Of a DNA stretch of 64,000 nucleotides, positions 1-64,000 are shown piece by piece. This DNA comes from Sminthopsis crassicaudata. Its lineage: Eukaryota. The stretch covers positions 255,630,055 through 255,694,054 of the forward strand of contig NC_133622.1 of assembly GCF_048593235.1 (NCBI RefSeq). Direction: 5' to 3'. The notes beneath the pieces are model-generated. The model ran no database searches and was not told the DNA's origin. It saw only the letters and a program-made list of their open reading frames with translations. Positions within the stretch are counted from its first letter, which is position 1, and each line of letters starts with the position of its first letter. A program made the position numbers and the translations under genes.

Positions 1-405
1 TCTATATCTTTTTCTGTCTCTATATATCTTTGTGTGTCTCTGTGTCTCTATTTCTGTCTCTCTGTGTCTCTGTTCCTGTCTCTGTATCTTTCTGTCTGTT
101 TCTCTGTCTCTGTCTCTGTCTGTTTCTCTGTCTCCATCTCTGTCTCTGTTTCTCTTTCTCAGTCTGTTTCTATCTTTGTGTCACTATTTCTGTTTCTCTC
201 TGTGTGTCTCTGTCTCTGTGTCTCTGTTTCTGTTCTCTGTATCTTTGTGTCTCTTTCTCTCTCTGTATCTATCTCTGTCTCTGTATCTTTGTGTCTGTGT
301 CCCTGTCTCTGTTCCTGTCTCTCTGTCTCTTTGTGTGTCTCTGTTTCTCTCTGTGTGTCTCTGTCTGTTTCTACCCCTGTCTCTCACTGTGTCTCTGTCC
401 CTCTG
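1..405. repeat. Complex (TC/TG)n pyrimidine-rich microsatellite
   Basis: Directly visible; produces spurious low-complexity ORFs. Confidence 0.95.
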
Positions 406-2089
406 CATGCATATGCATATATGTAATATATACAGTATTGTGCAGTCATTTCACTTGTGTCCAGCTCTTCATGACCTTATTTGGGGCTTTCTTGACAAAG
501 GTACTAAAGGGTTGGCCATTTCTCCAGCTCGTGTTACAGATGAGGAAACTGAGGCACCCAGGCTCACCTGGCTGGGAAGGGTCTGAGGCTGGATTTGAAC
601 TCAGGGCCCCGAGGCTTGGAGGCTCCCGGACCAGCAGTCCGTGCCCTGGGGCGCCCCCGGCCGGAGATACACGCACATATCAGTAAACACACACATGTCT
701 GTACGTCTGGGGGTGTGCAGGAGTGTTGGTGAATGTCTGAGCTCACGGTGGAGAACCACAAGAAAGCCCCGGACTTGGAGCCCAATTCTGGCCTAGAGTG
801 TAGGCAGTAGCGGGTGTCCCGAAAGCCCTGGTGCCCCCTTCAATGTTAATTAACACCCTCGGAGCGCACCGGGCCTCTTGGGGCGCCCCCAATGAGGACG
901 GAGTCACCTCGGACTCCCCGGCCTCCTCTGCAGAGGGCGTACGTGAGCATGCTGAGCGCCCTCCGGACTTCTGCGTCCCCCAGAAAGGCAAGGTCTCTTA
1001 CACGTGTCCCTGCTGGGGTTTGGGGAGAGGGAGGGGCTCCTCTCGCGAGGCCCGAGGGACAGGCCGCAGCCCCTGAGCGATCCCCCGTGGCCAGCCTGTG
1101 GGCCCCGAGAGGGCCATTAGGGCAGACATCACCAGTCTGAGGGAAGGGCAGCGGCCGCAGCTCCTGAGCCGAGCCCCTTCCCCCTCGTAAAACCCGAGTA
1201 GAGAGCCTTCTTGGTTCTGTTTGTGCATGTGGGTGCTGCCTGGCTGTGCCCCCCGGCGCCAGAAGGGAAGGGGGAGGCAGCCCCTGTGGCCATGGGGGCG
1301 CTGCCGACGCTGAGGGGCGTGGGGCCCAGCCATCGTGGGCCTGGGAGGTGCAGACAGAGGTGGGGAGGGAGGCTGGAGGAAGAAGGGGCTCTGGCTCCTG
1401 TCTGGTCACCAGCAAGAGCTCCCCTTGCCCTGGGGAGGGGCCCAATCCCCTTCCTGTCTCCGGGCCTCAGTTTCCCCAGCTCCCACCTCTGGAGGGCTCC
1501 CAGCCGTGCAGGGATTATCCACAGCAAAGCCCCGCTTTGGAGAAAGTCCATCTCGGGCAGCTTCTCCCCCACGCCCCCTTTTCCTGGCTCATCTCCACTG
1601 CTGTCCCAGGCTATCCACCCATTGCCCCAGGAGAGTCTGAAAAGTGGGTCTGATGTCTGAGGGCCGGCCCCCCGGCCCCCCCGGCCCCCCAGCCCGAGGT
1701 GTTTGCATTTTACTGGGCCATTTGAATGGGAGAGTCTTCCAAGTGCTGCTGAGGAAGCACTGATAGGACTTCAGACATGGAGGTTTTCCCCTGGCAGCCC
1801 TCTCCTTCTGAGGAGGGCACGCACCCAGGCAGGCCCACAGCCACACTCCCCCCCCCCCGCAGACACGCCCTGTCCTGGGCTTCCTCCAGTCTCTCAGATT
1901 TGTTTCTTCCTTTCACTATCCCCTTGGGCCCCACCCCGGCTCCCCTCTCATCCGGTCCTGAACACTCCCACCCTCCCTGGCTCTCTCTGAGCTCCACTCT
2001 GCCAGCTCTCTTTGTCCTCCTCCCTCCTTAAGCCCCCAGCCTCAGGCCACCCCTGTGCCCCAGGCTCTTGATGTGACTTGTCAGCTCTG

Positions 2090-3240
2090 ACCAGCTCCCC
2101 CAGGTGCAGCAGATCCCAGTTCCAGGTACAGCAGATCCCAGCTTCCCCAGGTGCAGCAGGTCCCAGTTCCAGGTACAGCAGATCCCAGCTTCCCCAGGTG
2201 CAGCAGATCCCAGCTTCCCCAGGTGCAGCAGGTCCCAGTTCCAGGTACAGCAGATCCCAGTTCCAGGTACAGCAGATCCCAGCTCCCCCAGGTGCAGCAG
2301 ATCCCAGCTCCCCCAGGTGCAGCAGATCCCAGCTCCCCCAGGTGCAGCAGATCCCAGCTTCCCCAGGTGCAGCAGATCCCAGCTCCCCCAGGTACAGCAG
2401 ATCCCAGCTCCCCCAGGTGCAGCAGATCCCAGCTTCCCCAGGTGCAGCAGATCCCAGCTCCCTCAGGTACAGCAGATCCCAGCTCCCCCAGGTACAGCAG
2501 ATCCCAGCTCCCCTAGGTGCAGCAGATCCCAGCTCCCCCAGGTGCAGCAGATCCCAGCTCCCCCAGGTACAGCAGATCCCAGCTCCCCCAGGTGCAGCAG
2601 ATCCCAGCTCCCCCAGGTGCAGCAGATCCCAGCTCCCCCAGGTGCAGCAGATCCCAGCTCCCCCAGGTGCAGCAGATCCCAGCTCCCCCAGGTGCAGCAG
2701 GTCCCAGCTCCCCCAGGTGCAGCAGATCCCAGCTCCCCCAGGTGCAGCAGATCCCAGCTCCCCCAGGTGCAGCAGATCCCAGCTCCCCCAGGTGCAGCAG
2801 GTCCCAGCTCCCCCAGGTGCAGCAGGTCCCAGTTCCAGGTACAGCAGATCCCAGCTTCCCCAGGTACAGCAGATCCCAGCTCCTCCAGGTGCAGCAGATC
2901 CCAGCTCCCCCAGGTGCAGCAGGTCCCAGCTCCCCCAGGTGCAGCAGATCCCAGCTCCCCCAGGTGCAGCAGGTCCCAGCTTCCCCAGGTACAGCAGATC
3001 CCAGTTCCTCCAGGTACAGCAGATCCCAGCTCCCCCAGGTGCAGCAGATCCCAGCTCCCCCAGGTGCAGCAGATCCCAGCTCTCCCAGGTGCAGCAGATC
3101 CCAGCTCCCCCAGGTGCAGCAGATCCCAGCTCCCCCAGGTGCAGCAGATCCCAGCTCCCCCAGGTGCAGCAGGTCCCAGCTCCCCCAGGTGCAGCAGGTC
3201 CCAGCTCCCCCAGGTACAGCAGGTCCCAGCTTCCCCCCTG
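2090..3240. repeat. Minisatellite, 25-bp unit CAGCAGATCCCAGCTCCCCCAGGTG with 22-bp variants
   Basis: Roughly 45 near-perfect tandem units. Confidence 0.97.
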
Positions 3241-3654
3241 CTAGGAGCACAGAATAGCAGAGCAGGAAGGGCCTCAGAGGCCGGGGTCCTGGTCCAACAG
3301 AGACAGGGAGGGCCTCAGCTCAGCCAGAACGGGAACCCAGCTTTGCTGGCTCAGCCTCAGGCTCCCTGAAGCACAAGCCCAAGGGGCCAGCCCTGTCCTG
3401 GGACTCTCCATTGTGACCTCAGATACCCTTTTCCCTTTGGATTGGCCCAGAGTTGAAGAAAGAGAGATGGGACCTGGACGAAATGTGATCAAGGGGCAAC
3501 CAGAGGGGGCCAAAAGGGCCCAGCCCCCTACTTTGAAGAAGGCTGTCTGACCAATGCTGCCTTGTCTGTGACCAGAGAGGAGCCTAAGTTAACCAGCTTC
3601 AGTCATTTCTGCTTTCAGACTAGGCTGAGGGTATGCTGAGCTCTTGCCATAATG

Positions 3655-3860
3655 CCCCTTCCTCCCTCTCTCTTCTCCCTCCTTTTCTCCCCTTCTCCCT
3701 CCCTCCCTCCCTCCCCTTTTCCCTTCTTCCCTCTCCTTCCCTCCATCCTCCTCTCTTCTCTTTCCTCCTTTTCTCCCCTTCTCCCTCCTTCCCTCTCCTT
3801 CCCTCCCTCCCCCTTCTCCTTCCCTTCTTCTCTCTCTCCCTCCATCTTGCACCTTCATCC
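3655..3860. repeat. Polypyrimidine (CT-rich) low-complexity tract
   Basis: Directly visible. Confidence 0.85.
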
Positions 3861-5007
3861 CCCTCCTCCATCCTCCCTACTTGGGCGCTTTCTTCAGGGA
3901 AGGCCCGAGTCCCGCCTTGGGTGGGAGGGAATCCATCCACAACGTTTGGATCCTGAGAAACGCTCTTGATGGTCTGCCCTAAAAAGCGAACAAAAGGACA
4001 CCAAGGCCTGGTCCTGCTTGTCCAGATGGGGCCTGACCGGGCACAGAAAGACTCGCTGCCCTTCCTGGCCACTCGGCCCCCAGGTGGAGCTCCCCAAGCC
4101 ACCAGCGTTTGAACCCCTCCTTTGACCCAAATCCAGGCGAGGTGCTACTGTCACTTCTTGGAGTCAGCACAGTGACCGTGACCCCTCCCCCAACTCTTGA
4201 AAATGAGAATCTGCACTGGAAAGGAAGGGGCGTCATGTGGGAAACCCCCAAAGCTCTTGGATGAGGGGGAGAGACTTACAGTTGATGGCGCCTCATGCTC
4301 TGGCATTCCTACCACTTGGGCCAGGGCGCCGTCCAGCCCCGCGGCCCCCAGGGGAGGCGGGATCAGCGGCCGCAGAGCCGTGGCCGCCCACCGGGAGAGC
4401 ACATTCTAACCCCCCGTTTGCGGAGTGAGCCCTCCCCTCGCCTTCCTTTCCCAGTAGCTGCTGGGCCACAGTCCCAGGTAGGAGAGGCGTGACAGCAGGT
4501 GAGCCGGAGTCACAAAGGAGCTTGCTCAGCAGTGGAGGGAAGAGTGTCACAAAGAGGGAGGAAGCCAGGCCGGCCCCCAGAGCCCCCTCGCCTGCTGCTC
4601 CTCAGCGTTCAGTGGAGAGCCAGGACCGAAGGGCAAGCGCACAGCCCCCTTTGGCCTTCTCCAGCCACAGGGGTCTGGACCCATCAGTCTCCCTCAATCG
4701 TGTCAAACACGCAAGCAATGAGGAGAGCCAGCCTCCAGATGTCACGGGGCTGAAGGGGCCCCCGTGCCCAAACAAGAATCCCCCGGGATCTGCTGTTTGT
4801 CCTTTGCTCTGGAAGAGGCCCATGACATCAGGGAGGTGCTGCCGTGATGTGCAGGGAAACTGGAAGGAGAGAGGGAGGGCTGGAAGCCTCACTTCCCCTC
4901 CAGGGCCCTCTGGGTCCAGTAGCCAGATTAGATGGTTCCAAGGGGAGGCTTTGGCCTTTTAAGCTAGGTCCTCAGCAGGTCTTAGTTTGGCTGACTCTAC
5001 AGCCTCC

Positions 5008-6290
5008 ATGATCTACCCAACACATGGATCCCCAGTCTCTTCCCAAGGATGTGATCTACCCAACACATGGATCCCCAGTCTCTTCCCAAGGATGTGATCT
5101 ACTCAACACATGGATCCCCAGTCTCTTCCCAAGGATGTGATCTACCCAACACATGGATCCCCAGTCTCTTCCCAAGGATGTGATCTACCCAACACATGGA
5201 TCCCCAGTCTCTTCCCAAGGATGTGATCTACCCAACACATGGATCCCCAGTCTCTTCCCAAGGATGTGATCTACCCAACACATGGATCCCCAGTCTCTTC
5301 CCAAGGATGTGATCTACCCAACACATGGATCCCCAGTCTCTTCCCAAGGATGTGATCTACCCAACACAAATGGTCCCCCAGCTTCTTTCCAAAGCATGAT
5401 CTCTCTGACACATGGATCCCCAGCCTCTTTCCCAAGGACATGATCTACCTGACACATAGCTCCCCAGCCTCTTCCTGAGGGTGTAATCTCCCCAACACAT
5501 AGATCCCAGCCTCTTCCCAAAGCATGATCTACCCGACACATGGATCTTCAGTCTCTTCCCAAGGATGTGATGATCTACCTGACACGTGGATGCACAGCCT
5601 CTTCCCAAGGACATGATCTTCCTGACACATAGATCCCCATCTTCTTCCTGAGGATGTGATCTACCCAACATGTGGATCCCCAGCCTTTTCCCAAGGACAT
5701 GATCTTCCTGACACATGGATCCTCAGCCTCTTACCAAAGCATGATCTATCCAACTCATAGATCCCCAGCCTCTTTTTGAGGAATGTGATCTACCTGACAT
5801 GTGGATCCCCACCCTCTTCCCAAGGACATGATCTACCCAACACATGGATCTTCAGTCTCTTCCCAAGGATGTGATCTACCTGACACATGGATGCATAGCC
5901 TCTTCCCAAGGACATGATCTACCTGGCACATGGATCCCCAGACTCTTTCTGAGGATGTGATCTACCCAACATGTGGATCCCCAGCCTTTTCCCAAGGACA
6001 TGATCTTCCTGACACATAGATCCCCATCTTCTTCCTGAGGATGTGATCTACCTGACATGTGGATCCCCCAGCCTTTTCCCAAGGGCCTAATCTACCCGAC
6101 ACATGGATCCTCAGCCTCTTACGAAAGCATGATCTATCCAACTCATAGATCCCCAGCCTCTTTTTGAAGAATGTGATCTACCCGACATGTGGATCCCCAG
6201 CCTTTTCCCAAGGACATGATCTACCTGGCACATGGATCCCCAGCCTCTTTCCGAGGACTTGATCTACCCGACACGTGGATCCCCAGCCTC
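5008..6290. repeat. Minisatellite, about 43-bp unit GATCTACCCAACACATGGATCCCCAGTCTCTTCCCAAGGATGT
   Basis: The first eight or so units are near-identical; distal units are diverged. Confidence 0.95.
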
Positions 6291-7428
6291 TTAGCATAGA
6301 CCTCCAGTGAGCCAGCCTGAGGCAGCCTCATCAGCCCAACCCTTCCTCTCTATCTACACAAGCACACACTTAGCCCCATTCTCTTGGTCTAGGTAGGACG
6401 GCCACCTAATCCTGTCCCACGAGTCCTCCAGGGACTGCGCCAGCTTCCACGGTCATCACACTGCTCTTAGCTCTCCCTTCTGCAGGAGTAGCCTCCTGGG
6501 GCAGACTCACAACCCTTCCCACTCCTCATCTCCTCTGGATGGTCTTCCCTAAAAAGTGAACAAAAGGACACCAAGCCCTGGTCCTGCTTGTCCATATGGG
6601 GCCTGACCAGGCACAGAAAGACTCGCTGCCCTTCCTGGCCACGCGGCCCCCAGGCTGAGCTCCCCAAGCCACCATGTTGCTTCTGCGGGTCACCCTTTGG
6701 CCCTGGGGCTGCTTTTGTTGGCCGGGCCAGCCCCCGGAAAGCTCCAGAGCCTTTTGTGACAAGATTTGCTGGCTTCCTACGCCAATCCTGGTTGGGCAAG
6801 GCCAACTTTGGAAGCCTCCATGTAGGATATGGAGTGAGGGGCAAGTGCAGTTATAGAAGGTTTAGCTAGAAGGGGCTTTCCCAGCACTCTCATCCAGACC
6901 TCCCCTTTTACAGAGGGGGAAACCAAGGCCTGGTGGGAGGAGGTGATGGCTCCTAGATAGACCAGCACTAGGTCAAGTCCAGAGCAACTTCTTAGGCCCT
7001 GCAGGGTTCAGAGCTCTCGGGAGGTTGGAGGCCCCATGGTGGCTGGGCAGCTGATGGGCGATGTATCACGTGGGTATCACGTGGCTGGCTGGGCGCCACC
7101 TTGGGGAGCATTAAAAGTATAATAGGTGAAAATCGAGATTCCTGTAGGAAATCAGAGCTTTTATGGACCCCAAAGGGACCTCTGAACCTTCCGTACCTCT
7201 GGGTGGCCGTGGAGGTGGAGGGGGATGAGTTGGGCGGGCCCCAAGCTGGAACCTGCCGCTGAGGGCAGACCGAGGCCTTGCCTTCTCCCAGCGTGGAGTC
7301 CGAGCTCGGCGGGCCGTGGCGGGGTTTCGGGGGGCTCGGAGTCAGCGGGCACAAAATGTCTTGCTTCCCCATCATCAGTCTGAACTGCTGCTGTCGCTTC
7401 CTTTCAGAGAACCCCCACAGCTCACGCC

Positions 7429-10400
7429 ATGAAGGAGGAAAACTTTCTCCGGCGCAGGTTTTCCCTCTGTCCGCCTTCTTCCACCCCCCAGAAAATTGAC
7501 CCTCGGAAACTGACCAGGAACCTCTTCTTCAGTGGAGACCATGAGATCTATCCCCTTAGCCCAGGTCAGTCCTTGCTGGGAAGGTGTCATCCCTGGGGCT
7601 GCGGTGGGGGGCCAAAGTGGGAAGGGACCGAGGTGGGGGGAATTAAGGTAGAGGGGACTGAGGTGGGCGCCCCTGACCCCCAAGGCTGCTGAGGGGAAGC
7701 CCCCACGAGAAGCAGAGTCCCCCAGGGAAGGGCCACAGGCCTCCTGTGCTGATGTCAGTCCATGAGCATCCCTCCGGGGGTGGGGGGGGAGGAACTGAGG
7801 CTCTGAGAGAAACATGAGGAGGCCTCTTAGGGTCGTGGCTCAAAAGCGGGTCAGACCCCCAAGCCCTCATTTTAAAGAAATGGGGATTGGGGTTCAGGCC
7901 CCACAACCTTCCAGGTCCCAGAAACCCCTCCTCCCAGCTTGGCCCTGAGGTTGTGTCCAGTCAATCTGTGCCCCCAGAATCTCTCCTCTCCCTCCCATGT
8001 GTCCCTCCTGCTGCTGAAGCCTGTGGCCTCCGGGGAGATCGGGGTGGAGGTCGTAAACACCCCCGTCTGGGGCTGATTGAACAGCAAAACGAGCAGTCAG
8101 TGACTTCCACCCAACCCCAGCGAGGCAGCTTCCCCCCATGTTCGTGCACTCACACTCGGCTCACACGCATGGGCTCACACATGCACACTGCTCATACGCA
8201 GTACTGTGTGCACACGTATGTGCTCTCCTGCGTGCTCTTTCACACGCACACACGCTCTGACACACGTGTGCTTTCCCATATACACTCACATGCGTGTACT
8301 TTCACATACACGAGTGCTCTCACACCCACGTGCTCTCCCATTGCACACGCCTCCCCTCTGCCTTTCAGTGAGTCAGGCCAAGTCCTAAACAGTGACTGAA
8401 AGCCCAGGTCTCCCGTCCTGTCTGATGCCCAAGGGCAACGCCCGAGCTCAGGACAGAGGGTCCTGGGCACAGAAACGGGCTGGGATTCATCTCCTGGCTC
8501 CAACACTGGGCAAGTCAGCGACCCCCGAAGCCTCAGTTTACCACCCTGTCAAATAGGGATAGGGGAGTGGAATACGCTAGAGGAGGGGCCGTGACAGGAT
8601 GGCTCCCCGAGTGGCTCAAGGCCAGAGGCAGCGGGGGGGGGGGGAGGGCGTAGAAAGGGGGTTAGCCGTGCCAGGGGCTCCCCCTGGAGGCACTGGGGAA
8701 GGGGGCTAATGGGGAGACCCCTCCCAGGTGTCACTGGCTCCCCTCTGTTGCAGGGAAGGACATGGAAAGCACCAATGGCGTGCCCCTGTTGAAGGATGAA
8801 GTGCCTCCGACGCCGGTGTCCGTGACCAGAACCCTGCAGGTGAGCCCCCGCCTGGCCTGCGCGGGGATGGGGGAGGGGGACACGGGGAGGGGGTTGGCTC
8901 CAGGCCCCGCTCCCTCCCCCACCAAAACAGGAGAACAACTGGACTCGGGCCAGGGGCCCTTGGGGCGCTCTGGGGGAGGACGAGGCCGAGCCTGAAAAGA
9001 CATTGATGGGGCGCCATCATCCCGGCCTTGGAGAAGTCCTGAGCTCATGGAGGGAGCGAGGGGGGGCCGAGGGTGAGCCCAGTCCTGAGGCGCTGATGTC
9101 CCTCTCCGCCCTGTGGGAGTGCTTCCTCCAAGGCCCGAGAACAGCCGCGCCACCTGAGTGCGCCTGAGCACTGTCTGAGCGCCGCCTGAGTGCGCCTGAG
9201 CACTGTCTGAGTGCCGCCTGAGTGCGGCCTGAGCGCTGTCTGAGCGCCGCCTGAGTGCGGCCTGAGCACTGTCTGAGCGCCGCCTGAGTGCGGCCTGAGT
9301 GCTGTCTGAGTGTGGCCTGAGTGCTGTCTGAGTGTGGCCTGAGTGCGGCCTGAGCACTGTCTGAGCGCCGCCTGAGTGCGCCTGAGCACTGTCTGAGTGC
9401 CGCCTGAGTGCGGCCTGAGTGCTGTCTGAGTGTGGCCTGAGTGCTGTCTGAGTGTGGCCTGAGTGCGGCCTGAGCACTGTCTGAGCGCCGCCTGAGTGCG
9501 CCTGAGCACTGTCTGAGTGCCGCCTGAGTGCGGCCTGAGCACTGTCTGAGCGCCGCCTGAGTGCGCCTGAGCACTGTCTGAGCGCCACCTGAGTGCACCT
9601 GAATGCTGTCTGAGTGCGGCCTGAGTGCGCCTGAGCACTGTCTGAGCGCCGCCTGAGTGCGCCTGAGCACTGTTTGAGCGCCACCTGAGTGCACCTGAGC
9701 GCTGTCTTGAGTGTGGCCTGAGTGCGGCCTGAGCGCCGCCTGAGTGCAGCCTGAGTGCTGTCTGAGTGTGGCCTGAGTGCGGCCTGAGCGCCGCCTGAGT
9801 GCAGCCTGAGTGCTGTCTGAGTGTGGCCTGAGTGCGGCCTGAGCGCTGTCTGAGTGCGCCTGAGCACTGTTTGAGCGCCACCTGAGTGCACCTGAGCGCT
9901 GTCTGAGCACCTTTGAATTTCTTTTTGTGCAGAATAATGACTACCGGGTCTGTAATGGGTCTGACCGAGAGTCCTTGTCCCCAACAGCCAAAGTCACCAA
10001 GAAGGAAACTCTCAAGGTGAGGGAGACCTTGTGGGGGAGGGGCTGGGGGCTTCCTCTGACACCAGCTCTAAGTGGGGGGGAGGGTGAGCCTGGCTTCCCC
10101 TCCAGCTGCCCCCGCCCTTCCCCTATCTTACTCTTGTCCTGTTCCTCTCTACTCCTTTCCCCTTCTTCTCTCTCTCTTCCCCTCTTCTTCCTCCTCCTCT
10201 TTTTCTCCTCTCCATCCTCCTTTCTTTCTCCTCTCCTTCCTCCTCTTCCTCTTCTTCCTCTACTCTCTCCTCCCCTTCCTCCCCTCTTCCTCCTCTCTCC
10301 TCCCCTTCTTTTCTTCCCTCCTCCCCCTCCTCCTCTTCCTCCTAACCCCGAGCCACCTCCCCACATCAGGTCCAGAAGAGGAATTACCGTCAGGAGAAGA

Positions 10401-13400
10401 AGCGGGCCACCCAGCAGCTCTTCAGCGCCCTCAAGGACCCCAGCGTGGTCATCATGGCCGACTGGCTGAAGGTACGGGCTTCCAGAAGGGGGACCCTGCG
10501 GCCCAAGGCACCTCAGAGGGTGCCCCCTCACCAGGAGAGCTGGGAGAGTGTGTATGTGTGCACGTGTGTGCGTGTGCCCACAGAGCAGATGCCGGGGTCC
10601 ATCACTAAGCCCAAAGATGGCGGCCTCTGGGGAGAGGAATGACCGGCGCCCCTGAGGCAGGAAGGCCCTCCCTCCCGCTGTCCAACTCCAGGGACACTCA
10701 GACCACTTGCTCCTCTTCCCCCTCAAGCAGACTGTTGTCTGCTCCTGGAGTAAACCAGCTCAGGGAGGGAGGGGGGAAGCAGGGGGGGTGCTCCACCCCT
10801 GAAATGGGCGTGCTGCTCCGGGCTGGCTGAGGAGCAGGAGGGAGCCTCGCAGCCTTCCTGAGGCTCCCCCTGCACCCACCTCAGATCCGGGGGACCCTGA
10901 AGGGCTGGACCAAGCTCTGGTGCATCCTGAAGCCGGGCGTGCTGCTGGTTTACAAGACGCCCAAGGTGGGCCAGTGGGTGGGCACCATCCTGCTGCACTC
11001 GTGTGAGCTCATCGAGCGGCCTTCCAAGAAGGACGGCTTCTGCTTCAAGCTCTTCCACCCCCTGGATCAGTCCATCTGGGCCATGAAGGTGGGTGCCAAG
11101 GGGAGCCCTGAGAGGGGCGGAGCCCGGAGGGGGGACAGGGGCAAGGAGGGTCCTGTAATCGGGGGGCCGGGGCGAATGGCAACTACTGCAAGCCCGGCCT
11201 TCTCCGAATTCCAGAACCTCCCGGCGGGGAGGGCCCCCGCCTCAGCCATGGCAGACCCGAGCCCCCCCCCGGGCTGTGGGGGTCAATGCTGGGCTTCCAA
11301 CGGGTTCGACTGGGCGAGGACAATAATATTAGCACTATGACACCTACTGTGTGCCATGCTTGATTAATATCTCATCAGATCCTCACAACAACCCTGGGAG
11401 GTTAATGCTGATTAGACCCATTTCACCCTTGGGGAAACGGGCAAACAGCTAAAGGTCTCACAATTAGGAAGGGTCTGAGGCTGGATTCAGACTTCTGACT
11501 CCAGACCCTGGACTCTGTGCACTCTGGCACCCCCTAGTGCCTAGAACTGACTGCCGGAATCCCCTCCGTGCTCTGCCTAGGCCCTACTAAATCCCCGCCT
11601 TTTCCTGATGGCCTACAGCTGGGCAGCCATCCCTGGGCCCCTTTCCCGCCAGCTAGCTCTGGTATCAGATGATGGGGGGCCCCTGGGCCCTCTCCTTCCC
11701 TGGCCCTCAATGATGGGGGGGCCTTGGGCTCCATCACCTGCTTGTGTGTCTGCTCCACAGGGCCCCAAAGGTGAGAATGTGGGCTCCATCACCCAGCCGC
11801 TCCCCAGCAGTTACCTCATCTTCAGGGCACCCTCTGAATCTGATGGTAAGTCCTTCTCCTTGCCCTCGCCCAGTTTTCCTTCTGGTCTGCTCTAAGGTGC
11901 TGCCATCAGCGGCTCAGCCCCCAGCTTTGTGGAGCAGAAGGGCCCCAGGGCCTCCTCTCCAGGGGCCTTCTCTCCTCGCCCCAGTCCTAAGAAGGAGAGT
12001 ATGGCTCACCCGGCCTCCTCTTCCATCCTTGCCCTTCAGAGACCTCTCATGGTGGTCCGAGGAAGCACTTGCAGCCCGGACCCTCCCCCACCACTGCAAA
12101 CCAAGTATTGCCAGCCTTCCCCCCCCCAGACTCCTGGCCTCCCTGGCTTCCCTAAGGCCCAGTGGAAAGCTCTCCTGCTGCAGGAATCTTCCCCAAGAAT
12201 GACTTCCCAGTTTTCCTGCTCCTAGCTTACTGTGTCCGGATTCAATTGTGAGCTCTCTGAGGGCAGGGCTGCTGTCTTTTACCTTTTTTTCTATTCCCCA
12301 GTGCATAAATAGCAAAGTGTCTGACACACAGTAGGTGCTTAATAAATGCTTGTTTTAAATGACTAATGTGGAAACGTCTCACATGATTGCGCATGTAATA
12401 GCTGATTGCTACCATCTCAAGGAGGGAAAAGGGAGGAACAGAACTGGGAACTCAACTTTACCAAAAAAAAGTGTTTAAGTTGTTTTAATAAGTAATTGGG
12501 AGGAAATATACACAGAAAGATAGAAAGGCAGTAGGTAGGTAAATAGGTGGGTAGGTGGATAGATAGATAGACAGAATAGATGGATAGATAGATACATAGA
12601 TGGATACATACATAGATAGATAGATACATTAATAAACAGATACATACATAGATAAATAGATACATAGATAGATACATTCANNNNNNNNNNNNNNNNNNNN
12701 NNNNNNNNNNNNNNNNNNNNNNNNNNNNNNNNNNNNNNNNNNNNNNNNNNNNNNNNNNNNNNNNNNNNNNNNNNNNNNNNNNNNNNNNNNNNNNNNNNNN
12801 NNNNNNNNNNNNNNNNNNNNNNNNNNNNNNNNNNNNNNNNNNNNNNNNNNNNNNNNNNNNNNNNNNNNNNNNNNNNNNNNNNNNNNNNNNNNNNNNNNNN
12901 NNNNNNNNNNNNNNNNNNNNNNNNNNNNNNNNNNNNNNGATATATTCATAAACAGATACATACATAGATAAATAGATACATAGATAGATACATACATCAA
13001 TAAATAGATACATAGATACATTCATAGATAAATAGATACATAGATAGATACATACATCAATAAATAGATACATAGATACATTCATAAACAGATACATACA
13101 TAGATAAATAGATACATAGATAGATACATACATCAATAAATAGATACATTCATAAACAGATACATACATAGATAAATAGATACATAGATAGATACACACA
13201 TCAATAAATAGATACATAGATATATTCATAAACAGATACATACATAGATAAATAGATACATAGATAGATACACACATCAATAAATAGATACATAGATACA
13301 TTCATAAACAGATACATACATAGATAAATAGATACATATATACACACATCAATAAATAGATACATAGACAGATGGAAACATACATAGATGCATACATAGA

Positions 13401-16400
13401 TAAATAGATGGATACATATATAGATAGATACACCGATAAAGTAGATACATAGATACATACATAGATAGATACATACATAGATACATATGGATACATAGAA
13501 ACAAAAAGATAGACAGAAAGATAGATTGGTAAATACATAAACAGAAAGATAGATAAATAGATTGATAAATAGGCAGATAGACAGATGGAAAGATAGATTG
13601 ATAGATAGACAGACAGAAAGATAGAAAGAAAAAATAGGTTGATTGATAGAAAGATAGATCGATAAATAGGCAGACAGACAGAAAGATAGAAGGATGGGTG
13701 GATGGATGGATGGATAAATGGATAGACTGATTGATAAGTGATAGATAGATGAATAAATTGACAGACAAAAAGATAAATTGATCAACAGATAGAAAGATTG
13801 ACTGATAAATAGATAGATTGAAAGATGGATAGATAAATAGAAAGCTAGATTGATTGTTAGGCAGACAGACAGACAGAAAGATAGATAGATAGAATGAAGG
13901 ATGGATGGATAGATATACAAACAGAAAGATAGATTGATAAATGATAGATAGATACAGAAAGAAAAACAGATTGGTTGATATAGAGAAATTAAAAAAAAAA
14001 TGCTTGTTTCCTTCCTCCCTGTGAGGAAAACACTTAATTTTTGTTTAGTTCATGAATGAAAAAGCAATCATTAATCACTTACTGTGTCCTGACCCTGTGC
14101 CACTTAGCACAGTCGAGGCAAATGTCCCTGAGAAGGTCTGCTCTGTGAGGTTCATGGGCAATGAGCTGAATATTTAGGACTGGGCGCTTCGTCCTAATGG
14201 TCAAAGGCAGGAACAAGCAGGTCTCCAAAAAAGCATCTTGGAGCATTCGCAACTGCATGGCAGACTGATAATAATAATAAGTAGGTTAAGTACATGGATC
14301 CAGGCAAAGGTGGGCCCTGGCTGGGAAAGGACTCCCCGTTTTCCCTCAGGAAAGCCTTCCTCACTGTTCTGCCCTCCCCAGTGCACCCCTCCACCCCCCC
14401 ACCCCCCCCCGCCCTGTGATTAGCAGGCAGCACACCCCCCCCCCAAGGCTGACCTCCAGTCTGCAGAGAAGGGAGGAGGGGCTTTCGTTTCCCAGGGACA
14501 GTTCCTTGTGTAGCTCTTCCTACTTCCTTGGGTTGCCCCCTTCCCTCTGCTTTGGGCCCCAGGAGGCTTCCCAGGCCTCCCAGGAAGCACTCTTTCCTAA
14601 GCACAGTCGCCTACGCTCCTGGAGGCCAGAAATTGCTTCCTTTTGCACTGCCAGAGCCTAGCATGGTTCTTGCATGTAGTAGGGGCCTAATAAATGTCCT
14701 GGGACTCGGCCGGCGAGCACTAGCTCTTGCTGTCACAAGGAGCTGCCTTCAGTATTTTGTGTCTGGCTGGGTGGCCAGCCCACTGACCTCGGGTTGGAAC
14801 CTGGCAAAGGCACCTCTGGGTCAGTGAGAGTTTTCAGTGGTTTTTAATGATTTTATTCTCTACAAGGAGTTAAACGTATTTAACCAAAGCCCCATGACCT
14901 GCTCTCTTGGGGGCTGGGGGGGTCAGGGAGAGAGAGAGAAAATTCTGGGATTCAAAGTCTCCCAAATGAATGTTGAAAATCCCCTCTATGCATAGATTTG
15001 GAAACGTAAAATGCTATTGAGAGGAAGACGATGCCAAGCCCCCAGCATCCCCCAGCTTTCTTCAGGGGCTGCAGCTCCACCAACAATGACTCAGCATCCC
15101 TGTTTTTCATGCTGTCTTCCCCAGCCCAGCCCTTTCCCCTCCCCTCCTCCCCGGTATAATGAAGCCCCAGGCTCATGGCCAGCTGGGTTTCCCTCCCTGC
15201 CAGTCTCCAACTTCTTCCTTCCCTGCCAGCCAGTTGCCAACACTCTGAAATCCTTTCTCTGAGACCCACTGTGCCCTCTGTGCCCACCGACTCCTCTGGG
15301 GAGCGGCTCCCGCCCTGAGAGATTCAGCTCTCTGCCCATGGGTCCTGGCCGTCAGGCCCTGCCCAGAGGTGGCTGGCGCGAGATCTGGGGACACGCTCGA
15401 TTGCCCCTCTCGCTGGGGAGCCCACAAGCCACCCCGGTCATTGTCCCCACAGGCCGCTGCTGGCTGGACGCCCTGGAGCTGGCCCTGCGCTGCTCCAGCC
15501 TCTTCCGGCTCAGCACCTCCAAGCCGGGAAAGGACGGGGAGCTGAGCAGCCAGCTGGACTGCTCCCCGGTGCCACTGGACGGGCTGCTGCACGCTGGGAC
15601 CATCTCAGACCAGGATCTTTTTCAGTAAGCCATGGGCCAGGCCGGGGAGGGGAGGGAGGGCAGGGTCAGGGAGGACTGGGCAGGACAGGGGAGGGCCAAG
15701 ACTAGACTGGACTTGGCTCTTCTGATGAGAAGCTATTGCCCCCTTCTTCCCTGCCCGCCTCGGTGCCTCATTTATACAAGCTGCTCTGGATGGTGTGCAA
15801 GTCTAACCGTCTGGCATAAATGCCCAGTGGGCAGCCCCCTCCCCTTGTTGGGGTGCCAGAGCTCTTCCCGGTGCTGCCCCCACCTCTGGCTGCTCTCAGA
15901 AGCCGACGGGGGGAGGCATCGAGTGCAGGGAACACCACAGCCAGCTTAGCTCGGCTCCTGAATCTGAGTCTGAGTCTGAGCTGAGCCTTGAAGGATGAGA
16001 CCAGTGTGGTCAGTGGTAGAGTGAGGGAGGAAGACAGCGGTTCACGGCATCGGAGATCTGGGGCTGCAAGCCCTCTAGAAGCCTTCAAGTCCAGCCTCCT
16101 GACGGCTCATGGGAACAAAGGCTGAGCTTGTTCACACAGGCCTGGGTCTCTCAGCTTGTACCCGAGGCAGGATCTGAGCCCGAGCTCACTCTCCCCGATG
16201 CCCCTCGAATGGCTGGGCGGAGTTGGGGGATGGGAAGCCCCCCTCTCTCTCTGGGGCATTTCTCCTCCCTCCATCCCTCCAAGGGCTGAGTCCGGCTCAG
16301 GTTGGGTCCGTCAATGGCTGTCAGACAAGCCCCATCGCCTCCTCCTCTCCTCTGAAGGTCATCCCGGCATCCCTGGCCTGGCCCTCAGGGCTCGGAGCCC

Positions 16401-19400
16401 CCGGGGGCCGTGTGGGCAGACAGCATCACCGGGCCTCCCTCTGTGTTCCAGGCTGACGGAGGCCTCCCTGGAGAACCACCAGCTGGAGAACGACGCCTTT
16501 TCAGACAGGTCAGAGAAAGACACCATCGAGGGCTCGGAGAACGAGACCCGGGAGAACAGCCGCAAGACCAACGACAGCGAGAGTGACCAGTCAGAGACCC
16601 CCGGGGAGCTCGGTCACGAGAAAAAGGGGACCACGTACATCGAGCAGATCTACGAAGAGTTTGGGGAGGTAGGAGCCAGACGTCCCCCGTGGAGCGGGTG
16701 CGGCAGTTGGGTCTTACGGGCCTTGTGCAGGACGGCCCCACCTTAATGGATGAGCCAAGTGAGGCAGGAAGGCTTGTCCCCAGTCATGGCTCCTGCAGCA
16801 CCAGGAGGGGCTCAGACAAAGCTGCAGGTCCGGCCGGCCTTGCCTTCGCCATGTTCCGCTCCCCAGCTACAACCTGGCCTCCCTGCCTCCCTTCCGGCTC
16901 CTTGCCTAGAGTGCATTCTGCCCTCCCCTCCATCCCTCTAACTCCATGTGAGGTCCTTCCTGACCCCCTCCTCAGCTTCTGAGCACCCCACCCCCATGTC
17001 ATGCATGGCCAACCCCCCAAAAGCTCCTGGCCTGAGGGCAGGGATCTGCCTTTTTCAGGCCTCCCACGCCCAGAGCACAAGGATAGTTGATGAAATGAAA
17101 CCCAGAGTGAAGAGCATCTTCCAAGGCGAGAGCAGAGGTGCCTGCCATTATTGTCAGGCCCTTATTCCTCATCCTCCCTCAGACCCATGCCTCCCTTTTG
17201 GTGACTGGAGTCTGGGCTTTTCCCAGGACTATGGGAGGAAGGTCATAAGTAGCATATGGCATAGCCAGCCTCCAGCTCCTAGGCTCTAACCACTGTGCCA
17301 CACCGCCACCTCCTTCATGTCTGTCCAACTTGACCTCCACCTTCTGAGAGCTGACAGCCACGCCCCCTCTAAACTAGTCCCCACCCCTGGTCCCCTGGGA
17401 CCTCTGTCAGTAATAGAGCTGGGGGGAGGGGCAAACAAATTAATTCAACCAGCCTACTAAGTGCAGGCTGTAAAGGCTTTACTGTGAGTGGCTGTTCATC
17501 ATCTCACACCCCAGAAGGATCAGGCACCCCCTGATGTGGCCAGGAAGCTTTAGAGCTTGGGAATGTATTAGATCAATCCATGGTCCTGGACCGGGTCAGA
17601 GGAACAGAGTCTGGGGCCTTTACAGGGATAGGGTTGTGGAGTCTGTAGTACCATGGACAGAGACACACAGTCCAAGGGCTCTGTTGGGGCAGAGATTCGG
17701 AGACCATGATACCACAGAGGTGCAGAGACCATGATACCACAGAGGTGCTGAGTCCTCAGTACCATGGACAGGGCCCCAAGGGCATGGAGTCTGGGGCCTC
17801 TATCACAGACAGGGGTGCAGGGTCTGGGACAGGGGTGCGGAGTTCAGGACCTCTATGATAGACAGGAGCTGGGAGTCTGCGGTACCGTGGACAGGGACCC
17901 AAGGGCAGGGGCACAGAGTCCTTGGTGCCACAGACAGAGGCATGGAGTCCAGGCCTCTACCATGAATAAGGGCACGGAGTCCGAGTCTGGGCAGAGGCAG
18001 GAAGCTCCTTGTGAAGCCTGGCATCCGCCAAGGTGAGGAGGCAGTGGAGTCCCGCCCTCGGGCTGAGCTTTCTCTTCCTTCAGACAGGAGAATCATCGCA
18101 AACAGAGACAGTCTCTGAAGAGAACAAGAGCCTCATCTGGATCCTGCTGAAACAGCTGAGGCCGGGGATGGACCTGTCGCGCGTCGTGCTGCCCACCTTC
18201 ATCCTGGAGCCGCGCTCCTTCCTCAACAAGCTCTCCGACTACTACTACCACGCCGACCTGCTGTCTCAGTGAGTGCCCACAGGCGTCTATGGCCCCGGGG
18301 CCAATGCACAGCCCCCATAAGAGCCCTGACACACAACATAAATGGCACACACAGCCCCAACGCACGGTACACAGACACACAAAGCCCCGACACACAACAT
18401 ACACACAACAGCCCTGACACACAACACCCCCAACACACAACAGCCCTGACATAACACCAAGTTCCTGGGGCTTTGATCCAGCAGTGACAGAACCCTTCTC
18501 CGTGGCCCAGCCCACTCATGGGGGCCTGAGCCCTTTCCTGTGGCAGAGGGGGTTTTGGCTCAGGTCCTAGCTCAGAGATCGTGGGATGTGTGGCCCCTAG
18601 GGCCTCCCCAGCAGGCTGCCCTCTGCTTGCAGACCTTCTACTTGTATCAGCTCACGAGCCTCCCGAGGCCATTGCTGAACAGCTCTGATAAGGGCCATCC
18701 TCATGTGGACCTGGAGGTGTCCCAGGTCTCAAAGGGAGAAGGTGACGCATCGTGAACTATAGGCTGCAGAGAACTGTGTCGGTTGCTGACAGAATCACAA
18801 AGCATCCTTGAAGGGGATATCTTGAAAGAATAAACCTTGATCACAAAGAGCTCAAAAACTGGTTGTTCCGACCAGCTTTTCTGGATTGGCCTGGCTGACA
18901 GGGCTGGCAGATCAAGGGAAGAGGGGAGACGTAGCTCACCGTGATGTCTGCAAAGGGTTTATTAGAGTCTCCTGCAATATTGTGGGAAAGATGGAAAGAT
19001 GGAAGGCAGAGGAGAGCACAATTAAGTAGATTAGGACCTTGTTGAATGACCCCAGAGCAGTCATTAGCTGTGGAGGAAGATCTCCAGTGGAGTACCTCAG
19101 GGATCTGGGCTAGATCCCAGAGCTTAAAACTGCTAAGTACCTCAACAGCCTCCTAAACTCAATGTGTCCGAACAGTCATCCCCTCAGCCTGCCCTCTCGC
19201 AAGTGACTATTTAGCCGCCAAAGGTTTTCAGGGAGGGTGAACCCCTCACCTCCCCAGGCAGCCCTTTCAACTTTTCAGTCTCTCTCCTTGCTTTTTTGTA
19301 AATGTGGGAGCTTTGGAAGCTTTCCCTGTCCAGTCAGAAGCTTTATCTCTATTCCTGTTTCCCCTTCCCCAGATTTTCTTATCTCCAGGCTAAATATCCC

Positions 19401-22400
19401 CACTTCCTTCAGTTGAGCAATTAACAGGCATCCTACTTACAGCTAGATCTCCTTGTTGGAAGCTTTTTCCTAACATCCTAAATCTTCCTCTCTGAGCCCA
19501 TGCACTTACCCACGTATTCCTGGGCCTGCCCTCTACAGCCAGACAATCATCCTTCCTTCACCTGCCAGCTTTTTGGAAGGGTCATAGGAAAGTCCACATT
19601 GCCACATGAAGAGATCAGAGGGCCAAAGATTTAGGCGCCCAAGGGGCCTGAGGGGCCATTGTGGCCACAGCCTTCACTTTACAGAGGAAGGAAATAAGGC
19701 ACATGCTCAGGATCACCCAACTAGCAAGTATCTGAGGTGGGATTGGAAGCCAGGATGTCCTCAATCCAAACCCAGTACTCCCTCTGCTGTACCAAAGGTG
19801 TTAAACACACAGTTTGCCGAAATAATCCTCAATTCCCCCAACCAAATTAAAGTATAATTGAGCAATACTTGATAAAGCAAAGAAAAACCCAGTAGAGTGG
19901 AGATAATGGTGATATGGGGTCTTCCAACTCTATCTGCTGGCAGGGATCTTTCTGTATACCTCAGTGGCCCCCTGCCTTGTGGAGGTCCCCACCCCCTCTC
20001 AAGCAGCGATTGTGCCGATGGACTGTATGGAGTGGCCACAGCCCTCCCAGATGCTGCCCCAGTTCTGGCTGCATGGGGTGGCTGGGAAATGGAACAAGCC
20101 ATGGAACCCTCTGCTCATAAAGGACTTAATTTTTGCCTCTTTGTGCCAGGGCTGTTCTGGAAGAAGATCCTTTAACTCGTATGAAGCAAGTTGTAAGATG
20201 GTATCTGTCCGGCTTCTACAAGAAACCGAAGGTAAGAAAAACCACAGGAAGTCTGAGTTCCGTGATCAGGATGATCTGATTGATTACAGTTCAGTGCAGC
20301 TAAGAGCTCGCTGCCCACCCCTTACCCCCCCCCAAAAAAAAAAAATTAGACTGCCTCCATCACAAGAAAGAGCTGCCACAGTTCATCCCATGTACCAGAG
20401 GCGGGCTGCCTCCCTTGGAGTGGATCAGGCTAGGAGGTGGCTTACCCTTTCCTGATATGGTGACCCATTAGTTAGAAAGCCTTAAATCCCCTTAAGGGCC
20501 TGAGGATCTAGAGAAGAGCATCCCCTACTCCTCACTATGAGACCCTCTGATTTGGACCCTGACACCTTCCACCCCTTAGCCAGCTGGTGCAAAGACCTAT
20601 AGTGACAACAGCCCCAGATGGTTGGCAAATCTTGTGGTCATTTACCTTGTTCCCCTCCAGAGAAGGGAGAAGAATTGAGGGCCAGAGCCCCTAACCCTTC
20701 CAGCTTTCAGCTCTGGGATCCTAGCACCTTTTGCCTTCCTCCAAAAGAGGTGGGTGGGTCACTAGGCAGTGAGTTCTGGTTTAGGGGCTCCCCAGCAAAC
20801 ACCTGAAGCTGCAGTGGGGGCTCAGTGGCTAGGAGCAGCCACCTAAGATAGGCCAGAGTACCCTGGGGGAAGGCTCCCGCTGCAACCTCTGAGGCAAAGC
20901 TTGCTCTTCCTCTTGCAGGGAATCAAGAAGCCTTACAATCCCATCCTCGGAGAGACCTTCCGCTGCTGCTGGTATCACCCCCAGACCAACAGCCATACTT
21001 TCTACATATCTGAACAGGCAAGTTCCTCCCAGCCCTGGCCCCCAAAGCCCTGGGTCCTAAAGCGCTTGGTGCTGAAGCACGATTCAGGAGGTCCCATGGT
21101 TCCCCCCAGAGTCCGGCTGCAGGAAGAACGGCTTCTACAGGAGATCTTCCCTACCCAGGGGACCTGTGGAGCCCCAGCACCTCCTTCCCTTCTCCCTTGT
21201 GGTGTCTGCGAGGCACAAAGCGGTCGTATCAGACTGCGCACATGCCTTTGGAGCCCGGGCCGCTAGCCAAGGGACGGGAGATGGCTTTCCTGAGGGAGGC
21301 TGGCAGCAGCCCATGAATTTCTCCATTTGCTTTGAAGTCAGGGACGGATAGGGAGACGCTTCTCCTCGGTGGACGGCCCCCTCCTCACGGCCCTGCCAGT
21401 GTGGCCTTCGTGGCCAAGGGAGCTGTTGGGGATCAGTCCGAGGGAGTGTCCGGGGGGCTCTGGAGCCCCAGACTTTGGGGGGAGTTGCCGGTATGGACAG
21501 AGTTCCCCGGTTGACCAAGTCAGGGAGAAACTGCCTTACTGCCCTCCCAGCCTGCCCTGGCCCCTCCTGATTGGGAGCCAAAGCCCGGGGAGTGGGACAC
21601 TATTCTCTAGTACTGCCTCCGGGAGGGCCTCCTGGGCATTTCTATGTTGTAAAAGAAGGCCTGCAGGGAGGATAGTTAACCTAAAACAACTCCCTTTTGC
21701 TCACACTGCTAAACACACGTACAGGACGCTTTGACTGGTACCGAGGGCACAAAAGTCACAAAGAACCCCATCTCTGTCCTTCAGCCGCATGGAGTCTAAG
21801 GGGGGGCAAGTGGCAAGAACAATGCAGGGAGACCCGGCCTCTGGAGATCTTTGAGGCGCCCCTGTTACCTTGGGGGGGGGGAGAATCTTGTCGAAGTCTC
21901 ACAGAGGGCTGGCCTGGGCAGAAGGAAGGGAGCCGAGCTCCAGGCGGGGTGGTCCCAAGTGCCCAGATGACAGGAGAGCCCACCAGGGTGGCCCCGAGCC
22001 AAAGCTCTTTCACCTGAGCTGCCGTTCTGCCTTCCAGGTTTCCCATCATCCTCCCGTGTCTGCTTTCCATGTAAGCAATAGGAAAGATGGCTTCTGCATC
22101 ACTGGAAGCATCCTAGCCAAGTCCAAATTCTATGGTAAGGCTGCAGATGGGAGGCTTTAGAGAGACCCAAATTTCTCATGGAGGTGGGAGAGGGGCCCTG
22201 GAAGTGGTCTGGGCGATGGTCCAGCTGTTTGAGGGTCCGGGGGCCTGGCTGTCTGAGGGTGCAGGTGACAGCCTGTCAGGGACCCAGCCATTCACGGGCC
22301 CAGGGCTTGGGGGCTCTGGGTGGCCCTCCAGGAGATGGCCCTTCCAGAAGATGGCCCAGCCGTCCGAGGGTCCGGCCACTGCCTCCTTGTGCCTCAGTGA

Positions 22401-25400
22401 CCCTTCTCCTTCCTTGTGGCTACAGGAAACTCCCTCTCAGCCTTACTCGATGGCAAAGCAACTTTGACGTTTCTGAGTAGAGGGGAAGATTACATCATAA
22501 CGATGCCCTACGCACATTGTAAAGGTAAGAGCCCCTCCCCCACCCATCAGCCCTGAGGCAGGCTGGGAGTCTCCATCCATTGCCCGGAGGGGGGAGGGCA
22601 CCCTGAAGGGGCCAACAAGTGCCCATATGGCCAGCCTGGCTGTGAGCTGTTGGAGAGGCAGGAACGAGGTGCCACGGGTCCTGGCGATGAGCTGAGCCCC
22701 CAAGCCTGGCAGAGGAGTGAGATTCCCATCACTAACGGTATCCAGGCACGAGAGGGATGGCTTCCTGATATAACATGCGATGGTGGGGATCCAAGTTAAG
22801 GCAGAACTAAGTGACTACCGAGGGCCCACTGACCCCAGGAATTCTGTGCTCAAAGAACTCCTGGTCTGGGCTGACCAGGAAGCCTCCATTGGGAGGAGGT
22901 GGACTTCTGCTGGATCCTCCGGGCAGGACAAAGTGGTGGGAGGGCATTCCTGGTGGGGGGTCCAGCAGAGGCAAAGGCATAGAGACTGGCCCTACTAAGC
23001 CTGGCTGGAGCAAGGACCCCAAACTACCAAGCCAGGGTTTGGCTAAAATTGTACCCTCGCTGTTGTGGAGGGAGTGATCACAGGGGGGAGATCAGCCCGT
23101 CTCCATCAGATTCCAGCAATGTTCGAACAGTTCCCTTCAGCTCGACCCAATCCTCCAGAAATCCTCTCAATTAGTGAAGGAGCATTTATTAAGCACCTGC
23201 TGTGTGCTGGGTGCTAAGGATAATAAAGCAGAAGTGCTAACAGTCCCTGCCCCCACAGAACCTAAGTAGGTGCTCCCAGAGTCTCTGGGGACTCCTTTGC
23301 TGCCTTTCCCGGGTTCGAGGGGACCACAGCAATCAGATACCACGTCCCAAACTCACGTCCCGTATAACAGCCCCTGCTTACCAGGCTGAGAGTCTCCCAC
23401 CTGTTCACAAAAGCACTTGATGAGGGCGTAAAAATGCTGTAAACAGCAGGCGGGAGCCCTGCCGAAGAATCGCCCACAAGCCCAAGGGGCTGCGAGGCTA
23501 TGGAGGGAGGAGTCCATCCCCTCCTCCCAGAGAGGGTTAGAAGAGAGTGCCTGGGATTGGCTGGGCCAGGAAGCTCTGCAGGAAGTGTCGGTACCAGCCC
23601 ATGTGATTTTGTCCAGGAATTTTGTATGGCACCATGACCATGGAGCTGGGGGGAAAAGTGACTATTGAGTGTGAGAAGAACAATTACCAGGCAGAGCTGG
23701 AGTTTAAGCTCAAGGTAAGGACTCTGCACAGGTAGGCTCTGGGGCCCTGGAGGATGCTGGGAGTTCCCACAGCCAGGGGGGGACAGTAACCCTGGCCCGG
23801 ACCCTCCCCCCATTCTTGCTGCAGTCTGGACCAGAGCCCGAGGAGCTTCCCTCCCAGACCAAGGTTTTGTTTTTGTGACTGGCCCACAGGGGCTGCGGTC
23901 AGCCTCATTTCTTACCTTCCCTAATCACTGAATGGCGAGGGCCTGGGACAAACCCAGACCCGGGAGGGACCTTAGCTGAAGGCCACGGTCTCCCGCTGCA
24001 GCGGGCCCTCTCTGGCTTCCTGGCTCTGTCCGGCCCCTGACCCCGATGGTTCTGGAGGAGAAAGTGAGGCCGATGATCTTGCAGCCCTCCCTCCCTTAAC
24101 TCCCGCTCCTGGGCATATCATAGCGGCCCCTCTCTGATGTCATGGGCCTCTGGGAACTAAGGACAAGCTCTACAATTGTCGCGTAGCCCCTTCTCTGTAA
24201 GATGAGGGGGGTGGATGCTTAAGAAATGCTCTAGAAGGTCATATCCGGCTCAGAAGCTGGGAGCGTGAGGCCATTCCTGGGACCCCGGGAGACCCCTGCA
24301 TGTCTCGGGACAGAGCCAGCCGTTTGGTACTTGTACCCCAGAACCAGCTGCAGAGGTGCTGAGCAAATGATGTGATCCCCAACTGACCTTTGTTAGAATT
24401 ACTGAGAGGAGGGCTATTGGAATGGAGAACGGGGAATGTCAGGCCATTAGAGCAGAGAATGTGGAATGTCAGGGCTATTAGATCAGAGAATAAAAAATAT
24501 ATTTTTAATTTAAAAAAAAAAAACAGAGAATGTAGAATGTTCAGGCTATTAGAACAGAGAACATGGAATGTTTGGGCTATTAGAATGGAGAACGCAGGAT
24601 GTCATCCAGGTTATTAGAACAGCATGCAATGTCAGAGCTATTGGAACGGAGAATGTGAAATTAGAGAATTGTTGAGAATGTCGGAGCTGGGAGGGCTTTG
24701 GGGACAGAGGGAGCAGGTCTCTAGCCCCTGAGGTATCTCAGTAGGTTAGGTGAAGAGGGTCCAGGAGGTGGCGCTCTCACCCCGATGCTTGCAAGCTCTG
24801 TGACCCCGAGGAGGGGCTCACTTTCCACCCCCAGATGATGACCACTGGGCTCCCTTGATGGTCCCTGTCCCCTTACCCTGCCTCTATATGCCCTGGCAGA
24901 CTCCGGGCCCATTCTGTCTCTAGAGCTGCCTTCCTTTGGTGGAGGGATTTTCCCCCAAGGGAGTTCCTTGTCCCAAGAAATCCCAGGTGGGCCTTTGCCT
25001 CATGGGCTCCCCCCCACCCAGGGAGGTCATCGCTCCCCGCCCCTTCCCATGGACGTCCCCTGCCCCCCACCTTGTGCTGCTGCCTCCCAGAGCCTCTCTC
25101 CTTTGAAGAAGAGCCCTGAGGCCCAATCCTCCCCATGGTGGGGAAGGGGGGGGGGAGGTGACAGATGCCCTGAGGGGGGGGCCTTTTTGCTGTGTCCCCT
25201 GGGACGGGGCGTGCCCTCCTGGGCTCTACAAAGCAGGCTCTGAGCCGACTCTTGTCCACAGCCTTTTTTCGGAGGCAACTCCGGCCTTAACCAGATCTCT
25301 GGGAAGATTAAATCAGGAGAGGATGTTCTGGCCAGCCTTGATGGACACTGGGTAAGGGAGCCCCTCCCCCCCAGCAGAGCGGAAGGCCCTGAGGCGCTCA

Positions 25401-28400
25401 GGGCATGGGCTGGGGCAGCTGGGGCTCACACTCACTCACCCCCACCGCCCCAAGCTGCAGAGGGCTTTGAGCCGGCAGGGCAGAAACTCAAGGGGAGCCC
25501 CGAGCCTGGGCTGGGATCAGGGAGGGCTTCTGGGTGACGGGGCCTTGGCCAGGCCTCGAATAGGGGGTAGAACTGGGAGGGAGGAAGGCCCGGGTAGCAC
25601 CCCCGGGGGGGAGGGGACACAACTTCCCATGGGCCATGTTCTCATTGGATTCCTTGGGCACAGTTTGGCTCCATGAGTACTCGGGGAAAGACGCCTCATG
25701 CCAGACTCTTAGGTTGAGGCGGGATGGAAGGGGACCCGGGCTGTCATGGAGCCGTCACATTGCTGAGCTGAACTGGGGAACGGCCAGGCTCAGGAGGGCC
25801 TCGAAGGCCAAGCTGGCCCGTTTCCCAGAACTCCCCTTGGTCTTCCCCGGGCAGGACAGGGAGGTATACATCAACAACCCAAAGAACGGCGCCAGCGATG
25901 TCTTCTGGAACCCAACAGCGGACGTCCGGAGGCAGAGACTCAAGCGCCACATTGTGCTATTTGAGGAGCAAACCGAGCTGGAATCAGAGAGGTGGGGCCC
26001 GGCCAGAGGGGGAAGGGTGGCCCCCTAAGAGCAGAAGCGAGCCAGGGCTAGACCAGGACCAGCGGGGCTAGCCCGGGACCCTGATGCCCTGGCTTTTGGC
26101 ATGGCCCCAGGCCCAGCCGCCCAGACTTAGGCCGATCGTGGTCGCTCCCTGCTGGGTGCCCCGCCTGGCCACAGGCTGCTTCTCCCTCTCAGCTCCCACA
26201 AGGCTGTGCCCTCACAGCGGGGGGCCTGGAAGGGAGAGAGCATAACTGCTTGAGGGCTCAGCCTCGGAGGGCACAGGCAGGACTAGCCGGGGGTAGTCAC
26301 AGGGGCCAAGTTACCCCCACTGGGGAACCACCTGCTGGCACGGCGGGCAGCCCTCTGGGGCGAAGGGCCCCTGGTCAGTGCCCTCAGGATGAGGCAAGGA
26401 TGCCCACCCTGGCTCTGGGGGGATGGGCTGCCTGGCAAGGCCCCCAGTTCTGGGAGATGAGCCCCGGGTGAGAAAGGAAAGCAGGGGCGGGGAGCTGGGG
26501 GGGGCAGCAGACTGAGTGGGGCTGCTCCCCGCAGACTCTGGCAGCACGTGACCAGTGCAATCAATAAAGGGGACCAGGTGAAGGCCACCCAGGAGAAGTT
26601 CGTGCTGGAGGAGGAGCAGAGGAGGCGGGCCCGGGAGCGGCAGGAGGCGCTTCTGGACTGGAAGCCGCTGCTCTTCCTCCATGACCCCAGCTCCCAGGAG
26701 TGGCGCTACAAATACGAGGAGTGAGTGTGCGGGCCTGGGAGGACTCGGGCGGGGGGGGCGGGGTGCAGGGAGGAAGGCTCGGAGGGGGATCCTCAGACCC
26801 CAAGAGGATGGCTGCCCACAGGCCCGGTCCCCAGCAGCTTGGGAGCAACCTGGTGCCAGGCTCAGACCCCGGGCCCAGGGCCACACTGTTAATGGACCGT
26901 GCGCCAAGCAGGGCTGGCTGTGTCTGGACCCAGAGCAGGGCGCCCCAGGGGCTCCAAGCAGGACCAGGGGCAGGGGCTCTGCCGGTGCTGAGCAGTGGGA
27001 GGGGGCTGCCCACCTCTGGGGCCCTCGGGGGACCGAGAGTCCACATGACACCAACGAGTCTCCCGGGTCTCGTTTGCCTCCGGCAGCCTCAGGCCTTGGG
27101 ACCCCCTCACAGACATCGCCCAGTTTGAGCAGGACGGCCGGCTGCAGACGATGGGCCGGCGCGCGCCCCTGAGACTGACAGCCCGGAACCAAGCGGCCCG
27201 GCACAAGGTGGGTCCCTGCCCCCTCCCCCCCCCACTGTCTGCATGCTCCTGAGCCCGCACCCAGCCTGCCGCATTACCCTGCTGTGCCCGAGTAGCATGC
27301 AGGGCAGCGGGGGAGGCCGGCCCCGAGGTCCCAGACCAGTGGGGAGGGTCAGAGATCTCTCCGTGCAGGCAGCCCCCTCTCCTCTCTCTATCTCTCTATC
27401 TCTGTCTCTGTCTTTGTGTCTCTCTGTCTCTCCTCTTTCTCTGTGTCTCTCTCTGTATGTGCATCTCTCCTTTCTATCTCTGTCTCTTTGTGTGTGTCTC
27501 TATCTCTCTCTCTCCTTCCCTCCTCCCTTCTTTCCCCCATACACACACAAGCACACATTTCCTACACATTAAGCTCAGCCCCGGCCCCCTCTCCCCCCCA
27601 TGTGCCCAGGCTCGTGCTCTCCCACATGGTCGAGGCTGAGCCATAAGGAAAACCAGAGGAGACGCAGAGGAAGCCTGTGCCCTCGGGGAGCTTACAGAGG
27701 GCTGGAAGGGAGGCAGCAAGCGTTTATGGAACACCCACTGTGTGCCAGGCGCTGGGGACCCGCGCTGCACGATTTTGCCTCCCTGATCCTCCCAAGCACC
27801 CTCTGGGGGAGCTGCTGCTGTTATTCCCCCTTTACAGTGGAGGAAACAGGCAGGCAGAGGAGAGGTAGCTGCCCACACAGTGTCTAGGTAGGGTCTGGGG
27901 CCGGATTTGAACCCAGGGCTTCCTGACTGCAGTCACAGCCTCTCCCTGCTGCAGAGCCTCCGCTTGTCCTTGGTGTCACCTCCTTCCGGCCTCCACCTTT
28001 CCCTAAGGGGGCAGTGTTCAGGACCCAGACTCTGCCGGAGGATTCTGGGTCACGGGGGTCTCAGAGACCTTCAGGTGCTTCCCCTCCTTTTACAGTTAAA
28101 GAAACTGAGGTTGGAGACAGAGGAAAGCATGATGGGTAGATAAGCTCACTAAGGTGGGGCCTCTCCCCGAGGCCACGGAGCGACCAGAGCAAGGTCCGAG
28201 GCGTCTCCCCAAACCCTCCCCAAACCGCCTTCCCTCCCCCTTTCAGTGAGACCCGTCTGGTGGCCGGGCGCCGCTGTCTAAGGCTCGGTGGTCAGGATGC
28301 GCCCGGCCTTGCAGCCTCGTGGGAGGGGCCGCGTGGCCGGTGATGGAGCGCGCACGTGCCCTGCAGAGGCCGGGCAGTCTAGTGATCACAGGCACGCGCC

Positions 28401-31400
28401 GAGTGCAGAGAGGCAGCTCCCTGGGGGAGGAAATGCCGTTCCCCCATTTCACAGATAAAGAAACTGAGAGGCCGAGATGCCGGCCCTTCTCGCGGGCAGC
28501 TGGGGGAGCCCCAACACTGCAGATGTCCTGGCTTTTCTTGTTATCTGAACCTGAGATCCCGTAGGGGAGCAGTTAAAAACAGCCTCCCCAGGGGCAGCTA
28601 GGTGGCGCAGTGGATGGAGCCCCAGCCCTGAATTCAGGAGGACCCGAGTTCAAATGTGGTCTCAGACACTTCCTAGCTGTGTGATCCTGGGCAAGTCACT
28701 TAACCCCAGCCTCTCTCCTGACTCCTCTGGCCTCCCCTCATCCTGGGGAGGGGGTGGGACTGTTCCGTGGCTCTTCACTGATTTGTCCGAGCTCCTTCCA
28801 GCCTATGGAGGGGGAGGGGACTGGACCCCGTGCACAGCCCTTGTCTTCATCCTCGTTGGAGGCCCTGGCCCCTGCAGGCCGGTCCCCCCTTCGGCCCCGT
28901 GCAGCCTTCTCCGGCTTCCTCTCCAGCCCTCTCTTCTCCTTCAAAGCTCGGCTGTCTCCTACTGAAGCCTTTCCAACCTCCCCCCCCCCACTTGTGTGCT
29001 GGCTAATTGGACAAGTGCACGCAGGCTCCGGAGGGGCCCTCTCTGCGAGCTCGGGCCAGGCCCGGGGAGCACTGTGTGCTGGGGGAGGGGAGATCCTGCC
29101 GGATGCGGGCAGTCAATCCCTCAGGCTCTCGAGCTCCTCCGCCCCTTTCCGTTGTTCCGGACGGGGACGGGCGCTCTGTCTTCATCCGACAGCGCGTCCC
29201 CAAAGTCCAGTTTCATTAAGCGCAGTTTGAGGAGACTAAGGCTAGAAAGTCCCCGGAGACCGAGTACGGCCCTTGTTGGATGGAGAGTGATACCGCTTGG
29301 CCACCAGGTGTCGCTCTGGCCGATCCTGGACTCTGAGAATAGAATCTGGACTTGGAGGCGGGATAGAGTTCAGTGGCTGGCCACCAGCTGGCGCTCTGGC
29401 TGCTCACAGCCCCTGTGGCTCAGCCCCCATCCCAGATACTTCTATGAAGGACCTGGATTTGGAAGAAGATAGACCCGAATTTAAATCCAGCTCCAGACAA
29501 TTACTAGCCGCGTGACCCGGGACCAGTTAACAGGGAGACAAACTTTGTAAAGCGCTCGAGATTACTGCTGAGGAGAAGGAGGAAGAGGAGCAGGAGGAAA
29601 AATCCCTCAAAGGGGCCCCATCCCATCGGCCCCTTAATCAGAATCCCCCAAACTCACAAGACCCCCAATCTACTCTTCACAGCGCGCTATTTTTATCACT
29701 GCGTGTGTGAGGCACAGCAAGCTCAGGTGTCTGAGGCTGAATTTGAACTCAGGTCCTCCCGACTCTGTCCACTGCGCCATCCAGCTGCCCCTAGTGTGAT
29801 TCTGACCCGGCGCACATCAGAGGGGAAACTCGGCAAATGATAGAATCAGCATTTTCCAAGCTGCTGCTGGCGCCGGGCACTGTGACACAGGAGCCAGCCC
29901 TGCCCTCAGAGAGCCCCTCGTCTAAGAGGGGAAACTACACGGAAAAGACCGTTTCCACTCACGCGAGATTTCCGGGATAAATTAGAAGTAACAGGAAGGC
30001 ACTGGATGGAAGAGAGGTCAGGCTGCTGTCCAGCAGGGGAGGTTCTCGTGGGGGTACTCGAGGAATCCAGGGAATGGGGCCGAGTATTCCAGTCTGGGGC
30101 CCAAGAGCCCGAGCGCCTTGTTCTTACCACAGCCAGGAGGCCGTTGGCACTGGGCTGAAGAATGGCAGCCGGGAGAGGGGTGTCAGCAACCTGCAGAGCG
30201 AGGGCAGGGCTGGCTCAGGAAGGAGTTTGAACGCCACACTGTTGTGTCTTTTGTCTTTTGTCAGAGTTCATTGAACTGGGTGACATGGTGGGACTTGTGC
30301 TCTGGGAAGTCCCTCCGGTGACAGGTGGATAGACTGGCGTGGGGAGAGGCAGACCCCCCCACACACACACACCAATGGCTACTGCCATAGCCCGGGCCAC
30401 GTGAGGAGAGCCTGGCAACATCACAGAAGAAGAGAGGGTGCAGGGAGACAATGAGGGGGGCAGGATAATCCTTAGGTCGGGGCCTGGGCCCTGGGATTAC
30501 TTCAAGGTCCTCAGTAGTAACAGGAGAGGTGGAAGGAGCAGAGGTTTGGGGGCTAGGCTTTGGACATGTGGTGGGTGTCCCGTGAGACTGGAAGTCAGCA
30601 GAGAGGCTGGGGCAGAAAAGGAAGAGAATCATCGGCCATTGAAACGAAAAATTGAAAAACAAAGCTTCTGCTCCTAGGCCGCGGCAGCCTGGGCAAAGCC
30701 GGGCACCCCTCAGCCCAGTCACCAAAAGGAAACGAGAAGCAAGGTTTTTACAAGGGAGCGAGAGGCTTCCTCGGGAACATGTGGGAAACGGGGAAGAGCC
30801 TGGGACATGCCACTGTGGCTTCCGCTGCCCCTCACTGAGGCTCCTCACCAGAATGATTCACGTCCCATTGCTCGGGGGCCCCTCGTTAGTTTTTAGTGCG
30901 TTGTTGAGGGTGCAGCCCCATGGAAGTGACCGTGGTCAACCTTGAGGTGGGTGGTCCGCCAGGAACCCTGCCGGCACAGGCTGGCCACCTCCACCTCCTC
31001 TCCCACCCCCCTTTTAGGGGGTGCCTCCAGCACTAGCACAGCTCAGAGTTCCCTCCATCTCTGTGACAGGAGGAAGAGCGAGGAAAACCCAGGAAAGCTC
31101 AAAATTAGTCTTTTCAAGGGCAAAAGGAACGGGCGGAGGGGAAGAAGGGGAACAAGCTTTCCCCAAGCCCTACTGGGTGCCAGGCCCATGCCCTTGGGAA
31201 GGATTCCCTCCCACACACCTTGTTCCAGCCCAGCCTTCCCAAGAGCTCTGAAGAAGCCAGGCTGCCCTGGACTCCCCAGATGTTGCTGGGCCCCCCAAGG
31301 CCTCAGCCCCCCTCCAAGCTCCCAGCTGACACCAGGAGCTTTCCTCACCTAAACCAGACCTTGGGGCCTCTGAGGCACGCCCTCAGAGGCTGAGGCTCCA

Positions 31401-34400
31401 GTCAGAAGCCCCTTAGAAATGGCAGCGAATGTCCCTCTCATGATATCTGTCTCTTCCCCAGAGGGGAGGAAAGGACTGCCGGCTGCGCAAAGCCAGCGAT
31501 CAGCCCTCCAACCACAGCCAGAACACGGAGAGCAGCTGCTCCACCCCTGAGTCTGTGCAAGACCTGTCTGATGAGGAAAGGGATGCAGGTAAGGAGCCCC
31601 TGCCCCCATTCTTCTTCCAGCTCCCAGCAGCACCCTCCCTTCTGCTCGGAGCCTGGCCCCCTCCCCGGCAATGCTGACTCTCCCCTTCCCCCACTGTCGG
31701 CCATTTCCCACTTTGACAGTCTGTACAGATGCTTCCCCCCTTAGATGATGAGCTCCCTGAAGACAGGGGCCGCCTTTGCCTTCCTCGCACCCTCAGCCTG
31801 GTGCCAGACGCCAGATATGGGACTACTCCATTAGTAGGAGAACCCTCCCTGTGGGCCCCAAACTGACCGATCTCCTTATGTGGGTCACTTCCTCCATGCT
31901 GCCTTGGTTCGACCCTTAGTCAGATGGGGAGACTTGGATCATTTGTGAAGCTTTTTTGTCTCCATTGAACAAAAGCCATATGGCCAGAAAGGCATTGGGA
32001 GCCACTGTTGATCCCTCCCTCCTTTTATACCCCGAAACGGTCCCTGGCGAGCAGAGAAAACCACTCCCAGCTCCGATTCTCTGGCACAAAGGCTCCCAAT
32101 TGGCCGGTTTGCTCGGGAAGTGCAAAGTTCAAACATGCTTAGTCATGCTGAGATCTTAAGAACCTGATTTTCACAAAATCTCAGAATTCTGGGGCAGATA
32201 GATGGTGCAGTGGAAAGAGCACCAGCCCTGCAGTCAGGAAGACCTGAGTTCAAATTTGACCTCAGATACTTAAAACTTCTAACTGTGTGACCCTAGACAA
32301 GTCAGTTAACCCCAAGTGCCTCCACAGCCAAAACAAACAAACAAACGAAAAAAGATTAGATTCTCAAGATAAATGAGTGAGCACATATAAAAAGCTTGGC
32401 AGACCTGACCATGCCATATAATTGCTAGCTAATGTTATTACTATTGTCCGTAATAATTCTTTATTCATAGTAACTATAATAATATAGAGCTAGGAGGAAC
32501 CCTGGAGACAATCTAGGCTAATGTACCCCCCCAAAAAAAAAGACTCTCCTCCCCAGCATTACTACATCAACGAGAATTTATAAAAGTCCTCCTGTATGCC
32601 ATGCACTGTACTACATACTGGATAATCATCCCTGCCCTTGAGCTTACATTCTGAAGGGAGAAAGAACATGGAAATTACTCAGTGTGTACAAGATACCTCC
32701 AGAGTAGAAAGGAAATAGCCTGGGAGAGCACAAAGCTGGGGCAACCAAGAAAGGCCCAATGCCAAAGGTAGCGTTGAGATGCGGTTTGAGGGTCACAGAA
32801 TAGAGGAGCAAGTCCAACCAGGAATTCTAAGTAACGGACATGGAGAAGGGTGTGCTAGGTGGGGTGACTAGAGGTGGAGCACTGTGCATGAAGATCAGAA
32901 AGAGGCATTGGCCTCTGCTTGAAGTCTTCCAAGAAGAGAGACCCAGTAAAGTCAACAATCCTTTATTATGCACTAACTCTGTGCCAGAACATGGATGATG
33001 TGCTGGAGGTACATCTCCCACCGAGAAAAAAAAGGTAAAAGCAGGGCTTGTCCTCCAGGTCCTCGGAATCTTCAGGGGCGAAGAACAACAAGAAAAGCAG
33101 AGAACAAATTGGAGATCACTCCTGAGAGAAGGCACTTGTGTCAAAGGGGATCCAGAAAGTCTCTTACAGAAGAGCTGAGACTTGAAGAAGACTCTACTGA
33201 GAGGTGGAGCTGAAGAGGAAGCCCTGGGGGAGACAGGGTGAGAGAGGTCAGGAAGCAGATCAGCACCACCAGACCCTGGAGAGCTCCAGAGTACAAGACC
33301 CTGGTTTGCCCACTTGAAGTTTAGAGCTGAAGAGGAAGTCCTGGGGGAGACAGGGTGAGAGAGGTCAGGAAGCAGATCAGCACCACCAGACCCTGGAGAG
33401 CTCCGGAGTACAAGACCCTGGTTTGCCCAGTTGGAGTTTAGAGCTGAAGAGGAAGCCCTGGGGGAGACAGGGTGAGAGAGGTCAGGAAGCAGATCAGCAC
33501 CACCAGACCCTGGAGAGCTCCAGAGTACAAGACCCTGGTTTGCCCACTTGAAGTTTAGAGCCCCCTTCTGAGCTTCCTGGACAGCACTCCCCTTTTCTGG
33601 CTGAATATTCCTGGCATGTCGTAGAGGGAAATCTTGTACAGAGAACCCTCAGAACATGGCTTTTGAATCAAAATCACTGAATTTGTATGCTGAGGATCCT
33701 CCTACCTTTAGACTGGACAGCTCTTTGCCCCAGGGGTCCCTCTTGTAGCTCCCCTATGGTCCTGCTTCCACCCGGAGGAGCCGGCTGTCAGGTCCCCCTG
33801 AACTTTCTCTTCTCCTGGCTAAGCATCTTGCACCCCAGGAGCCATGGACTCCAAGCCCTTCCCCATCCTGGCTGCCCTAGTCCAGCTCGCAGAGCATGCT
33901 CTCTAAATCTCTTCCTTGGGGCTCCTTTGCAAATCCCCAAGTTTCCCAGGCTCCTTCCTAGTGCCCTCAGGACCTGCTGATCTTTCATCCACAGCCAATC
34001 TCGCTTTGAGAGGAATCTGCTTAGCAAGAGGAGCCTGGGTGGGAGCTGCCATAATAGAAGGGAACTCCATGTGAGGAAACTGTCCCCCAATCAAACAGGC
34101 TGCTTCGGGTCAGGCATTGTCCCCCCTCACCAGGGGTCTTCAAGACACCTCCCAAGGCATCTTCTTCCTCTTCCCTTTTTCTTGCCCCCTCCCCACTTCT
34201 CCCCTTCCTGCCTCGGTAGGAACACTGAGATTCAGCTCTTTAAAGGGATTAGACAGGAGGTAGAAATAACCCTTCTTGCTCTGTGATCCCAGACTGTGAA
34301 AGTTCCTGCACCCGATGTGGGAAGGAGAACCAGCATCTGAAGGAAATTCATACTGCAGTGTTGTCGCTACAGAAGGCCCAACAGGATATCCACAGGTGAG

Positions 34401-35386
34401 TGACCACACTCAGCAAGATGCTGGCAAATATTTAACAACCGGCTTTTAAACACCCCCACACACATCCCACTTTAATCAACATTTTCATCGCTTTTTAGTT
34501 AAATCTAGATTATCCACCTGGACTTGGCAGATGTAAAAGCTCACCTGAAAACTGACCAAGGAAGCCAGTGTGCAATGGCTCCAACACCCCCTTTCCTGGT
34601 CCCACAGGGACCTGCCCTAGATAGCCAGCTATGGCAACTGAGCCGGGCCCCTTATGCAAGCCTGGTGACAGGAAGGGGGACAATTGTGTGATGCTGCCTG
34701 GTCCGGGCATACCCAACTAGCCAAGGAGGGAGGAAGAAGGTCCCAGGGGATTCAGATCTAAGCCTTCATCCTTCCTAACTGTGGCCTCCCGGCTGCAGTG
34801 TCTCAGACAGTCACTTCCTGGGCTTGAACCCGAGACTTCAGGTGTGAGGATGCCCTCCAGCAGGGCAGAGGGAAGTCCCACAGCCGGCCCATGTCAGAGG
34901 AGGCCTCCCTGACTCCAAAGCCTCCCCCTCACTACCATTGGCAGTGTGGTTCCTTAGCAAGTGGTCAGGGAAAGCTGGAGGGCAGTGAGGTCACTGGTGC
35001 AGCACAAGGAGGGGCCTTGCTTTGCATGGCCAGAGCTCACCACAGAGCCTGGCACCTAAGAGCGCTTAATGTTTAACGACTGCCCAGCTCAGCCCTTGTC
35101 AGGCCGCCCCGGTGCGCTCCCGGGTGCCGGGCCGTGCTCTGCCAGAGGCAGGCCCTGCCCTCCGCAAGGGGCACAAACCAGCTGGGGGCAGCAGCGGGGC
35201 AGAGGGAAGAACGGGCCCCGCTCACCGGCGGCCCGCCTGTTTCTGTGTTCCAGGAACCTCACAGCTCTCAACAAAAAGTCTTTGTACAGGCGGGCACCAG
35301 GAAGCTTTCTGCACAGCTCACGCTGCTGGTTTCTACTCTGCGTGTTTCTGACGTGTCAACTGTTCATTAACTATGTCTTGAAATAA
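7429..35386 (+). CDS. OSBPL5: Oxysterol-binding protein-related protein 5 (ORP5): PH domain, ORD lipid-transfer domain and C-terminal TM anchor; 21 coding exons, 880 aa
   Basis: Exons with consistent phases: 7429-7564, 8754-8839, 9933-10016, 10370-10471, 10885-11088, 11761-11845, 15453-15624, 16452-16668, 18084-18268, 20150-20231, 20919-21017, 22038-22134, 22426-22524, 23617-23714, 25262-25351, 25855-25991, 26535-26720, 27087-27207, 31462-31588, 34293-34395, 35254-35386 (sum 2643 nt). Starts [31 protein letters not shown], contains the OSBP signature EQVSHHPP, ends [19 protein letters not shown]. These match human ORP5 as I recall it. Confidence 0.97.
9150..9910. repeat. Complex minisatellite of 10-11-bp CTGAG-seeded blocks in OSBPL5 intron 2
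   Basis: CTGAGTGCGC/CTGAGCACTGT/CTGAGCGCCGC blocks in higher-order arrays. Confidence 0.93.
10120..10340. repeat. CT-rich low-complexity tract upstream of OSBPL5 exon 4
   Basis: Directly visible. Confidence 0.85.
12520..13980. repeat. Complex (GATA/GATACATA)n satellite containing an assembly gap (N at 12681-12938)
   Basis: Directly visible; the 258 Ns mean the true length is unknown. Confidence 0.95.
18775..19150 (-). mobile_element. Possible solo LTR-like insertion in OSBPL5 intron 9
   Basis: Compositionally distinct block with TG...CA-like ends and an antisense AATAAA near 18958. No target-site duplication was found. Confidence 0.25.
23172..23270 (-). mobile_element. L2/MIR3-like 3' end fragment
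   Basis: GCATTTATTAAGCACCTGCTGTGTGC motif. A + strand equivalent (CACAGTAGGTGCTTAATAAATGC) lies at about 12325-12355. Confidence 0.55.
24400..24690. repeat. Degenerate tandem repeat, about 30-bp unit (GGCTATTAGAACAGAGAATGTGGAATGTCA-like)
   Basis: Recurrent GCTATTAGAA and GAATGT motifs at about 30-bp spacing. Confidence 0.6.
27720..27950 (-). mobile_element. Old MIR/CORE-SINE-like fragment
   Basis: TTTACAG..GAGGAAAC...GGATTTGAACCCAGG core motifs. Similar fragments occur near 530-605 and 11400-11520. Confidence 0.55.
28591..28712 (+). mobile_element. Marsupial tRNA-derived SINE (WSINE1/CORE-SINE-like)
   Basis: GGGGCAGCTAGGTGGCGCAGTGG...GAGTTCAAAT...CTGGGCAAGTCACTTAACCCC; Pol III A/B boxes are recognisable. 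Confidence 0.85.
32191..32355 (+). mobile_element. Marsupial tRNA-derived SINE (WSINE1-like) with A-rich tail
   Basis: GGGGCAGATAGATGGTGCAGTGG...GAGTTCAAAT...AACCCCAAGTGCCTC followed by an (AAAC)n tail. Confidence 0.85.
33206..33556. repeat. Three tandem 117-bp near-identical units in OSBPL5 intron 19
   Basis: Units start at 33206, 33323 and 33440. Confidence 0.9.
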
Positions 35387-36244
35387 AAGCACTGTAGGGG
35401 CAGCAGCCCATGCACCTCCCTGCCGATGAACACTGCCCCCACCCCAGGAGCCCGCCCTGCACGGGTGGGACCCCATCCAGGGAGGCTGGGCCCGAGGCCC
35501 CGGCACCACTCCTGGGCAGCGGTGCCCCTCAAGGGGGCACAGCCTTAACCGCTGAAGCCAAATGTAGCTTATCTGTGCACTTTGTTTCCTACGGCGGCTA
35601 GTCCTCGTCCGTCCGTCTGTCTCATCGCATGTGGTTCCTTCTCCGGTCCCTCACCCTGAGTGTATGTGGCCTTCCCCAGTTCCACCCAGACCCCCGGGGC
35701 AGCGGGAAGGAGGAAACCGAGGGGAGGGGAGGGGGCCCGGCCCAGCGGGGCCTGCGGCCATCCTTTCCTCCATTCTTCCTCCCCGATGAGGGACGGCCGT
35801 TTCCGGAGGTGCAGAGGACGCGTAGGGCTCGCGTTGGTGCGCAGTAATGCACAGTCCTGGCGCCCTGCCCGCCCAGCGCCTCCCCCTCTGGAAGCCCGGC
35901 CCGGGAAGCCCAGTCCTGAGGAGAGGGGGCTCCAAGCTCAGGCCGCCTGGGCCTCAGGATCCTCGGAGCCCCTGCTCTGGGGAGCGCGGAGGGAAGCCGG
36001 CCTGAGTGCGGCTCGCCCCCTGCTGGGCTGCCGGGCCAGAGCCTCTGCGCGGCCCTCCCTGCTGCCAAGTCTTGTTTTCTACCACGTCAGTGGCCACTCC
36101 CCAGTTCTGCCTCAGTGCAGGGAGCAAGTGTGGGGGGGGCGGGTGTGTCTGCTCTCGGCAGTGCCCGGGCCAGCCTGTGGGCCTCTCACCGCGTCCCACT
36201 GCGCCTCCTGCCTTTGGGAAACTTGTTTCTGCTTGATAAGTGAC

Positions 36245-36250
36245 AATAAA
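36245..36250 (+). terminator. Probable OSBPL5 polyadenylation signal AATAAA
   Basis: First AATAAA after the one overlapping the stop codon, about 860 nt into the 3' UTR. Confidence 0.55.
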
Positions 36251-36350
36251 CTGGCCTACCACCTTCGTGTCTTTTCTGGGGACGATCGCTTGGGGGGGCA
36301 GCCCGAGCCCCCCTCACACAGCTCAGGCTCAAAAGGGGGCTTCTTTCTAC

Positions 36351-36356
36351 TTTATT
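36351..36356 (-). terminator. ZNF511 polyadenylation signal AATAAA
   Basis: TTTATT on +, 179 nt beyond the ZNF511 stop codon. Confidence 0.65.
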
Positions 36357-36399
36357 TAGGGGCTTAACAGGGGGAGGCGCCTCAAAGGCAGCTCAGGAC

Positions 36400-38000
36400 G
36401 GCTGCTGGCCTCCAGGGGCCTGCGGACGGACGGACGGAGGGACGGACAGGGGCTCCTCCCGGCGCCGCTCCCCCGCCGGAGGGGGGAGGGGCGGGGCCAT
36501 CCACAGCCGGGGCGGGCACCTCGTCCGGCCGCGGTCAGCGCGGCTCACTCCTTGTCTTTGTGTTTTTAAAGCCCCGCGTGGCCCCCTGGCCGAAGCAAAC
36601 GGTGGCGGGGATGCGGCGGCTGTGGGCGCGGGGCCTGTCGGGGGCGGCCCCGGCCGGGGTCACCTCCATGGGCTCCTCGCCCGCGGGCGGCCGGCCCGGC
36701 CCGCGGGCCTTGCGGGGCTGGTCGAAGCGGAAGTCGGGCGGGTAGCGGTGGGCGCGCACCAGGTGCTCCTTGCGCTCGGCGCTGCTGCGGAACTTGGCGG
36801 GGCAGCCCTCCACCAGGCACTGGTGCATGCTCTGCCGCTCCGCCAGCAGCTGGAAGAGCGAGTCGTGCCACTCGAGGATGTGCACGTCCAGCAGGTGCGC
36901 CGACGGGAAGGAGCGCCGGCACACGGAGCACACGTGCGTGTGCAGCGTCCGGTAGTGGTGCTCGTAGCCCTCCAGGGTGCCGAACTCCTGCTGGCAGCCG
37001 GCCACGTGGCAGCCGAAGGTCGCCACCAGGGGGCGCTCCGGCACCTGGCCGACCTGCGTGATGACATCCTGCAGGTAGGCGTGCCTCTGGACGTCCCCAT
37101 CCTGCGGAGCACAGAGGAGTGAGGCCCCGCCCCCCTCGCTCAGCCCCGCCCTCGCCCCTTCTGCCCGACGCAGGCCCCGCAAGTCAAAGAAGGTCCCACC
37201 CCTCAGCCTCGCTTCCGCCCCGGACCCCGCCCCGACCCCACGTGACCTCGAACAACGGGTGTCCCCGGGGCAGACGCTGGGTCCGCGGCGCGAAGCGAAA
37301 CGGGGCGGCCCCGGCGGCCGGGTGGCGGAGCACGGGCAGCGGGAGCGACTCGGAAGGGCTCCCGGCTGGGGCCGGGCCCAGGCGACCCTCCAGCCCCGGC
37401 GGCAGCTGCATCCTATTCCGGAGCCGGGGGCGGGGCCTAAGGCGGTGGGTAGGTGATGTAACTTCCTGTCCAGGAATCACTTCCGGGTTGCGTCTCACCG
37501 GAAGCGAGGTGCCAAGGCGGCTTCTGGAGTCCTGCCGGGGCTGGAAAGATTTCGGACACCGCCCTCCGTCTTCCTCCCTCCCCGGCTCCCCAAAAGGGAA
37601 GAGTTAGAGCCGAGTTGGAACCCGCTCCCTGCGCCATGCTCGCCTTTGACCTCAGGTTGGAACGCGGAAGGCCATGACCCGAGGGGGGGGGAACAAATCT
37701 CGCTCCGAAGGGGGAAGGGAGGAGATGGAGCCGGCGGACCCGGGGCCGCTCCTCGCAGGCACCGGAGGAGAAAACTGAGGCGGGGGGAGGAGAGGGCCGT
37801 TGTACCCAGTGCGCTTTCTGCTTCGGCGCCGCCGCCTTCCCCCTCCGCGAGCCCCCCGGCCCCCCAGGGGGTGTGCGCGCCCACGCGCGTCCGCGCCGAG
37901 AAGTGCGGAGACGGGCCGCCGCGCTGCGGCCCGAGGTTTTCAGAAGGGGGCGGGGTCAACGCGGTCCGGATTTTAAACTCCGCGGCCGGAGGGGGAGGGG
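36400..38000. promoter_or_regulatory. CpG island covering the ZNF511 body and promoter
   Basis: Very high CpG density. ETS/GABPA-type motifs ACTTCCTG (37461), ACTTCCGG (37489) and CCGGAAG (37498) lie 50-90 bp upstream of the ATG, with a GC box near 37428. Confidence 0.7.
36535..37411 (-). CDS. ZNF511: Zinc finger protein 511, two exons (37411-37247, 37101-36535), 243 aa
   Basis: Exon 1 MQLPPGLEGRL...AAGAAPFRFAPRTQRLPRGHPLFE|gtcacg, a 145-bp intron, then ccgcag|DGDVQRHAYLQDVI...CHVAGC...YEHHY...HVCSVCRRSFPSAHLLDVHILEWHDSLFQLLAERQSMHQCLVEGC...YPPDFRFD...RIPATVCFGQGATRGF. This is the ZNF511 family sequence; the ORF is intact and AATAAA lies at 36351-36356 (-). Confidence 0.92.
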
Positions 38001-40382
38001 AACCGCAGGGGGGGGATCAGAAAGACTGACTGGGACAAACCGGACCGGGCGCTCTGGAGGGAAGAGCGGGCTCCGTTTCTGTGCTCAGTGCTCCCTCCTC
38101 CCGAAGAGGAGTGCTCCCACTCTGGCCAGAAACGTTAATATTCCTTAAGTTCTTTAATAAATTCTCGCTGTCAGACTGTGTGAGAGTGTTATTCCTGACC
38201 GAGCCCCTCTCTCCGCCTTCTCCCCCCCCCCCCCCCCCGGGAGTCTCCCCAAACCCTCCCGCTGTTCCTTCTTATGGAATAACGCTCCGGAATGTTCGGC
38301 CCTTCCCCCAGTGATGGGCGCCCCCCAGTCCCCAGGTTTCTGCCGCCCATGGGGTCCCTTTCACAGGCCCAAAGAAGCGCTGCTGTCCCGCCGGGCACGT
38401 TCCGAACCCCGGCCCAGCCATGCCTTCCCAAACACCCAGAACTTGCCCCGCCCAGGATTTCCCTCACCTAGGAACCCGCTTGGGCCGACCTCGCCCCCTC
38501 CCACTGGGTGCGGCTGCCCCGGCCCTCCTCCCTCCCGGGCGCCGCCATCCTGCACCCCCAGGGCCGGGAGTGAGGGGGCAGAACCCGGCCGCCGGGAACT
38601 GGGGGACACGCAGCGCCCTCACATTTACCACGTTTAGCACGTGCTGGATTTTCAGCCATCTTGGGGATGGGGGGTTGGAGCACAAGCTTGGGCAGGTTAA
38701 AACGTGCCTGTTTTGAGTATTAAAAAGTCCTCAAGCCGCAGCCTCTCCCACCCTCCCACGCTGAGACTGCGCACCCCCTCGGGGAGTGTGGAGGGAGTGT
38801 GGAGCAGCCGCAGCCCCGGCCTGCCCAGCACTCCCACCCCTCCGCTTCCCCCTTCCCTGACTTCAGGGCCTCCCTGCGGGGCAGGGTTTCTGGTCCTCCC
38901 CATTTACAATTACTCCCTCCTCCCCCTTGTATCCCAGGCACAAAGGAGGTCCCCGAGTGACCCTGGCCTGGGAGGGCTGGCTGTCCCAGAAGAAGCAGGG
39001 GACATACAGGAGCCCCGCCCCCCCCCCCCAGACTTCCAGAGAAACTTCCAGAAATAAAAGCTAGAACGTGGCAGAGCGGAGCAGGGCCCGGATCCAGCTC
39101 AGGAGGCCTCCGTGGGTCCCACTGGGCAGCGCTGAAATCTCGGGGTCCCCCCTGGCCCAGAGCCGGAAGTGCTGCGAAGGCCCAGGAAGCCCCGCTCCCT
39201 GCAGCAAGCCCACAAGGATCAGAAGGGGCCATCCGGCCTCTAGAGGGCTGGAGTTTAGCCCACTCCCTTCTGGGGCTAGTTGGGAGGAGGCCTAAGTCCA
39301 CGATTTCTTCTGAGACAACGAGCCACACGGCCCATTTCCCAATATGCTTTTGGGGTACCACCCGTACCCCACATTCCAGGCTGGCTGTTTGGAAAAAGCA
39401 GATCTTCCTCCCCACCCGCCCTCCCCTCAGGAAAGGTTGACTCACTCTGGCCCCGCCCCACCCCACCCATGAGCACTTGTGGTACGGAGAGGGCCAAGGC
39501 CAGGCCACCCCCGACTGAGAGTACCCCGGGGGAGGGGAAGCACTTCTCAAGGGGCAGGAAGGCCCGTCCTGTCCACATGGGAGGTTCGGGCTCCAGGCCC
39601 GGCCCGACAGGGACCCTGCTGAGAGTGGAAGGGAAGAAGCAAGCGTCCTGGGCAGAAGGGCGCTCACCCTGGGCAGAAGGGCGCTCACCCGGCAGCGACA
39701 GGCTCCTCCTGTGTCACACGGAGAGAGCCGCGGCGGGCTTCCATTTCAGGCAGCCGTGCTCAGGGACTCCGGGTCCAGGAGCAGCAGAGCCAGCTCCCTG
39801 CCCGGCCCCCCCCCCAGTGGGAGCTTAAACCCCTCATTTCACCAATTTCCTTCCTGCTTCACAGTGAAGGATCCAGGACCAGCCCCAGAGGCCCTTAAGC
39901 TCCCGCCTCCGGCCGGGGAACCCGGCCCTGAGGAAAACACACGGGTTTGTGTTTGTCTCCTAATGAATCAAAAAGGAAAAAGTGCCCAGGACAGTTTCCC
40001 CCTTCAGGCTCAGTGGCGAGGGACCGGGGATGGCTGACAGCGCGGGGTCCTGGGGACCCCAGGCTTTCCCTTGGAGCTGCCAGCCTGGGCCGGGCAGCAA
40101 TGCAAGGAAGGCTTTCTTGGGGCGGGAAGTGAACAAAGGCAGCAGGCGACAAAACAGCAGGAGACCCCAGGTGTATTTTTAGAGAAACAGAAACACAGCC
40201 GCCCGGGGCACAAGGCTGCCCTGGAAGAGGAAAGAGCTGGGTTCAAATCCTTCAAATTTGAGTGTTAAAGGGAGGAGCCCTCTCCGGCTGGGAGGAGCCT
40301 GCGGTTCCACTGCCAAGGAGACAGCCGGACAGGACCAGGATCCACCACCCTTCCCGGGCGTTTCTGGGAGTCCTCGCCCCAG

Positions 40383-43300
40383 CTACTCTTTGTCCAGCAC
40401 TCTGGATGAAGTCCCCGGGAGGCAGAGGCGACACAGGAATCTCGTTTTCCAATCTTCCTCACCGTGCTCCCTCCTCACACACATGTGGTGAACCCAGCCC
40501 CGGCAGGACTCGCACTGCAGCTGCAAGGCGGGACGGGGTCACCGGGCGGCTCGGAAGGGAGCTCAGCCCAGGCACCCCCTGCATGACGCTGCCTCATCCT
40601 TGTGCCTGGAACAGCCCCGGGCTCCCCATCTTCTCTCCTCAGGGCTGGAGCTTCCCCGGCCCATCAGAGGAGAATCCGCGCCTCTGCCCCCTCCCCGCCG
40701 GAATCCGGCTCACCATGGTGAAGACGTCGCTGTTGCCCTCGTCAGTGAGCCGGTTGCAGTAGGAGCACGTGTCCTCCATGGTGACCGTCACCATGGGGCC
40801 CTTGTCCTGTTTCTGGGCGCTGTCCGGGGCCTCTGGGAGGCTGTCAAACGTGGACCAGATGTCGGTGTCCGAGTCCTCGGAGGAAGAGTCCTCCAGGCTG
40901 TCCAGGTATTCTTCATCTTCGTCTTCCTCATCCTAGGTGTGCAAAGGCAGCCACGTAGGGAGCTTCCCGGACTCTAATTTTTGCTCCTGAACTTAAAATA
41001 CCACGAGGGAGCATTTCCCCACCCCCCCGGACGGACCACCACAAAATTCCATTTACACCCCGTGGTTCGGGGGGGTGTTCGTTTGCTGAGGCAGTTGGGG
41101 CTAAGTGACTTGCCCAGAGTCACACAACCAAGCAGTGGGAGCAGATTTGAACTCAGGCCCTGACTTGGGGGCGGGCGCTCTACGCTCTGCGCCACCCAGC
41201 TGCCCGCCCATTGATTTTTAAAAACGAATTCCCCGATTTGCATTTTTGTACACAGCTGCAGCAACATCCGGGGCCTGGGCTGCGGGCGCTGGAATTGTGG
41301 TACCAGCCCCCACTGCAAGGGGCCAAAGGCTCCATACGGGGACTTTTCTGCGTTACATCAGGACAGCCTGCTGGGCCAAAGCCCTGGGCAGCCTCCAGTC
41401 CGGAGGCCAGGATTGCCGCCCTTTTGGGCCCTTCAGTCTCCTCGTCTATGAAGCGCTTCCTCCTACCAAGCCTTTTCCTAGAAGTCGGGGAGCACAGAGA
41501 AAGGGGCGAGAGGACTGTCCCTATGTGATCAAGGGGGCGCAGGGAATCAGCCAGGTGCCGGGGCAAAGGAAGAGCCAGAGGGCCGGAGCCCCATGCCAGC
41601 GGGCTCCGGCCTCTCCCCGAGCCCCTCCACCTGCACAGGAACATGGAAGCCTGGACGGCAGCCCTGGTAGGGCAGGTGAGGGGGGGACGGAAGGGGCTGC
41701 CCCTCCCCCACGCCCGGTCCACTGTCTATCTCCTTCCCTTCTGCAAACAGTGTGGTGGGGTTCCCTCATCGAGGGGTGAGGGGTGGGCCACTCACGTTGT
41801 ACGAGTCCCGATTCTGCAGAAAGAGGATCTTCTGGAGCTGCAGGTCCCAGTCCACCTGGTTCAGGTTCACCACCAGGGAGAGCAGGCTGCAAAAGGAAGG
41901 GGCAGGGGGGGAGCGTGCATCCCCAGGTCACGGGAAGGGGCAGCCGTGGGGAAGGACCGCCCCGGGAGAGCCCAGCACCAACCCCTCCGCCCCCCTGGAT
42001 CGGACTCTGATCCAAAGGCGAAAGACCGAGTCTGGAGTCTGGGCAGCCTGACGTTGAATTGTGGCGCGTACCTCTGCCCGTGTGGGATAAGGGGCAAAGA
42101 GACCCCTGAACTACCTGGCCCCCTCCCCGTGTGAGAGAAACACCCGAGGAGCCTTTGGGCCCAAGCAGGGGAGCTCTCTGAAGGCCGGACTTCCCATCCC
42201 CCAGGGCAAGCCCTGGAGACGGTGGGGCCCCGAACCTCCAGTCTCGCTCGCCCCAGGGGTGGGAGCCTTGGAGAAAATGCCGGGCTGGGCCCCTCCACAC
42301 CCAGACAGCCCCGAGGTTACCAGGGCGGAGCCCGGGGGAAGAGCTGCAGGCCCCAGGCCGAGCCACCCCCAGGAAGCGGAGATCCTCCCCAGCCCCACCT
42401 TACCTGCGCACAAACGAGTTGGTCTTCTCCAGGAGCCCGTGCGCCTGGGGGTGATACACGACGATCAGGTCGCACTTGATTTTTGTTTCTGCTCTCAGGA
42501 TTTGATTGAGCTGCAAGAGCGGGTGGGAGGGGAAGGACAAGGGGCCGCCGGGAGGCAAGGGGACCCTGGGTGCTTATCGGTTCCACACCACAGGAGGGCG
42601 GTCGGGGCGCTCAAGCTCCCTACGTCCCAGAAACCGCCCCCTAAATACCAGGAGCTTCCACTGCCAGGCTGGCGTCTCCCACCCTGGGGCCCGCCAGACC
42701 GACCCGAGCCTCGTCTCCCCCCTCCCCTCCCTCTGACTGCTGAGACCCTTTCTACCCGGTCTCGTGCTGACAAGACCCCGCTGCCCCCATTACCCAGCTG
42801 GCCCTGCCCCCCCCCCCCCACGCCCGGCATCGGGGCCGCCTCCGCACCTGCTGGACAAACCCGCCGCACTGGGTGCTGACGATCCTCTCCGGGAAGCCGA
42901 AGCGGTACACCAGCTTGAGGATCTGCTCGGCCGTCTCCTCGGGGGAGCAGGTCTTCATGGGGGCGACCTCCACCCAGCGCGTGTAGTGGTCCACGACCAC
43001 GAAGATGAAGCGCGCTCCCCTGGCCGTCTGCTTCATGGGCCCCACCAGCTGGAGGCCCACCAAGTGGAAGAGGCCCCGGGCCTGGGGGCGAAGAGTACGG
43101 TCAGGGGAGGAGCTGCAGCTGGCAGCCGGCGGGCACTACCAGCATGTTTGCCAGGCCCAGAGACGGCTCGGAAGGGGACTCTGGTGGAGGTGCTTGGGAG
43201 CTGGGAGCCAGCAAGCCTGGGGTCCAGACTGATGGTCCGCCCTCCTAAGGGCTCGATTTCTTCATCTGAACCCCCAGCTGGTACTGTGGCAAGGCTGAGG

Positions 43301-46300
43301 GCACAGAGCCCGCAGCTCCGAACCCTGGCACCGACCAGCTGTGTGAGTCTAGCGGCCTTGCCACGGGAGTTCCAGGGCCTCGGGGTGCAAGCTCAGGGCC
43401 CTGGACAACCCTCTTCCCCAAGGATGTTGCCGCCAGCCCGGCTTCCCGAGCTTCTCCGTGCCATCCCCTCTCCCCACCCGGGCACAGACAAGAAGGGACC
43501 CCTCCTTCTGATGCCCATCGAGAAACAAATGCACTTCTGCCAAAGGCTGCCCTCCCCTCCTCCCCACAGAGAACTGGGAGCTCACTGAGGCAGGGGCGCC
43601 TCCGTCTGCTCCATGCCCGCTCTGAGCCTGGTGCAGGCCCACAGTCCATGGGGGTGAGTCCTACAAGGCCCCCTTCACCCACTTATCTTCGGGTGTGTTA
43701 AGTAGGACTCTGTCAAAGGGATGAGAACCCAGTCCTGGGGGGGGGCCACTTTGGGGGGGACCCCCTTCTTCACAGCCCCCGGTCCCGTTCTTAGTACACC
43801 TGGCACCCAACAAGGTACCTGGGCCGCAGGGAGCTCCCTTCGGGATTGGGGGGGCTGCTTCTTGGCCTTCAGCAACAAGGGCGGCTCCTTCAGCTCGGTC
43901 GTCGGCCCGTCTTTCTTGGGAGCGCGGGCCAGCTTGACTTTCTTGAAGGACTCGGTTTCCCCAACCTGTGAGGACGAAGCTCAAGGCTGGGGCCCCGCCT
44001 GGCCAGGCGGGCATCTGGCCCAGGGGGAAAGTGCCATTCTTGAGGGGACCCTGAGGCTGCTACTTCCCTGCTTTTAGAGGGGCAGACGCGGGCAGGGAGT
44101 CCCCAGCCGCGGCCCCTGAGCCCACTTACCTTGTTAGCTCGGGTTTCCTTCTCTGCCAACTTGTCCTTCTGGCATTTCTTACACTCCTTGACCTGGAAGG
44201 GGGAGGACCGTCAGGCTTTCAGGCTGGGCCGCCTGACCTTCCCAACCTTCTCCTCCCCCTCCCCCTCCCCCTCCTCTCCCTCCTCTCTAGACCGAGGATT
44301 CTGTTTGCATCTTTGGCTGTTTTATTAAACAATTTACCTTTTGAAAGGCGGCTGGGAAAAGTCTGCCCAGACCCACAACTAACATCCCTAGGACAGGCAA
44401 CAATATTCCCATTTTACAGCTGGAGAAACTGAGGCTCACAGAATCTAGTGCCTTGCCAAGGTGGCGCCGGCAGCAAGTGCGAGTCAGCCCCAGCTCCCAG
44501 TCCGGGCGGCCGTGGCGGGCAGCAGGGTCCCTGAGGGTGCAGCCCACCCAGGGGCGCTGGGCCTCTGCCCAGGCGGAGTCTCTGCGGGGCTGAGCTGCCT
44601 TAAAGGCAGGAGAGGACGTGCTCCCAAAGGATATCAGGAGCCAAGGGTCAGCCGGGGCTGGGCTCGCTCTCCAGAGGCGGGGATTACCCAGAGGGGGGGG
44701 GGGGTCTCCAAGCGGGGTCGGAGGCTCAGAACTTTCAGGATGGAACGTTGGCGCCTCTAACGAGTAAGATCTAGAAACACCCAGGACGAGCCCGAGGAGC
44801 CCGATTCCCACAAATGTCAGAACCGCGGGGGGGGGGGGGGGGGGGCAGGTGATGGCCCGTGAGCTAAGGGGAGCCGGGGCCCCTCGAGGCGCAGGTTTGG
44901 GGGGAGGGCCGGCAGCCTCGCTGCTACATCCATGGCAACCATTGGCCCAGTCCCAACCTTGAGGCCGCGGCTTCTCGGAGCAGCTCCTGTCACAGCAGGG
45001 GGAGGGAGGGCGCTGGTTCTGGGCCTGCGCCCCAGCCCTCGCCCGGCTCTTGGGAACAACCCCAAAATCAGAGGCCTCGGGGGAGGGGAGAGCGCGACCC
45101 TTAGAGGGTAAGGGGGGGCCCAAGACCAAAGAAGTTAGAGAAGTGCCCCCGGCTCCTGAAGGACCCTCAGCCGCTCCTCCCCGCGGGAGCAGCCAGGAGG
45201 GGGACTTTGCAGAGGCCTCAGGCAGTGACTGCCCTCTCCCCCGGCTCCCTGGCGGGGGGCAGAGCCCGGACAGCTGCCTGCCCCCATTAGGGGCAGCTTC
45301 TGCAGCGGGAAGTGGGCTTTGCCCAGGGAACAAGACAAGGGAAGGAAGGAGGCCCCGCCCCCACTTCCCAGTGGCCTCTGGCTCTTAGGTCAATTTAAAT
45401 TTTAAATAGGAACCGTGGGCCCAAAAGAAACAAGGGAGGATGGGGAAGGACCAGGGACAGCTGGGATTCCTTTCCTGGCCTCCACTTACGAGCTCAGCCG
45501 GCCCACTTTGCAGCCCCCTCCCCAGCACCGGCGCAAGGTTTGAATGGACAGGATTTGGGTCAAGAGGCGGTTCCAGGTCTCTGGGCACATACATTTTAAC
45601 CCATTCGGGACCGCCTGCCATGGGGGAGGGGGGGAGTTGGAACAGAAGGCTTCGCGAGGGTCAGTGCTGAAAAGTTACCCAGGCATGTCTTGTGTAGGAA
45701 AGCGGGGCGCAGCTAGTGGGGGGGTGGATGGAGCACCAGGCCTGGGGTCAGGAGGAGCCGAGTTCCGATCCCACCTTATACAGGACTTCCTGCTGCGTGA
45801 CCCCAAGCGCCTCAGCAGAAAGACTTGTTTCCAAGAGGCAGTTCTGGCAGGGGCAGGGACCAGCGAACGTCCTTAAAGGCCCGGCTGAGCCCCTCAGCCC
45901 AGGCCCCCCCCCCCTGCGCAGCCAGTATTTTCAGAGAGTAAAAAGGGTCCAACTACCACGAAGGAGGGAGGGCGGCAGCCTGGGGCCCCTTCTCCGCAGC
46001 TGTTCCAACGCCCCCCAAAACAGGAGCCCGGAGGAAAGCAAATGCAGGAATCTCCGGGGTCACGTTAAGCTACCGGGTCAGAGCCCCAAGTTCAGAAACC
46101 CTGGGGGGGGGCGGGGATAAATGGCTCCACTGGAGCAGCGGGAGCCGGGCTGGGCCACTCTCTGCCCCCACCGGCCGCTGGAAGGTTTTAGGCTGGGGGG
46201 GGTTTATGCCAAGTTGGCCCCGGTTCCGCCCTCCCCGCGGCCTGGGATTTGGGGGGAAGGCCAAGGCAGAGGGCGGCTCCCCAAAGAGGAAACCTGCCTC

Positions 46301-48144
46301 CCAGAGGAGTCCCAGCACTGGGGTCTGAAGCCCCTCTCCCCCCCACCCCCCCCCCCGGCGAGCTCTAGTTACCCATTTCCGGGAGTCGTAAACCACCCCG
46401 GGCCAGTAGTAGGACTTGGTGACATTGCCCCCGGTCTTGCGGATGCCCAGGTGCCCCCGCTCGGAGATGTGGGCCTCCAGGAACGCCTGCCTCTTCTCCT
46501 CCAAAGTAAAAAGGATCTTCTGCTTCTTCCCTCGGCCCTTGTAGTAAAGGTGATTCCCTGGCGAAAGAGCCAAAGCCCAGAGCGGCCGCGTGAGACCCCG
46601 GAGCTCCCCAGCCACCCCCACCCCCGTGACCTTGGCCCTTGACCTCGGCCCCCTCGTTCAGGAAGCATCGGATTGCCAAGGCCACGGGCACTGTCAGGCC
46701 CGGACTTGAGGAGGAGGATCCCCGGGGTCCTGATTACCTAGCAACCCCCCCCCCCAAAGACTGCACGGCAAAAAGCACTTAGCAGCCTGGTCCTGCCTTC
46801 AATGCCCTCCCGCTGAAAGGGGGGGGCGATAGGTGAGGGCAAAATAGGGGGGGGGGTCAGAATAGAGCCAGATTTGCCCCTTTGAGGCTTTTAGATGGTG
46901 GCTCAGGGGCAGCGCTTTCTTCGAGAGGAAGCCCAGCTGTCACCCCTTCCTCCCGGGGGAGCCTGGGACCTACCTCTGGGCCTTTGTGCCAGACATTAGC
47001 CCACAGTTCCGATCCATTTAAAAACCTGGCTGAGTGACCCTGGGCAAGTCACTTAACCCCCGCTGCCCCGGCGCAAAAAGTTAAAAACCAGGGAAGCAGG
47101 TGGAGGCGGCTGGGGAGGGGGGAGGGGGTTCAGAGAGGCAGGAAGGCGGGAGGAGCCCAGCCCCCAGGGGGGAGATGATAAAGTGGTTTAGTGGCCCTTG
47201 ATTGCTGCCTTTTATTATGTCAATGGCCTCCTAATGCGCTCCGCCCCCGCTCAATTTTCCCGCTCAATTTTCCCCCTCAGCCCAGTGAATCAGCCCCGGC
47301 CTCCCTCCCTCTCCCGGGGCCCAGACTTCAGAAGGGCTGAGTCCTGGGGGGGGGGCCTTATTCCCTACCCCAACACACACACAGCGCCCTACAAATCACC
47401 CCCATCTCCTGCTCTCAGAATCGCCCGGACTCCCCCACAGCCAGTCCCAGAGGGGCCCCCATTATTTCCTTTTCCATCTGGACGCCCCCAAAGACCGTCC
47501 ATCAGTCCGGAAGCGGCCCCTCCTGGGGGCTCCGGGCCGTCCCCACCGGCCACCTCCCTTCAGGGGCAGCAGGGCATTTGAGCCCCTTCCCGCCCGCCTC
47601 TCCTCGGACTCCTCCCCCAAGCTTCCCACAGTGCCCCCAGGACACCCACAGGAGCCAGCTCGGCGGGGCACCAGCCTTTGAAAGTCCCAGAAGCTGGGGA
47701 GCAGCCGGGCTGGAGGTGCAAAGAGGGCCGGGAGGCTGGAGGACCCCTGGACTTCCGGCCACAGGTGAGGGCGGGAGGGAGCTCCCTGACCTAGTCTAGG
47801 AGGAATCAGGGACTGGGGGAGGGGCGGGGAGGGAAGGCCATCCAAGGTCAAGTTCTGGGACCAGAGAGAGGGCAAGAGGGAAACACTGACCTTCCTGAAA
47901 GAAATTCGCCTTCTGCAGCAGCTGCCTCCGCAGAGCCTCCGGGGAAGAGCCGGCCTTCAAAAGCTGCAGAGCCGTGGCCTGGCGGGAAAGAAGCAGCGGG
48001 TCGGGGAGTGGGGGGCTGGGGGCCCTGACCTGGCAGCCCCCTGATAGCCGGCTCCCCTGGCGGCCGGGGCCCCCAGACCTGCGGCATGCTCCCCCTCTGC
48101 ACCCTGCACCCGCTCACCTGCCGCTCCCTCCGAAGGGACTCCAT
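40383..48144 (-). CDS. Integrase-PHD gene, copy B: Gypsy/GIN-like HHCC + integrase core (degenerate triad) + acidic region + PHD finger; 10 coding exons, 432 aa
   Basis: Exons (-): 48144-48118 MESLRRERQ; 47978-47891; 46557-46373 (EAH...GHLGIRKT...SYYWPG); 44192-44130 (VKECKKCQ); 43965-43819 (basic linker); 43081-42848 (GLQLVGP...VVVDHYTRWVE...GFPERIVSTQCGGF); 42510-42404 (YHPQAHGLLEKTN); 41886-41796 (DWDLQL); 40932-40714 (acidic, TCSYC); 40520-40383 (LQCESCRGWVHHMC...FLCRLC...*). All introns are GT-AG, phases match, sum 1299 nt, no internal stop. The first exon is the least certain. Confidence 0.85.
41090..41205 (-). mobile_element. Marsupial SINE fragment in the last-but-one intron of copy B
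   Basis: Reverse-complement SINE motifs AAGTGACTTGCCCAG...ATTTGAACTCAGG...CCAGCTGCCC. Confidence 0.7.
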
Positions 48145-48187
48145 CCTCGCAGTCTCAGCTGATGGGCAGCAGCCGCCAGCCCGGGCC

Positions 48188-48196
48188 TTATTTAAA
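48188..48196 (-). promoter_or_regulatory. TATA-like element (TTTAAATAA) upstream of copy B first exon
   Basis: About 45 bp upstream of an ATG in strong Kozak context (gcgaggATGG at 48144), in otherwise GC-rich DNA. Confidence 0.4.
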
Positions 48197-48549
48197 GCAA
48201 GGGGGCTGCCTCTTCACTCCCCCCAGCCCCGCCCCCACCAGTCCTACCCATCCCCCTCACCACCGTCCCCTTCCTGCTCCTGCCGCAGCACGGCCGGCCC
48301 ATCTTGTTGGGACCCAGGAGCCCAAAGGAAGTGTATTCCCCCAGAAGCCTCCTCGACACTGCTGGGGGGGGAGGAGGCTCCCCAAGGTCCTCCCCAGCTG
48401 GCCAGGCCTCTGGACTCTGCTGCCTGAAGGGAGAGCAAGACTTTGGGCAGCTCTGCCCGCTTAAAAATTTACCGGGAAGCCGGGACAAGGCTCTGAAAGG
48501 GAGGCTGGGCGAAGGGAGGCTGGGCTGGGCTCTCATTCCTATTGCTCAG

Positions 48550-48750
48550 TGATAAATGGCTGCACCCAGAGAAAGAACCACAACTCGGCATTTGCCCTCC
48601 TGTTGTTCTCTTGCATTTTGTTTTCCTTCCCAGGTTATTTTTACCTTCTTTCTAAATCTTTTTTTGTGCAACAAGAGAACTGTATAAAAATGTACCCACA
48701 TATTGCATTTAACTTATACCTTAACATGTTTAACCAAAAAAAGAAGAAAT
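48550..48750 (+). mobile_element. Truncated LINE-1 3' UTR fragment just upstream of the copy B promoter
   Basis: AT-rich island TTTTTGTGCAACAAGAGAACTGTATAAA...TATTGCATTTAACTTATAC ending in an A-rich tail, within GC-rich DNA. Confidence 0.55.
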
Positions 48751-50397
48751 AACTGAGGAAAGGAGAAAGGAGGCTGGAGGACTCCCGGCTTTGCTCCGGC
48801 CCCAGCTCCTCCCGGCTTCCCCTGCTCTCCCAGCTCCTCCTCCTCCTCGGGCCTTTGAGCTCCCCAAGCCTTTACTCCCCTGTCCCCTTTCCCCCAAAGC
48901 GCCTCCGTGCTGGCCACAGCCCACCTCCCCTCGGCCGGGCGCACCCTGACCTGGCGGGGCCCCCTTGTCCAGCGCCGAACCAGGCCGCCCCTGGCCGGGC
49001 CCCCTCCCCTCCAGGCTCTCATTTTGAGGCTCGAGGTGCATCAGGGCCACAGGATTTGAGTGTGATGGGACCTGGGCCAGCAACTCCCCATATTCCCGGG
49101 ACAAGTGGGGGCCTAGCCCCTCCCCCCAGGGCAGCCTTCCCAACATCAAGTGGGCCTCTGAGCCCTCCCCTCCAGGAGGACGTGGTCCTCGCACCCCAGG
49201 ACAGCCATCTTGCCTTCTCCAGTCCCTGGGCCCTTCCTCCCAGGCTGACCCGTCCATTCCACCTCCTCCAGCCCCTCTTGTCATCCTCTCTCTGACCTCT
49301 GGACACTTTCTGCGCCTACAAACAGGCTTGTGCTCTCCCGCCCTCAAAGAGCCCCCATCCCCGCGCGTCCTGTCCCCTCCTTCCCCTTTTTGCCTTGCGA
49401 AAGACTGGGCGGATTTGTAGCCGGCTGGCCTGGGAGACAGCACTCCTCTGGCCCCGGGGTACATGGGGGGGTCTTGTGGGCCCCCCTCAGGGTCACCTCA
49501 GCAGAGGAGCGGACTCAGCTGCCCCCCCCTTCCCCATTACTGGGTTCCTATTGCAGTGAAGGAATGAGGACTTTGTTTTCTCTGCCAAAAAAAAAAAAAA
49601 ATGTTCTTTGATGTAGAAATTAGACTAATTGGGGGTCGCCTCCCCAAGACAATGGGGAGAGAATCCAGAGCCCTCCCTTGGCCTCCCTGAGCGGCCTCAG
49701 GTCAGTGACTTACCTGCCCAGGTGTAGGCAGCCTCCAGCATGAGCTGTCGGGTCTGCAAAGCGCCCCACTGAACTGGCGCTGCTGGGGCCCCTTGGACGG
49801 ATGAGGGAGTGGCGGCAGGTTAGGGGATTTTCTCAGGGTCCCGGAGCCTCGGAATTCAGGCCTTCCTGCCGCGAGCTTCCGCCCCCTCCTGGAGGAGCCC
49901 CTGCTGCTTAGAGGAGGGTCCCTTGCAGCCCAAACCTCAGCCCCTCTGGGAGGGATCCGCAAACTGGCCAAGAGTCAATGCTCGAGGTTTTGTGGGCGCA
50001 GAGACAACAGCAAGGCTCCGGCAAACCTCCATGGGATTCTTGTAGAGGAAATTAAAAGTGTATAACAAGAACTGAGGCCGCAGGGCTTTTTGGGGGTTTT
50101 TTTGATGTGGATTATTGAGAAGGAAAATTGGGATTCTTTTTGAGAGGAAAACTTTCCGCTTAATTGGGATCCAAAGAGCCAAACCAGGGGCCGGTGTTCC
50201 TGCCGGCGCAGGGACGGAACAAAGGAGCGCGGTGACAGTGATGGAGAATTTCCTGGGGAAAAGCAGCAGGAATCCTTCATCTCAAAGTTAAAGCTCAGGC
50301 AGATTTAATCAAGATTTAGACAAATGGGGAAAGCGCACTTCGAACCGAGCAGCCTAGGTTTACACCATTAGCGCCCGAGGCTGGGAAAGCGGCCGAC

Positions 50398-50483
50398 TCC
50401 TCCTCCTCCTCCTCCTCCTCCTCCTCCTCCTCCTCCTCCTCCTCCTCCTCCTCCTCCTCCTCCTCCTCCTCCTCCTCCTCCTC
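50398..50483. repeat. (CCT)n trinucleotide microsatellite, about 28 units
   Basis: Directly visible, between the two integrase-PHD genes. Confidence 0.95.
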
Positions 50484-51395
50484 CGCTCCCCTTTCCCAGG
50501 GGAAACTCCCCTCGGCGCTCCCCGTTTCCCTTCTAATTGCTCCCCAGAGGCAGGCCCAAGGACAGCCTCCGCACCACCGTCCGGACCGGTTTTCAGAACC
50601 TCTGCTCCTCCTGGGACGGGATGCAGCCCTCGGCAATGTCCTGGCAATCCCGGCTGTAGGAAGGATGCAGGGGAAACCCCAAGGGCAGCGGGGACCCCGA
50701 TACTGTTCAAGAAATCCCTAGGCTCCCCGGCAGTCACCTTAGGATTGGGGCTGCTGAGGGGCCCTGCTTCAGGGGGGCTGGGAGCCTCGTCCTTGGGGGG
50801 GGCCTCTCCCACCTGGGCTCAGACAAGTGCTCGGTATCAGGAGGGGGGGTCCTCAGCCCCATTGCCAAACTCCCCCCCCTCCCGGTGTGGAGTTCTTTTG
50901 TTCTGCCCCTCCCCCCAAGTGGATGTGCCTGCTCTTTGCTCTTTCCTCCCTGGGGATTTAGCCCTCTTTAATGGAAGGTCCGATTAGGAATCACAACTTC
51001 TCTCCACTTAGAGATTGTGGAGACACCAGTCCAGAACCCGTTTGGGGGATCCCCCGTACCCCAACCCTCTGGCTACTACAAACAGACATGTCTGGCCTCT
51101 CAAGCTCCCCTCAATCTGGCTCCGGACGCCTTTCAGACCTGGCCCGCGTCAGGCCGTTCTCACCGATCCCCCCAGTCAGCAAAGCGCCCCCTCTGGTCCC
51201 ATCCCAGGCCGCTCGCCCTCCCTTAAGGCCCCAGCCCCGCCTTGGGCTCCCCCCTCCCCCAATCTCATGGTTACTTGTTTTTAGGGCTCATTCCCAGCCC
51301 TGTCCCAGAGAATCAAGGACCCTCTCACTTTCATCTTTACACCAAAAGTACAGCCGGTGCCAAATAAGTGCTGAACGGTGCCAAATAAGTGCTGG

Positions 51396-51401
51396 TTTAT
51401 T
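51396..51401 (-). terminator. Probable polyadenylation signal of integrase-PHD copy A
   Basis: First AATAAA on - after the stop at 52195 (about 800 nt), followed by a tandemly duplicated CACTTATTTGGCACCG element. Confidence 0.5.
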
Positions 51402-52194
51402 GATAGCAGGACTTTCTGAGACAGCAAGAGGCAGAACACAGCTCCGCGGCCGCAGGGCACAGCGCGGGTCCGCGCCAGGGGACGGAGCCGCCCGGCCGGA
51501 GGGGAGCAGGACGAGCCCAGGCTTCACTCAAGGCCAAGGGGCCGGTTTGGGGCGGCTGAGCTCGGAATAACCGCGGGAGCCGGCGGGAGCGGCCCGTGCC
51601 TGAAAAGGGACGTCAAGGTCACCAAGAGACCCGGAGATTGGGGAGGGGCAGGGCCCAAGTGGCGCCGGGCCCCCTGGGCTCCTCTCAACCCCCCCCTTTC
51701 AGAGCCGCTTCTGAGGCAGGCTCAGCTTCAGGCCCCGCCCTCTCTCTGTGGAGGGGGGGAGTGGGGGGGGTTGTGTTGTTGTGGGGGGGGGGCGGCACAC
51801 ACTGTCCCGGCCATCCCGGTTCTCTGCCTCTGTCAGCCTAAGGCTTGCATGTCCCCTAGTTGTCTGGTGATGACTTAGCAGGTCATGGGGGGAGGGGGAG
51901 GCTGTGCGGGAGCAGCGCGGGTCGGGGTTCCGGGGGCCGCAGGGAGGCCCTCTGCCAGACCTTTCCTGTCTCTGGGGGATGATCGCTGGAGGAAAGGCAG
52001 AGCCGGAGGAGGAAGGCCCCTGAGCCCCCCCCCCCAGCCAGAGGGCAGCCCAGGGTGATAGTCTGGGACCAGCCAGCAGAGGGAGCCGGGCCTGGGGAGG
52101 GGGAACACGAGCAGAAAGCCCCCCCACGTTGGCCCCCCCAGCTGCTCGGGGCCCCGGGCCCAGCCCCCGGACTCACCCCCGCGGTGCCGCTGCG

Positions 52195-55100
52195 TCACTC
52201 TGGGGCTGGGGGCCCGGGGAAGCAGGCCTTGCACCGGAACGCGCTCCTCCAGCCGTCGCCCCGGTACCAGCGCTGCACACAGGTGCGATGGGCCCAGGCC
52301 TGGCACGCGCCGCACTGCAGCTGGGAAGGCGGACCGCCGTTACCCGGCAAGCTCCGCGGGAACCACCACGGACCGATCGCCCGCTCCCACCCCCCCACAA
52401 AACCACTAAGCGCCCCCTGAGCTGCTCTCCCCTTCCCCCCTCCTTGCCCCTCCCGGAGGGTCCGGCCCCAGGGTGCCATGGAGCAGGTCAGACGCCCCTG
52501 GGGAAGGCTCCCCAGCGGAGCAAGGAGCACGCTGGGAGGGAGGGCAAAGGGGGTCCCGGGCTGCAGGCCCACTCACCATGGTGAAAACTTCACTGTCGCC
52601 CCTGTCGGCCAGCTGGTCGCAGTAGGGACACGTGTCCTCCACGCCCAGGGCGGCCACCAGCACCGTCTCCGAGTCCTCGTCTGGGGCCGGCTCCGAGGAG
52701 GCCGAGGGGAAGGGAGCGGAGGGCAGAGCGTCCTCCCCGTCCAAGTCCTCCTCCTTCTCCTCGGAGCCCAGGTCTTCCTCCTCAGACTCATTCTCTGCCT
52801 GGGGGGCGAGAGCCCAAGCCCGGCCTCAGCACTGTCTGCCCCCACCCCCAGGGGCTTCCCGCCCACCCCTCTGCTGGTCTCTGCGCCAGCCCCTTACTGA
52901 GGAGGCCCCAACCCCCCTCCCCCACCCGGCCTGCCCCTTTCTCCATCCCCTGGGGCAGCCATCATCTCCAGGGCCGGCCTCACTTTTACTTCCCCAGATT
53001 TGAGGGCAGGGGGCGTTTGCTGACCGGTTCTGCCCTCCGCTCCCCATGTGGGTGAGGGCGGGGGCGCCCAGCCCGAGGAGCCCCGGGCACTGCCAGGGAG
53101 CCCCGGGGAAGGGGACCGAGAGCTCAGTGCGAACATTCACGTTCAAAGCCGGCCGTGGGCACTTAGGACTCTGTAGTTTCTTTTGGGAGAATAGCTGGAA
53201 ACCGGTTTTTATTGAGGTGTTGGTACAAAAGCCTTAGAACCCAGGGGAACAAGAAGCGGGAAAAGAAAAGCCGGTTTTGGGGACCGCGTCCGAGGGGCCG
53301 CGTCGGGGTGACTGGGGAGAAAAAGCGCCCGCGCAGTTTTCTTAGCCAAGGGGCTGGCGTCTGGCAGTCACAGGCCCCCCTCCCTTGCCCAGGACTCCCG
53401 GGGCCGACATCCCGGCGTTCCCTGGGGCCAGGCGCAGGCGGACCGTCCTCACTCCAAGGCTCCCTCTCCGTTTGACAGCTGAGGCGCGGGGGCAAGCGGA
53501 TCTGCCCAGGGTCTCCCGACTAAGGGGCCAGCGGCCGGGGCTCCGGACTCCCCTCCTCCCCACGCCTGGGGCTGCGGGACCGACACCTCTCTGGCTCGGA
53601 GAGCCCCGGCCGGGAGCCTCCACCCAGCCGCCCCCGTCGCAGGTCACCGGCTTCTGGACGGAACCGCCGGCTGGACATCACTGAGCAAACTCGGGCAAAC
53701 TGACCTGCGGCTCGGCACCTGGACGGGCCCGGCCAAGGGAAGGCCCAGGTGCCCCAGGAGCTCCTTTGGAGGCCGGTGGCCGGCTCTTTTCTCTCCTGGG
53801 AACCTTCCCCGCACCACACCCCAACACGCCCCCCTCGGGAAGCATGTGGAGCTCAGCAGGGCAGAGCCCCCCCCCCCCGCCTCAGGCTCCTCTCTCACCT
53901 AGCCCGCGGCCCGACTGTGAGCACCCAGAGACCTCCCCCCCAAGCCAGAGGCGGGCAGATGGAGGCCAAAGGGAGCACACAGATGGCAGAGTGGCCGATG
54001 GGGGGGGCACGCAGGGGAGCAGGAGGAGCCCTCACCTGCATCTGCAGGAAGAGAACGTTCGGCAGCTCGAGGTCCCAGTTGGCGGTGTCTCCCCTCACCA
54101 CCAGCGTGAGCAGCCTGAAAACCAAAGAAGTTTGTTGGGACTCCACAGAAACAGGGGGACGGCCCCCGATGGCGGCCCCCCTCACCTCTGCACGAAGGCG
54201 TTGGTCATCTCCAGGAGCCCGTGCGTCCGGGGCTGGTAGCTGGCTACAAGGTCACACTGGAGATCGGCCCGGATCCTCAGAATCTGATTCAGCTGCGAGA
54301 GACGGGGGGGATGGGAGGCTGACAGTAAGGGGGACATGGGAGGCTGGCAGCGAGGAGATCATGGAGCAAGCACAGCCTCTGTGCCTCATCCTCGGGGCCG
54401 CCTCCAATCAGAACCCAGCTCTGGACTATCCGGGCATGGATAAATGGAGCCCAGGGTTGGCGTCTCCCCCTTTACTCCCCAGCAAAGGGGATTCTGCTGT
54501 GCATTCTTTGGGCTCCCCACTGATCTAGAGCCCAGAGAGTCCTCGCCCGGTTCCCCCAAGCTGAGTCCGTGCTTCTGTGCACTTCCACCTGGAGCGCCCC
54601 CTCCCGCACTCCCGAGGCCGGCCTGAGCAGCCGGGCCCCCCTTTTGGCCCCCACATCTGGCCCCTGAGAGCCCAGACCCCAGGCCGAGCACCTGCCGGAC
54701 GAAGTCGCCGCTCTGGGTGCAGACGATCCTCTCCGGGAAGCCGAAGCGGTACACCAGCTTGAGCACCTGCTCGGCCGTCTCCTCGGGGGAGCAGGTCTTC
54801 ATGGGGGCGACCTCCACCCAGCGCGTGTAGTGGTCCACGACCACGAAGATGAAGCAGGCTCCCCGGGGCGTCTGCTCCATGGGCCCCACCAGCTGGAGGC
54901 CCACCAAGTGGAAGAGGCCCCGGGCCTGGGGGCGAAGGGCGCGGTCAGGAGAAGAGCTGCAGCCCAGCCGGGCTCATCTGAAGCTCTGGTGCTCAGAATG
55001 CTGGTTCGGACAAGGCCGATACCCAGAGAGCCCGTGGCTCAGCATCCGGCCTTGTCGCTGGGCACAGCCTGCCCGCCATCCTGGCAGTGCCCACCCCCAG

Positions 55101-57662
55101 GGCCCCGCCTTTCCTTTACCCAGATGCCCGTGCTGACGGTAATCCACAAGGATTTGCAGGCTGATGGGCACAAAGGGAAACCCTCACCTCGACCCGGGGA
55201 GGGCCCAAGTGAAGAACCAGAACTCACCCTCCTCATCCCCTCCCCTCCCAGAATCCCCTCCGGGGCCCAGCTGCCACTGGCCCAGTCCAGTCCAGTCCTT
55301 CCGGGTGGACGTCTGATGGGGCACCGAATGCCCCCTCGCTGGAGAAGGGGGTAAACAGCGTACCTGGGCCGCCAGGGCTTCTTTCTTGGGGACCACCGCA
55401 GCTGGGGGCAGGAGTCGCAGGGGCGGCGAGACGGACGGCCTCCCCCTGAGCCGAGCCGCCAGGGGCACTGCCTGCTTATACTTCTTAGCTTTGACCTGGG
55501 ACCCAGTGGGAGGTGTCTGTGGGAGACTCCAAGAAAGACCGTCTCTCCCCCCAGCCCCTCAGACCTCCCCCCCAAGCTCTGACCACAGGCCCCCCCGCCC
55601 TTACCCTGGCACTCCGGGCTTCCTGCTTTGCTAACTTGTCTCTCTGGCACTTCTTACACTCCTTCACCTGGGGATGGGAGAGCCCGAGCTGAAGCAGGGG
55701 GGGCCAGGAGGAAAGCCCCCAGCTCCTGACCTCCCCTCCCCCCCCAGCCGTCACTCGTATCCTGGACCCTTCTTATGGGCCCCTTCCCACGTCCCCACCA
55801 ATCTTAAACAAAACCAGCCGACCTCCCCGGGGGGAGATGCCACGGCCAAAGGAGGGATGGGGGGGGGAGTCTGCGGCCCCACCCATTAGTGGTCATGGGA
55901 CACAGGACAAGAGCTAGTGAGCCCTAAAGTACCTAGGGGCCCAACCCCCCCACATCCCCAATGGGAAAGCACCAAAGCCCAATGAACAAGCACCTATTAA
56001 GTGCTTGCTGTATGCCCCGTGGCGGGAACAACAGACCAAAAAACCCCACAGCCAATCAAAGATCAATTAGCCCTCAAGGGCAAAGGCCAGGCTGGTGGTC
56101 AAGGCTGCATCCATGATTGACAGGAGGTGGCTTGGGGGGGGAGGTGGGGATGCTGTAGTTGGCCCCTTGAGGGACAGCAAAGTTGTCCCCCGGGATGGAA
56201 GGAGGCAGGGCAGGGTTCAGAAGGGACCCTGGGGGAACCTGGGCTTCCCAAAGGTGGAGCTGCCCAGCTCGGCGCTGCCAGGGAGGGGCCGGGGCAGTGA
56301 GGTGACCGTGTGTGTCAGAGCAGGGCATGGAGGACAGAGTGGGTAGGGAGCCTAGAAAGGGAGGCTGGGAGCAGGCCGGCCCCGTGGAAGGGTTGGGATC
56401 GCCCGCAGCTCCTCGGAGCCTCCATGCATCCCTCCCTGCCCCGGGCGCCCCCTGCGGCACCGTCCCTTTCCCGCAGCTCCCCCTGCTCTCTCTGGCTCAG
56501 TCTCTCGGTTTCCCCATCAGTAAGTGGGGACCCCACCGCCACCACTTCCGGGGCGTCCCTCACCCACTGCCGGGCGTGCAGCGTGATCCTGGGCCAGTAG
56601 TAGGACTTGGTGATGTTGATGCCCGTGGCCCGGATGCCGTGGTGCCGCTCCTCCGAGACCACGTGAGCCTCCTCAAAGGCTTTCCGCTTCTTCTCCGGGG
56701 TGAAGAGGACTCTCTGGAACTTGCCTTTGCCCTGGTAGTACAGCACGCCGCCTGGGAGCAAGCGGGCCCAAGAACTGCTCGGGGCCCCGCCCCCTCCCTC
56801 CCTGGGGCTCAGCGGAAGCCTTTGGGTGAGGCCCCTCCAGCACCAGAAAGTGCTGATCCAGGCCCACCTCTCCCTCCCAATATGGAGCCCTCCCTGCCTC
56901 CAGCTCCAGCTGCCGCCCTCCAGCCGTTTTCAGTCCTGTTCCATCTCTGTGGCAAAGACATTGCCACAATTCCCTTCTCCGCCCATTTTACAGACGAGGA
57001 AACTGAGGCAAACGGGGTTAAGCGCCCAGGGTCCCATAGTTAGGAAGGGTCTGAGACGGATATGAACCAGGAAGAGGAGTCGTCCTGACTCCTGCCATTC
57101 AACCAAGAAGGCCCCCAGTCTTTGGGGTTTTACTTCCCCAGTCCTCCTGCCTAAAGGATGGCTTCCACACAGGTGGGCAGAACGGCCTTCCTCTCCCATC
57201 CTTCCTGCCCTTTAAGGCTCCTTCCCACAAGCACCCCCTCTCCCCAAAAGCTACCCCGCCTTCCCCAGCCAGGCCACGCCCCCCCAACCCCTAGGAGGTG
57301 ACTGAAGGCGCCAGACAGGAGGACACCCGGGCCCCCTCCCCCAGCCCAGCCCCGGGAAACCAAGACCCGGCACGCCCCAGGTTTGGGGACAGGGATGGGA
57401 GCTGGAGCCCTGAGGCCCCCGAGGAGCTCGAGACCCGAGGCAGGGAGGCCCATGAGCCCCGGGCAGCTAGTCACACAGTGCTCAAGATCCCGGGCCCAGG
57501 GGCTTGGCTGAAGTCTAGCACAGCTCCCCGGGGCCAGGGGCTGCAGGGCGGCTAGGCACCCGGCCGGAAGTGACACTGACCTTCCAGGACAAAATTGGAG
57601 TTCCGGCTGAGCTTTCTTTTGACCGAAGGGGTCGGGGACGAGGTCATCCTCAAAAGCTCCAT
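52195..57662 (-). CDS. Integrase-PHD gene, copy A: same architecture as copy B; 9 coding exons, 410 aa
   Basis: Exons (-): 57671-57581 (ATG at 57662); 56751-56564 (EAH...RHHGIRAT...SYYWPR); 55667-55605 (VKECKKCQ); 55495-55364; 54925-54692 (core); 54292-54186 (YQPRTHGLLEMTN); 54114-54036 (NWDLELPNVLF); 52798-52577 (acidic, TCPYC); 52320-52195 (LQCGACQAWAHRTC...FRCKAC...*). All introns are GT-AG, phases match, coding sum 1233 nt. An additional upstream exon is possible. Confidence 0.87.
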
Positions 57663-58299
57663 AGTGCCGACCTGTCCGAGAAAACAGCTAAGCCATTCTG
57701 GCCGGAGCAGGGAGGAGAACCCGCCAAGGCGGAGAACTGCTGCCCAGACAGAAGCCCCCCCCCCCCCTCTCCCAGGGCAGAGGTTTGCCAGCCTGGCAGG
57801 GGCCGGCATGCGCTGGGATGGAGGAAGTCAGAGTAGAAGCTCCCCCTCCAGGAGCGAATCCCTCCACTTCCCTGGGGACAATTCCAGGCTAGGGGAAGTT
57901 TATGGGGAGCAGGATTCGAATTCAAAAGCAAATCCTCCCCCGGCAGGGAAAAGCTCAGAGGACCGAGCGCCGGAGCTAAAATCCCATCAGCACGGCGGGG
58001 ATCCCCTGGGGCCGGGTCAGAAAGCAGGAGGAGGCCCGCAGCCTTCTCGGGCGGGCTGGGGGGGCATTCAGGGGATTACCGCCAGGGATCCGCAGCCCCC
58101 TCCCTCCCGGCCCAACTCACACCCCGAGGGCAGCGGCCTCCCAAGTTGCGCCTCTAGGAGCAGCTTCAATCTCCGGCCTCGGTTCCTCTCAGCCTAAGGA
58201 CTCTGGAGGCTTTAGCCGCTCTCCCCACCCCCACCCTCCCCAAGGAGAGCCTCACTTTAAAGCTGGAACTCGGGCAGGGGCGGGTAACTTCCCAGAGGT

Positions 58300-60300
58300 C
58301 CCAGCTAATCCGCGTTGGAGCAAGTCCAGAAACCCGGGGCTCTAAGCTCCCTCGGGAGCACAGCCAACCAATCAGCGAGCTCCCTGAGTCCCGGGCCCGG
58401 CCTGCCCTCCGCCGCTTCCAGTCCCGCGGCCAAAATGCAACCGGCTCGGGAGGCGGGGCCTGGGAGGAGGCGGGGCCTGGGAGGAAGCTCCAGAGGCCGC
58501 CCCAGGCATCCTGGCCCAGTCACTCCACCAGCCTCAGTTTCCTCATAAATGAACCGGAGAAGGAAGTGGCAAAGAATCTCTGTCCAGAAAACTCCCCACG
58601 GGGCCAAGAAAAGCCGGACCCCGGAGCCCACTTCTCCCTGCTTGCACGTGGTCCCCCTTGGGCTGGGGGGCTACCCGAGGAAGGGGACCGAGCTTAGCAG
58701 TGTCTTAGAAGGCGCTCACTAAGTGTCCCTGACTGACTAAATGAGGCCGGAGCTGCGGGAGACACGGGCAAGAGTCGGGCACTCGTGCCATTCCCCCAGC
58801 CGTCTTGCACACGGATGCGCGTGCACACGCAAACATCGCCGGGTTTGGCGTTCTCCCAGTAGGCGGAGCGGGGGCCACAGGTGGTGGAGCGACCCGTAAC
58901 TAGCCCCAGGCGGCCTGGTCACCTGCGTCCGAATTGCACCGGAAGCACGCCATTACCTGCTTCTCCCCCTCCCCTCCTTTCCTCACCTCCCATCCATTCC
59001 CCTCCCCAGGCTCCACCCCCAACAGGCCCCGCCCCCCAGCCGGTCCTCCGGGATAAGACGCGGGGTCAGAAGGTTGCAATCGGGAATCGGGGCAGCGGAG
59101 GGGTGAGCCGGACCCGGGATGCCGGAGGGAGTTCTGTGAGGGCCGGGATCAGATCGCGGGGTGGGGGTGGAGACTAGGTGTGAGGAGGCCCCGCCCACAG
59201 AAGTGAGCCTGGAGAGGAGACCTTGCTCCGGTCCTCTCCCTTCCTACTTCTAGGCCGGGAATCATGGCAGGCGCGGGGACTGTGAAGTCCTCCTCCAGCT
59301 CCTTCCACCTGCCCGAGACGGACCAGCTCCCTCGCAGTAGCCCAAAGGCAAGTGTGCTAGTCAGACCGGGCGCCCCGGGCCCAGAGCGGCCTAAACGGGC
59401 CGCCTTCCTCCAAGAACCCGAGCGTCCCGGGCCCAGGGGGGCCCAGAGGGGCCGCTTTCTCCAAGAACCCGGGCCCAGGGGGGCCCAGACAGGCTGCTTC
59501 CTCCAAGAACCCGAACGTCCCGGGCCCAGGGGGGCCCAGAGGGGCCGCTTCCTCCAAGAACCCGAGCGTCCCGAGCCCAGGGGGGCCCAGACCGGCCGCT
59601 TCCCCCAAGAACCCGGGCCCAGGGGGGCCCAGAGGTTCCGCTTTCTCCAAGAAACTGGGCCCACGGGGGCCCAGACAAGCCGCTTCCTCCAAGAACCCGA
59701 GAACCCCGGGCCCACGGGGGCCCAGAGGGGCCGCTTCCTCCAAGAACCCGAGCGTCCCGAGCCCAGGGGAGCCCAGACACGCCACTTGCCTCAAATACCT
59801 GAGCGTCCCGGGCCCAGGGGAGCCCAGACGGGCCGCTTCCTCCAAGAACCCGAACGTCCCGGGTCCACGGGGGCCCAGACGGGCCGCTTCCCCCAAGAAC
59901 CCGGGCCCAGGGAGGCCCAGACGGAGCGCTTCCTCCAAGTACCTGAGCGTCCCGGGCCCAGGGGAGCCCAGAGCGGACGCTTCCCCCAAGAACCCGGGCT
60001 CACGGGGGCCCAGACGGGCCGCTTCCTCCAAGTACCTGAGCGCTCCGCGCTCAGACGGGCCCAGACGGACCAGCTTCCTCGAAGCAGCCCAGAGGTGAGT
60101 GTGCTAGTTAGACTGGGCGCCCCGGCCCCGGACGGCCCCAGGCGGCCCTAGCTGGCGCGCTTCCGCCAAACCACTGAGCGCTCGGGGCCTAGACGCGCCT
60201 GCTTCCTAGCAGTTACCCCGAGGGCAGTGTGCGGGGCTGGGACCCTGGGGGAGGCCGTCTGTAGCGTGGGAGTGTTTTTCCCCTCCCTCTCCCTCCCCCC
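58300..60300. promoter_or_regulatory. CpG island / probable bidirectional promoter between integrase-PHD copy A (-) and the + strand exon at 59264
   Basis: Dense CpG; CCAAT at 58368-58372; several GGGCGG/GGGGCGGG boxes; ETS-like CCGGAAG near 58940. Boundaries are approximate. Confidence 0.65.
59264..60094 (+). CDS. Probable first coding exon of an unidentified + strand gene, containing a 14-unit in-frame VNTR
   Basis: ATG in good context (gaatcATGG) inside a CpG island. The frame is open through 14 units of 42/51 bp (FLQEP[ERP]GPRGAQTGR). Strong donor GAG|GTGAGT at 60094/60095 and a GC-type donor AAG|GCAAGT at 59347/59348. No downstream exon was recognised in the window. Confidence 0.45.
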
Positions 60301-61689
60301 TCCCCGCTGCTTTTCAGGCGTCTCCCCCACCCCTCCGCTGTGCAGTCACGGGGGGGGGGGGGGGGGGGGGGTTCAAGCCTGGCCCGCCGAGAGGCAGCGC
60401 ACGAGACTGACTGGGCTCCTCGGGAGCCTTAGCCTTGGCTTTCTCTGCCCCGCCCCCAGCTTTGGGACTCCTTTGCAGCCGCCGAACTGGGAGCAGGGGA
60501 ACTTGGGAGGGAAGGAAATGGGAGCTGCAAAATGGACTTGGCCTGCAGTCCAAGGGGAGGAGTCCTGGGGTCTTTAGTGAGAACCTCCTAAGGGGCTGCC
60601 CGGGGTCCTCCGTGCTTGTTCTGGGGTCCCCGGGGGGCCTGGATGAGCCTGAAATGCTCTTCCGCCGGGGCCGCTGGGAGCTCCACCTTCCTTCAACCTC
60701 CTCTTCTCCTTTTTGGAGTCCCTCCGGGAGAGTGTCTGCAGTTGGATTTGAACTCAGGGCCAGGCCTGGGCATTCCCCGTCCACATCTCTGCCCCGTTTC
60801 CCCTGTTCCCTCCCCTCCATGCTGCCAAAAAGCTGCCCCTTTCCCACCCAAGCCCAGGCACCCCTAGGAAAGGTGTTTATTATTATAGGAATCCGGGGGA
60901 GAGAAAACTCCGAAGGAAAGGGGCAAACACACCCCAAAGTTCCCCTAGCCTGGCCTGACTGGCGGTCTGCCTCCATGGGCCTTTTCCTGGGCATAGATAT
61001 TTCTAGCCAGAGGCTGGGGACTGCCTTGAAAGGAATTTTATTCAGCATTTATTCCTTTCCCTGTGCCTGGCTCCGGGGTTCAAGCTTTCATTGCAAGTGG
61101 CATTCCTGGGCGGGATTCTGTCAAAAGTGATTCCCACTGAGAGGAGGAGAGGGGCTTCCGAGCCGCTTCCAGGGCCTTTTCTTTCCGGTTCTGGCACTGG
61201 CAGAGTCTCCTCCTCTTTAAAAATCTCCCACAAAGTCCATGTAAACATAATTCTAGCTTGTTACTACAATCAGCAGCTCAGATAATGAGCCGGCTCCAAC
61301 CTTACCAGCACTAAAGGGAACACCACTAGTCCCGATTAATTTACATTTTAGGTTGACAAATTCAAATAGCAACTGAAAAAAAATTTAAAAAATTCTCAGC
61401 CCCAAGTTAGAATTTGGCACATATATAACTAGCTAATCTTGTTATAACTGTTACAAGCAACTGGAAAGTGACTAAGTCTTAGTTTAACTATTGAAACCAG
61501 AGCAGAGATAATCCTCGATCAATCAATTAATCAACATGTATTTTATGAAATATATTTTATAATCTTGTATTGATTGGGGAAGGAATGCATGCATTAAGTA
61601 TCAAAGGGCATTGCTTAAAAATATTCCTAAATCTTTTCTATTTCAGTGGGATTAAGACCCAATTTGAAATTTCTTTGTCAAAACACAGC

Positions 61690-61895
61690 CCTTTGCTTTC
61701 TTTTTTAAAATTATTATTATACCTTTATTTACAAGGTGCATGGGTATGCATGGGTAATTTTTCAGCATTGACAATTGCAAAACTCTGTTCCAATTTTCCC
61801 CTCCTTCTCCCCACCCCCTCCCCCAGATGGCAGGTAGATCAATACATGTTAAATATGTTAAATACAATATATGTATACATGTCCAACAGTTATTT
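61690..61895 (-). mobile_element. LINE-1 3' end (dasyurid-type)
   Basis: ATGCATGGGTAATTTTTCAGCATTGACAATTGCAAAAC...CCCCTCCCCCAGATGGCAGG...CAATACATGTTAAATATG, recognised from memory as a marsupial L1 3' UTR. Confidence 0.7.
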
Positions 61896-62650
61896 TACAG
61901 CTCTTTACTTTCAACTTTACACTATCAGTGCAAACAAATTCCAACTTTCTTTACTCATTCACCCATCTTTAATTTTTCTTATTTACTCCTACAGGATTAC
62001 TCTTTCTTTCTTCTGTTTACTCAGTTTCTCTAGTTCTTTTTGGTTCTTTAATGGTTACAGATGCAACAATTCCTACCAATTTCTTTAACTTCTTTGGGCA
62101 ATCAATTAGTTACAATCATTGTTTTGTTTTTATAAGTGACAGGCAAATAGACTCAAACAACTCAGCCCAACAAGCTCCTCATTTTAGGGTGTCTCAGATT
62201 TTCAAAGGCAGGATGATTTTAGAGAAGAAACTATCTTTTTTCTCAAAATTAATCTCTCTTATGCTAGAAAAAACATTCATCCAGTTATTTTGGCAGTGTC
62301 CGAGGGATGCGGGTGAAGCACAGGAAGTTAAGGGGAATTGTGTCACTGGAAAACTGGAAGAAATTATACTTTTCTGAAGGACTCAGATGTAACTTTTTGT
62401 CTATTTCTTTTCAAATCACTCAAAATGAAGTCCATTTATTTTGTTCTATAAATAATTTGCAAGTTCTGCTTTTCCCTTCCAGAATCTCAGTATTTTATAG
62501 CTTTATAAACTATATGCTCACTTTATTCTGATCTTTTCTAAGCACTCTGTCCTAGTTGTTTATGTTAATTTTTCTATTTTATGTATAGACATAGACATAT
62601 TTCTCTATCTGTCTACATCTATATATAATCTATCTATAGACAGATAGACA

Positions 62651-62657
<7 letters not shown>

Positions 62658-62697
<40 letters not shown>
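62658..62697. repeat. (TA)n microsatellite
   Basis: Directly visible. Confidence 0.9.
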
Positions 62698-62699
<2 letters not shown>

Positions 62700-63134
62700 T
62701 TCAATTGTACCTTCAATAATTCTTTCCCTAACTTACAACCTCATTATACAATTTGGACTTATTTTCACTAACCAATTAATTTCAACACATGTTTTTCTGT
62801 GTTTTTTATTTACCTAAACAATGGATTTAAACTTCAATGCTGTCACTGAATTTCACCTGCCTTCAGTTGCTTTCTGATTTCAAAATAAGTTTTCTTTTTC
62901 TGGGAGCACCTTCAATCAATGTCCCAATCACGATATATTTGGTGCTTTCAGGTTGGTTGTTTAAAAACAGTAAACATAGGAGATAAAATGAATTCCAAAT
63001 CTACCCACTTTTATCCTTTTCTTATTCCTTATTCTGCCTTCTAGTAATAAATATTCTGCAGTGGGCCAGAACTCTGGACAAATGTACTTGAAACAAGGTG
63101 TTTAACTCAGTGGAATTGATGAGATGATGGTTCT

Positions 63135-64000
63135 CATATATAGTCAGTGCTCAGCGTGGTGATGTCATGGTTCTCTAGTTCTCATATATAGTCAGTGCTC
63201 AGCGTGGTGATGTCATGGTTCTCTAGTTCTCATATATAGTCAGTGCTCAGCGTGGTGATGTCATGGTTCTCTAGTTCCCATATAGACTCAGTGCTCAGCG
63301 TGGTGATGTCATGGTTCTCTAGTCCCCATCTATACTCAGCATGGTGATGTCATGGCTCTCTAGTCCCCATATAGACTCAGTACTCAGCATGGTGACGTCA
63401 TAGTTCTCTAGTCCCCATATAGACTCAGTACTCAGCATGGTGACGTCATGGTTCTCTAGTTCCCATATAGACTCAGTACTCAGCGTGGTGATGTCATGGC
63501 TCTCTAGTCCCCATATAGACTCAGTACTCAGCGTGGTGATGTCATGGTTCTCTAGTTCCCATCTATACTCAGTACTCAGCATGGTGATGTCATGGTTCTC
63601 TAGTCCCCATCTATACTCAGCATGGTGATGTCATGGCTCTCTAGTCCCCATATAGACTCAGTACTCAGCATGGTGACGTCATAGTTCTCTAGTCCCCATA
63701 TAGACTCAGTACTCAGCGTGGTGATGTCATGGCTCTCTAGTCCCCATATAGACTCAGTACTCAGCGTGGTGATGTCATGGTTCTCTAGTTCCCATCTATA
63801 CTCAGTACTCAGCATGGTGATGTCATGGCTCTCTAGTTCCCATATAGACTCAGTACTCAGCGTGGTGATGTCATGGTTCTCTAGTTCCCATATAGACTCA
63901 GTACTCAGCGTGGTGATGTCATGGTTCTCTAGTCCCCATATATACTCAGTACTCAGCGTGGTGACGTCATAGTTCTCTAGTCCCCATATATAGTCAGTAC
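63135..64000. repeat. Minisatellite, 48-bp unit (with 42-bp variants) GTCAGTGCTCAGCGTGGTGATGTCATGGTTCTCTAGTTCTCATATATA
   Basis: Period 48 (63143, 63191, ...); runs off the window end. Confidence 0.95.

What the first reader, a model, noticed from the sequence alone, without database searches (positions are those of the whole stretch)
42404..54925. Both integrase cores carry the same dead catalytic triad, Q,T,(35)E
The first Asp position (canonical xDLxGP) reads GLQLVGP in both copies. The second Asp position (canonical IxSDQGxEF) reads IVCTQSGDF or IVSTQCGGF. The Glu is kept exactly 35 residues after that Thr (GLLE), so the D,D(35)E spacing is preserved while two of three metal ligands are lost. 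The shared substitutions imply catalysis was lost before the duplication and that the fold has since been retained for DNA or protein binding or multimerisation, as a pseudo-integrase.
Basis: partly seen in the sequence, partly recalled or inferred. Interest (0 to 1): 0.7.

Follow-up and report, generated by a model that had tools for sequence, protein, structure and literature searches.

The report
Marsupial dead-integrase gene cluster
Australian marsupials carry a cluster of three intron-containing genes, likely tamed from a jumping-gene enzyme, whose proteins lack the acidic residues needed to cut DNA but keep the fold and a PHD zinc finger, so they likely work as chromatin-binding scaffolds; I found no paper describing them.

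Summary
The motifs are real. The two 'cores' belong to two separate minus-strand host genes (A, 432 aa; B, 410 aa); a third intact paralogue (C) lies just beyond the window, and a related gene (D) is on another chromosome. A, B and C each encode H2C2 zinc finger, integrase core, acidic tract and PHD finger. Q, T and E align with foamy-virus integrase's catalytic D, D and E, and no substitute acid sits there. All 6 of 6 A junctions tested are spliced in public contigs, and A is 92-99% identical to wombat and wallaby A outside one exon. These are not GIN1 or GIN2, which were found elsewhere in this genome. Early loss is still likely, because C and D also lack both aspartates. The Glu is lost in most C copies. 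Best reading: an apparently undescribed marsupial family of Ginger1-derived pseudo-integrases, likely chromatin scaffolds. Dead Ginger1 integrases are known (GIN2, Imagin); function is untested.

The parts
40383..48144 (-). Gene A, 10 coding exons, 432 aa: H2C2 zinc finger, basic linker, dead integrase core, acidic tract, PHD finger
   Evidence: Open spliced frame, all junctions GT-AG; 6 of 6 junctions in 40200-44300 seen in public contigs; orthologues in wombat, tammar, devil
52195..57662 (-). Gene B, 9 coding exons, 410 aa, same architecture
   Evidence: Open spliced frame, GT-AG junctions; orthologues in devil, wombat, Antechinus; one contig with B-type bases runs from the core exon into B exon 4 sequence (one search compared by eye)
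46373..46557 (-). A exon 3: first half of the H2C2 finger (H68, H74); C104 and C107 lie in exon 4 (44130-44192)
   Evidence: Pfam Integrase_H2C2 E 4.6e-7; ligands conserved
56564..56751 (-). B exon 2: first half of the H2C2 finger; second half in 55605-55667
   Evidence: Pfam Integrase_H2C2 E 1.7e-5
42848..43081 (-). A exon 6: first part of the integrase core, carrying Q (43051-43049) and T (42874-42872) in place of the two catalytic Asp
   Evidence: Pfam rve E 6.8e-4, below the curated cut-off; alignment to foamy-virus integrase
54692..54925 (-). B exon 5: same core exon, Q (54895-54893) and T (54718-54716)
   Evidence: Pfam rve E 3.8e-4; 221 of 234 bases identical to A exon 6
42404..42510 (-). 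A exon 7: YHPQ loop and retained Glu (42429-42427); outside the conversion tract
   Evidence: A-B dS 0.99
54186..54292 (-). B exon 6: retained Glu (54211-54209)
42844..43129 (.). Gene-conversion tract in A (partner 54688-54971 in B): the core exon plus about 45 bases on its acceptor side, ending at the donor site
   Evidence: blastn 286 columns at 92.7%; other A-B matches 70-86%; 20-base windows 16-20 of 20 inside, 4-8 of 20 outside
40404..40773 (-). PHD finger of A (C4HC3), split by the last intron
   Evidence: Pfam PHD E 2.2e-4 on the last exon, below the cut-off; 8 ligands present; Atlas top hits are PHD clusters at 0.90-0.91
52213..52636 (-). PHD finger of B, split by the last intron
   Evidence: Pfam PHD E 2.2e-3; best PHD match in the PDB for the Antechinus B protein is MLL1, E 0.003

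Best explanation
A, B and C are intact, intron-containing marsupial host genes, likely domesticated from a Ginger1 DNA transposase, whose proteins lack both catalytic aspartates and so are predicted to be non-enzymatic; they likely act as nuclear chromatin scaffolds. Shown: gene structure, splicing of A, strong conservation of A, loss of the Asp residues, the integrase fold of the model, an intact C4HC3 finger, and exon-limited gene conversion. Inferred: the H2C2 domain and basic linker bind DNA and carry nuclear import; the dead core dimerises as integrase cores do and may still grip nucleic acid through the retained YHPQ loop; the PHD finger, replacing the usual GPY/F-SH3 tail, docks the protein on histone H3 tails; and the genes act in the germ line, where processed retrocopies of A, C and D must have arisen. 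The conversion is probably a by-product of the core exon being the only long, well-conserved exon.
For: Triad alignment. Model pLDDT above 90 over most of the H2C2 and core; VIA Z 16.1-17.1 to foamy-virus cores, rmsd 2.5-4.1 A over 134-171 residues. No SH3 or C-terminal integrase domain in Pfam for A or B orthologues. Splicing. A against wombat and tammar: 73/74 and 72/74 (H2C2), 59/62 and 59/62 (late core), 49/53 and 51/53 (PHD). A-B dN/dS about 0.4 in unconverted exons (dN 0.35, dS 0.86). Introns shared with GIN2 at 3 positions and with gene D at 5 exact positions. A/B/C group with D at 98/90 support. Some Ginger1 transposases carry introns and one family carries a PHD finger (PMC2836005); an Atlas cluster has the same H2C2-core-PHD layout (score 0.84, a lead only). 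Intronless copies with stops: A on C2, C on C1, D on C6 and C2. N-terminal region 21-22 K+R against 9 D+E in all three.
Against: No function was measured. The PHD region of the model is low confidence (pLDDT about 50-60), and it lacks an aromatic residue just before the first Cys, which many H3K4me3 readers have (recalled). The closest characterised analogue, Imagin, is cytosolic in oocytes (PMC12863088). D has no PHD. AU tests do not reject A/B/C grouping with GIN2 (p 0.23) or GIN1 (p 0.10), and A/B/C and D are both long branches. Placement next to fish and amphibian Ginger-like proteins is weak (65/94). Contig depths were low and several contigs were unspliced; tissues are unknown.
Confidence: 0.55

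Rival explanations
1. The proteins are non-catalytic partners or decoys of an active integrase: architectural subunits for GIN1, or dominant-negative inhibitors of endogenous retroviral integrases.
For: The GIN1 candidate in this genome keeps D,D,E. Five inactive PiggyMac-like proteins do this in Paramecium (PMC6143343 abstract). C evolves fast (34/73 in H2C2 against bilby) and the family has duplicated. Integrase-like frames at about 30% identity, probably retroviral or retrotransposon copies, are numerous in this genome. A defence role has been speculated for GIN1, GIN2 and cGIN1 (PMC3575427 passage).
Against: A is almost invariant, unlike an arms-race gene. A is only 18/78 identical to GIN1 in the core exon, so a shared dimer surface is doubtful. 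No known programmed rearrangement in marsupials needs it (recalled).
Confidence: 0.15
2. They are cytoplasmic RNA-binding or storage proteins of germ cells, like crustacean Imagin, and the PHD finger binds proteins other than histones.
For: Imagin has the same H2C2 plus dead core and is cytosolic in oocytes (PMC12863088). Retrocopies point to germ-line expression.
Against: All eight PHD ligands plus the conserved Trp are kept in A, B and C, except a predicted koala C that lacks the second Cys. The N-terminus and linkers of A and B are strongly basic, as in nuclear proteins. No PHD is described for Imagin in the sections read.
Confidence: 0.15
3. Origin rival: the cluster is a transposed duplicate of GIN2 that later gained a PHD finger, not a separate domestication.
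For: A fish GIN2-like protein reads VVCTQSQDF against IVCTQSGDF in B. Three introns are shared. The AU test does not reject the clade (p 0.23).
Against: GIN2 has two core introns that A/B/C lack and lacks two that A/B/C share with D. A is 23/78 identical to GIN2 in the core exon against 35/78 to D and 29/78 to a cichlid Ginger-like protein. The best tree separates them.
Confidence: 0.12
4. The core keeps a residual or alternative nuclease activity using the retained Glu and nearby acids.
For: The Glu is kept in all 5 A/B protein rows and in koala C; Asp200 is invariant; B has Asp or Glu four residues after the Thr.
Against: Asp200 is also present in 52 of 54 other rows that mostly have their full triad, so it is not a replacement. 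The +4 acid is Gly in A. The Glu is lost in dasyurid and bilby C. The C-terminal DNA-binding domain is missing.
Confidence: 0.05

Closest known systems
GIN2 (Gin-2), vertebrate Ginger1-derived gene
   Same: H2C2 plus integrase core with a degraded triad (PMC3424704); three intron positions shared.
   Different: GIN2 sits beside OGFOD2 on C1 at 33.7 Mb in this genome; it has no PHD and different core introns; it is single copy and far older.
GIN1
   Same: Ginger1-derived amniote gene with H2C2 and core; shares the two introns at A100 and A248.
   Different: The candidate at C1 534.0 Mb keeps D,D,E and has no PHD in the part modelled; 18/78 identity in the core exon.
Imagin (malacostracan crustaceans; PMC12863088)
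   Same: Domesticated Ginger1 integrase, H2C2 kept, DDE lost, purifying selection, gonad-biased expression.
   Different: Independent event; single copy in most lineages; disordered tail and no PHD described; cytosolic. The marsupial genes form a three-gene cluster with exon-limited concerted evolution.
Ginger1 DNA transposons (PMC2836005)
   Same: Gypsy-like integrase, some with introns; extra C-terminal Ulp1, OTU or PHD domains.
   Different: Active elements have D,D,E, GPY/F, terminal inverted repeats and many copies; these genes are fixed and conserved across species.
PiggyMac-like proteins of Paramecium (PMC6143343, abstract)
   Same: Several catalytically dead domesticated transposases in one genome alongside a relative with an intact site.
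   Different: Different superfamily; no evidence here of a complex with GIN1.

Membership tests
Active Gypsy/Ginger1 DDE integrase | H2C2 zinc finger | tested here: met
   Pfam PF17921 E 9e-13 and 4e-11; H, H, C, C in all A/B/C rows shown
Active Gypsy/Ginger1 DDE integrase | RNase H-like core fold | tested here: met
   Model matches foamy-virus core, Z 16-17
Active Gypsy/Ginger1 DDE integrase | D,D(35)E triad | tested here: not met
   Q,T,E in A and B; Q,T,R in C; G,T,S in D
Active Gypsy/Ginger1 DDE integrase | GPY/F or SH3-like C-terminal domain | tested here: not met
   No SH3_Tf2-1 or Integrase_p58_C hit; the core runs straight into an acidic tract
Active Gypsy/Ginger1 DDE integrase | Terminal inverted repeats, target-site duplication, dispersed copies | tested here: inconclusive
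   Only 3 matches to the core exon in the genome, all in this cluster (counts are lower bounds); terminal repeats were not searched
GIN2 | Locus between OGFOD2 and ABCB9 | tested here: not met
   The cluster lies between an oxysterol-binding-protein gene and TNFR and CARS genes; a separate GIN2 lies beside an OGFOD2-like gene (the ABCB9 label is recalled from the translation, no Pfam hit)
GIN2 | Groups with GIN2 in a tree | tested here: inconclusive
   Best tree separates them but AU p 0.23
GIN1 | Conserved D,D,E and orthology | tested here: not met
   A separate intron-containing gene with D,D,E exists at C1 534.0 Mb; its GIN1 label rests on triad and recall, synteny not tested
SCAND3/KRBA2/NYNRIN | SCAN, KRAB or NYN domain fused to the integrase | tested here: not met
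   No such Pfam hit for A, B or C orthologues at E 0.01
Domesticated Ginger1-derived host genes (the general kind) | Fixed, intact, conserved across species, under purifying selection, transcribed | tested here: met
   Orthologues in 6 named marsupial species; conservation; A-B dN/dS about 0.4; splicing. Synteny in other species not tested
Domesticated Ginger1-derived host genes (the general kind) | The three introns shared by Gin-1, Gin-2 and Ginger1-5_HM | tested here: inconclusive
   A38, A100 and A248 are shared with GIN2; A100 and A248 with GIN1 (5' exons not modelled). The paper's figure with the positions was not visible
PHD finger | C4HC3 zinc ligands | tested here: met
   C370, C373, C390, C393, H398, C401, C417, C420 in A; aligned in B and C
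H3K4me-reading PHD fingers | Aromatic cage and H3 tail binding | tested here: inconclusive
   Trp before the His is invariant and a Phe lies four residues before Cys3; no aromatic before Cys1; best PDB PHD hits are MLL1, SHPRH and EBS at E 0.002-0.03; binding not measurable here

The most novel reading that the evidence does not exclude
A Ginger1 domestication in early marsupials produced a four-gene family (A, B, C beside CARS1; D on another chromosome) of catalytically dead integrases. The PHD-bearing members form a marsupial-only chromatin-reading complex for germ-line gene control or defence against retroelements, with selection keeping the core exon of A and B alike so that they can heterodimerise or act with the still-catalytic GIN1.
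Probability: 0.15. Interest if true: 0.75.

Novelty: new variant of a known kind. Interest (0 to 1): 0.5.

Why it matters
A published inventory lists ten retroelement-derived genes in marsupials and does not include these (PMC3670739 passage). They would add three or four lineage-restricted genes, one of them nearly invariant across orders, and show a Ginger1 integrase turned into a predicted chromatin reader by keeping a PHD tail and dropping catalysis. The locus is also a clean case of recurrent gene conversion confined to one exon, which misleads any dating from shared substitutions. It sits in the OSBPL5-CARS1 interval, at the edge of the eutherian KCNQ1/CDKN1C imprinted domain (labels and context partly recalled).

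Tried and rejected
One protein with two cores: rejected; each copy has its own start, PHD exon and stop. Retroviral or LTR relic: unlikely; 8-9 GT-AG introns, open frames, cross-order conservation (LTR, gag and RT were not specifically searched). Replacement catalytic acids: none found in the columns scanned; side-chain geometry could not be inspected because model coordinates are not returned. First fold on 5 sequences was unusable (pLDDT 42). PHD plus H3 1-30 complex prediction gave no verdict (score 0.26, mark 0.34, no controls folded); it is no evidence either way. No run was on record as RNA; 4 of 20 listed runs were laid, on 40200-44300 only, so A exons 1-3, most of B and all of C have no direct junction evidence. 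First-half PHD search of the PDB found nothing. No non-marsupial orthologue appeared in three word-indexed searches or among the best 150 of 27,901 profile hits (30 proteins were looked up by name, some from the other searches). No opossum or monotreme protein was seen, so 'marsupial-specific' and the age are provisional. Earlier scan findings: none. Literature searches without a description of these genes. Marin 2010 on GIN transposons is not held and may bear on novelty, as may unread supplements of PMC3670739 (Table S1) and PMC2836005. The GIN1 model has one codon too many at one junction; this does not touch the triad.
Full report
Observation. On the minus strand, copy A reads GLQLVGP (Q at 43051), IVSTQCGGF (T at 42874) and GLLE (E at 42429); copy B reads GLQLVGP (54895), IVCTQSGDF (54718) and GLLE (54211). 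With one intron removed, 35 residues separate T and E in both. phmmer of the wombat A orthologue against the PDB puts Q, T and E on the D, D and E motifs of foamy-virus integrase and Ty3 integrase. In a 63-row alignment 41 rows read D,D,E at these columns, and none of the 9 marsupial rows has Asp at either Asp column (2 are truncated before the first). The one invariant Asp of the core (residue 200) is shared with 52 of 54 other rows, so it is not a substitute. An AlphaFold2 model from that alignment (mean pLDDT 71.6, mostly above 90 in the H2C2 and core) matches foamy-virus cores at Z 16-17. The model returns no coordinates, so the active-site comparison rests on sequence alignment.

Anatomy. 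The two cores are two genes. A has 10 coding exons (48144-40383, 432 aa) and B has 9 (57662-52195, 410 aa), all junctions GT-AG. A third paralogue, C, lies on the plus strand about 6-12 kb past the window's right end (loci L004-L005; 9 exons, 558 aa, open). Each encodes an H2C2 finger, a linker (basic in A and B), the core, an acidic tract and a C4HC3 PHD finger. No GPY/F or SH3-type tail was detected. Four of 20 listed runs were laid on 40200-44300; all 6 of 6 predicted A junctions there appear in contigs, each in one or two contigs. One contig carries B-type bases and continues into B exon 4, which indicates B is spliced too (by eye). The neighbours are an oxysterol-binding-protein gene of the ORP5/8 type and a C2H2 gene on the left, and a TNF-receptor gene and cysteinyl-tRNA synthetase on the right; the names OSBPL5, ZNF511 and CARS1 are partly recalled.

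Distribution. Orthologues were named from Tasmanian devil, Antechinus, wombat, tammar, koala and bilby, all labelled uncharacterised, integrase-domain or GIN1-like by the sources. A is nearly invariant against wombat and tammar outside the core exon (92-99% by region), B is moderately conserved and C evolves fast. No non-marsupial orthologue was seen, but these searches are limited and showed no opossum or monotreme protein, so the range is provisional.

Not GIN1 or GIN2. The genome holds a GIN2 beside an OGFOD2-like gene on C1, which is the published position (PMC3424704, part 2 of 5 read), and a separate intron-containing gene with D,D,E that is probably GIN1. It also holds a fourth degenerate gene, D, at C1 13.26 Mb between a TBC-domain gene and a CASTOR1-like gene, with a tammar orthologue, G,T,S at the triad and no PHD. 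A, B, C and D share five exact intron positions; GIN2 shares three of them and has two others. In a 69-row tree A/B/C form one group (100/100) that joins D (98/90), apart from GIN1 and GIN2, and weakly near fish and amphibian Ginger-like proteins (65/94). AU tests do not reject grouping with GIN2 (p 0.23) or GIN1 (p 0.10), so separate domestication is likely but not shown. Some Ginger1 transposases carry introns, one family carries a PHD finger, and Gin-1 and Gin-2 inherited three introns from them (PMC2836005, parts 1-3 of 5 read). That makes a Ginger1 source the simplest origin for both the introns and the PHD.

Gene conversion. The exon carrying Q and T is 221 of 234 bases identical between A and B. 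Its dS is 0.08, against 0.76-1.12 in the other conserved regions (4 of 56 against 66 of 125 synonymous sites, Fisher p 8e-10). The tract covers the exon and about 45 bases of its acceptor side and stops at the donor. Wombat A and B are 72 of 78 identical in this exon, more than either is to its dasyurid orthologue (61-67 of 78), and share wombat-specific residues, so conversion appears to have recurred in two lineages. Sharing Q and T between A and B therefore says nothing about timing. C has Q at the first site but its core exon also shows lowered dS (0.36-0.40), so it may have been converted long ago. D, on another chromosome, lacks both Asp and shares the Thr, which makes early loss the most economical history if A/B/C and D share a domesticated ancestor. 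The simplest cause of the conversion is mechanical: this is the only well-conserved exon longer than about 200 bases, the reported minimum for efficient conversion in rodent cells (PMC3924818 passages). Selection for a shared surface is not excluded.

How it most likely works. Shown: intact, spliced, conserved genes without the catalytic aspartates and without the usual C-terminal domain. Inferred from established integrase biology (recalled): without two of three metal ligands the core cannot cut or join DNA, yet it can still dimerise, and the retained YHPQ loop is the part that contacts DNA ends in intasomes. The basic N-terminal region and the intact PHD finger point to the nucleus and chromatin; the best PDB PHD matches are MLL1, SHPRH and EBS, all weak, and the aromatic cage is incomplete. 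Intronless, stop-bearing copies of A, C and D on other sites indicate germ-line transcription. I put the chromatin-scaffold reading at about 0.55, and the narrower claim of a domesticated non-catalytic gene at about 0.9. Rivals are a partner or decoy for an active integrase, as with the PiggyMac-like proteins (PMC6143343, abstract), and a cytosolic RNA-binding role as proposed for Imagin (PMC12863088, abstract and two sections).

Novelty. Dead Ginger1-derived integrases are a known kind: GIN2 has a degraded triad and Imagin has lost it. What appears new is this marsupial family, its PHD-bearing layout, its expansion into a cluster, and the exon-limited concerted evolution. A phylogenomic inventory names ten retroelement-derived genes in marsupials without these (PMC3670739 passages). 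Eight searches and term look-ups in four more papers found no description. Marin 2010 could not be read, subscription journals are mostly absent, and supplements were not read. Verdict: real, a new variant of a known kind, interest 0.5.

Noticed in passing
L004:5736 to L005:2272 (+), just beyond the window: Third paralogue C, intact, 558 aa, Q,T,R at the triad, with a repetitive Gly/Ala/Pro-rich N-terminus; evolves much faster than A.
   Followed up: yes
L020:4628 to L021:2885 (+), G000:C1 13.26 Mb: Gene D: another intron-containing dead integrase (G,T,S) with a Gln/Pro/Met-rich repeat tail, between a TBC-domain gene and a CASTOR1-like gene; tammar and Antechinus orthologues; apparently also undescribed.
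   Followed up: partly
L017, L018; G000:C6 149.24 Mb and C2 557.61 Mb: Intronless copies with stop codons of A, C and D, consistent with processed pseudogenes.
   Followed up: partly
window 36538-37411 (-): ZNF511-like C2H2 gene (name recalled) with apparently a single intron; only one other, stop-bearing, match in the genome. It may be a relocated, partly processed copy.
   Followed up: partly
window about 8700-27300 (+); L006; G000:C6 255.74 Mb: Flanking genes fit the OSBPL5 - TNFRSF - CARS1 order, the edge of the eutherian KCNQ1/CDKN1C imprinted domain (context recalled); imprinting of A/B/C is untested.
   Followed up: partly
proteins P0027, P0046, P0024: Other vertebrate-type Ginger-like proteins with degraded triads (an unnamed transcript protein with a partial PHD, reedfish, a turtle) suggest further undescribed domestications.
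   Followed up: no
window 59250-60150: Imperfect G+C-rich tandem repeat with long open frames on both strands upstream of B, between the divergently oriented B and C.
   Followed up: no
window 63100-64000: Tandem repeat array with a unit of roughly 45-50 bases running off the window's end.
   Followed up: no
Antechinus proteins P0012, P0182, P0158; devil P0011, P0005: Several NCBI models split A, B or C into N- and C-terminal halves at the linker, which may be annotation error or real short isoforms.
   Followed up: no

What the first reader, a model, noticed from the sequence alone, without database searches (positions are those of the whole stretch)
40383..57662. Tandem pair of domesticated, intron-containing integrase-PHD finger genes
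Two paralogues on - each splice into an uninterrupted ORF (432 aa and 410 aa) with the same architecture. First comes a Gypsy-type N-terminal module (F.L..G.LYY...EAH...H.GI..T...YYW...W|V..C..CQ, i.e. HHCC zinc binding). Then a Lys/Arg-rich linker exon, an rve-like core (L.GP...VVVDHYTRWVE...GFPERI...F...Y.P..HGLLE.TN...WD..L..(V/I)LF), an Asp/Glu-rich stretch and a C-terminal C4HC3 PHD finger. There are no gag, RT, LTR or TIR remnants, and the spliceosomal intron positions and phases are conserved between copies despite only about 58% identity in the HH exon. These therefore look like host genes under selection rather than elements. I know of domesticated GIN1/GIN2/NYNRIN-type genes, but none with a PHD replacing the GPY/F C-terminal module, and none at this locus in eutherians. 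This is the best candidate for an undescribed system: a transposon-derived chromatin-reader pair.
Basis: partly seen in the sequence, partly recalled or inferred. Interest (0 to 1): 0.95.

Follow-up and report, generated by a model that had tools for sequence, protein, structure and literature searches.

The report
Marsupial integrase-PHD finger gene cluster
Two neighbouring marsupial genes, part of a conserved three-gene cluster, are former transposon integrases that lost their cutting residues, gained a PHD zinc finger and are kept by selection; the function is unknown and I found no paper describing them.

Summary
Two minus-strand genes splice, through GT-AG introns only, into open reading frames of 432 aa (A, 48144-40383) and 417 or 410 aa (B, 57662-52195). 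Their eight shared introns have identical phases.

Both encode an H2C2 integrase zinc domain, a Lys/Arg linker, an integrase core, an acidic stretch and a C4HC3 PHD finger. Two of the three catalytic residues are replaced (D to Q, D to T), so they cannot be active DDE enzymes.

They are host genes, not elements:
- No RT, gag, LTR or TIR is present.
- Orthologues lie in the same arrangement in devil, bilby and wallaby. A third paralogue (C) sits head-to-head with B in devil and bilby.
- dN/dS is 0.12 for A and 0.2-0.4 for B and C. The three folded domains of A score 0.05 or less.

Exon lengths, intron phases and a tree place them with intron-bearing vertebrate GIN-like integrase genes. Their closest relative is a fourth marsupial paralogue (D), which keeps the GPY/F motif. 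In A, B and C that motif is cut off and replaced by the acidic and PHD exons.

One core exon is homogenised between A and B by gene conversion.

Databases list these genes only as uncharacterised, and I found no paper on them. A chromatin-reading role is inferred, not shown.

The parts
48118..48144 (-). Gene A exon 1: start codon, MESLRRERQ
   Evidence: The same N-terminus is found in the wombat and wallaby orthologues.
47891..47978 (-). Gene A exon 2: N-terminal helix region, ends ..FFQE|G in phase 1
   Evidence: The same phase-1 intron is present in B, C, D and the turtle and fish GIN-like genes.
46373..46557 (-). Gene A exon 3 (185 nt): LYY motif and the His-His half of the H2C2 zinc domain
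   Evidence: Pfam Integrase_H2C2, 30.7 bits against a cut-off of 25.5. Exon length and phase are shared with the fish gene.
44130..44192 (-). Gene A exon 4: Cys-Cys half of H2C2 (VKECKKCQ)
   Evidence: C104 and C107 are invariant in the family.
43819..43965 (-). Gene A exon 5: Lys/Arg-rich linker, a likely nuclear localisation signal
   Evidence: dN/dS is 0.32. The signal role is inferred.
42848..43081 (-). Gene A exon 6 (234 nt): first part of the integrase core. Catalytic D1 is replaced by Q (GLQLVGP) and D2 by T (STQ).
   Evidence: Profile alignment to PFV and Ty3 integrases. Pfam rve scores 22.3 bits, below its cut-off.
42404..42510 (-). Gene A exon 7 (107 nt): core part 2, with the catalytic Glu position retained (LLEKTN)
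   Evidence: The 107-nt exon ending in phase 2 is shared with B, C and the fish gene.
41796..41886 (-). Gene A exon 8 (91 nt): end of the core (WD..L..ILFLQ). It stops before the point where relatives carry GPY/F.
   Evidence: the corresponding exon is 169 nt and carries GPY/F in D and in the fish gene.
40714..40932 (-). Gene A exon 9: acidic stretch and the first Cys pair of the PHD finger (CSYC)
40383..40520 (-). Gene A exon 10: remainder of the PHD finger (C-x2-C, W-x-H, C ... C-x2-C) and the stop codon
   Evidence: Pfam Znf_SCAND3 29.1 bits (cut-off 27) and PHD 22 bits (cut-off 24). All eight zinc ligands are invariant.
57581..57662 (-). Gene B exon 1: start codon (MELLRM..). An in-frame ATG at 57809 could extend it.
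   Evidence: The devil orthologues start at the same Met.
56564..56751 (-). Gene B exon 2 (188 nt): His-His half of H2C2
   Evidence: Pfam Integrase_H2C2, 27.6 bits.
55605..55667 (-). Gene B exon 3: Cys-Cys half of H2C2
55364..55516 (-). Gene B exon 4: basic and Pro-rich linker. The alternative acceptor at 55495 gives the 410-aa form.
   Evidence: Both forms exist as devil isoforms (406 and 413 aa).
54692..54925 (-). Gene B exon 5 (234 nt): core part 1, with Q and T at the two Asp positions
   Evidence: It is 94.4% identical in DNA to gene A exon 6.
54186..54292 (-). Gene B exon 6 (107 nt): core part 2, Glu retained (LLEMTN)
54036..54114 (-). Gene B exon 7 (79 nt): end of the core, no GPY/F
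52577..52798 (-). Gene B exon 8: acidic stretch and the first Cys pair of the PHD finger
52195..52320 (-). Gene B exon 9: remainder of the PHD finger and the stop codon
   Evidence: Pfam PHD 18.9 bits, below its cut-off. The ligands are invariant.
42844..43129 (-). Gene-conversion tract in A. Its partner in B is 54688-54971. It covers the first core exon plus about 45 nt of the upstream intron.
   Evidence: 92.7% identity over 286 nt, against 70-86% in the other exon-centred blocks. dS is 0.076 here against 1.03 elsewhere. A and B share lineage-specific substitutions.
59264..59350 (+). Probable first coding exon of paralogue C, head-to-head with B. It continues into a 51-nt tandem-repeat ORF that runs to 60151. 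The rest of C is not in the window.
   Evidence: The N-terminus of a devil C isoform matches here at 72%. The B/C head-to-head order is seen in devil and bilby. Repeats.

Best explanation
A and B are two members of a marsupial gene cluster (A, B and C). The cluster descends from an intron-containing, Ginger1/GIN-type integrase gene.

Proposed history. An ancestral GIN-like gene gained an extra intron in its linker and duplicated. One copy, D, now lies at a different locus from A-C (in wallaby, between a RabGAP-TBC gene and a CASTOR1 gene) and kept the C-terminal GPY/F module. The other copy came to use a donor site about 78 nt earlier in the last core exon. That removed GPY/F and joined the core to two new exons encoding an acidic stretch and a PHD finger. 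This copy then duplicated locally into A, B and C. The triplication predates the split of dasyuromorphs, bandicoots/bilbies and diprotodonts.

Proposed function. Both catalytic aspartates are gone, so the proteins cannot perform DDE strand transfer. Selection maintains the three folded modules: the H2C2 domain, the dead core and the PHD finger. The most likely role is that of a nuclear, non-enzymatic adaptor. The H2C2 domain and the core would provide multimerisation and nucleic-acid binding, as they do in integrases. The basic linker would provide nuclear import. The acidic stretch and the PHD finger would dock the protein on histone tails.

What is shown: gene structure, descent, loss of catalytic residues, purifying selection, conserved gene order and gene conversion. 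What is inferred: nuclear localisation, multimerisation, histone binding and any downstream function.
For: - Gene models are intact and canonical.
- Domains: Integrase_H2C2 is above the Pfam cut-off. A family profile hits PFV integrase and Ty3 integrase at E about 1e-10, with Q and T aligned to the two catalytic Asp residues; Q is invariant in all 7 family proteins.
- PHD: all eight C4HC3 ligands are invariant in 10 sequences. Nearly all sequence matches in the PDB and 48 of the top 50 fold matches are PHD fingers.
- Selection: A, window against wallaby, gives omega 0.118 (95% bootstrap 0.08-0.16; dS 0.90). By domain: H2C2 0.03, core 0.05, PHD 0.01. B gives 0.20-0.42 and C gives 0.30.
- Gene order: B then A in wallaby, and B head-to-head with C in devil and bilby.
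- Descent: exons of 185/188, 234 and 107 nt with identical phases are shared with D and with fish and turtle GIN-like genes. The extra linker intron is shared only with D. The last core exon is 169 nt with GPY/F in D and the fish gene, but 79-94 nt in A, B and C.
- Tree: (A,(B,C)) 100/100; with D 99/88; with vertebrate GIN-like genes 99/90; separate from RT-bearing elements.
Against: - No expression or splice-junction data were available.
- Pfam rve and PHD both score below their curated cut-offs.
- The structure models are of low confidence: pLDDT 50.6 for the full length and 60.7 for the PHD. Fold matches to PHD fingers have E of 0.026 or worse.
- Only two of the usual four H3K4me3 cage positions (Met and Trp) look conserved, judged from the PHF2 alignment and my recollection of the PHF2 cage. 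The ligand therefore cannot be predicted.
- Curated GIN1, GIN2 and Ginger1 sequences could not be fetched, so 'GIN-like' rests on unnamed vertebrate relatives.
- A-C and D both sit on long branches, so their sister relationship could be inflated. The shared linker intron argues that it is real.
- dS is close to saturation, and is saturated in the PHD.
Confidence: 0.6

Rival explanations
1. The proteins are defence factors against retroelements. A dead integrase that still binds element DNA ends, intasome partners or the chromatin sites used for integration could block retrovirus or LTR-element integration. The local expansion to three copies would then reflect an arms race.
For: - The integrase N-terminal domain and core are retained but are catalytically dead, as expected for a dominant-negative.
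- The family has duplicated locally, and B and C evolve faster than A (omega 0.2-0.4 against 0.12).
- As general background, other element-derived genes are known to restrict retroviruses.
Against: - No sign of positive selection was seen. A is under strong constraint and the core exon is kept nearly identical between A and B.
- The nearest relatives are DNA-transposon-type GIN genes rather than retroviral integrases.
- There are no functional data.
Confidence: 0.15
2. They are copies of a mobile or recently mobile Ginger1-type DNA transposon, or remnants of a Gypsy element, rather than host genes.
For: - Ginger1 transposase genes contain introns, and at least one family carries a PHD finger.
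- Two unnamed database proteins that lack an RT domain combine this integrase type with a PHD.
Against: - There are no TIRs, LTRs, RT or gag.
- Both catalytic Asp residues are lost in every member.
- The same positions and orientations are found in four marsupials from three orders.
- dN/dS is far below 1.
- Only three or four loci per species appear in protein databases.
Confidence: 0.03
3. They are real, conserved genes, but the PHD finger does not read histones. It could instead be a structural or protein-interaction zinc module, and the proteins could act outside chromatin, as reported for the crustacean integrase-derived gene Imagin, whose protein is cytosolic in oocytes.
For: - The PHD scores below the Pfam cut-off, and the two Tyr cage positions of the PHF2-type pocket are not conserved.
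- Imagin shows that a dead Ginger1-derived integrase can be cytosolic.
Against: - The best sequence and fold matches are histone-binding PHD fingers, including PHF2, KDM7, MLL, BPTF and Spp1.
- The conserved W-x-H core, the adjacent acidic stretch and the basic linker fit a nuclear chromatin protein. This last point is inference.
Confidence: 0.2

Closest known systems
GIN1 and GIN2 (Gypsy integrase genes, derived from Ginger1/GIN DNA transposons; Bao 2010 PMC2836005, Chalopin 2012 PMC3424704)
   Same: Single-locus, multi-exon host genes that encode an H2C2 zinc domain and an integrase core. Unnamed vertebrate GIN-like genes share five intron positions and phases with A and B and form their sister group in the tree.
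   Different: GIN proteins keep the GPY/F module and have no PHD. According to the literature, GIN1 keeps the catalytic residues. GIN2 lies between OGFOD2 and ABCB9, whereas this locus lies next to a ZNF511-like gene. A and B lost both Asp residues and carry an acidic stretch and a PHD instead of GPY/F. Curated GIN1 and GIN2 sequences were not compared directly.
Marsupial paralogue D (uncharacterised; wallaby, sugar glider, dunnart, devil, antechinus, opossum)
   Same: It is the closest relative (99/88 in the tree). It shares all the core introns and an extra linker intron. Its catalytic Asp residues are also lost.
   Different: It lies at another locus (in wallaby, between a RabGAP-TBC gene and a CASTOR1 gene). 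It keeps a GPY/F-like motif and a long low-complexity tail, and it has no PHD.
Imagin (malacostracan crustaceans; PMC12863088)
   Same: A multi-exon gene derived from Ginger1 that retains H2C2 and the core, has lost the DDE triad, has no inverted repeats and is under purifying selection.
   Different: It is an independent domestication in arthropods. It is single-copy, has no PHD and its protein is reported to be cytosolic.
KRBA2 and SCAND3/ZBED9 (Ginger2-derived; PMC3575427)
   Same: Mammalian host genes that fuse a transposon integrase to a chromatin or transcription module. The Pfam model Znf_SCAND3 gives a marginal hit on the last exon of A.
   Different: They derive from another transposon superfamily (Ginger2). 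Their added modules, KRAB or SCAN, are N-terminal. The paper read here calls them eutherian-restricted, although a 2013 survey also lists both in marsupials.
Ginger1 transposases that carry a PHD (Ginger1-9_HM with Ulp1 and PHD, Bao 2010; two unnamed database proteins that lack an RT domain)
   Same: A Gypsy-type integrase and a PHD finger occur in one protein.
   Different: Ginger1-9_HM is a mobile element with TIRs. The PHD position differs, and a protease or kinase domain accompanies it in Ginger1-9_HM and in one of the two database proteins. Pairwise similarity to the marsupial PHD is not significant (E 0.054).

Membership tests
GIN-type domesticated integrase genes (GIN1/GIN2 lineage) | N-terminal H2C2 (HHCC) integrase zinc domain | tested here: met
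   Pfam PF17921 scores 27.6-50.5 bits against a cut-off of 25.5. H68, H74, C104 and C107 are invariant.
GIN-type domesticated integrase genes (GIN1/GIN2 lineage) | Integrase (RNase H-fold) core | tested here: met
   The family profile hits PFV and Ty3 integrases at E 6e-11 and 7.5e-11 over the core. Pfam rve reaches only 18-22 bits against a cut-off of 32.6. The predicted secondary structure follows the beta-beta-beta-alpha-beta-alpha-beta-alpha order of that fold (my reading).
GIN-type domesticated integrase genes (GIN1/GIN2 lineage) | C-terminal GPY/F module | tested here: not met
   The last core exon ends 75-90 nt earlier than in D and the fish gene, before the GPY/F motif. Acidic and PHD exons follow instead.
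GIN-type domesticated integrase genes (GIN1/GIN2 lineage) | Introns at the conserved GIN/Ginger1 positions and phases | tested here: inconclusive
   Five positions and phases are shared with unnamed fish and turtle GIN-like genes and with D. The three published conserved introns are shown only in a figure, and curated GIN1 and GIN2 genes were not available for comparison.
GIN-type domesticated integrase genes (GIN1/GIN2 lineage) | Groups with GIN/Ginger1 integrases rather than with Gypsy elements in a tree | tested here: inconclusive
   A-C and D group with intron-bearing vertebrate GIN-like genes at 99/90, apart from RT-bearing polyproteins. No curated GIN1, GIN2 or Ginger1 reference was in the tree.
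GIN2 orthologue | Location between OGFOD2 and ABCB9 (Chalopin 2012) | tested here: not met
   The neighbour in the window is a C2H2 gene that I recognise from memory as ZNF511-like. In bilby a TNFR-domain gene lies beyond C.
Active Ginger1 DNA transposon | Terminal inverted repeats and target-site duplication | tested here: not met
   No inverted repeats frame either copy.
Active Ginger1 DNA transposon | Intact DDE triad | tested here: not met
   The triad reads Q, T, E in A and B. In C the Glu position is also lost, to K or R.
Active Ginger1 DNA transposon | Many dispersed copies per genome | not testable with these tools
   No marsupial genome search was available. Protein databases show only three or four loci per species.
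Gypsy/Ty3 LTR retrotransposon remnant | LTRs and gag, protease, RT or RNase H remnants | tested here: not met
   tblastn with 14 polyproteins hits only the integrase exons. There are no long direct repeats.
PHD finger | C4HC3 ligands with PHD spacing | tested here: met
   The pattern is C-x2-C-x16-C-x2-C-x4-H-x2-C-x15-C-x2-C in A. All eight ligands and the Trp two residues before the His are invariant in 10 sequences.
PHD finger | Match to the curated Pfam PHD model | tested here: inconclusive
   PF00628 scores 16-22 bits against a cut-off of 24 in the orthologues where it is reported; it is absent from the reported matches (E up to 0.1) for the wombat B and bilby C proteins. PF23663 scores 29.1 bits against 27 on the last exon of A only.
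PHD finger | PHD fold | tested here: inconclusive
   The AF2 model has pLDDT 60.7. 48 of the top 50 Foldseek matches are PHD or ADD fingers, but E is 0.026 or worse and TM is about 0.5.
PHD finger, H3K4me3-reading subclass | Aromatic cage | tested here: inconclusive
   The Met and Trp positions align with PHF2. The two Tyr positions are not aromatic. The cage positions themselves are recalled from memory.

The most novel reading that the evidence does not exclude
A marsupial-specific family of catalytically dead integrases (A, B and C) forms homo- or hetero-oligomers through the retained integrase domains and is tethered to particular chromatin states by a newly acquired PHD finger. That would be a lineage-restricted chromatin regulator or integration-blocking system with no eutherian counterpart. 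Gene conversion would keep the shared core exon of A and B matched so that they can still pair.
Probability: 0.25. Interest if true: 0.8.

Novelty: new variant of a known kind. Interest (0 to 1): 0.6.

Why it matters
Domesticated integrase genes are few in mammals. A 2013 survey counted ten retroelement-derived domesticated genes in marsupials, five of them integrase-type genes (GIN1, GIN2, SCAND3, KRBA2, NYNRIN), and listed none with a PHD finger.

This finding adds a conserved three-gene cluster and a fourth, apparently undescribed paralogue. It shows at the level of exons how a transposase C-terminal module was exchanged for a histone-reader-type finger. It also gives a clear case of exon-limited gene conversion between old paralogues.

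If the proteins do bind chromatin, they would be a marsupial-restricted regulatory or genome-defence module. That could be tested in opossum or in devil cell lines.

Tried and rejected
- GIN2 identity: rejected on location and on the absence of GPY/F.
- Gypsy or ERV remnant, or active transposon: rejected.
- Full-length AF2 model: too poor to use for a fold search (pLDDT 50.6).
- PHD inherited from the two unnamed PHD-bearing integrase proteins that lack an RT domain: their similarity to the marsupial PHD is not significant, so the source of the PHD and acidic exons stays open.
- Identifying the fish, frog and turtle relatives as GIN1 or GIN2 through their neighbours failed or was ambiguous. 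Look-ups found nothing for two proteins. The fish gene sits among C2H2 genes near a TMEM132 gene. The frog gene model is fused to a flavoprotein gene.
- The species of one more distant homologue (255 aa, MetaClust only) could not be found. Presence of A-C in American marsupials is therefore unproven, although D has an opossum orthologue.
- CpG-island criteria gave nothing convincing at the start sites. Poly(A) signal hexamers (AATAAA or ATTAAA) lie downstream of both stop codons, but this is weak evidence.
- Six literature searches found no description of the family.

Full report
**Observation.** The region holds two paralogous genes on the minus strand. A self-comparison shows six conserved blocks between 39.5-48.5 kb and 51-59 kb, with no similarity detected in the sequence between the blocks. 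An 88-residue core exon, searched against 1.84 billion representative proteins, found full-length marsupial homologues. I used these as guides to rebuild the splice junctions.

- Gene A has 10 coding exons (48144-40383) and encodes 432 aa.
- Gene B has 9 coding exons (57662-52195) and encodes 417 aa, or 410 aa with an alternative acceptor at 55495.
- All introns are GT-AG and there are no internal stops.
- The eight shared introns have phases 1,0,0,0,0,2,0,0 in both genes.

The two proteins are 57.5% identical.

**Domains.** Pfam finds Integrase_H2C2 above its cut-off in every member. It finds rve and PHD only below their cut-offs.

A profile of seven family proteins hits PFV integrase and Ty3 integrase at E about 1e-10. 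In those alignments:
- The first catalytic Asp aligns with Gln (GLQLVGP), which is invariant in the family.
- The second catalytic Asp aligns with Thr (STQ).
- The Glu is kept in A and B but lost in paralogue C.

The proteins therefore cannot be DDE enzymes.

The C-terminus has the pattern C-x2-C-x16-C-x2-C-x4-H-x2-C-x15-C-x2-C. All eight ligands and a Trp are invariant in ten sequences. Nearly all PDB sequence matches to this region are PHD fingers, at marginal E values; they include PHF2, EBS, KDM7, PHF20, Spp1 and BPTF. An AF2 model of the finger is of modest confidence (pLDDT 60.7). Even so, 48 of its top 50 Foldseek matches are PHD or ADD fingers, with E of 0.026 or worse. The full-length model was too poor to use.

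**Not an element.**
- tblastn with 14 RT-bearing Gypsy polyproteins hits only the H2C2 and core exons anywhere in the 64 kb.
- The repeat search finds only the paired exons, SINE fragments and homopolymer runs. Nothing resembling LTRs or TIRs frames the genes.

**Distribution and gene order.** All close homologues are marsupial: wombat, tammar wallaby, Tasmanian devil, antechinus and bilby. Three more homologous sequences carry no species name. Sources name them only 'uncharacterized protein', 'Integrase catalytic domain-containing protein' or, automatically, 'Gypsy retrotransposon integrase-like protein 1'.

They fall into three orthology groups, A, B and C. Fetched loci show the following:
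- In wallaby, B is followed by A on the same strand.
- In devil and in bilby, B lies head-to-head with C.

In the window, the N-terminus of a devil C isoform matches 59264-59350 on the plus strand. The rest of C is not in the window. The cluster therefore predates the divergence of Dasyuromorphia, Peramelemorphia and Diprotodontia.

The window species itself is a dasyuromorph close to the devil but distinct from it. Identity is 98% in the integrase region, and dS is 0.26 for the 5' half of B.

**Selection** (Nei-Gojobori, my script, codons aligned by tblastn).
- A, window against wallaby: dN/dS 0.118 over 416 of 432 codons (bootstrap 0.08-0.16; dS 0.90).
- A by domain: H2C2 0.03, core 0.05, PHD 0.01 (dS saturated), acidic stretch 0.16, linker 0.32.
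- B: 0.20 against bilby, 0.26 against devil, and 0.42 for the 3' part against wallaby.
- C, devil against bilby: 0.30.

The dead core and the PHD finger are thus as constrained as the zinc domain.

**Origin.** The nearest proteins outside the family are of two kinds.
1. A fourth marsupial gene, D. It is present in wallaby, sugar glider, dunnart, devil, antechinus and opossum. In wallaby it lies between a RabGAP-TBC gene and a CASTOR1 gene. It has a GPY/F-like motif and no PHD.
2. Intron-bearing fish, frog and turtle genes with an intact DDE and GPY/F.

Exact exon maps show that A, B, C, D and the fish and turtle genes share:
- the phase-1 intron before the LYY motif;
- the phase-0 intron between the His pair and the Cys pair (exon of 185 or 188 nt);
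- the phase-0 intron before the core;
- the 234-nt core exon;
- an exon ending in phase 2 (107 nt in A, B, C and the fish gene).

An additional linker intron is shared only by A-C and D. The following exon is 169 nt and encodes GPY/F in D and in the fish gene. In A-C it is 79-94 nt, ends just before that motif, and is followed by the acidic and PHD exons.

A maximum-likelihood tree of 61 integrase regions gives:
- (A,(B,C)) with support 100/100;
- D with 100/100;
- A-C plus D with 99/88;
- that clade plus the vertebrate GIN-like genes with 99/90;
- RT-bearing elements elsewhere.

Published work derives GIN1 and GIN2 from intron-containing Ginger1 transposons. It places GIN2, which has GPY/F and eight coding exons, between OGFOD2 and ABCB9 in marsupials as well. 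This locus instead lies next to a C2H2 gene that I recognise from memory as ZNF511-like.

I could not obtain curated GIN1, GIN2 or Ginger1 sequences. Placement within the GIN lineage is therefore well supported, but the exact position is not settled.

The source of the PHD exons is also unknown. Ginger1 elements that carry a PHD exist, but their PHD shows no significant similarity to this one.

**Gene conversion.** The 234-nt core exon is 94.4% identical between A and B, against 54-78% for the other exons. The tract of 286 nt extends into the upstream intron. Synonymous divergence is 0.076 in this exon against 1.03 elsewhere. In both the dasyurid and the wombat lineages, A and B share lineage-specific residues in this exon: wombat A and wombat B are 92% identical, whereas wombat A and devil A are 83% identical.

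**Mechanism.**
- Shown: descent from an integrase gene, loss of catalysis, and selection on all three folded modules.
- Inferred: a nuclear, non-enzymatic adaptor. The integrase domains would supply oligomerisation and nucleic-acid binding, the basic linker nuclear import, and the acidic stretch with the PHD finger histone docking.

The PHD ligand cannot be predicted, because only the Met and Trp cage positions align with PHF2.

The rivals are a retroelement-restriction role, a non-chromatin role like that of crustacean Imagin, and a mobile element. The last is effectively excluded.

**Novelty.** A 2013 survey lists ten retroelement-derived domesticated genes in marsupials, and none is an integrase-PHD gene. 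Six full-text searches found no description of this family. I rate it a new variant of a known kind: a GIN-type domesticated integrase with a new C-terminal module, expanded into a conserved marsupial cluster.

**Not tested.** Expression, absence from eutherians and monotremes, and any biochemical activity.

Noticed in passing
window 59264-60151 (+): An ORF of 295 aa made largely of a tandem repeat with a 51-nt period. TRF gives 12.8 copies at 59468-60084; the repeat tool gives 13 copies over 59324-60103. The repeat unit encodes roughly PERPGPRGAQxGRFLQE. The first 29 residues of the ORF match the N-terminus of a devil isoform of paralogue C. The repeat may be an expanded first exon of C, but the remaining exons of C are not in the window.
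   Followed up: partly
locus L001 10001-18537 (wallaby): A fourth integrase-derived gene, D (597 aa, 8 coding exons). It has H2C2, a dead core, a GPY/F-like motif and a long Gln/Pro/Thr-rich repeat tail. It lies between a RabGAP-TBC gene and a CASTOR1 gene, is conserved from opossum to wallaby, and is annotated only as uncharacterised (once mis-named as a kinase). It is not at the published GIN2 position.
   Followed up: partly
locus L005 1794-5917 (-) and 10001-14564 (+) (turtle Mauremys mutica): Two intron-bearing GIN-like integrase genes lie head-to-head. This recalls the B/C arrangement in marsupials. I did not examine whether it is an orthologous arrangement, a coincidence or a pair of elements.
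   Followed up: no
window 36535-37182 (-): A single long exon encoding a C2H2 protein (Pfam zf-C2H2 and DUF7565). I recognise it from memory as ZNF511-like. It lies about 3 kb beyond the 3' end of gene A and is useful as a synteny anchor.
   Followed up: partly
window 50397-50484: A perfect (CTC)n run of 29 units between genes B and A. It reads as poly-Glu or poly-Arg in two minus-strand ORFs.
   Followed up: no
window 7-399, 2091-3237, 5009-6292, 9149-9907, 12954-13954, 33207-33561, 63130-64000: A dense set of minisatellites with periods of 20/6, 25, 43, 33/11, 4/76, 117 and 48/281 nt. Some create long spurious ORFs. Together with 58-70% G+C over much of the window, this suggests a subtelomere-like region. 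The N run (12681-12938) directly adjoins the AT-rich (AGAT)n array, which begins at 12954, and was left untouched.
   Followed up: no
window 38216-38246, 44819-44849, 57755-57787, 60353-60387: Several runs of 13-19 G or C. Two lie inside introns or flanks of genes A and B. They are reported as weak inverted repeats only because of their composition.
   Followed up: no
window 57663-57809 (-): The reading frame of B stays open upstream of the chosen ATG, back to another ATG at 57809. This would add 49 residues. Devil models start at the downstream ATG, so the true start is uncertain.
   Followed up: partly

Follow-up and report, generated by a model that had tools for sequence, protein, structure and literature searches.

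A tandem pair of marsupial host genes encoding a catalytically dead integrase with a PHD finger and predicted histone targeting

Described systems and comparison with the locus

GIN1 and GIN2 are multi-exon host genes at fixed loci, which encode an HHCC zinc domain and an integrase core; GIN2 lies between OGFOD2 and ABCB9, and its DDE triad is not conserved (PMC3424704). In the mobile Ginger1 elements, the transposase of Ginger1-9_HM carries the extra C-terminal domains Ulp1 and PHD (PMC2836005). In RAG2, part of a transposase-derived system, an acidic hinge abuts a PHD finger; the hinge suppresses transposition, and the binding of H3K4me3 changes RAG1 allosterically (PMC10462144). The methyl-lysine cage of RAG2 consists of Tyr, Met and Trp, where Met is a recognised cage element (PMC8246079, PMC10462144). 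In TAF3, the substitution M882A makes binding more than 100-fold weaker (PMC8246079), which indicates that the side chain at the Met position matters.

The window, which is the whole stretch of 64,000 nucleotides of Sminthopsis crassicaudata DNA that was analysed, contains on its minus strand a tandem pair of paralogous genes, A and B. Their products share one layout, in which an HHCC zinc domain and an integrase core precede an acidic linker and a C4HC3 PHD finger. The first two modules, the multi-exon structure and the fixed loci are as in GIN1 and GIN2, to which A and B add the acidic linker, the PHD and the arrangement as a tandem multi-copy cluster. Compared with GIN2, they have nine to ten coding exons instead of eight. 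A GPY/F module, the C-terminal domain of integrases, was not recognised; what comes after the core is the acidic linker and the PHD. Identity with GIN2 was ruled out by synteny, as A and B have a C2H2 gene for a neighbour, beyond which the devil has an OSBP-like gene. The Ginger ancestry raised in the preliminary description was right in kind (GIN/Ginger1-like), but the genes are not GIN2. The order, with a PHD finger behind an integrase-type transposase, is shared with Ginger1 as described (PMC2836005); the Ginger1 elements differ in their mobility, terminal inverted repeats, intact DDE triad and Ulp1 protease.

The two-gene locus and its integrase body

The gene models and the parts of the integrase body are as follows.

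40383..48144, minus strand: gene B, 432 aa, 10 coding exons (model guided by orthologues)
48144-48118, 47978-47891, 46557-46373, 44192-44130, 43965-43819, minus strand: gene B exons 1-5
43081-42848, 42510-42404, 41886-41796, 40932-40714, 40520-40383 including stop, minus strand: gene B exons 6-10
46373..46557, minus strand: B exon with the two His of the HHCC zinc domain (Pfam Integrase_H2C2)
44192-44130, minus strand: B exon with the HHCC Cys pair
42848..43081, minus strand: B integrase-core exon (Pfam rve)
40385-40383, minus strand: B stop codon
52195..57662, minus strand: gene A, 410 aa, 9 coding exons (model guided by devil P0158)
57662-57581, 56751-56564, 55667-55605, 55495-55364, 54925-54692, minus strand: gene A exons 1-5
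54292-54186, 54114-54036, 52798-52577, 52320-52195 including stop, minus strand: gene A exons 6-9
56564..56751, minus strand: A exon with the two His of the HHCC zinc domain
55667-55605, minus strand: A exon with the HHCC Cys pair
54692..54925, minus strand: A integrase-core exon, catalytic Asp replaced as in B
52197-52195, minus strand: A stop codon

Every intron of both models is bounded by GT-AG, and no internal stop codon was found in the nine exons of gene A or the ten of gene B. The interval covered by the preliminary description, 40383-52798, extends exactly from the B stop codon to the first base of the A acidic exon. The surroundings of the locus are repeat-rich. No terminal inverted repeats were found flanking the genes.

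The Pfam model Integrase_H2C2 matched the B exon alone with E = 3.3e-7 and the wombat orthologue with E = 9.3e-13, and the integrase-core exons of A and B are 92.7% identical in DNA. When aligned to an amphioxus GIN1-like protein retaining both catalytic Asp residues, the B core has Gln in place of the first (G-L-Q-L-V-G-P) and Thr in place of the second (V-S-T-Q-C-G-G-F). With both replaced, DNA cleavage and joining by DDE chemistry are no longer possible for these proteins; the RNase-H-like core and the HHCC zinc domain are retained in a catalytically dead form.

In the core tree, the marsupial family nests among vertebrate proteins automatically named 'Gypsy retrotransposon integrase-like protein 1'. 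The exhaustive search returned close relatives (E < 1e-20) exclusively from marsupials, and a word search added paralogues from wallaby, wombat and devil. The relatives recovered come from Tasmanian devil, wombat, wallaby, bilby and Antechinus and fall into three paralogue clades; gene B has orthologues in wombat (P0001), wallaby (P0154) and devil (P0156). Orthologues are present in species of three marsupial orders, and the devil has an identical gene order with the same C2H2 neighbour. The overall omega against the devil is 0.12-0.17 (0.17 for gene B), and that of the integrase core is 0.05 (window against devil). Genes A and B are intact and under purifying selection, and from the searches the cluster so far appears to be a tandem host-gene cluster specific to marsupials. 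The family has no name in databases and is not among the published lists of marsupial domesticated genes, including that of ten retroelement-derived ones (PMC3670739).

The acidic linker and the split PHD finger

The C-terminal features are given below.

40768..40932, minus strand: B acidic linker, part in the penultimate exon
40714..40767, minus strand: B PHD N-half, C-S-Y-C ... D-V-F-T-M, with Cys 1 and 2 and the cage-position Met
40521..40713, minus strand: B PHD intron, 193 nt, phase 0, GTGAGC...TTGCAG
40422..40520, minus strand: B PHD C-half, L-Q-C-E-S-C-R-G-W-V-H-H-M-C ... C-R-L-C, with ligands 3-8 and the cage-position Trp
52631..52798, minus strand: A acidic linker, 56 aa, 21 D/E, net charge -20
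52577..52630, minus strand: A PHD N-half, C-P-Y-C ... E-V-F-T-M
52321..52576, minus strand: A PHD intron, 256 nt, phase 0, GTGAGT...TCCCAG
52222..52320, minus strand: A PHD C-half, L-Q-C-G-A-C-Q-A-W-A-H-R-T-C ... C-K-A-C

The whole B linker has 59 aa, 22 D/E and a net charge of -20, and both linkers contain 37% D/E. Across all A and B orthologues the net charge stays at -17 to -21 despite sequence drift, whereas the clade C linkers are less acidic (21-26%). The equivalent stretch of devil A has an AlphaFold pLDDT of 25-28, and in this model the linker looks disordered.

Both peptide strings of the preliminary description (the TCPYC and TCSYC copies) were found on the minus strand where it had placed them, and its acidic hinge and PHD finger proved to be the C-terminus of a domesticated dead integrase. 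The linker and the PHD N-half share one exon in each gene (40932-40714 in B, ending F-T-M; 52798-52577 in A), with the first Cys codon beginning at 40767 and 52630, respectively, and the C-half is encoded by the next exon (40520-40386 and 52320-52198). As had been described, the intron splits the domain at the same place in both copies, after the Met codon of F-T-M, with the donor ATG/GTGAG and a pyrimidine-rich tract ending CAG/CTGCAGTGC at the acceptor. The pattern C-x2-C-x16-C-x2-C-x4-H-x2-C-x15-C-x2-C is complete in A and B; all eight ligands are kept while the domain has otherwise diverged (24/51 residues identical), again as proposed.

The PHD intron, the eight ligands and the Trp are present in all relatives recovered, and for devil A, B and C as well as bilby C the intron was placed at the identical codon (369 nt in devil B, 370 nt in devil A). 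The ligands are conserved in orthologues of three paralogue clades and at least five other marsupial species, so the loss that the preliminary description had named as counting against its reading was not seen. Fifteen PHD columns are invariant among 11 sequences, including the eight ligands, the Trp, the Tyr of C-x-Y-C and a Phe. The B-type PHDs of dasyurids, wombat and wallaby are identical at 47-49 of 51 residues, and the A-type PHDs of dasyurids and wombat at just 30 of 51. Against the devil, omega is 0.037 for the A PHD (3 non-synonymous and 14 synonymous changes) and 0.28 for the B PHD (5 and 4, i.e., 9 substitutions in total).

Pfam PHD matched the separate half-exons with E = 1.7e-4 (B C-half) and 1.6e-3 (A C-half), and Znf_SCAND3 matched the B C-half alone with E = 9.9e-7. 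Full-length orthologues scored 24.7 and 24.6 bits against the Pfam PHD gathering cut-off of 24 bits. A nine-PHD family profile matched solved PHD fingers with E = 3.4e-5, and an AlphaFold model of moderate quality (pLDDT 66) found PHD fingers exclusively as structure matches. It is almost certain that A and B carry a genuine PHD in host genes under selection.

The finger may have been inherited from a transposon or an ancient domesticated ancestor instead of being captured from the host in the marsupial stem lineage, a view to which we give slightly less than even weight. A C-terminal PHD occurs in some Ginger1 transposases (Ginger1-9_HM; PMC2836005) and in the unrelated integrases P0045, P0100 and P0122 from the search. 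Fish genes combining THAP with a dead integrase ('zgc:153292' in sardine), which have lost the catalytic Asp like A and B, belong to the clade that joins the marsupial genes in the core tree (support 0.95) and have three core intron positions in common with them. Their clupeiform members carry, at the place equivalent to the PHD, a conserved finger L-Q-C-x-E-C-x-x-W ... C-x-x-C corresponding to PHD ligands 3, 4, 7 and 8 and the Trp, and hhalign related it to the family PHD with P = 0.0011. However, the hhalign probability is just 20%; the fish finger has four ligands, without ligands 1, 2, 5 and 6 and without the intron, and neither the other fish members nor marsupial clade D have it. The fish genes also have an N-terminal THAP instead of HHCC, and no acidic linker. 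A gain in the marsupial stem is compatible with the same data. E-values of only 1e-5 to 1e-2 to the H3K4me2/3-reading PHDs indicate that there is no close host donor among the solved structures.

Possible ligands and function of the finger

In both copies Thr stands just before the first Cys, where, as the preliminary description had remarked, a Tyr is usual; Met is found at position -3 from the third Cys and Trp at position -2 from the His. In HMMER alignments, Met and Trp fall on F-M-I-E-C / D-W-F-H of PHF2, on K-M-M-Q-C / R-W-V-H of MLL1 PHD3 and on Y23 / W32 of BPTF, and these Met/Tyr and Trp positions are cage positions (PMC8246079, PMC10462144). The best sequence matches with solved structures are PHF2, PHF8, PHF20, ceKDM7A, EBS, SPP1, MLL1 PHD3 and BPTF, and the top fold matches of the AlphaFold model are AL3-H3K4me2, ceKDM7A, MLL1 PHD3 and TAF3. 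Judged by these matches, the nearest solved structures are H3K4me2/3-reading PHDs. A and B resemble such readers (PHF2, PHF8, ceKDM7A, PHF20, EBS, MLL1 PHD3, BPTF, TAF3) in C4HC3 spacing, predicted fold and the motif [FK]-M-[ILM]-[QE]-C-x-x-C-x-x-W-x-H. They differ in the first pair, C-x2-C with an internal invariant Tyr instead of Tyr-Cys-x-Cys, and in the position just ahead of the first Cys, which is T, M, S or I in the family and not conserved as an aromatic.

The methyl-lysine cage of the preliminary description thus stands in part: Met and Trp align with cage positions, but just two of the usual three or four are occupied, and clade C carries Val where A and B have Met. With this partial cage, histone binding stays an inference. 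The reading of H3K4me3 by A and B is a reasonable prediction from sequence, and that they read H3K4me2/3 is a tentative claim, put a little below the balance.

A less likely but serious alternative is a real PHD with a ligand other than methylated H3K4, such as the H3 tail without modification, a different histone or a partner that is no histone, the Trp being conserved for that ligand or for folding. The incomplete cage and the clade C Val are consistent with it, as is the best family-profile match, the SHPRH PHD, for which we know of no H3K4me3 reading. Among the further fold matches are the unmodified-H3 readers BHC80 and BAZ2A/B, MLL3 PHD6-H4, where MLL3 PHD6 binds H4, as well as UHRF1 and Pygo-BCL9. 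The invariant columns L, D, G, F and Q are not known to belong to the usual K4me3 signature and might form another kind of surface. On the other hand, the Trp kept here is usually missing from unmodified-K4 readers, and the RAG2 sequence also has the M-x-x-C ... W-x-H arrangement. The same layout in PHF2, MLL1 PHD3 and PHF20 (cage residues: PMC8246079, PMC10462144) argues against another ligand.

Much less probable is an intramolecular switch like that of RAG2, in which the hinge or finger would keep the integrase body inactive until a histone mark is bound. The order of an acidic stretch abutting a PHD is that of RAG2, whose hinge and H3K4me3 binding act on transposition and RAG1 (PMC10462144), and the linker charge is kept in all A and B orthologues. 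The cage Met and Trp correspond to mouse RAG2 M443 and W453 (PMC10462144, PMC8246079). However, with DDE catalysis gone there is none left to regulate, the clade C linkers are less acidic, RAG2 is not homologous, and Pfam scans found no Kelch domain. Y415 of RAG2 has no conserved counterpart in A or B, and RAG2 was not among the sequence matches of the family PHD to solved structures. RAG2 is the Kelch-repeat partner of the still-active catalytic RAG1, whereas the module of A and B sits on the dead integrase itself. The parallel of an acidic hinge abutting a PHD with cage Met and Trp (PMC10462144) is best taken, as originally proposed, as an analogy only.

That A and B are decaying transposon copies or pseudogenes with a functionless relic of a PHD pattern, as the lost catalytic residues and the repeat-rich region might suggest, is contradicted already by reading frames intact over 9-10 spliced exons, an omega of 0.12-0.17 against the devil, orthologues in three marsupial orders, conserved synteny and the absence of flanking terminal inverted repeats.

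The best overall explanation, held with even confidence, is a GIN/Ginger1-type dead integrase with a PHD in a host gene cluster, with predicted histone targeting. A and B are two members of a tandem cluster descended from such an integrase, and the PHD would be the targeting part of the protein. A C-terminal histone-mark reader serves as a targeting device in chromovirus integrases, which differ in the chromodomain fold, the active enzyme and the mobile element; the weak matches P0159 and P0160 carry PF00385. The acidic linker would be a flexible spacer, which may also bind histones or fold back onto basic surfaces of the protein, and the dead integrase body would then bind DNA or a partner at active promoters. 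A and B are thus probably undescribed chromatin-binding proteins.

Gene Structure and the PHD Finger

The coding exons of the two tandem paralogues were found by matching one half of the region to the other at the DNA level, which gave six conserved blocks, and by protein-guided comparison for the remainder.

Coding genes modelled in the window
52195-57662, minus strand: gene A, 9 coding exons, 410 amino acids
40383-48144, minus strand: gene B, 10 coding exons, 432 amino acids

Each gene has 8-9 introns, 100% of which are GT-AG, and there are no internal stop codons in either frame. The two peptide strings of the preliminary description are encoded by the last two coding exons of A and of B, and its interval of 40383-52798 is exact to the base, starting at the stop codon of B and ending at the first base of the acidic exon of A. 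In both genes, the exon of the acidic stretch encodes C-x-Y-C ... V-F-T-M at its 3' end, and the final exon opens with L-Q-C-x-x-C-x-x-W-x-H-x-x-C, followed by C-x-x-C, a short tail and the stop codon. The intron that splits the PHD finger, 256 nt long in A and 193 nt in B, lies in phase 0 right after the Met codon, with the donor ATG/GTGAG and an acceptor consisting of a pyrimidine-rich tract and CAG. The intron follows the corresponding codon in Tasmanian devil A and B, with lengths of 370 and 369 nt, and in the clade C genes of devil and bilby, where A, B and C denote the marsupial clades of PHD-bearing paralogues, and the earlier description of this intron as conserved holds.

The zinc ligands follow the canonical C4HC3 spacing, C-x2-C-x16-C-x2-C-x4-H-x2-C-x15-C-x2-C, in A, in B and in all nine relatives (9/9). 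All eight had been described as kept in both copies, and their retention extends to the orthologues; zinc ligation is predicted from this pattern. The fingers of A and B are identical at 24 of 51 residues. Pfam PHD (PF00628) matches the lone half-exons with E = 1.7e-4 and 1.6e-3 (22.0 and 18.9 bits), below the 24-bit cut-off because each is half a domain, and spliced orthologues pass this curated threshold (devil B, 24.7 bits; the A-like protein P0003, 24.6 bits). A profile of nine family fingers matches solved PHD fingers in the PDB with E = 3.4e-5. Modelled by AlphaFold2 with a pLDDT of 66 over its whole length and of 72-85 within the core, the finger of devil B has strands at residues 38-40 and 47-49 and a helix at 50-56, which correspond to the two-strand sheet and short helix of a PHD, and PHD fingers account for 30 of the 30 top Foldseek matches of this model, with a probability of up to 0.99. 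Alignment and model together identify the A/B finger as a PHD with a predicted cross-brace fold.

Among the 11 sequences of clades A, B and C, the finger has 15 invariant columns out of 51: these hold all eight zinc ligands together with the Trp, the Tyr of C-x-Y-C and five further residues (L, D, G, F and Q). The B-type fingers are identical at 47-49 of 51 positions among dasyurid, wombat and wallaby, and the A-type fingers are identical at 48/51 among dasyurids but at only 30/51 between dasyurid and wombat.

The acidic hinge described ahead of the finger was confirmed. The stretch from the core to the first Cys is 52-60 amino acids long in the A/B orthologues and 73 in P0003, which may come from a more distant marsupial. 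Asp and Glu make up 26-39% of the A/B linkers, which carry a net charge of -17 to -21; the clade C linkers are 21-26% acidic, with a net charge of -7 to -9. The pLDDT of the linker is 25-28, which fits a disordered linker, as expected, in a full-length AlphaFold model (pLDDT of 55, six sequences) that is too weak to indicate whether the PHD docks onto the integrase core.

Selection was estimated by the Nei-Gojobori method between the window and devil DNA (locus L001).

Selection estimates, window against devil
Gene B, whole: omega 0.17, dS 0.20
Gene B, integrase core: omega 0.05
Gene B, linker ahead of the finger: omega 0.17
Gene B, finger: omega 0.28 (5 non-synonymous and 4 synonymous changes)
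Gene A, last three exons: omega 0.12
Gene A, finger: omega 0.037 (3 non-synonymous and 14 synonymous changes)

With dS saturated, the dN/dS between A and B within the window (0.48 overall, 0.39 in the PHD) cannot be relied on, and it was discarded in favor of the devil comparison. The PHD finger behind the acidic linker is real, conserved and under selection.

Integrase Body, Relatives and Locus

Pfam matches the body of the proteins to Integrase_H2C2, the HHCC zinc domain, with E = 1e-10 to 1e-13, and to an rve-type core with E = 1e-3 to 1e-5. The rve match lies under the gathering score, and the core is therefore diverged. The catalytic positions were read from an alignment with an amphioxus GIN1-like protein that retains D...D. 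In A and B, they are Q, T and E in place of Asp, Asp and Glu: the first Asp is changed to Gln (G-L-Q-L-V-G-P) and the second to Thr (V-S-T-Q), and the Glu is retained in A/B and lost in clade C. As read from this alignment, the A and B proteins are catalytically dead integrases, and the loss of both Asp from the triad rules out an active DDE integrase or transposase. The acidic linker begins directly past the last core helix, and in the spliced proteins, read by eye, no GPY/F or other integrase C-terminal module was recognisable in the stretch that leads from the core to the PHD.

An exhaustive protein search with the 89-amino-acid core exon returned close matches exclusively from marsupials, labelled 'uncharacterized protein LOC...' or with automatic names derived from GIN1.

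PHD-bearing relatives by clade (P-numbers denote proteins recovered by search)
Clade A: wombat P0157, devil P0158, P0003 (A-like)
Clade B: wombat P0001, wallaby P0154, devil P0156
Clade C: devil P0152, Antechinus P0151, bilby P0004

The window genes are nearest to those of the Tasmanian devil, with an amino-acid identity of 92-100% in most exons and dS of 0.2-0.5. The order in the devil is C on the plus strand, head-to-head with A on the minus strand, then B (minus strand), a C2H2 zinc-finger gene and an OSBP-like gene. In the window, a C2H2 coding exon lies at 36535-37182 on the minus strand (Pfam zf-C2H2, DUF7565), which looks like ZNF511; its devil counterpart after gene B is at 20360-21260 of L001, with the OSBP/PH-domain gene next to it. 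At 59264-60151 on the plus strand, an ORF (M-A-G-A-G-T ... S-S-S-F-H-L ... T-D-Q-L-P-R-S-S-P) is matched by the N-terminal end of P0153, an isoform of clade C in the devil. Judged from this match, the ORF at 59264 is probably the first exon of the third paralogue, C, head-to-head with A, whose ATG is at 57662. This putative exon enters a 51-bp minisatellite (59374-60084), and the remaining C exons would fall outside the window.

The inverted-repeat search of the window found no terminal inverted repeats bracketing A or B. A 46-nt inverted pair with 83% complementarity (41085-41130 and 47027-47072) lies within gene B and looks like opposite-facing fragments of short interspersed elements and not transposon ends; the other inverted repeats are G-runs or pairs that bracket no gene. 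With a fixed locus, introns and no bracketing inverted repeats, A and B are host genes and not mobile copies. The cluster is an undescribed and, so far as it appears, marsupial-specific set of dead GIN-like integrase genes.

Minisatellites are unusually abundant in the window (2091-3237, 5009-6292, 9149-9907, 12954-13954, 33207-33561 and 63130-64000); in order, they consist of 46 copies of a 25-bp unit, 30 copies of 43 bp, 24 copies of 33 bp, (AGAT)n around the N run at 12681-12938, 3 copies of 117 bp and 18 copies of 48 bp. Between A and B, at 50316-50636, the ORFs include a long Glu/Arg-coding triplet run. Many of the long ORFs in the window are artefacts of such repeats.

The core exon and approximately 48 nt of its upstream intron (42848-43129 and 54692-54971, minus strand) are 92.7% identical between A and B. 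The A-B dS is 0.076 in the core exon region, compared with 0.8-1.7 in the other exons. The core-exon proteins of A and B agree at 70/78 positions in the window and at 72/78 in wombat, and dasyurid and wombat orthologues agree at 67/78. This pattern points to recurrent gene conversion between A and B, which would be confined to the core exon.

Origin and Comparison with Known Systems

The core tree was built from 138 amino-acid positions of 109 proteins, leaving out the redundant isoforms and fragments P0002, P0006, P0010, P0015, P0153 and P0155. The A/B/C family forms a single clade with a support of 0.99, within which the branching order of A, B and C is blurred because of gene conversion in the core. 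It is adjoined by clade D, a further marsupial dead-integrase gene, with a support of 0.75. Together, A/B/C and D group with mostly fish genes that join a THAP domain to a dead integrase (support of 0.95), and the whole group is nested in vertebrate proteins named after GIN1 (support of 0.99). Clade D, represented by P0037 in wallaby and by P0015 and P0162 in Antechinus (LOC127545670), has a repetitive tail rich in Gln, Pro and Thr and no PHD. The wallaby gene sits between a RabGAP-TBC gene and CASTOR1, outside the A/B/C cluster, and this position rules it out as GIN2.

The fish genes with an N-terminal THAP domain and a dead GIN-like core are represented by a sardine gene at 6001-9300 of locus L002 (OY974088.1) and by the proteins P0073, P0169, P0170, P0011 and P0036; one of the fish genes is annotated merely as 'zgc:153292'. 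The sardine gene has three core intron positions in common with A/B, namely before G-R-W-E-W / A-R-G-L-F, after C-L-K-E / F-V-Q-Q and after L-I-D-K / S-F-V-R.

The marsupial finger may have been inherited with the integrase or captured separately, and the chances of the two are about equal. A C-terminal PHD is present in some Ginger1 transposases (PMC2836005). In an equivalent place, clupeiform relatives have a conserved finger of four Cys and a Trp, which correspond to PHD ligands 3, 4, 7 and 8 and the Trp. Unlike the marsupial PHD, this finger is without an intron, and hhalign compares the two with P = 0.0011 but a probability of only 20%, so the fish finger is kept as a lead only and not as a homologue of the PHD.

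Kinship with SCAND3 was considered since Znf_SCAND3 (Pfam) matches the C-terminal half of the B finger alone (E = 9.9e-7, 29.1 bits). It was rejected as the A copy is unmatched, the full-length B orthologues, with 18.6-21 bits, are below the threshold, and a Ginger2 origin is reported for the SCAND3 integrase (PMC3575427). In marsupials, GIN2 is flanked by OGFOD2 and ABCB9, with eight coding exons (PMC3424704); the neighbors of A/B (the C2H2 gene, and the OSBP-like gene in devil) and their 9-10 coding exons rule out GIN2 orthology.

The preliminary description also drew a parallel with RAG2, which is fair as an analogy and not as homology. The likeness lies in the module order, an acidic hinge followed by a PHD, and in the cage motif, that is, the methyl-lysine-binding residues. 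Homology is ruled out, as the Pfam scans gave no match to a Kelch domain, which RAG2 carries as a six-bladed unit N-terminal to its hinge and PHD, and RAG2 was not among the PDB sequence matches with E up to 10. In RAG2, the module belongs to a Kelch-repeat protein whose partner enzyme is still active; in A/B it sits on the dead integrase itself. Regulation of catalysis, for which the hinge and finger of RAG2 are best known (PMC10462144), cannot apply as such to A/B because the integrase is dead.

Possible Histone Reading and Biological Meaning

The Met ahead of the second Cys pair and the Trp ahead of the His had been proposed as cage positions of H3K4me3-reading PHD fingers. The Trp, two residues ahead of the His ligand, is present in 11/11 sequences and aligns with the cage Trp of PHF2, MLL1 PHD3 and BPTF. 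The position three residues ahead of the third Cys is occupied by Met in every A and B sequence and by Val in the 3 clade C sequences; the Met aligns with its counterparts in PHF2 and MLL1, also Met, and with Tyr23 of BPTF. Met is a conserved cage element among PHD readers, BPTF Tyr23 occupies the analogous position, the cage of RAG2 consists of one Met and two aromatic residues, and the M882A substitution in TAF3 weakens binding by >100-fold (PMC8246079). The methyl-lysine residues in RAG2 are Y415, M443 and W453 (PMC10462144). By the alignments and this literature, the two proposed positions are cage positions, filled by Trp throughout the family and by Met in A and B.

From ING2 Y215, BPTF Y10 and RAG2 Y415, an aromatic residue is expected just before the first Cys, where the family has T, M, S or I, neither aromatic nor conserved. 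HMMER aligns the invariant Tyr of C-x-Y-C with BPTF Y10, in sequence alignment only. Of the solved structures, those that match best in sequence are PHF2, PHF8, PHF20, ceKDM7A, EBS, SPP1, MLL1 PHD3 and BPTF. The top match of the family finger profile is SHPRH, and some of the fold neighbors read unmodified H3 or H4. The case for H3K4me2/3 is incomplete because of the non-aromatic residue before the first Cys, the Val of clade C, the SHPRH top match and the mixed fold neighbors. From the alignments and the model, it is quite possible that A and B read H3K4me2/3, and we hold this reading tentatively. More generally, we infer that the finger may read histone tails, which is testable.

To our knowledge, the vertebrate domesticated integrase genes GIN1, GIN2, KRBA2, SCAND3 and NYNRIN still have no known function. 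The architecture of A/B, a PHD and an acidic linker on a dead GIN-like integrase, is a variant not previously described, of a known type. For marsupials, no more than ten domesticated genes of retroelement origin appear in published surveys, and the A/B/C family is missing from them (PMC3670739).

In its fullest form, the proposal would be that a marsupial-only tandem family of at least three paralogues (A/B/C) uses a histone-reading PHD to park a DNA-binding dead-integrase scaffold on active chromatin, in an evolving role such as transposon or germline-chromatin control and not in housekeeping, and that the finger is the surviving targeting domain of a transposon. We consider this whole unlikely. 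An evolving function would be pointed to because conversion homogenises the core while the A-type fingers and linkers diverge fast. If the finger is derived from a transposon, a chromatin-targeting device would have been kept after the death of the enzyme. The cluster offers a natural experimental series, in which the B finger is strongly conserved, the A finger is fast-evolving and the C finger has Val in place of Met. The pairing of a dead integrase with what is probably a reader of histone marks suggests a testable function for such genes, namely the tethering of something to marked chromatin.
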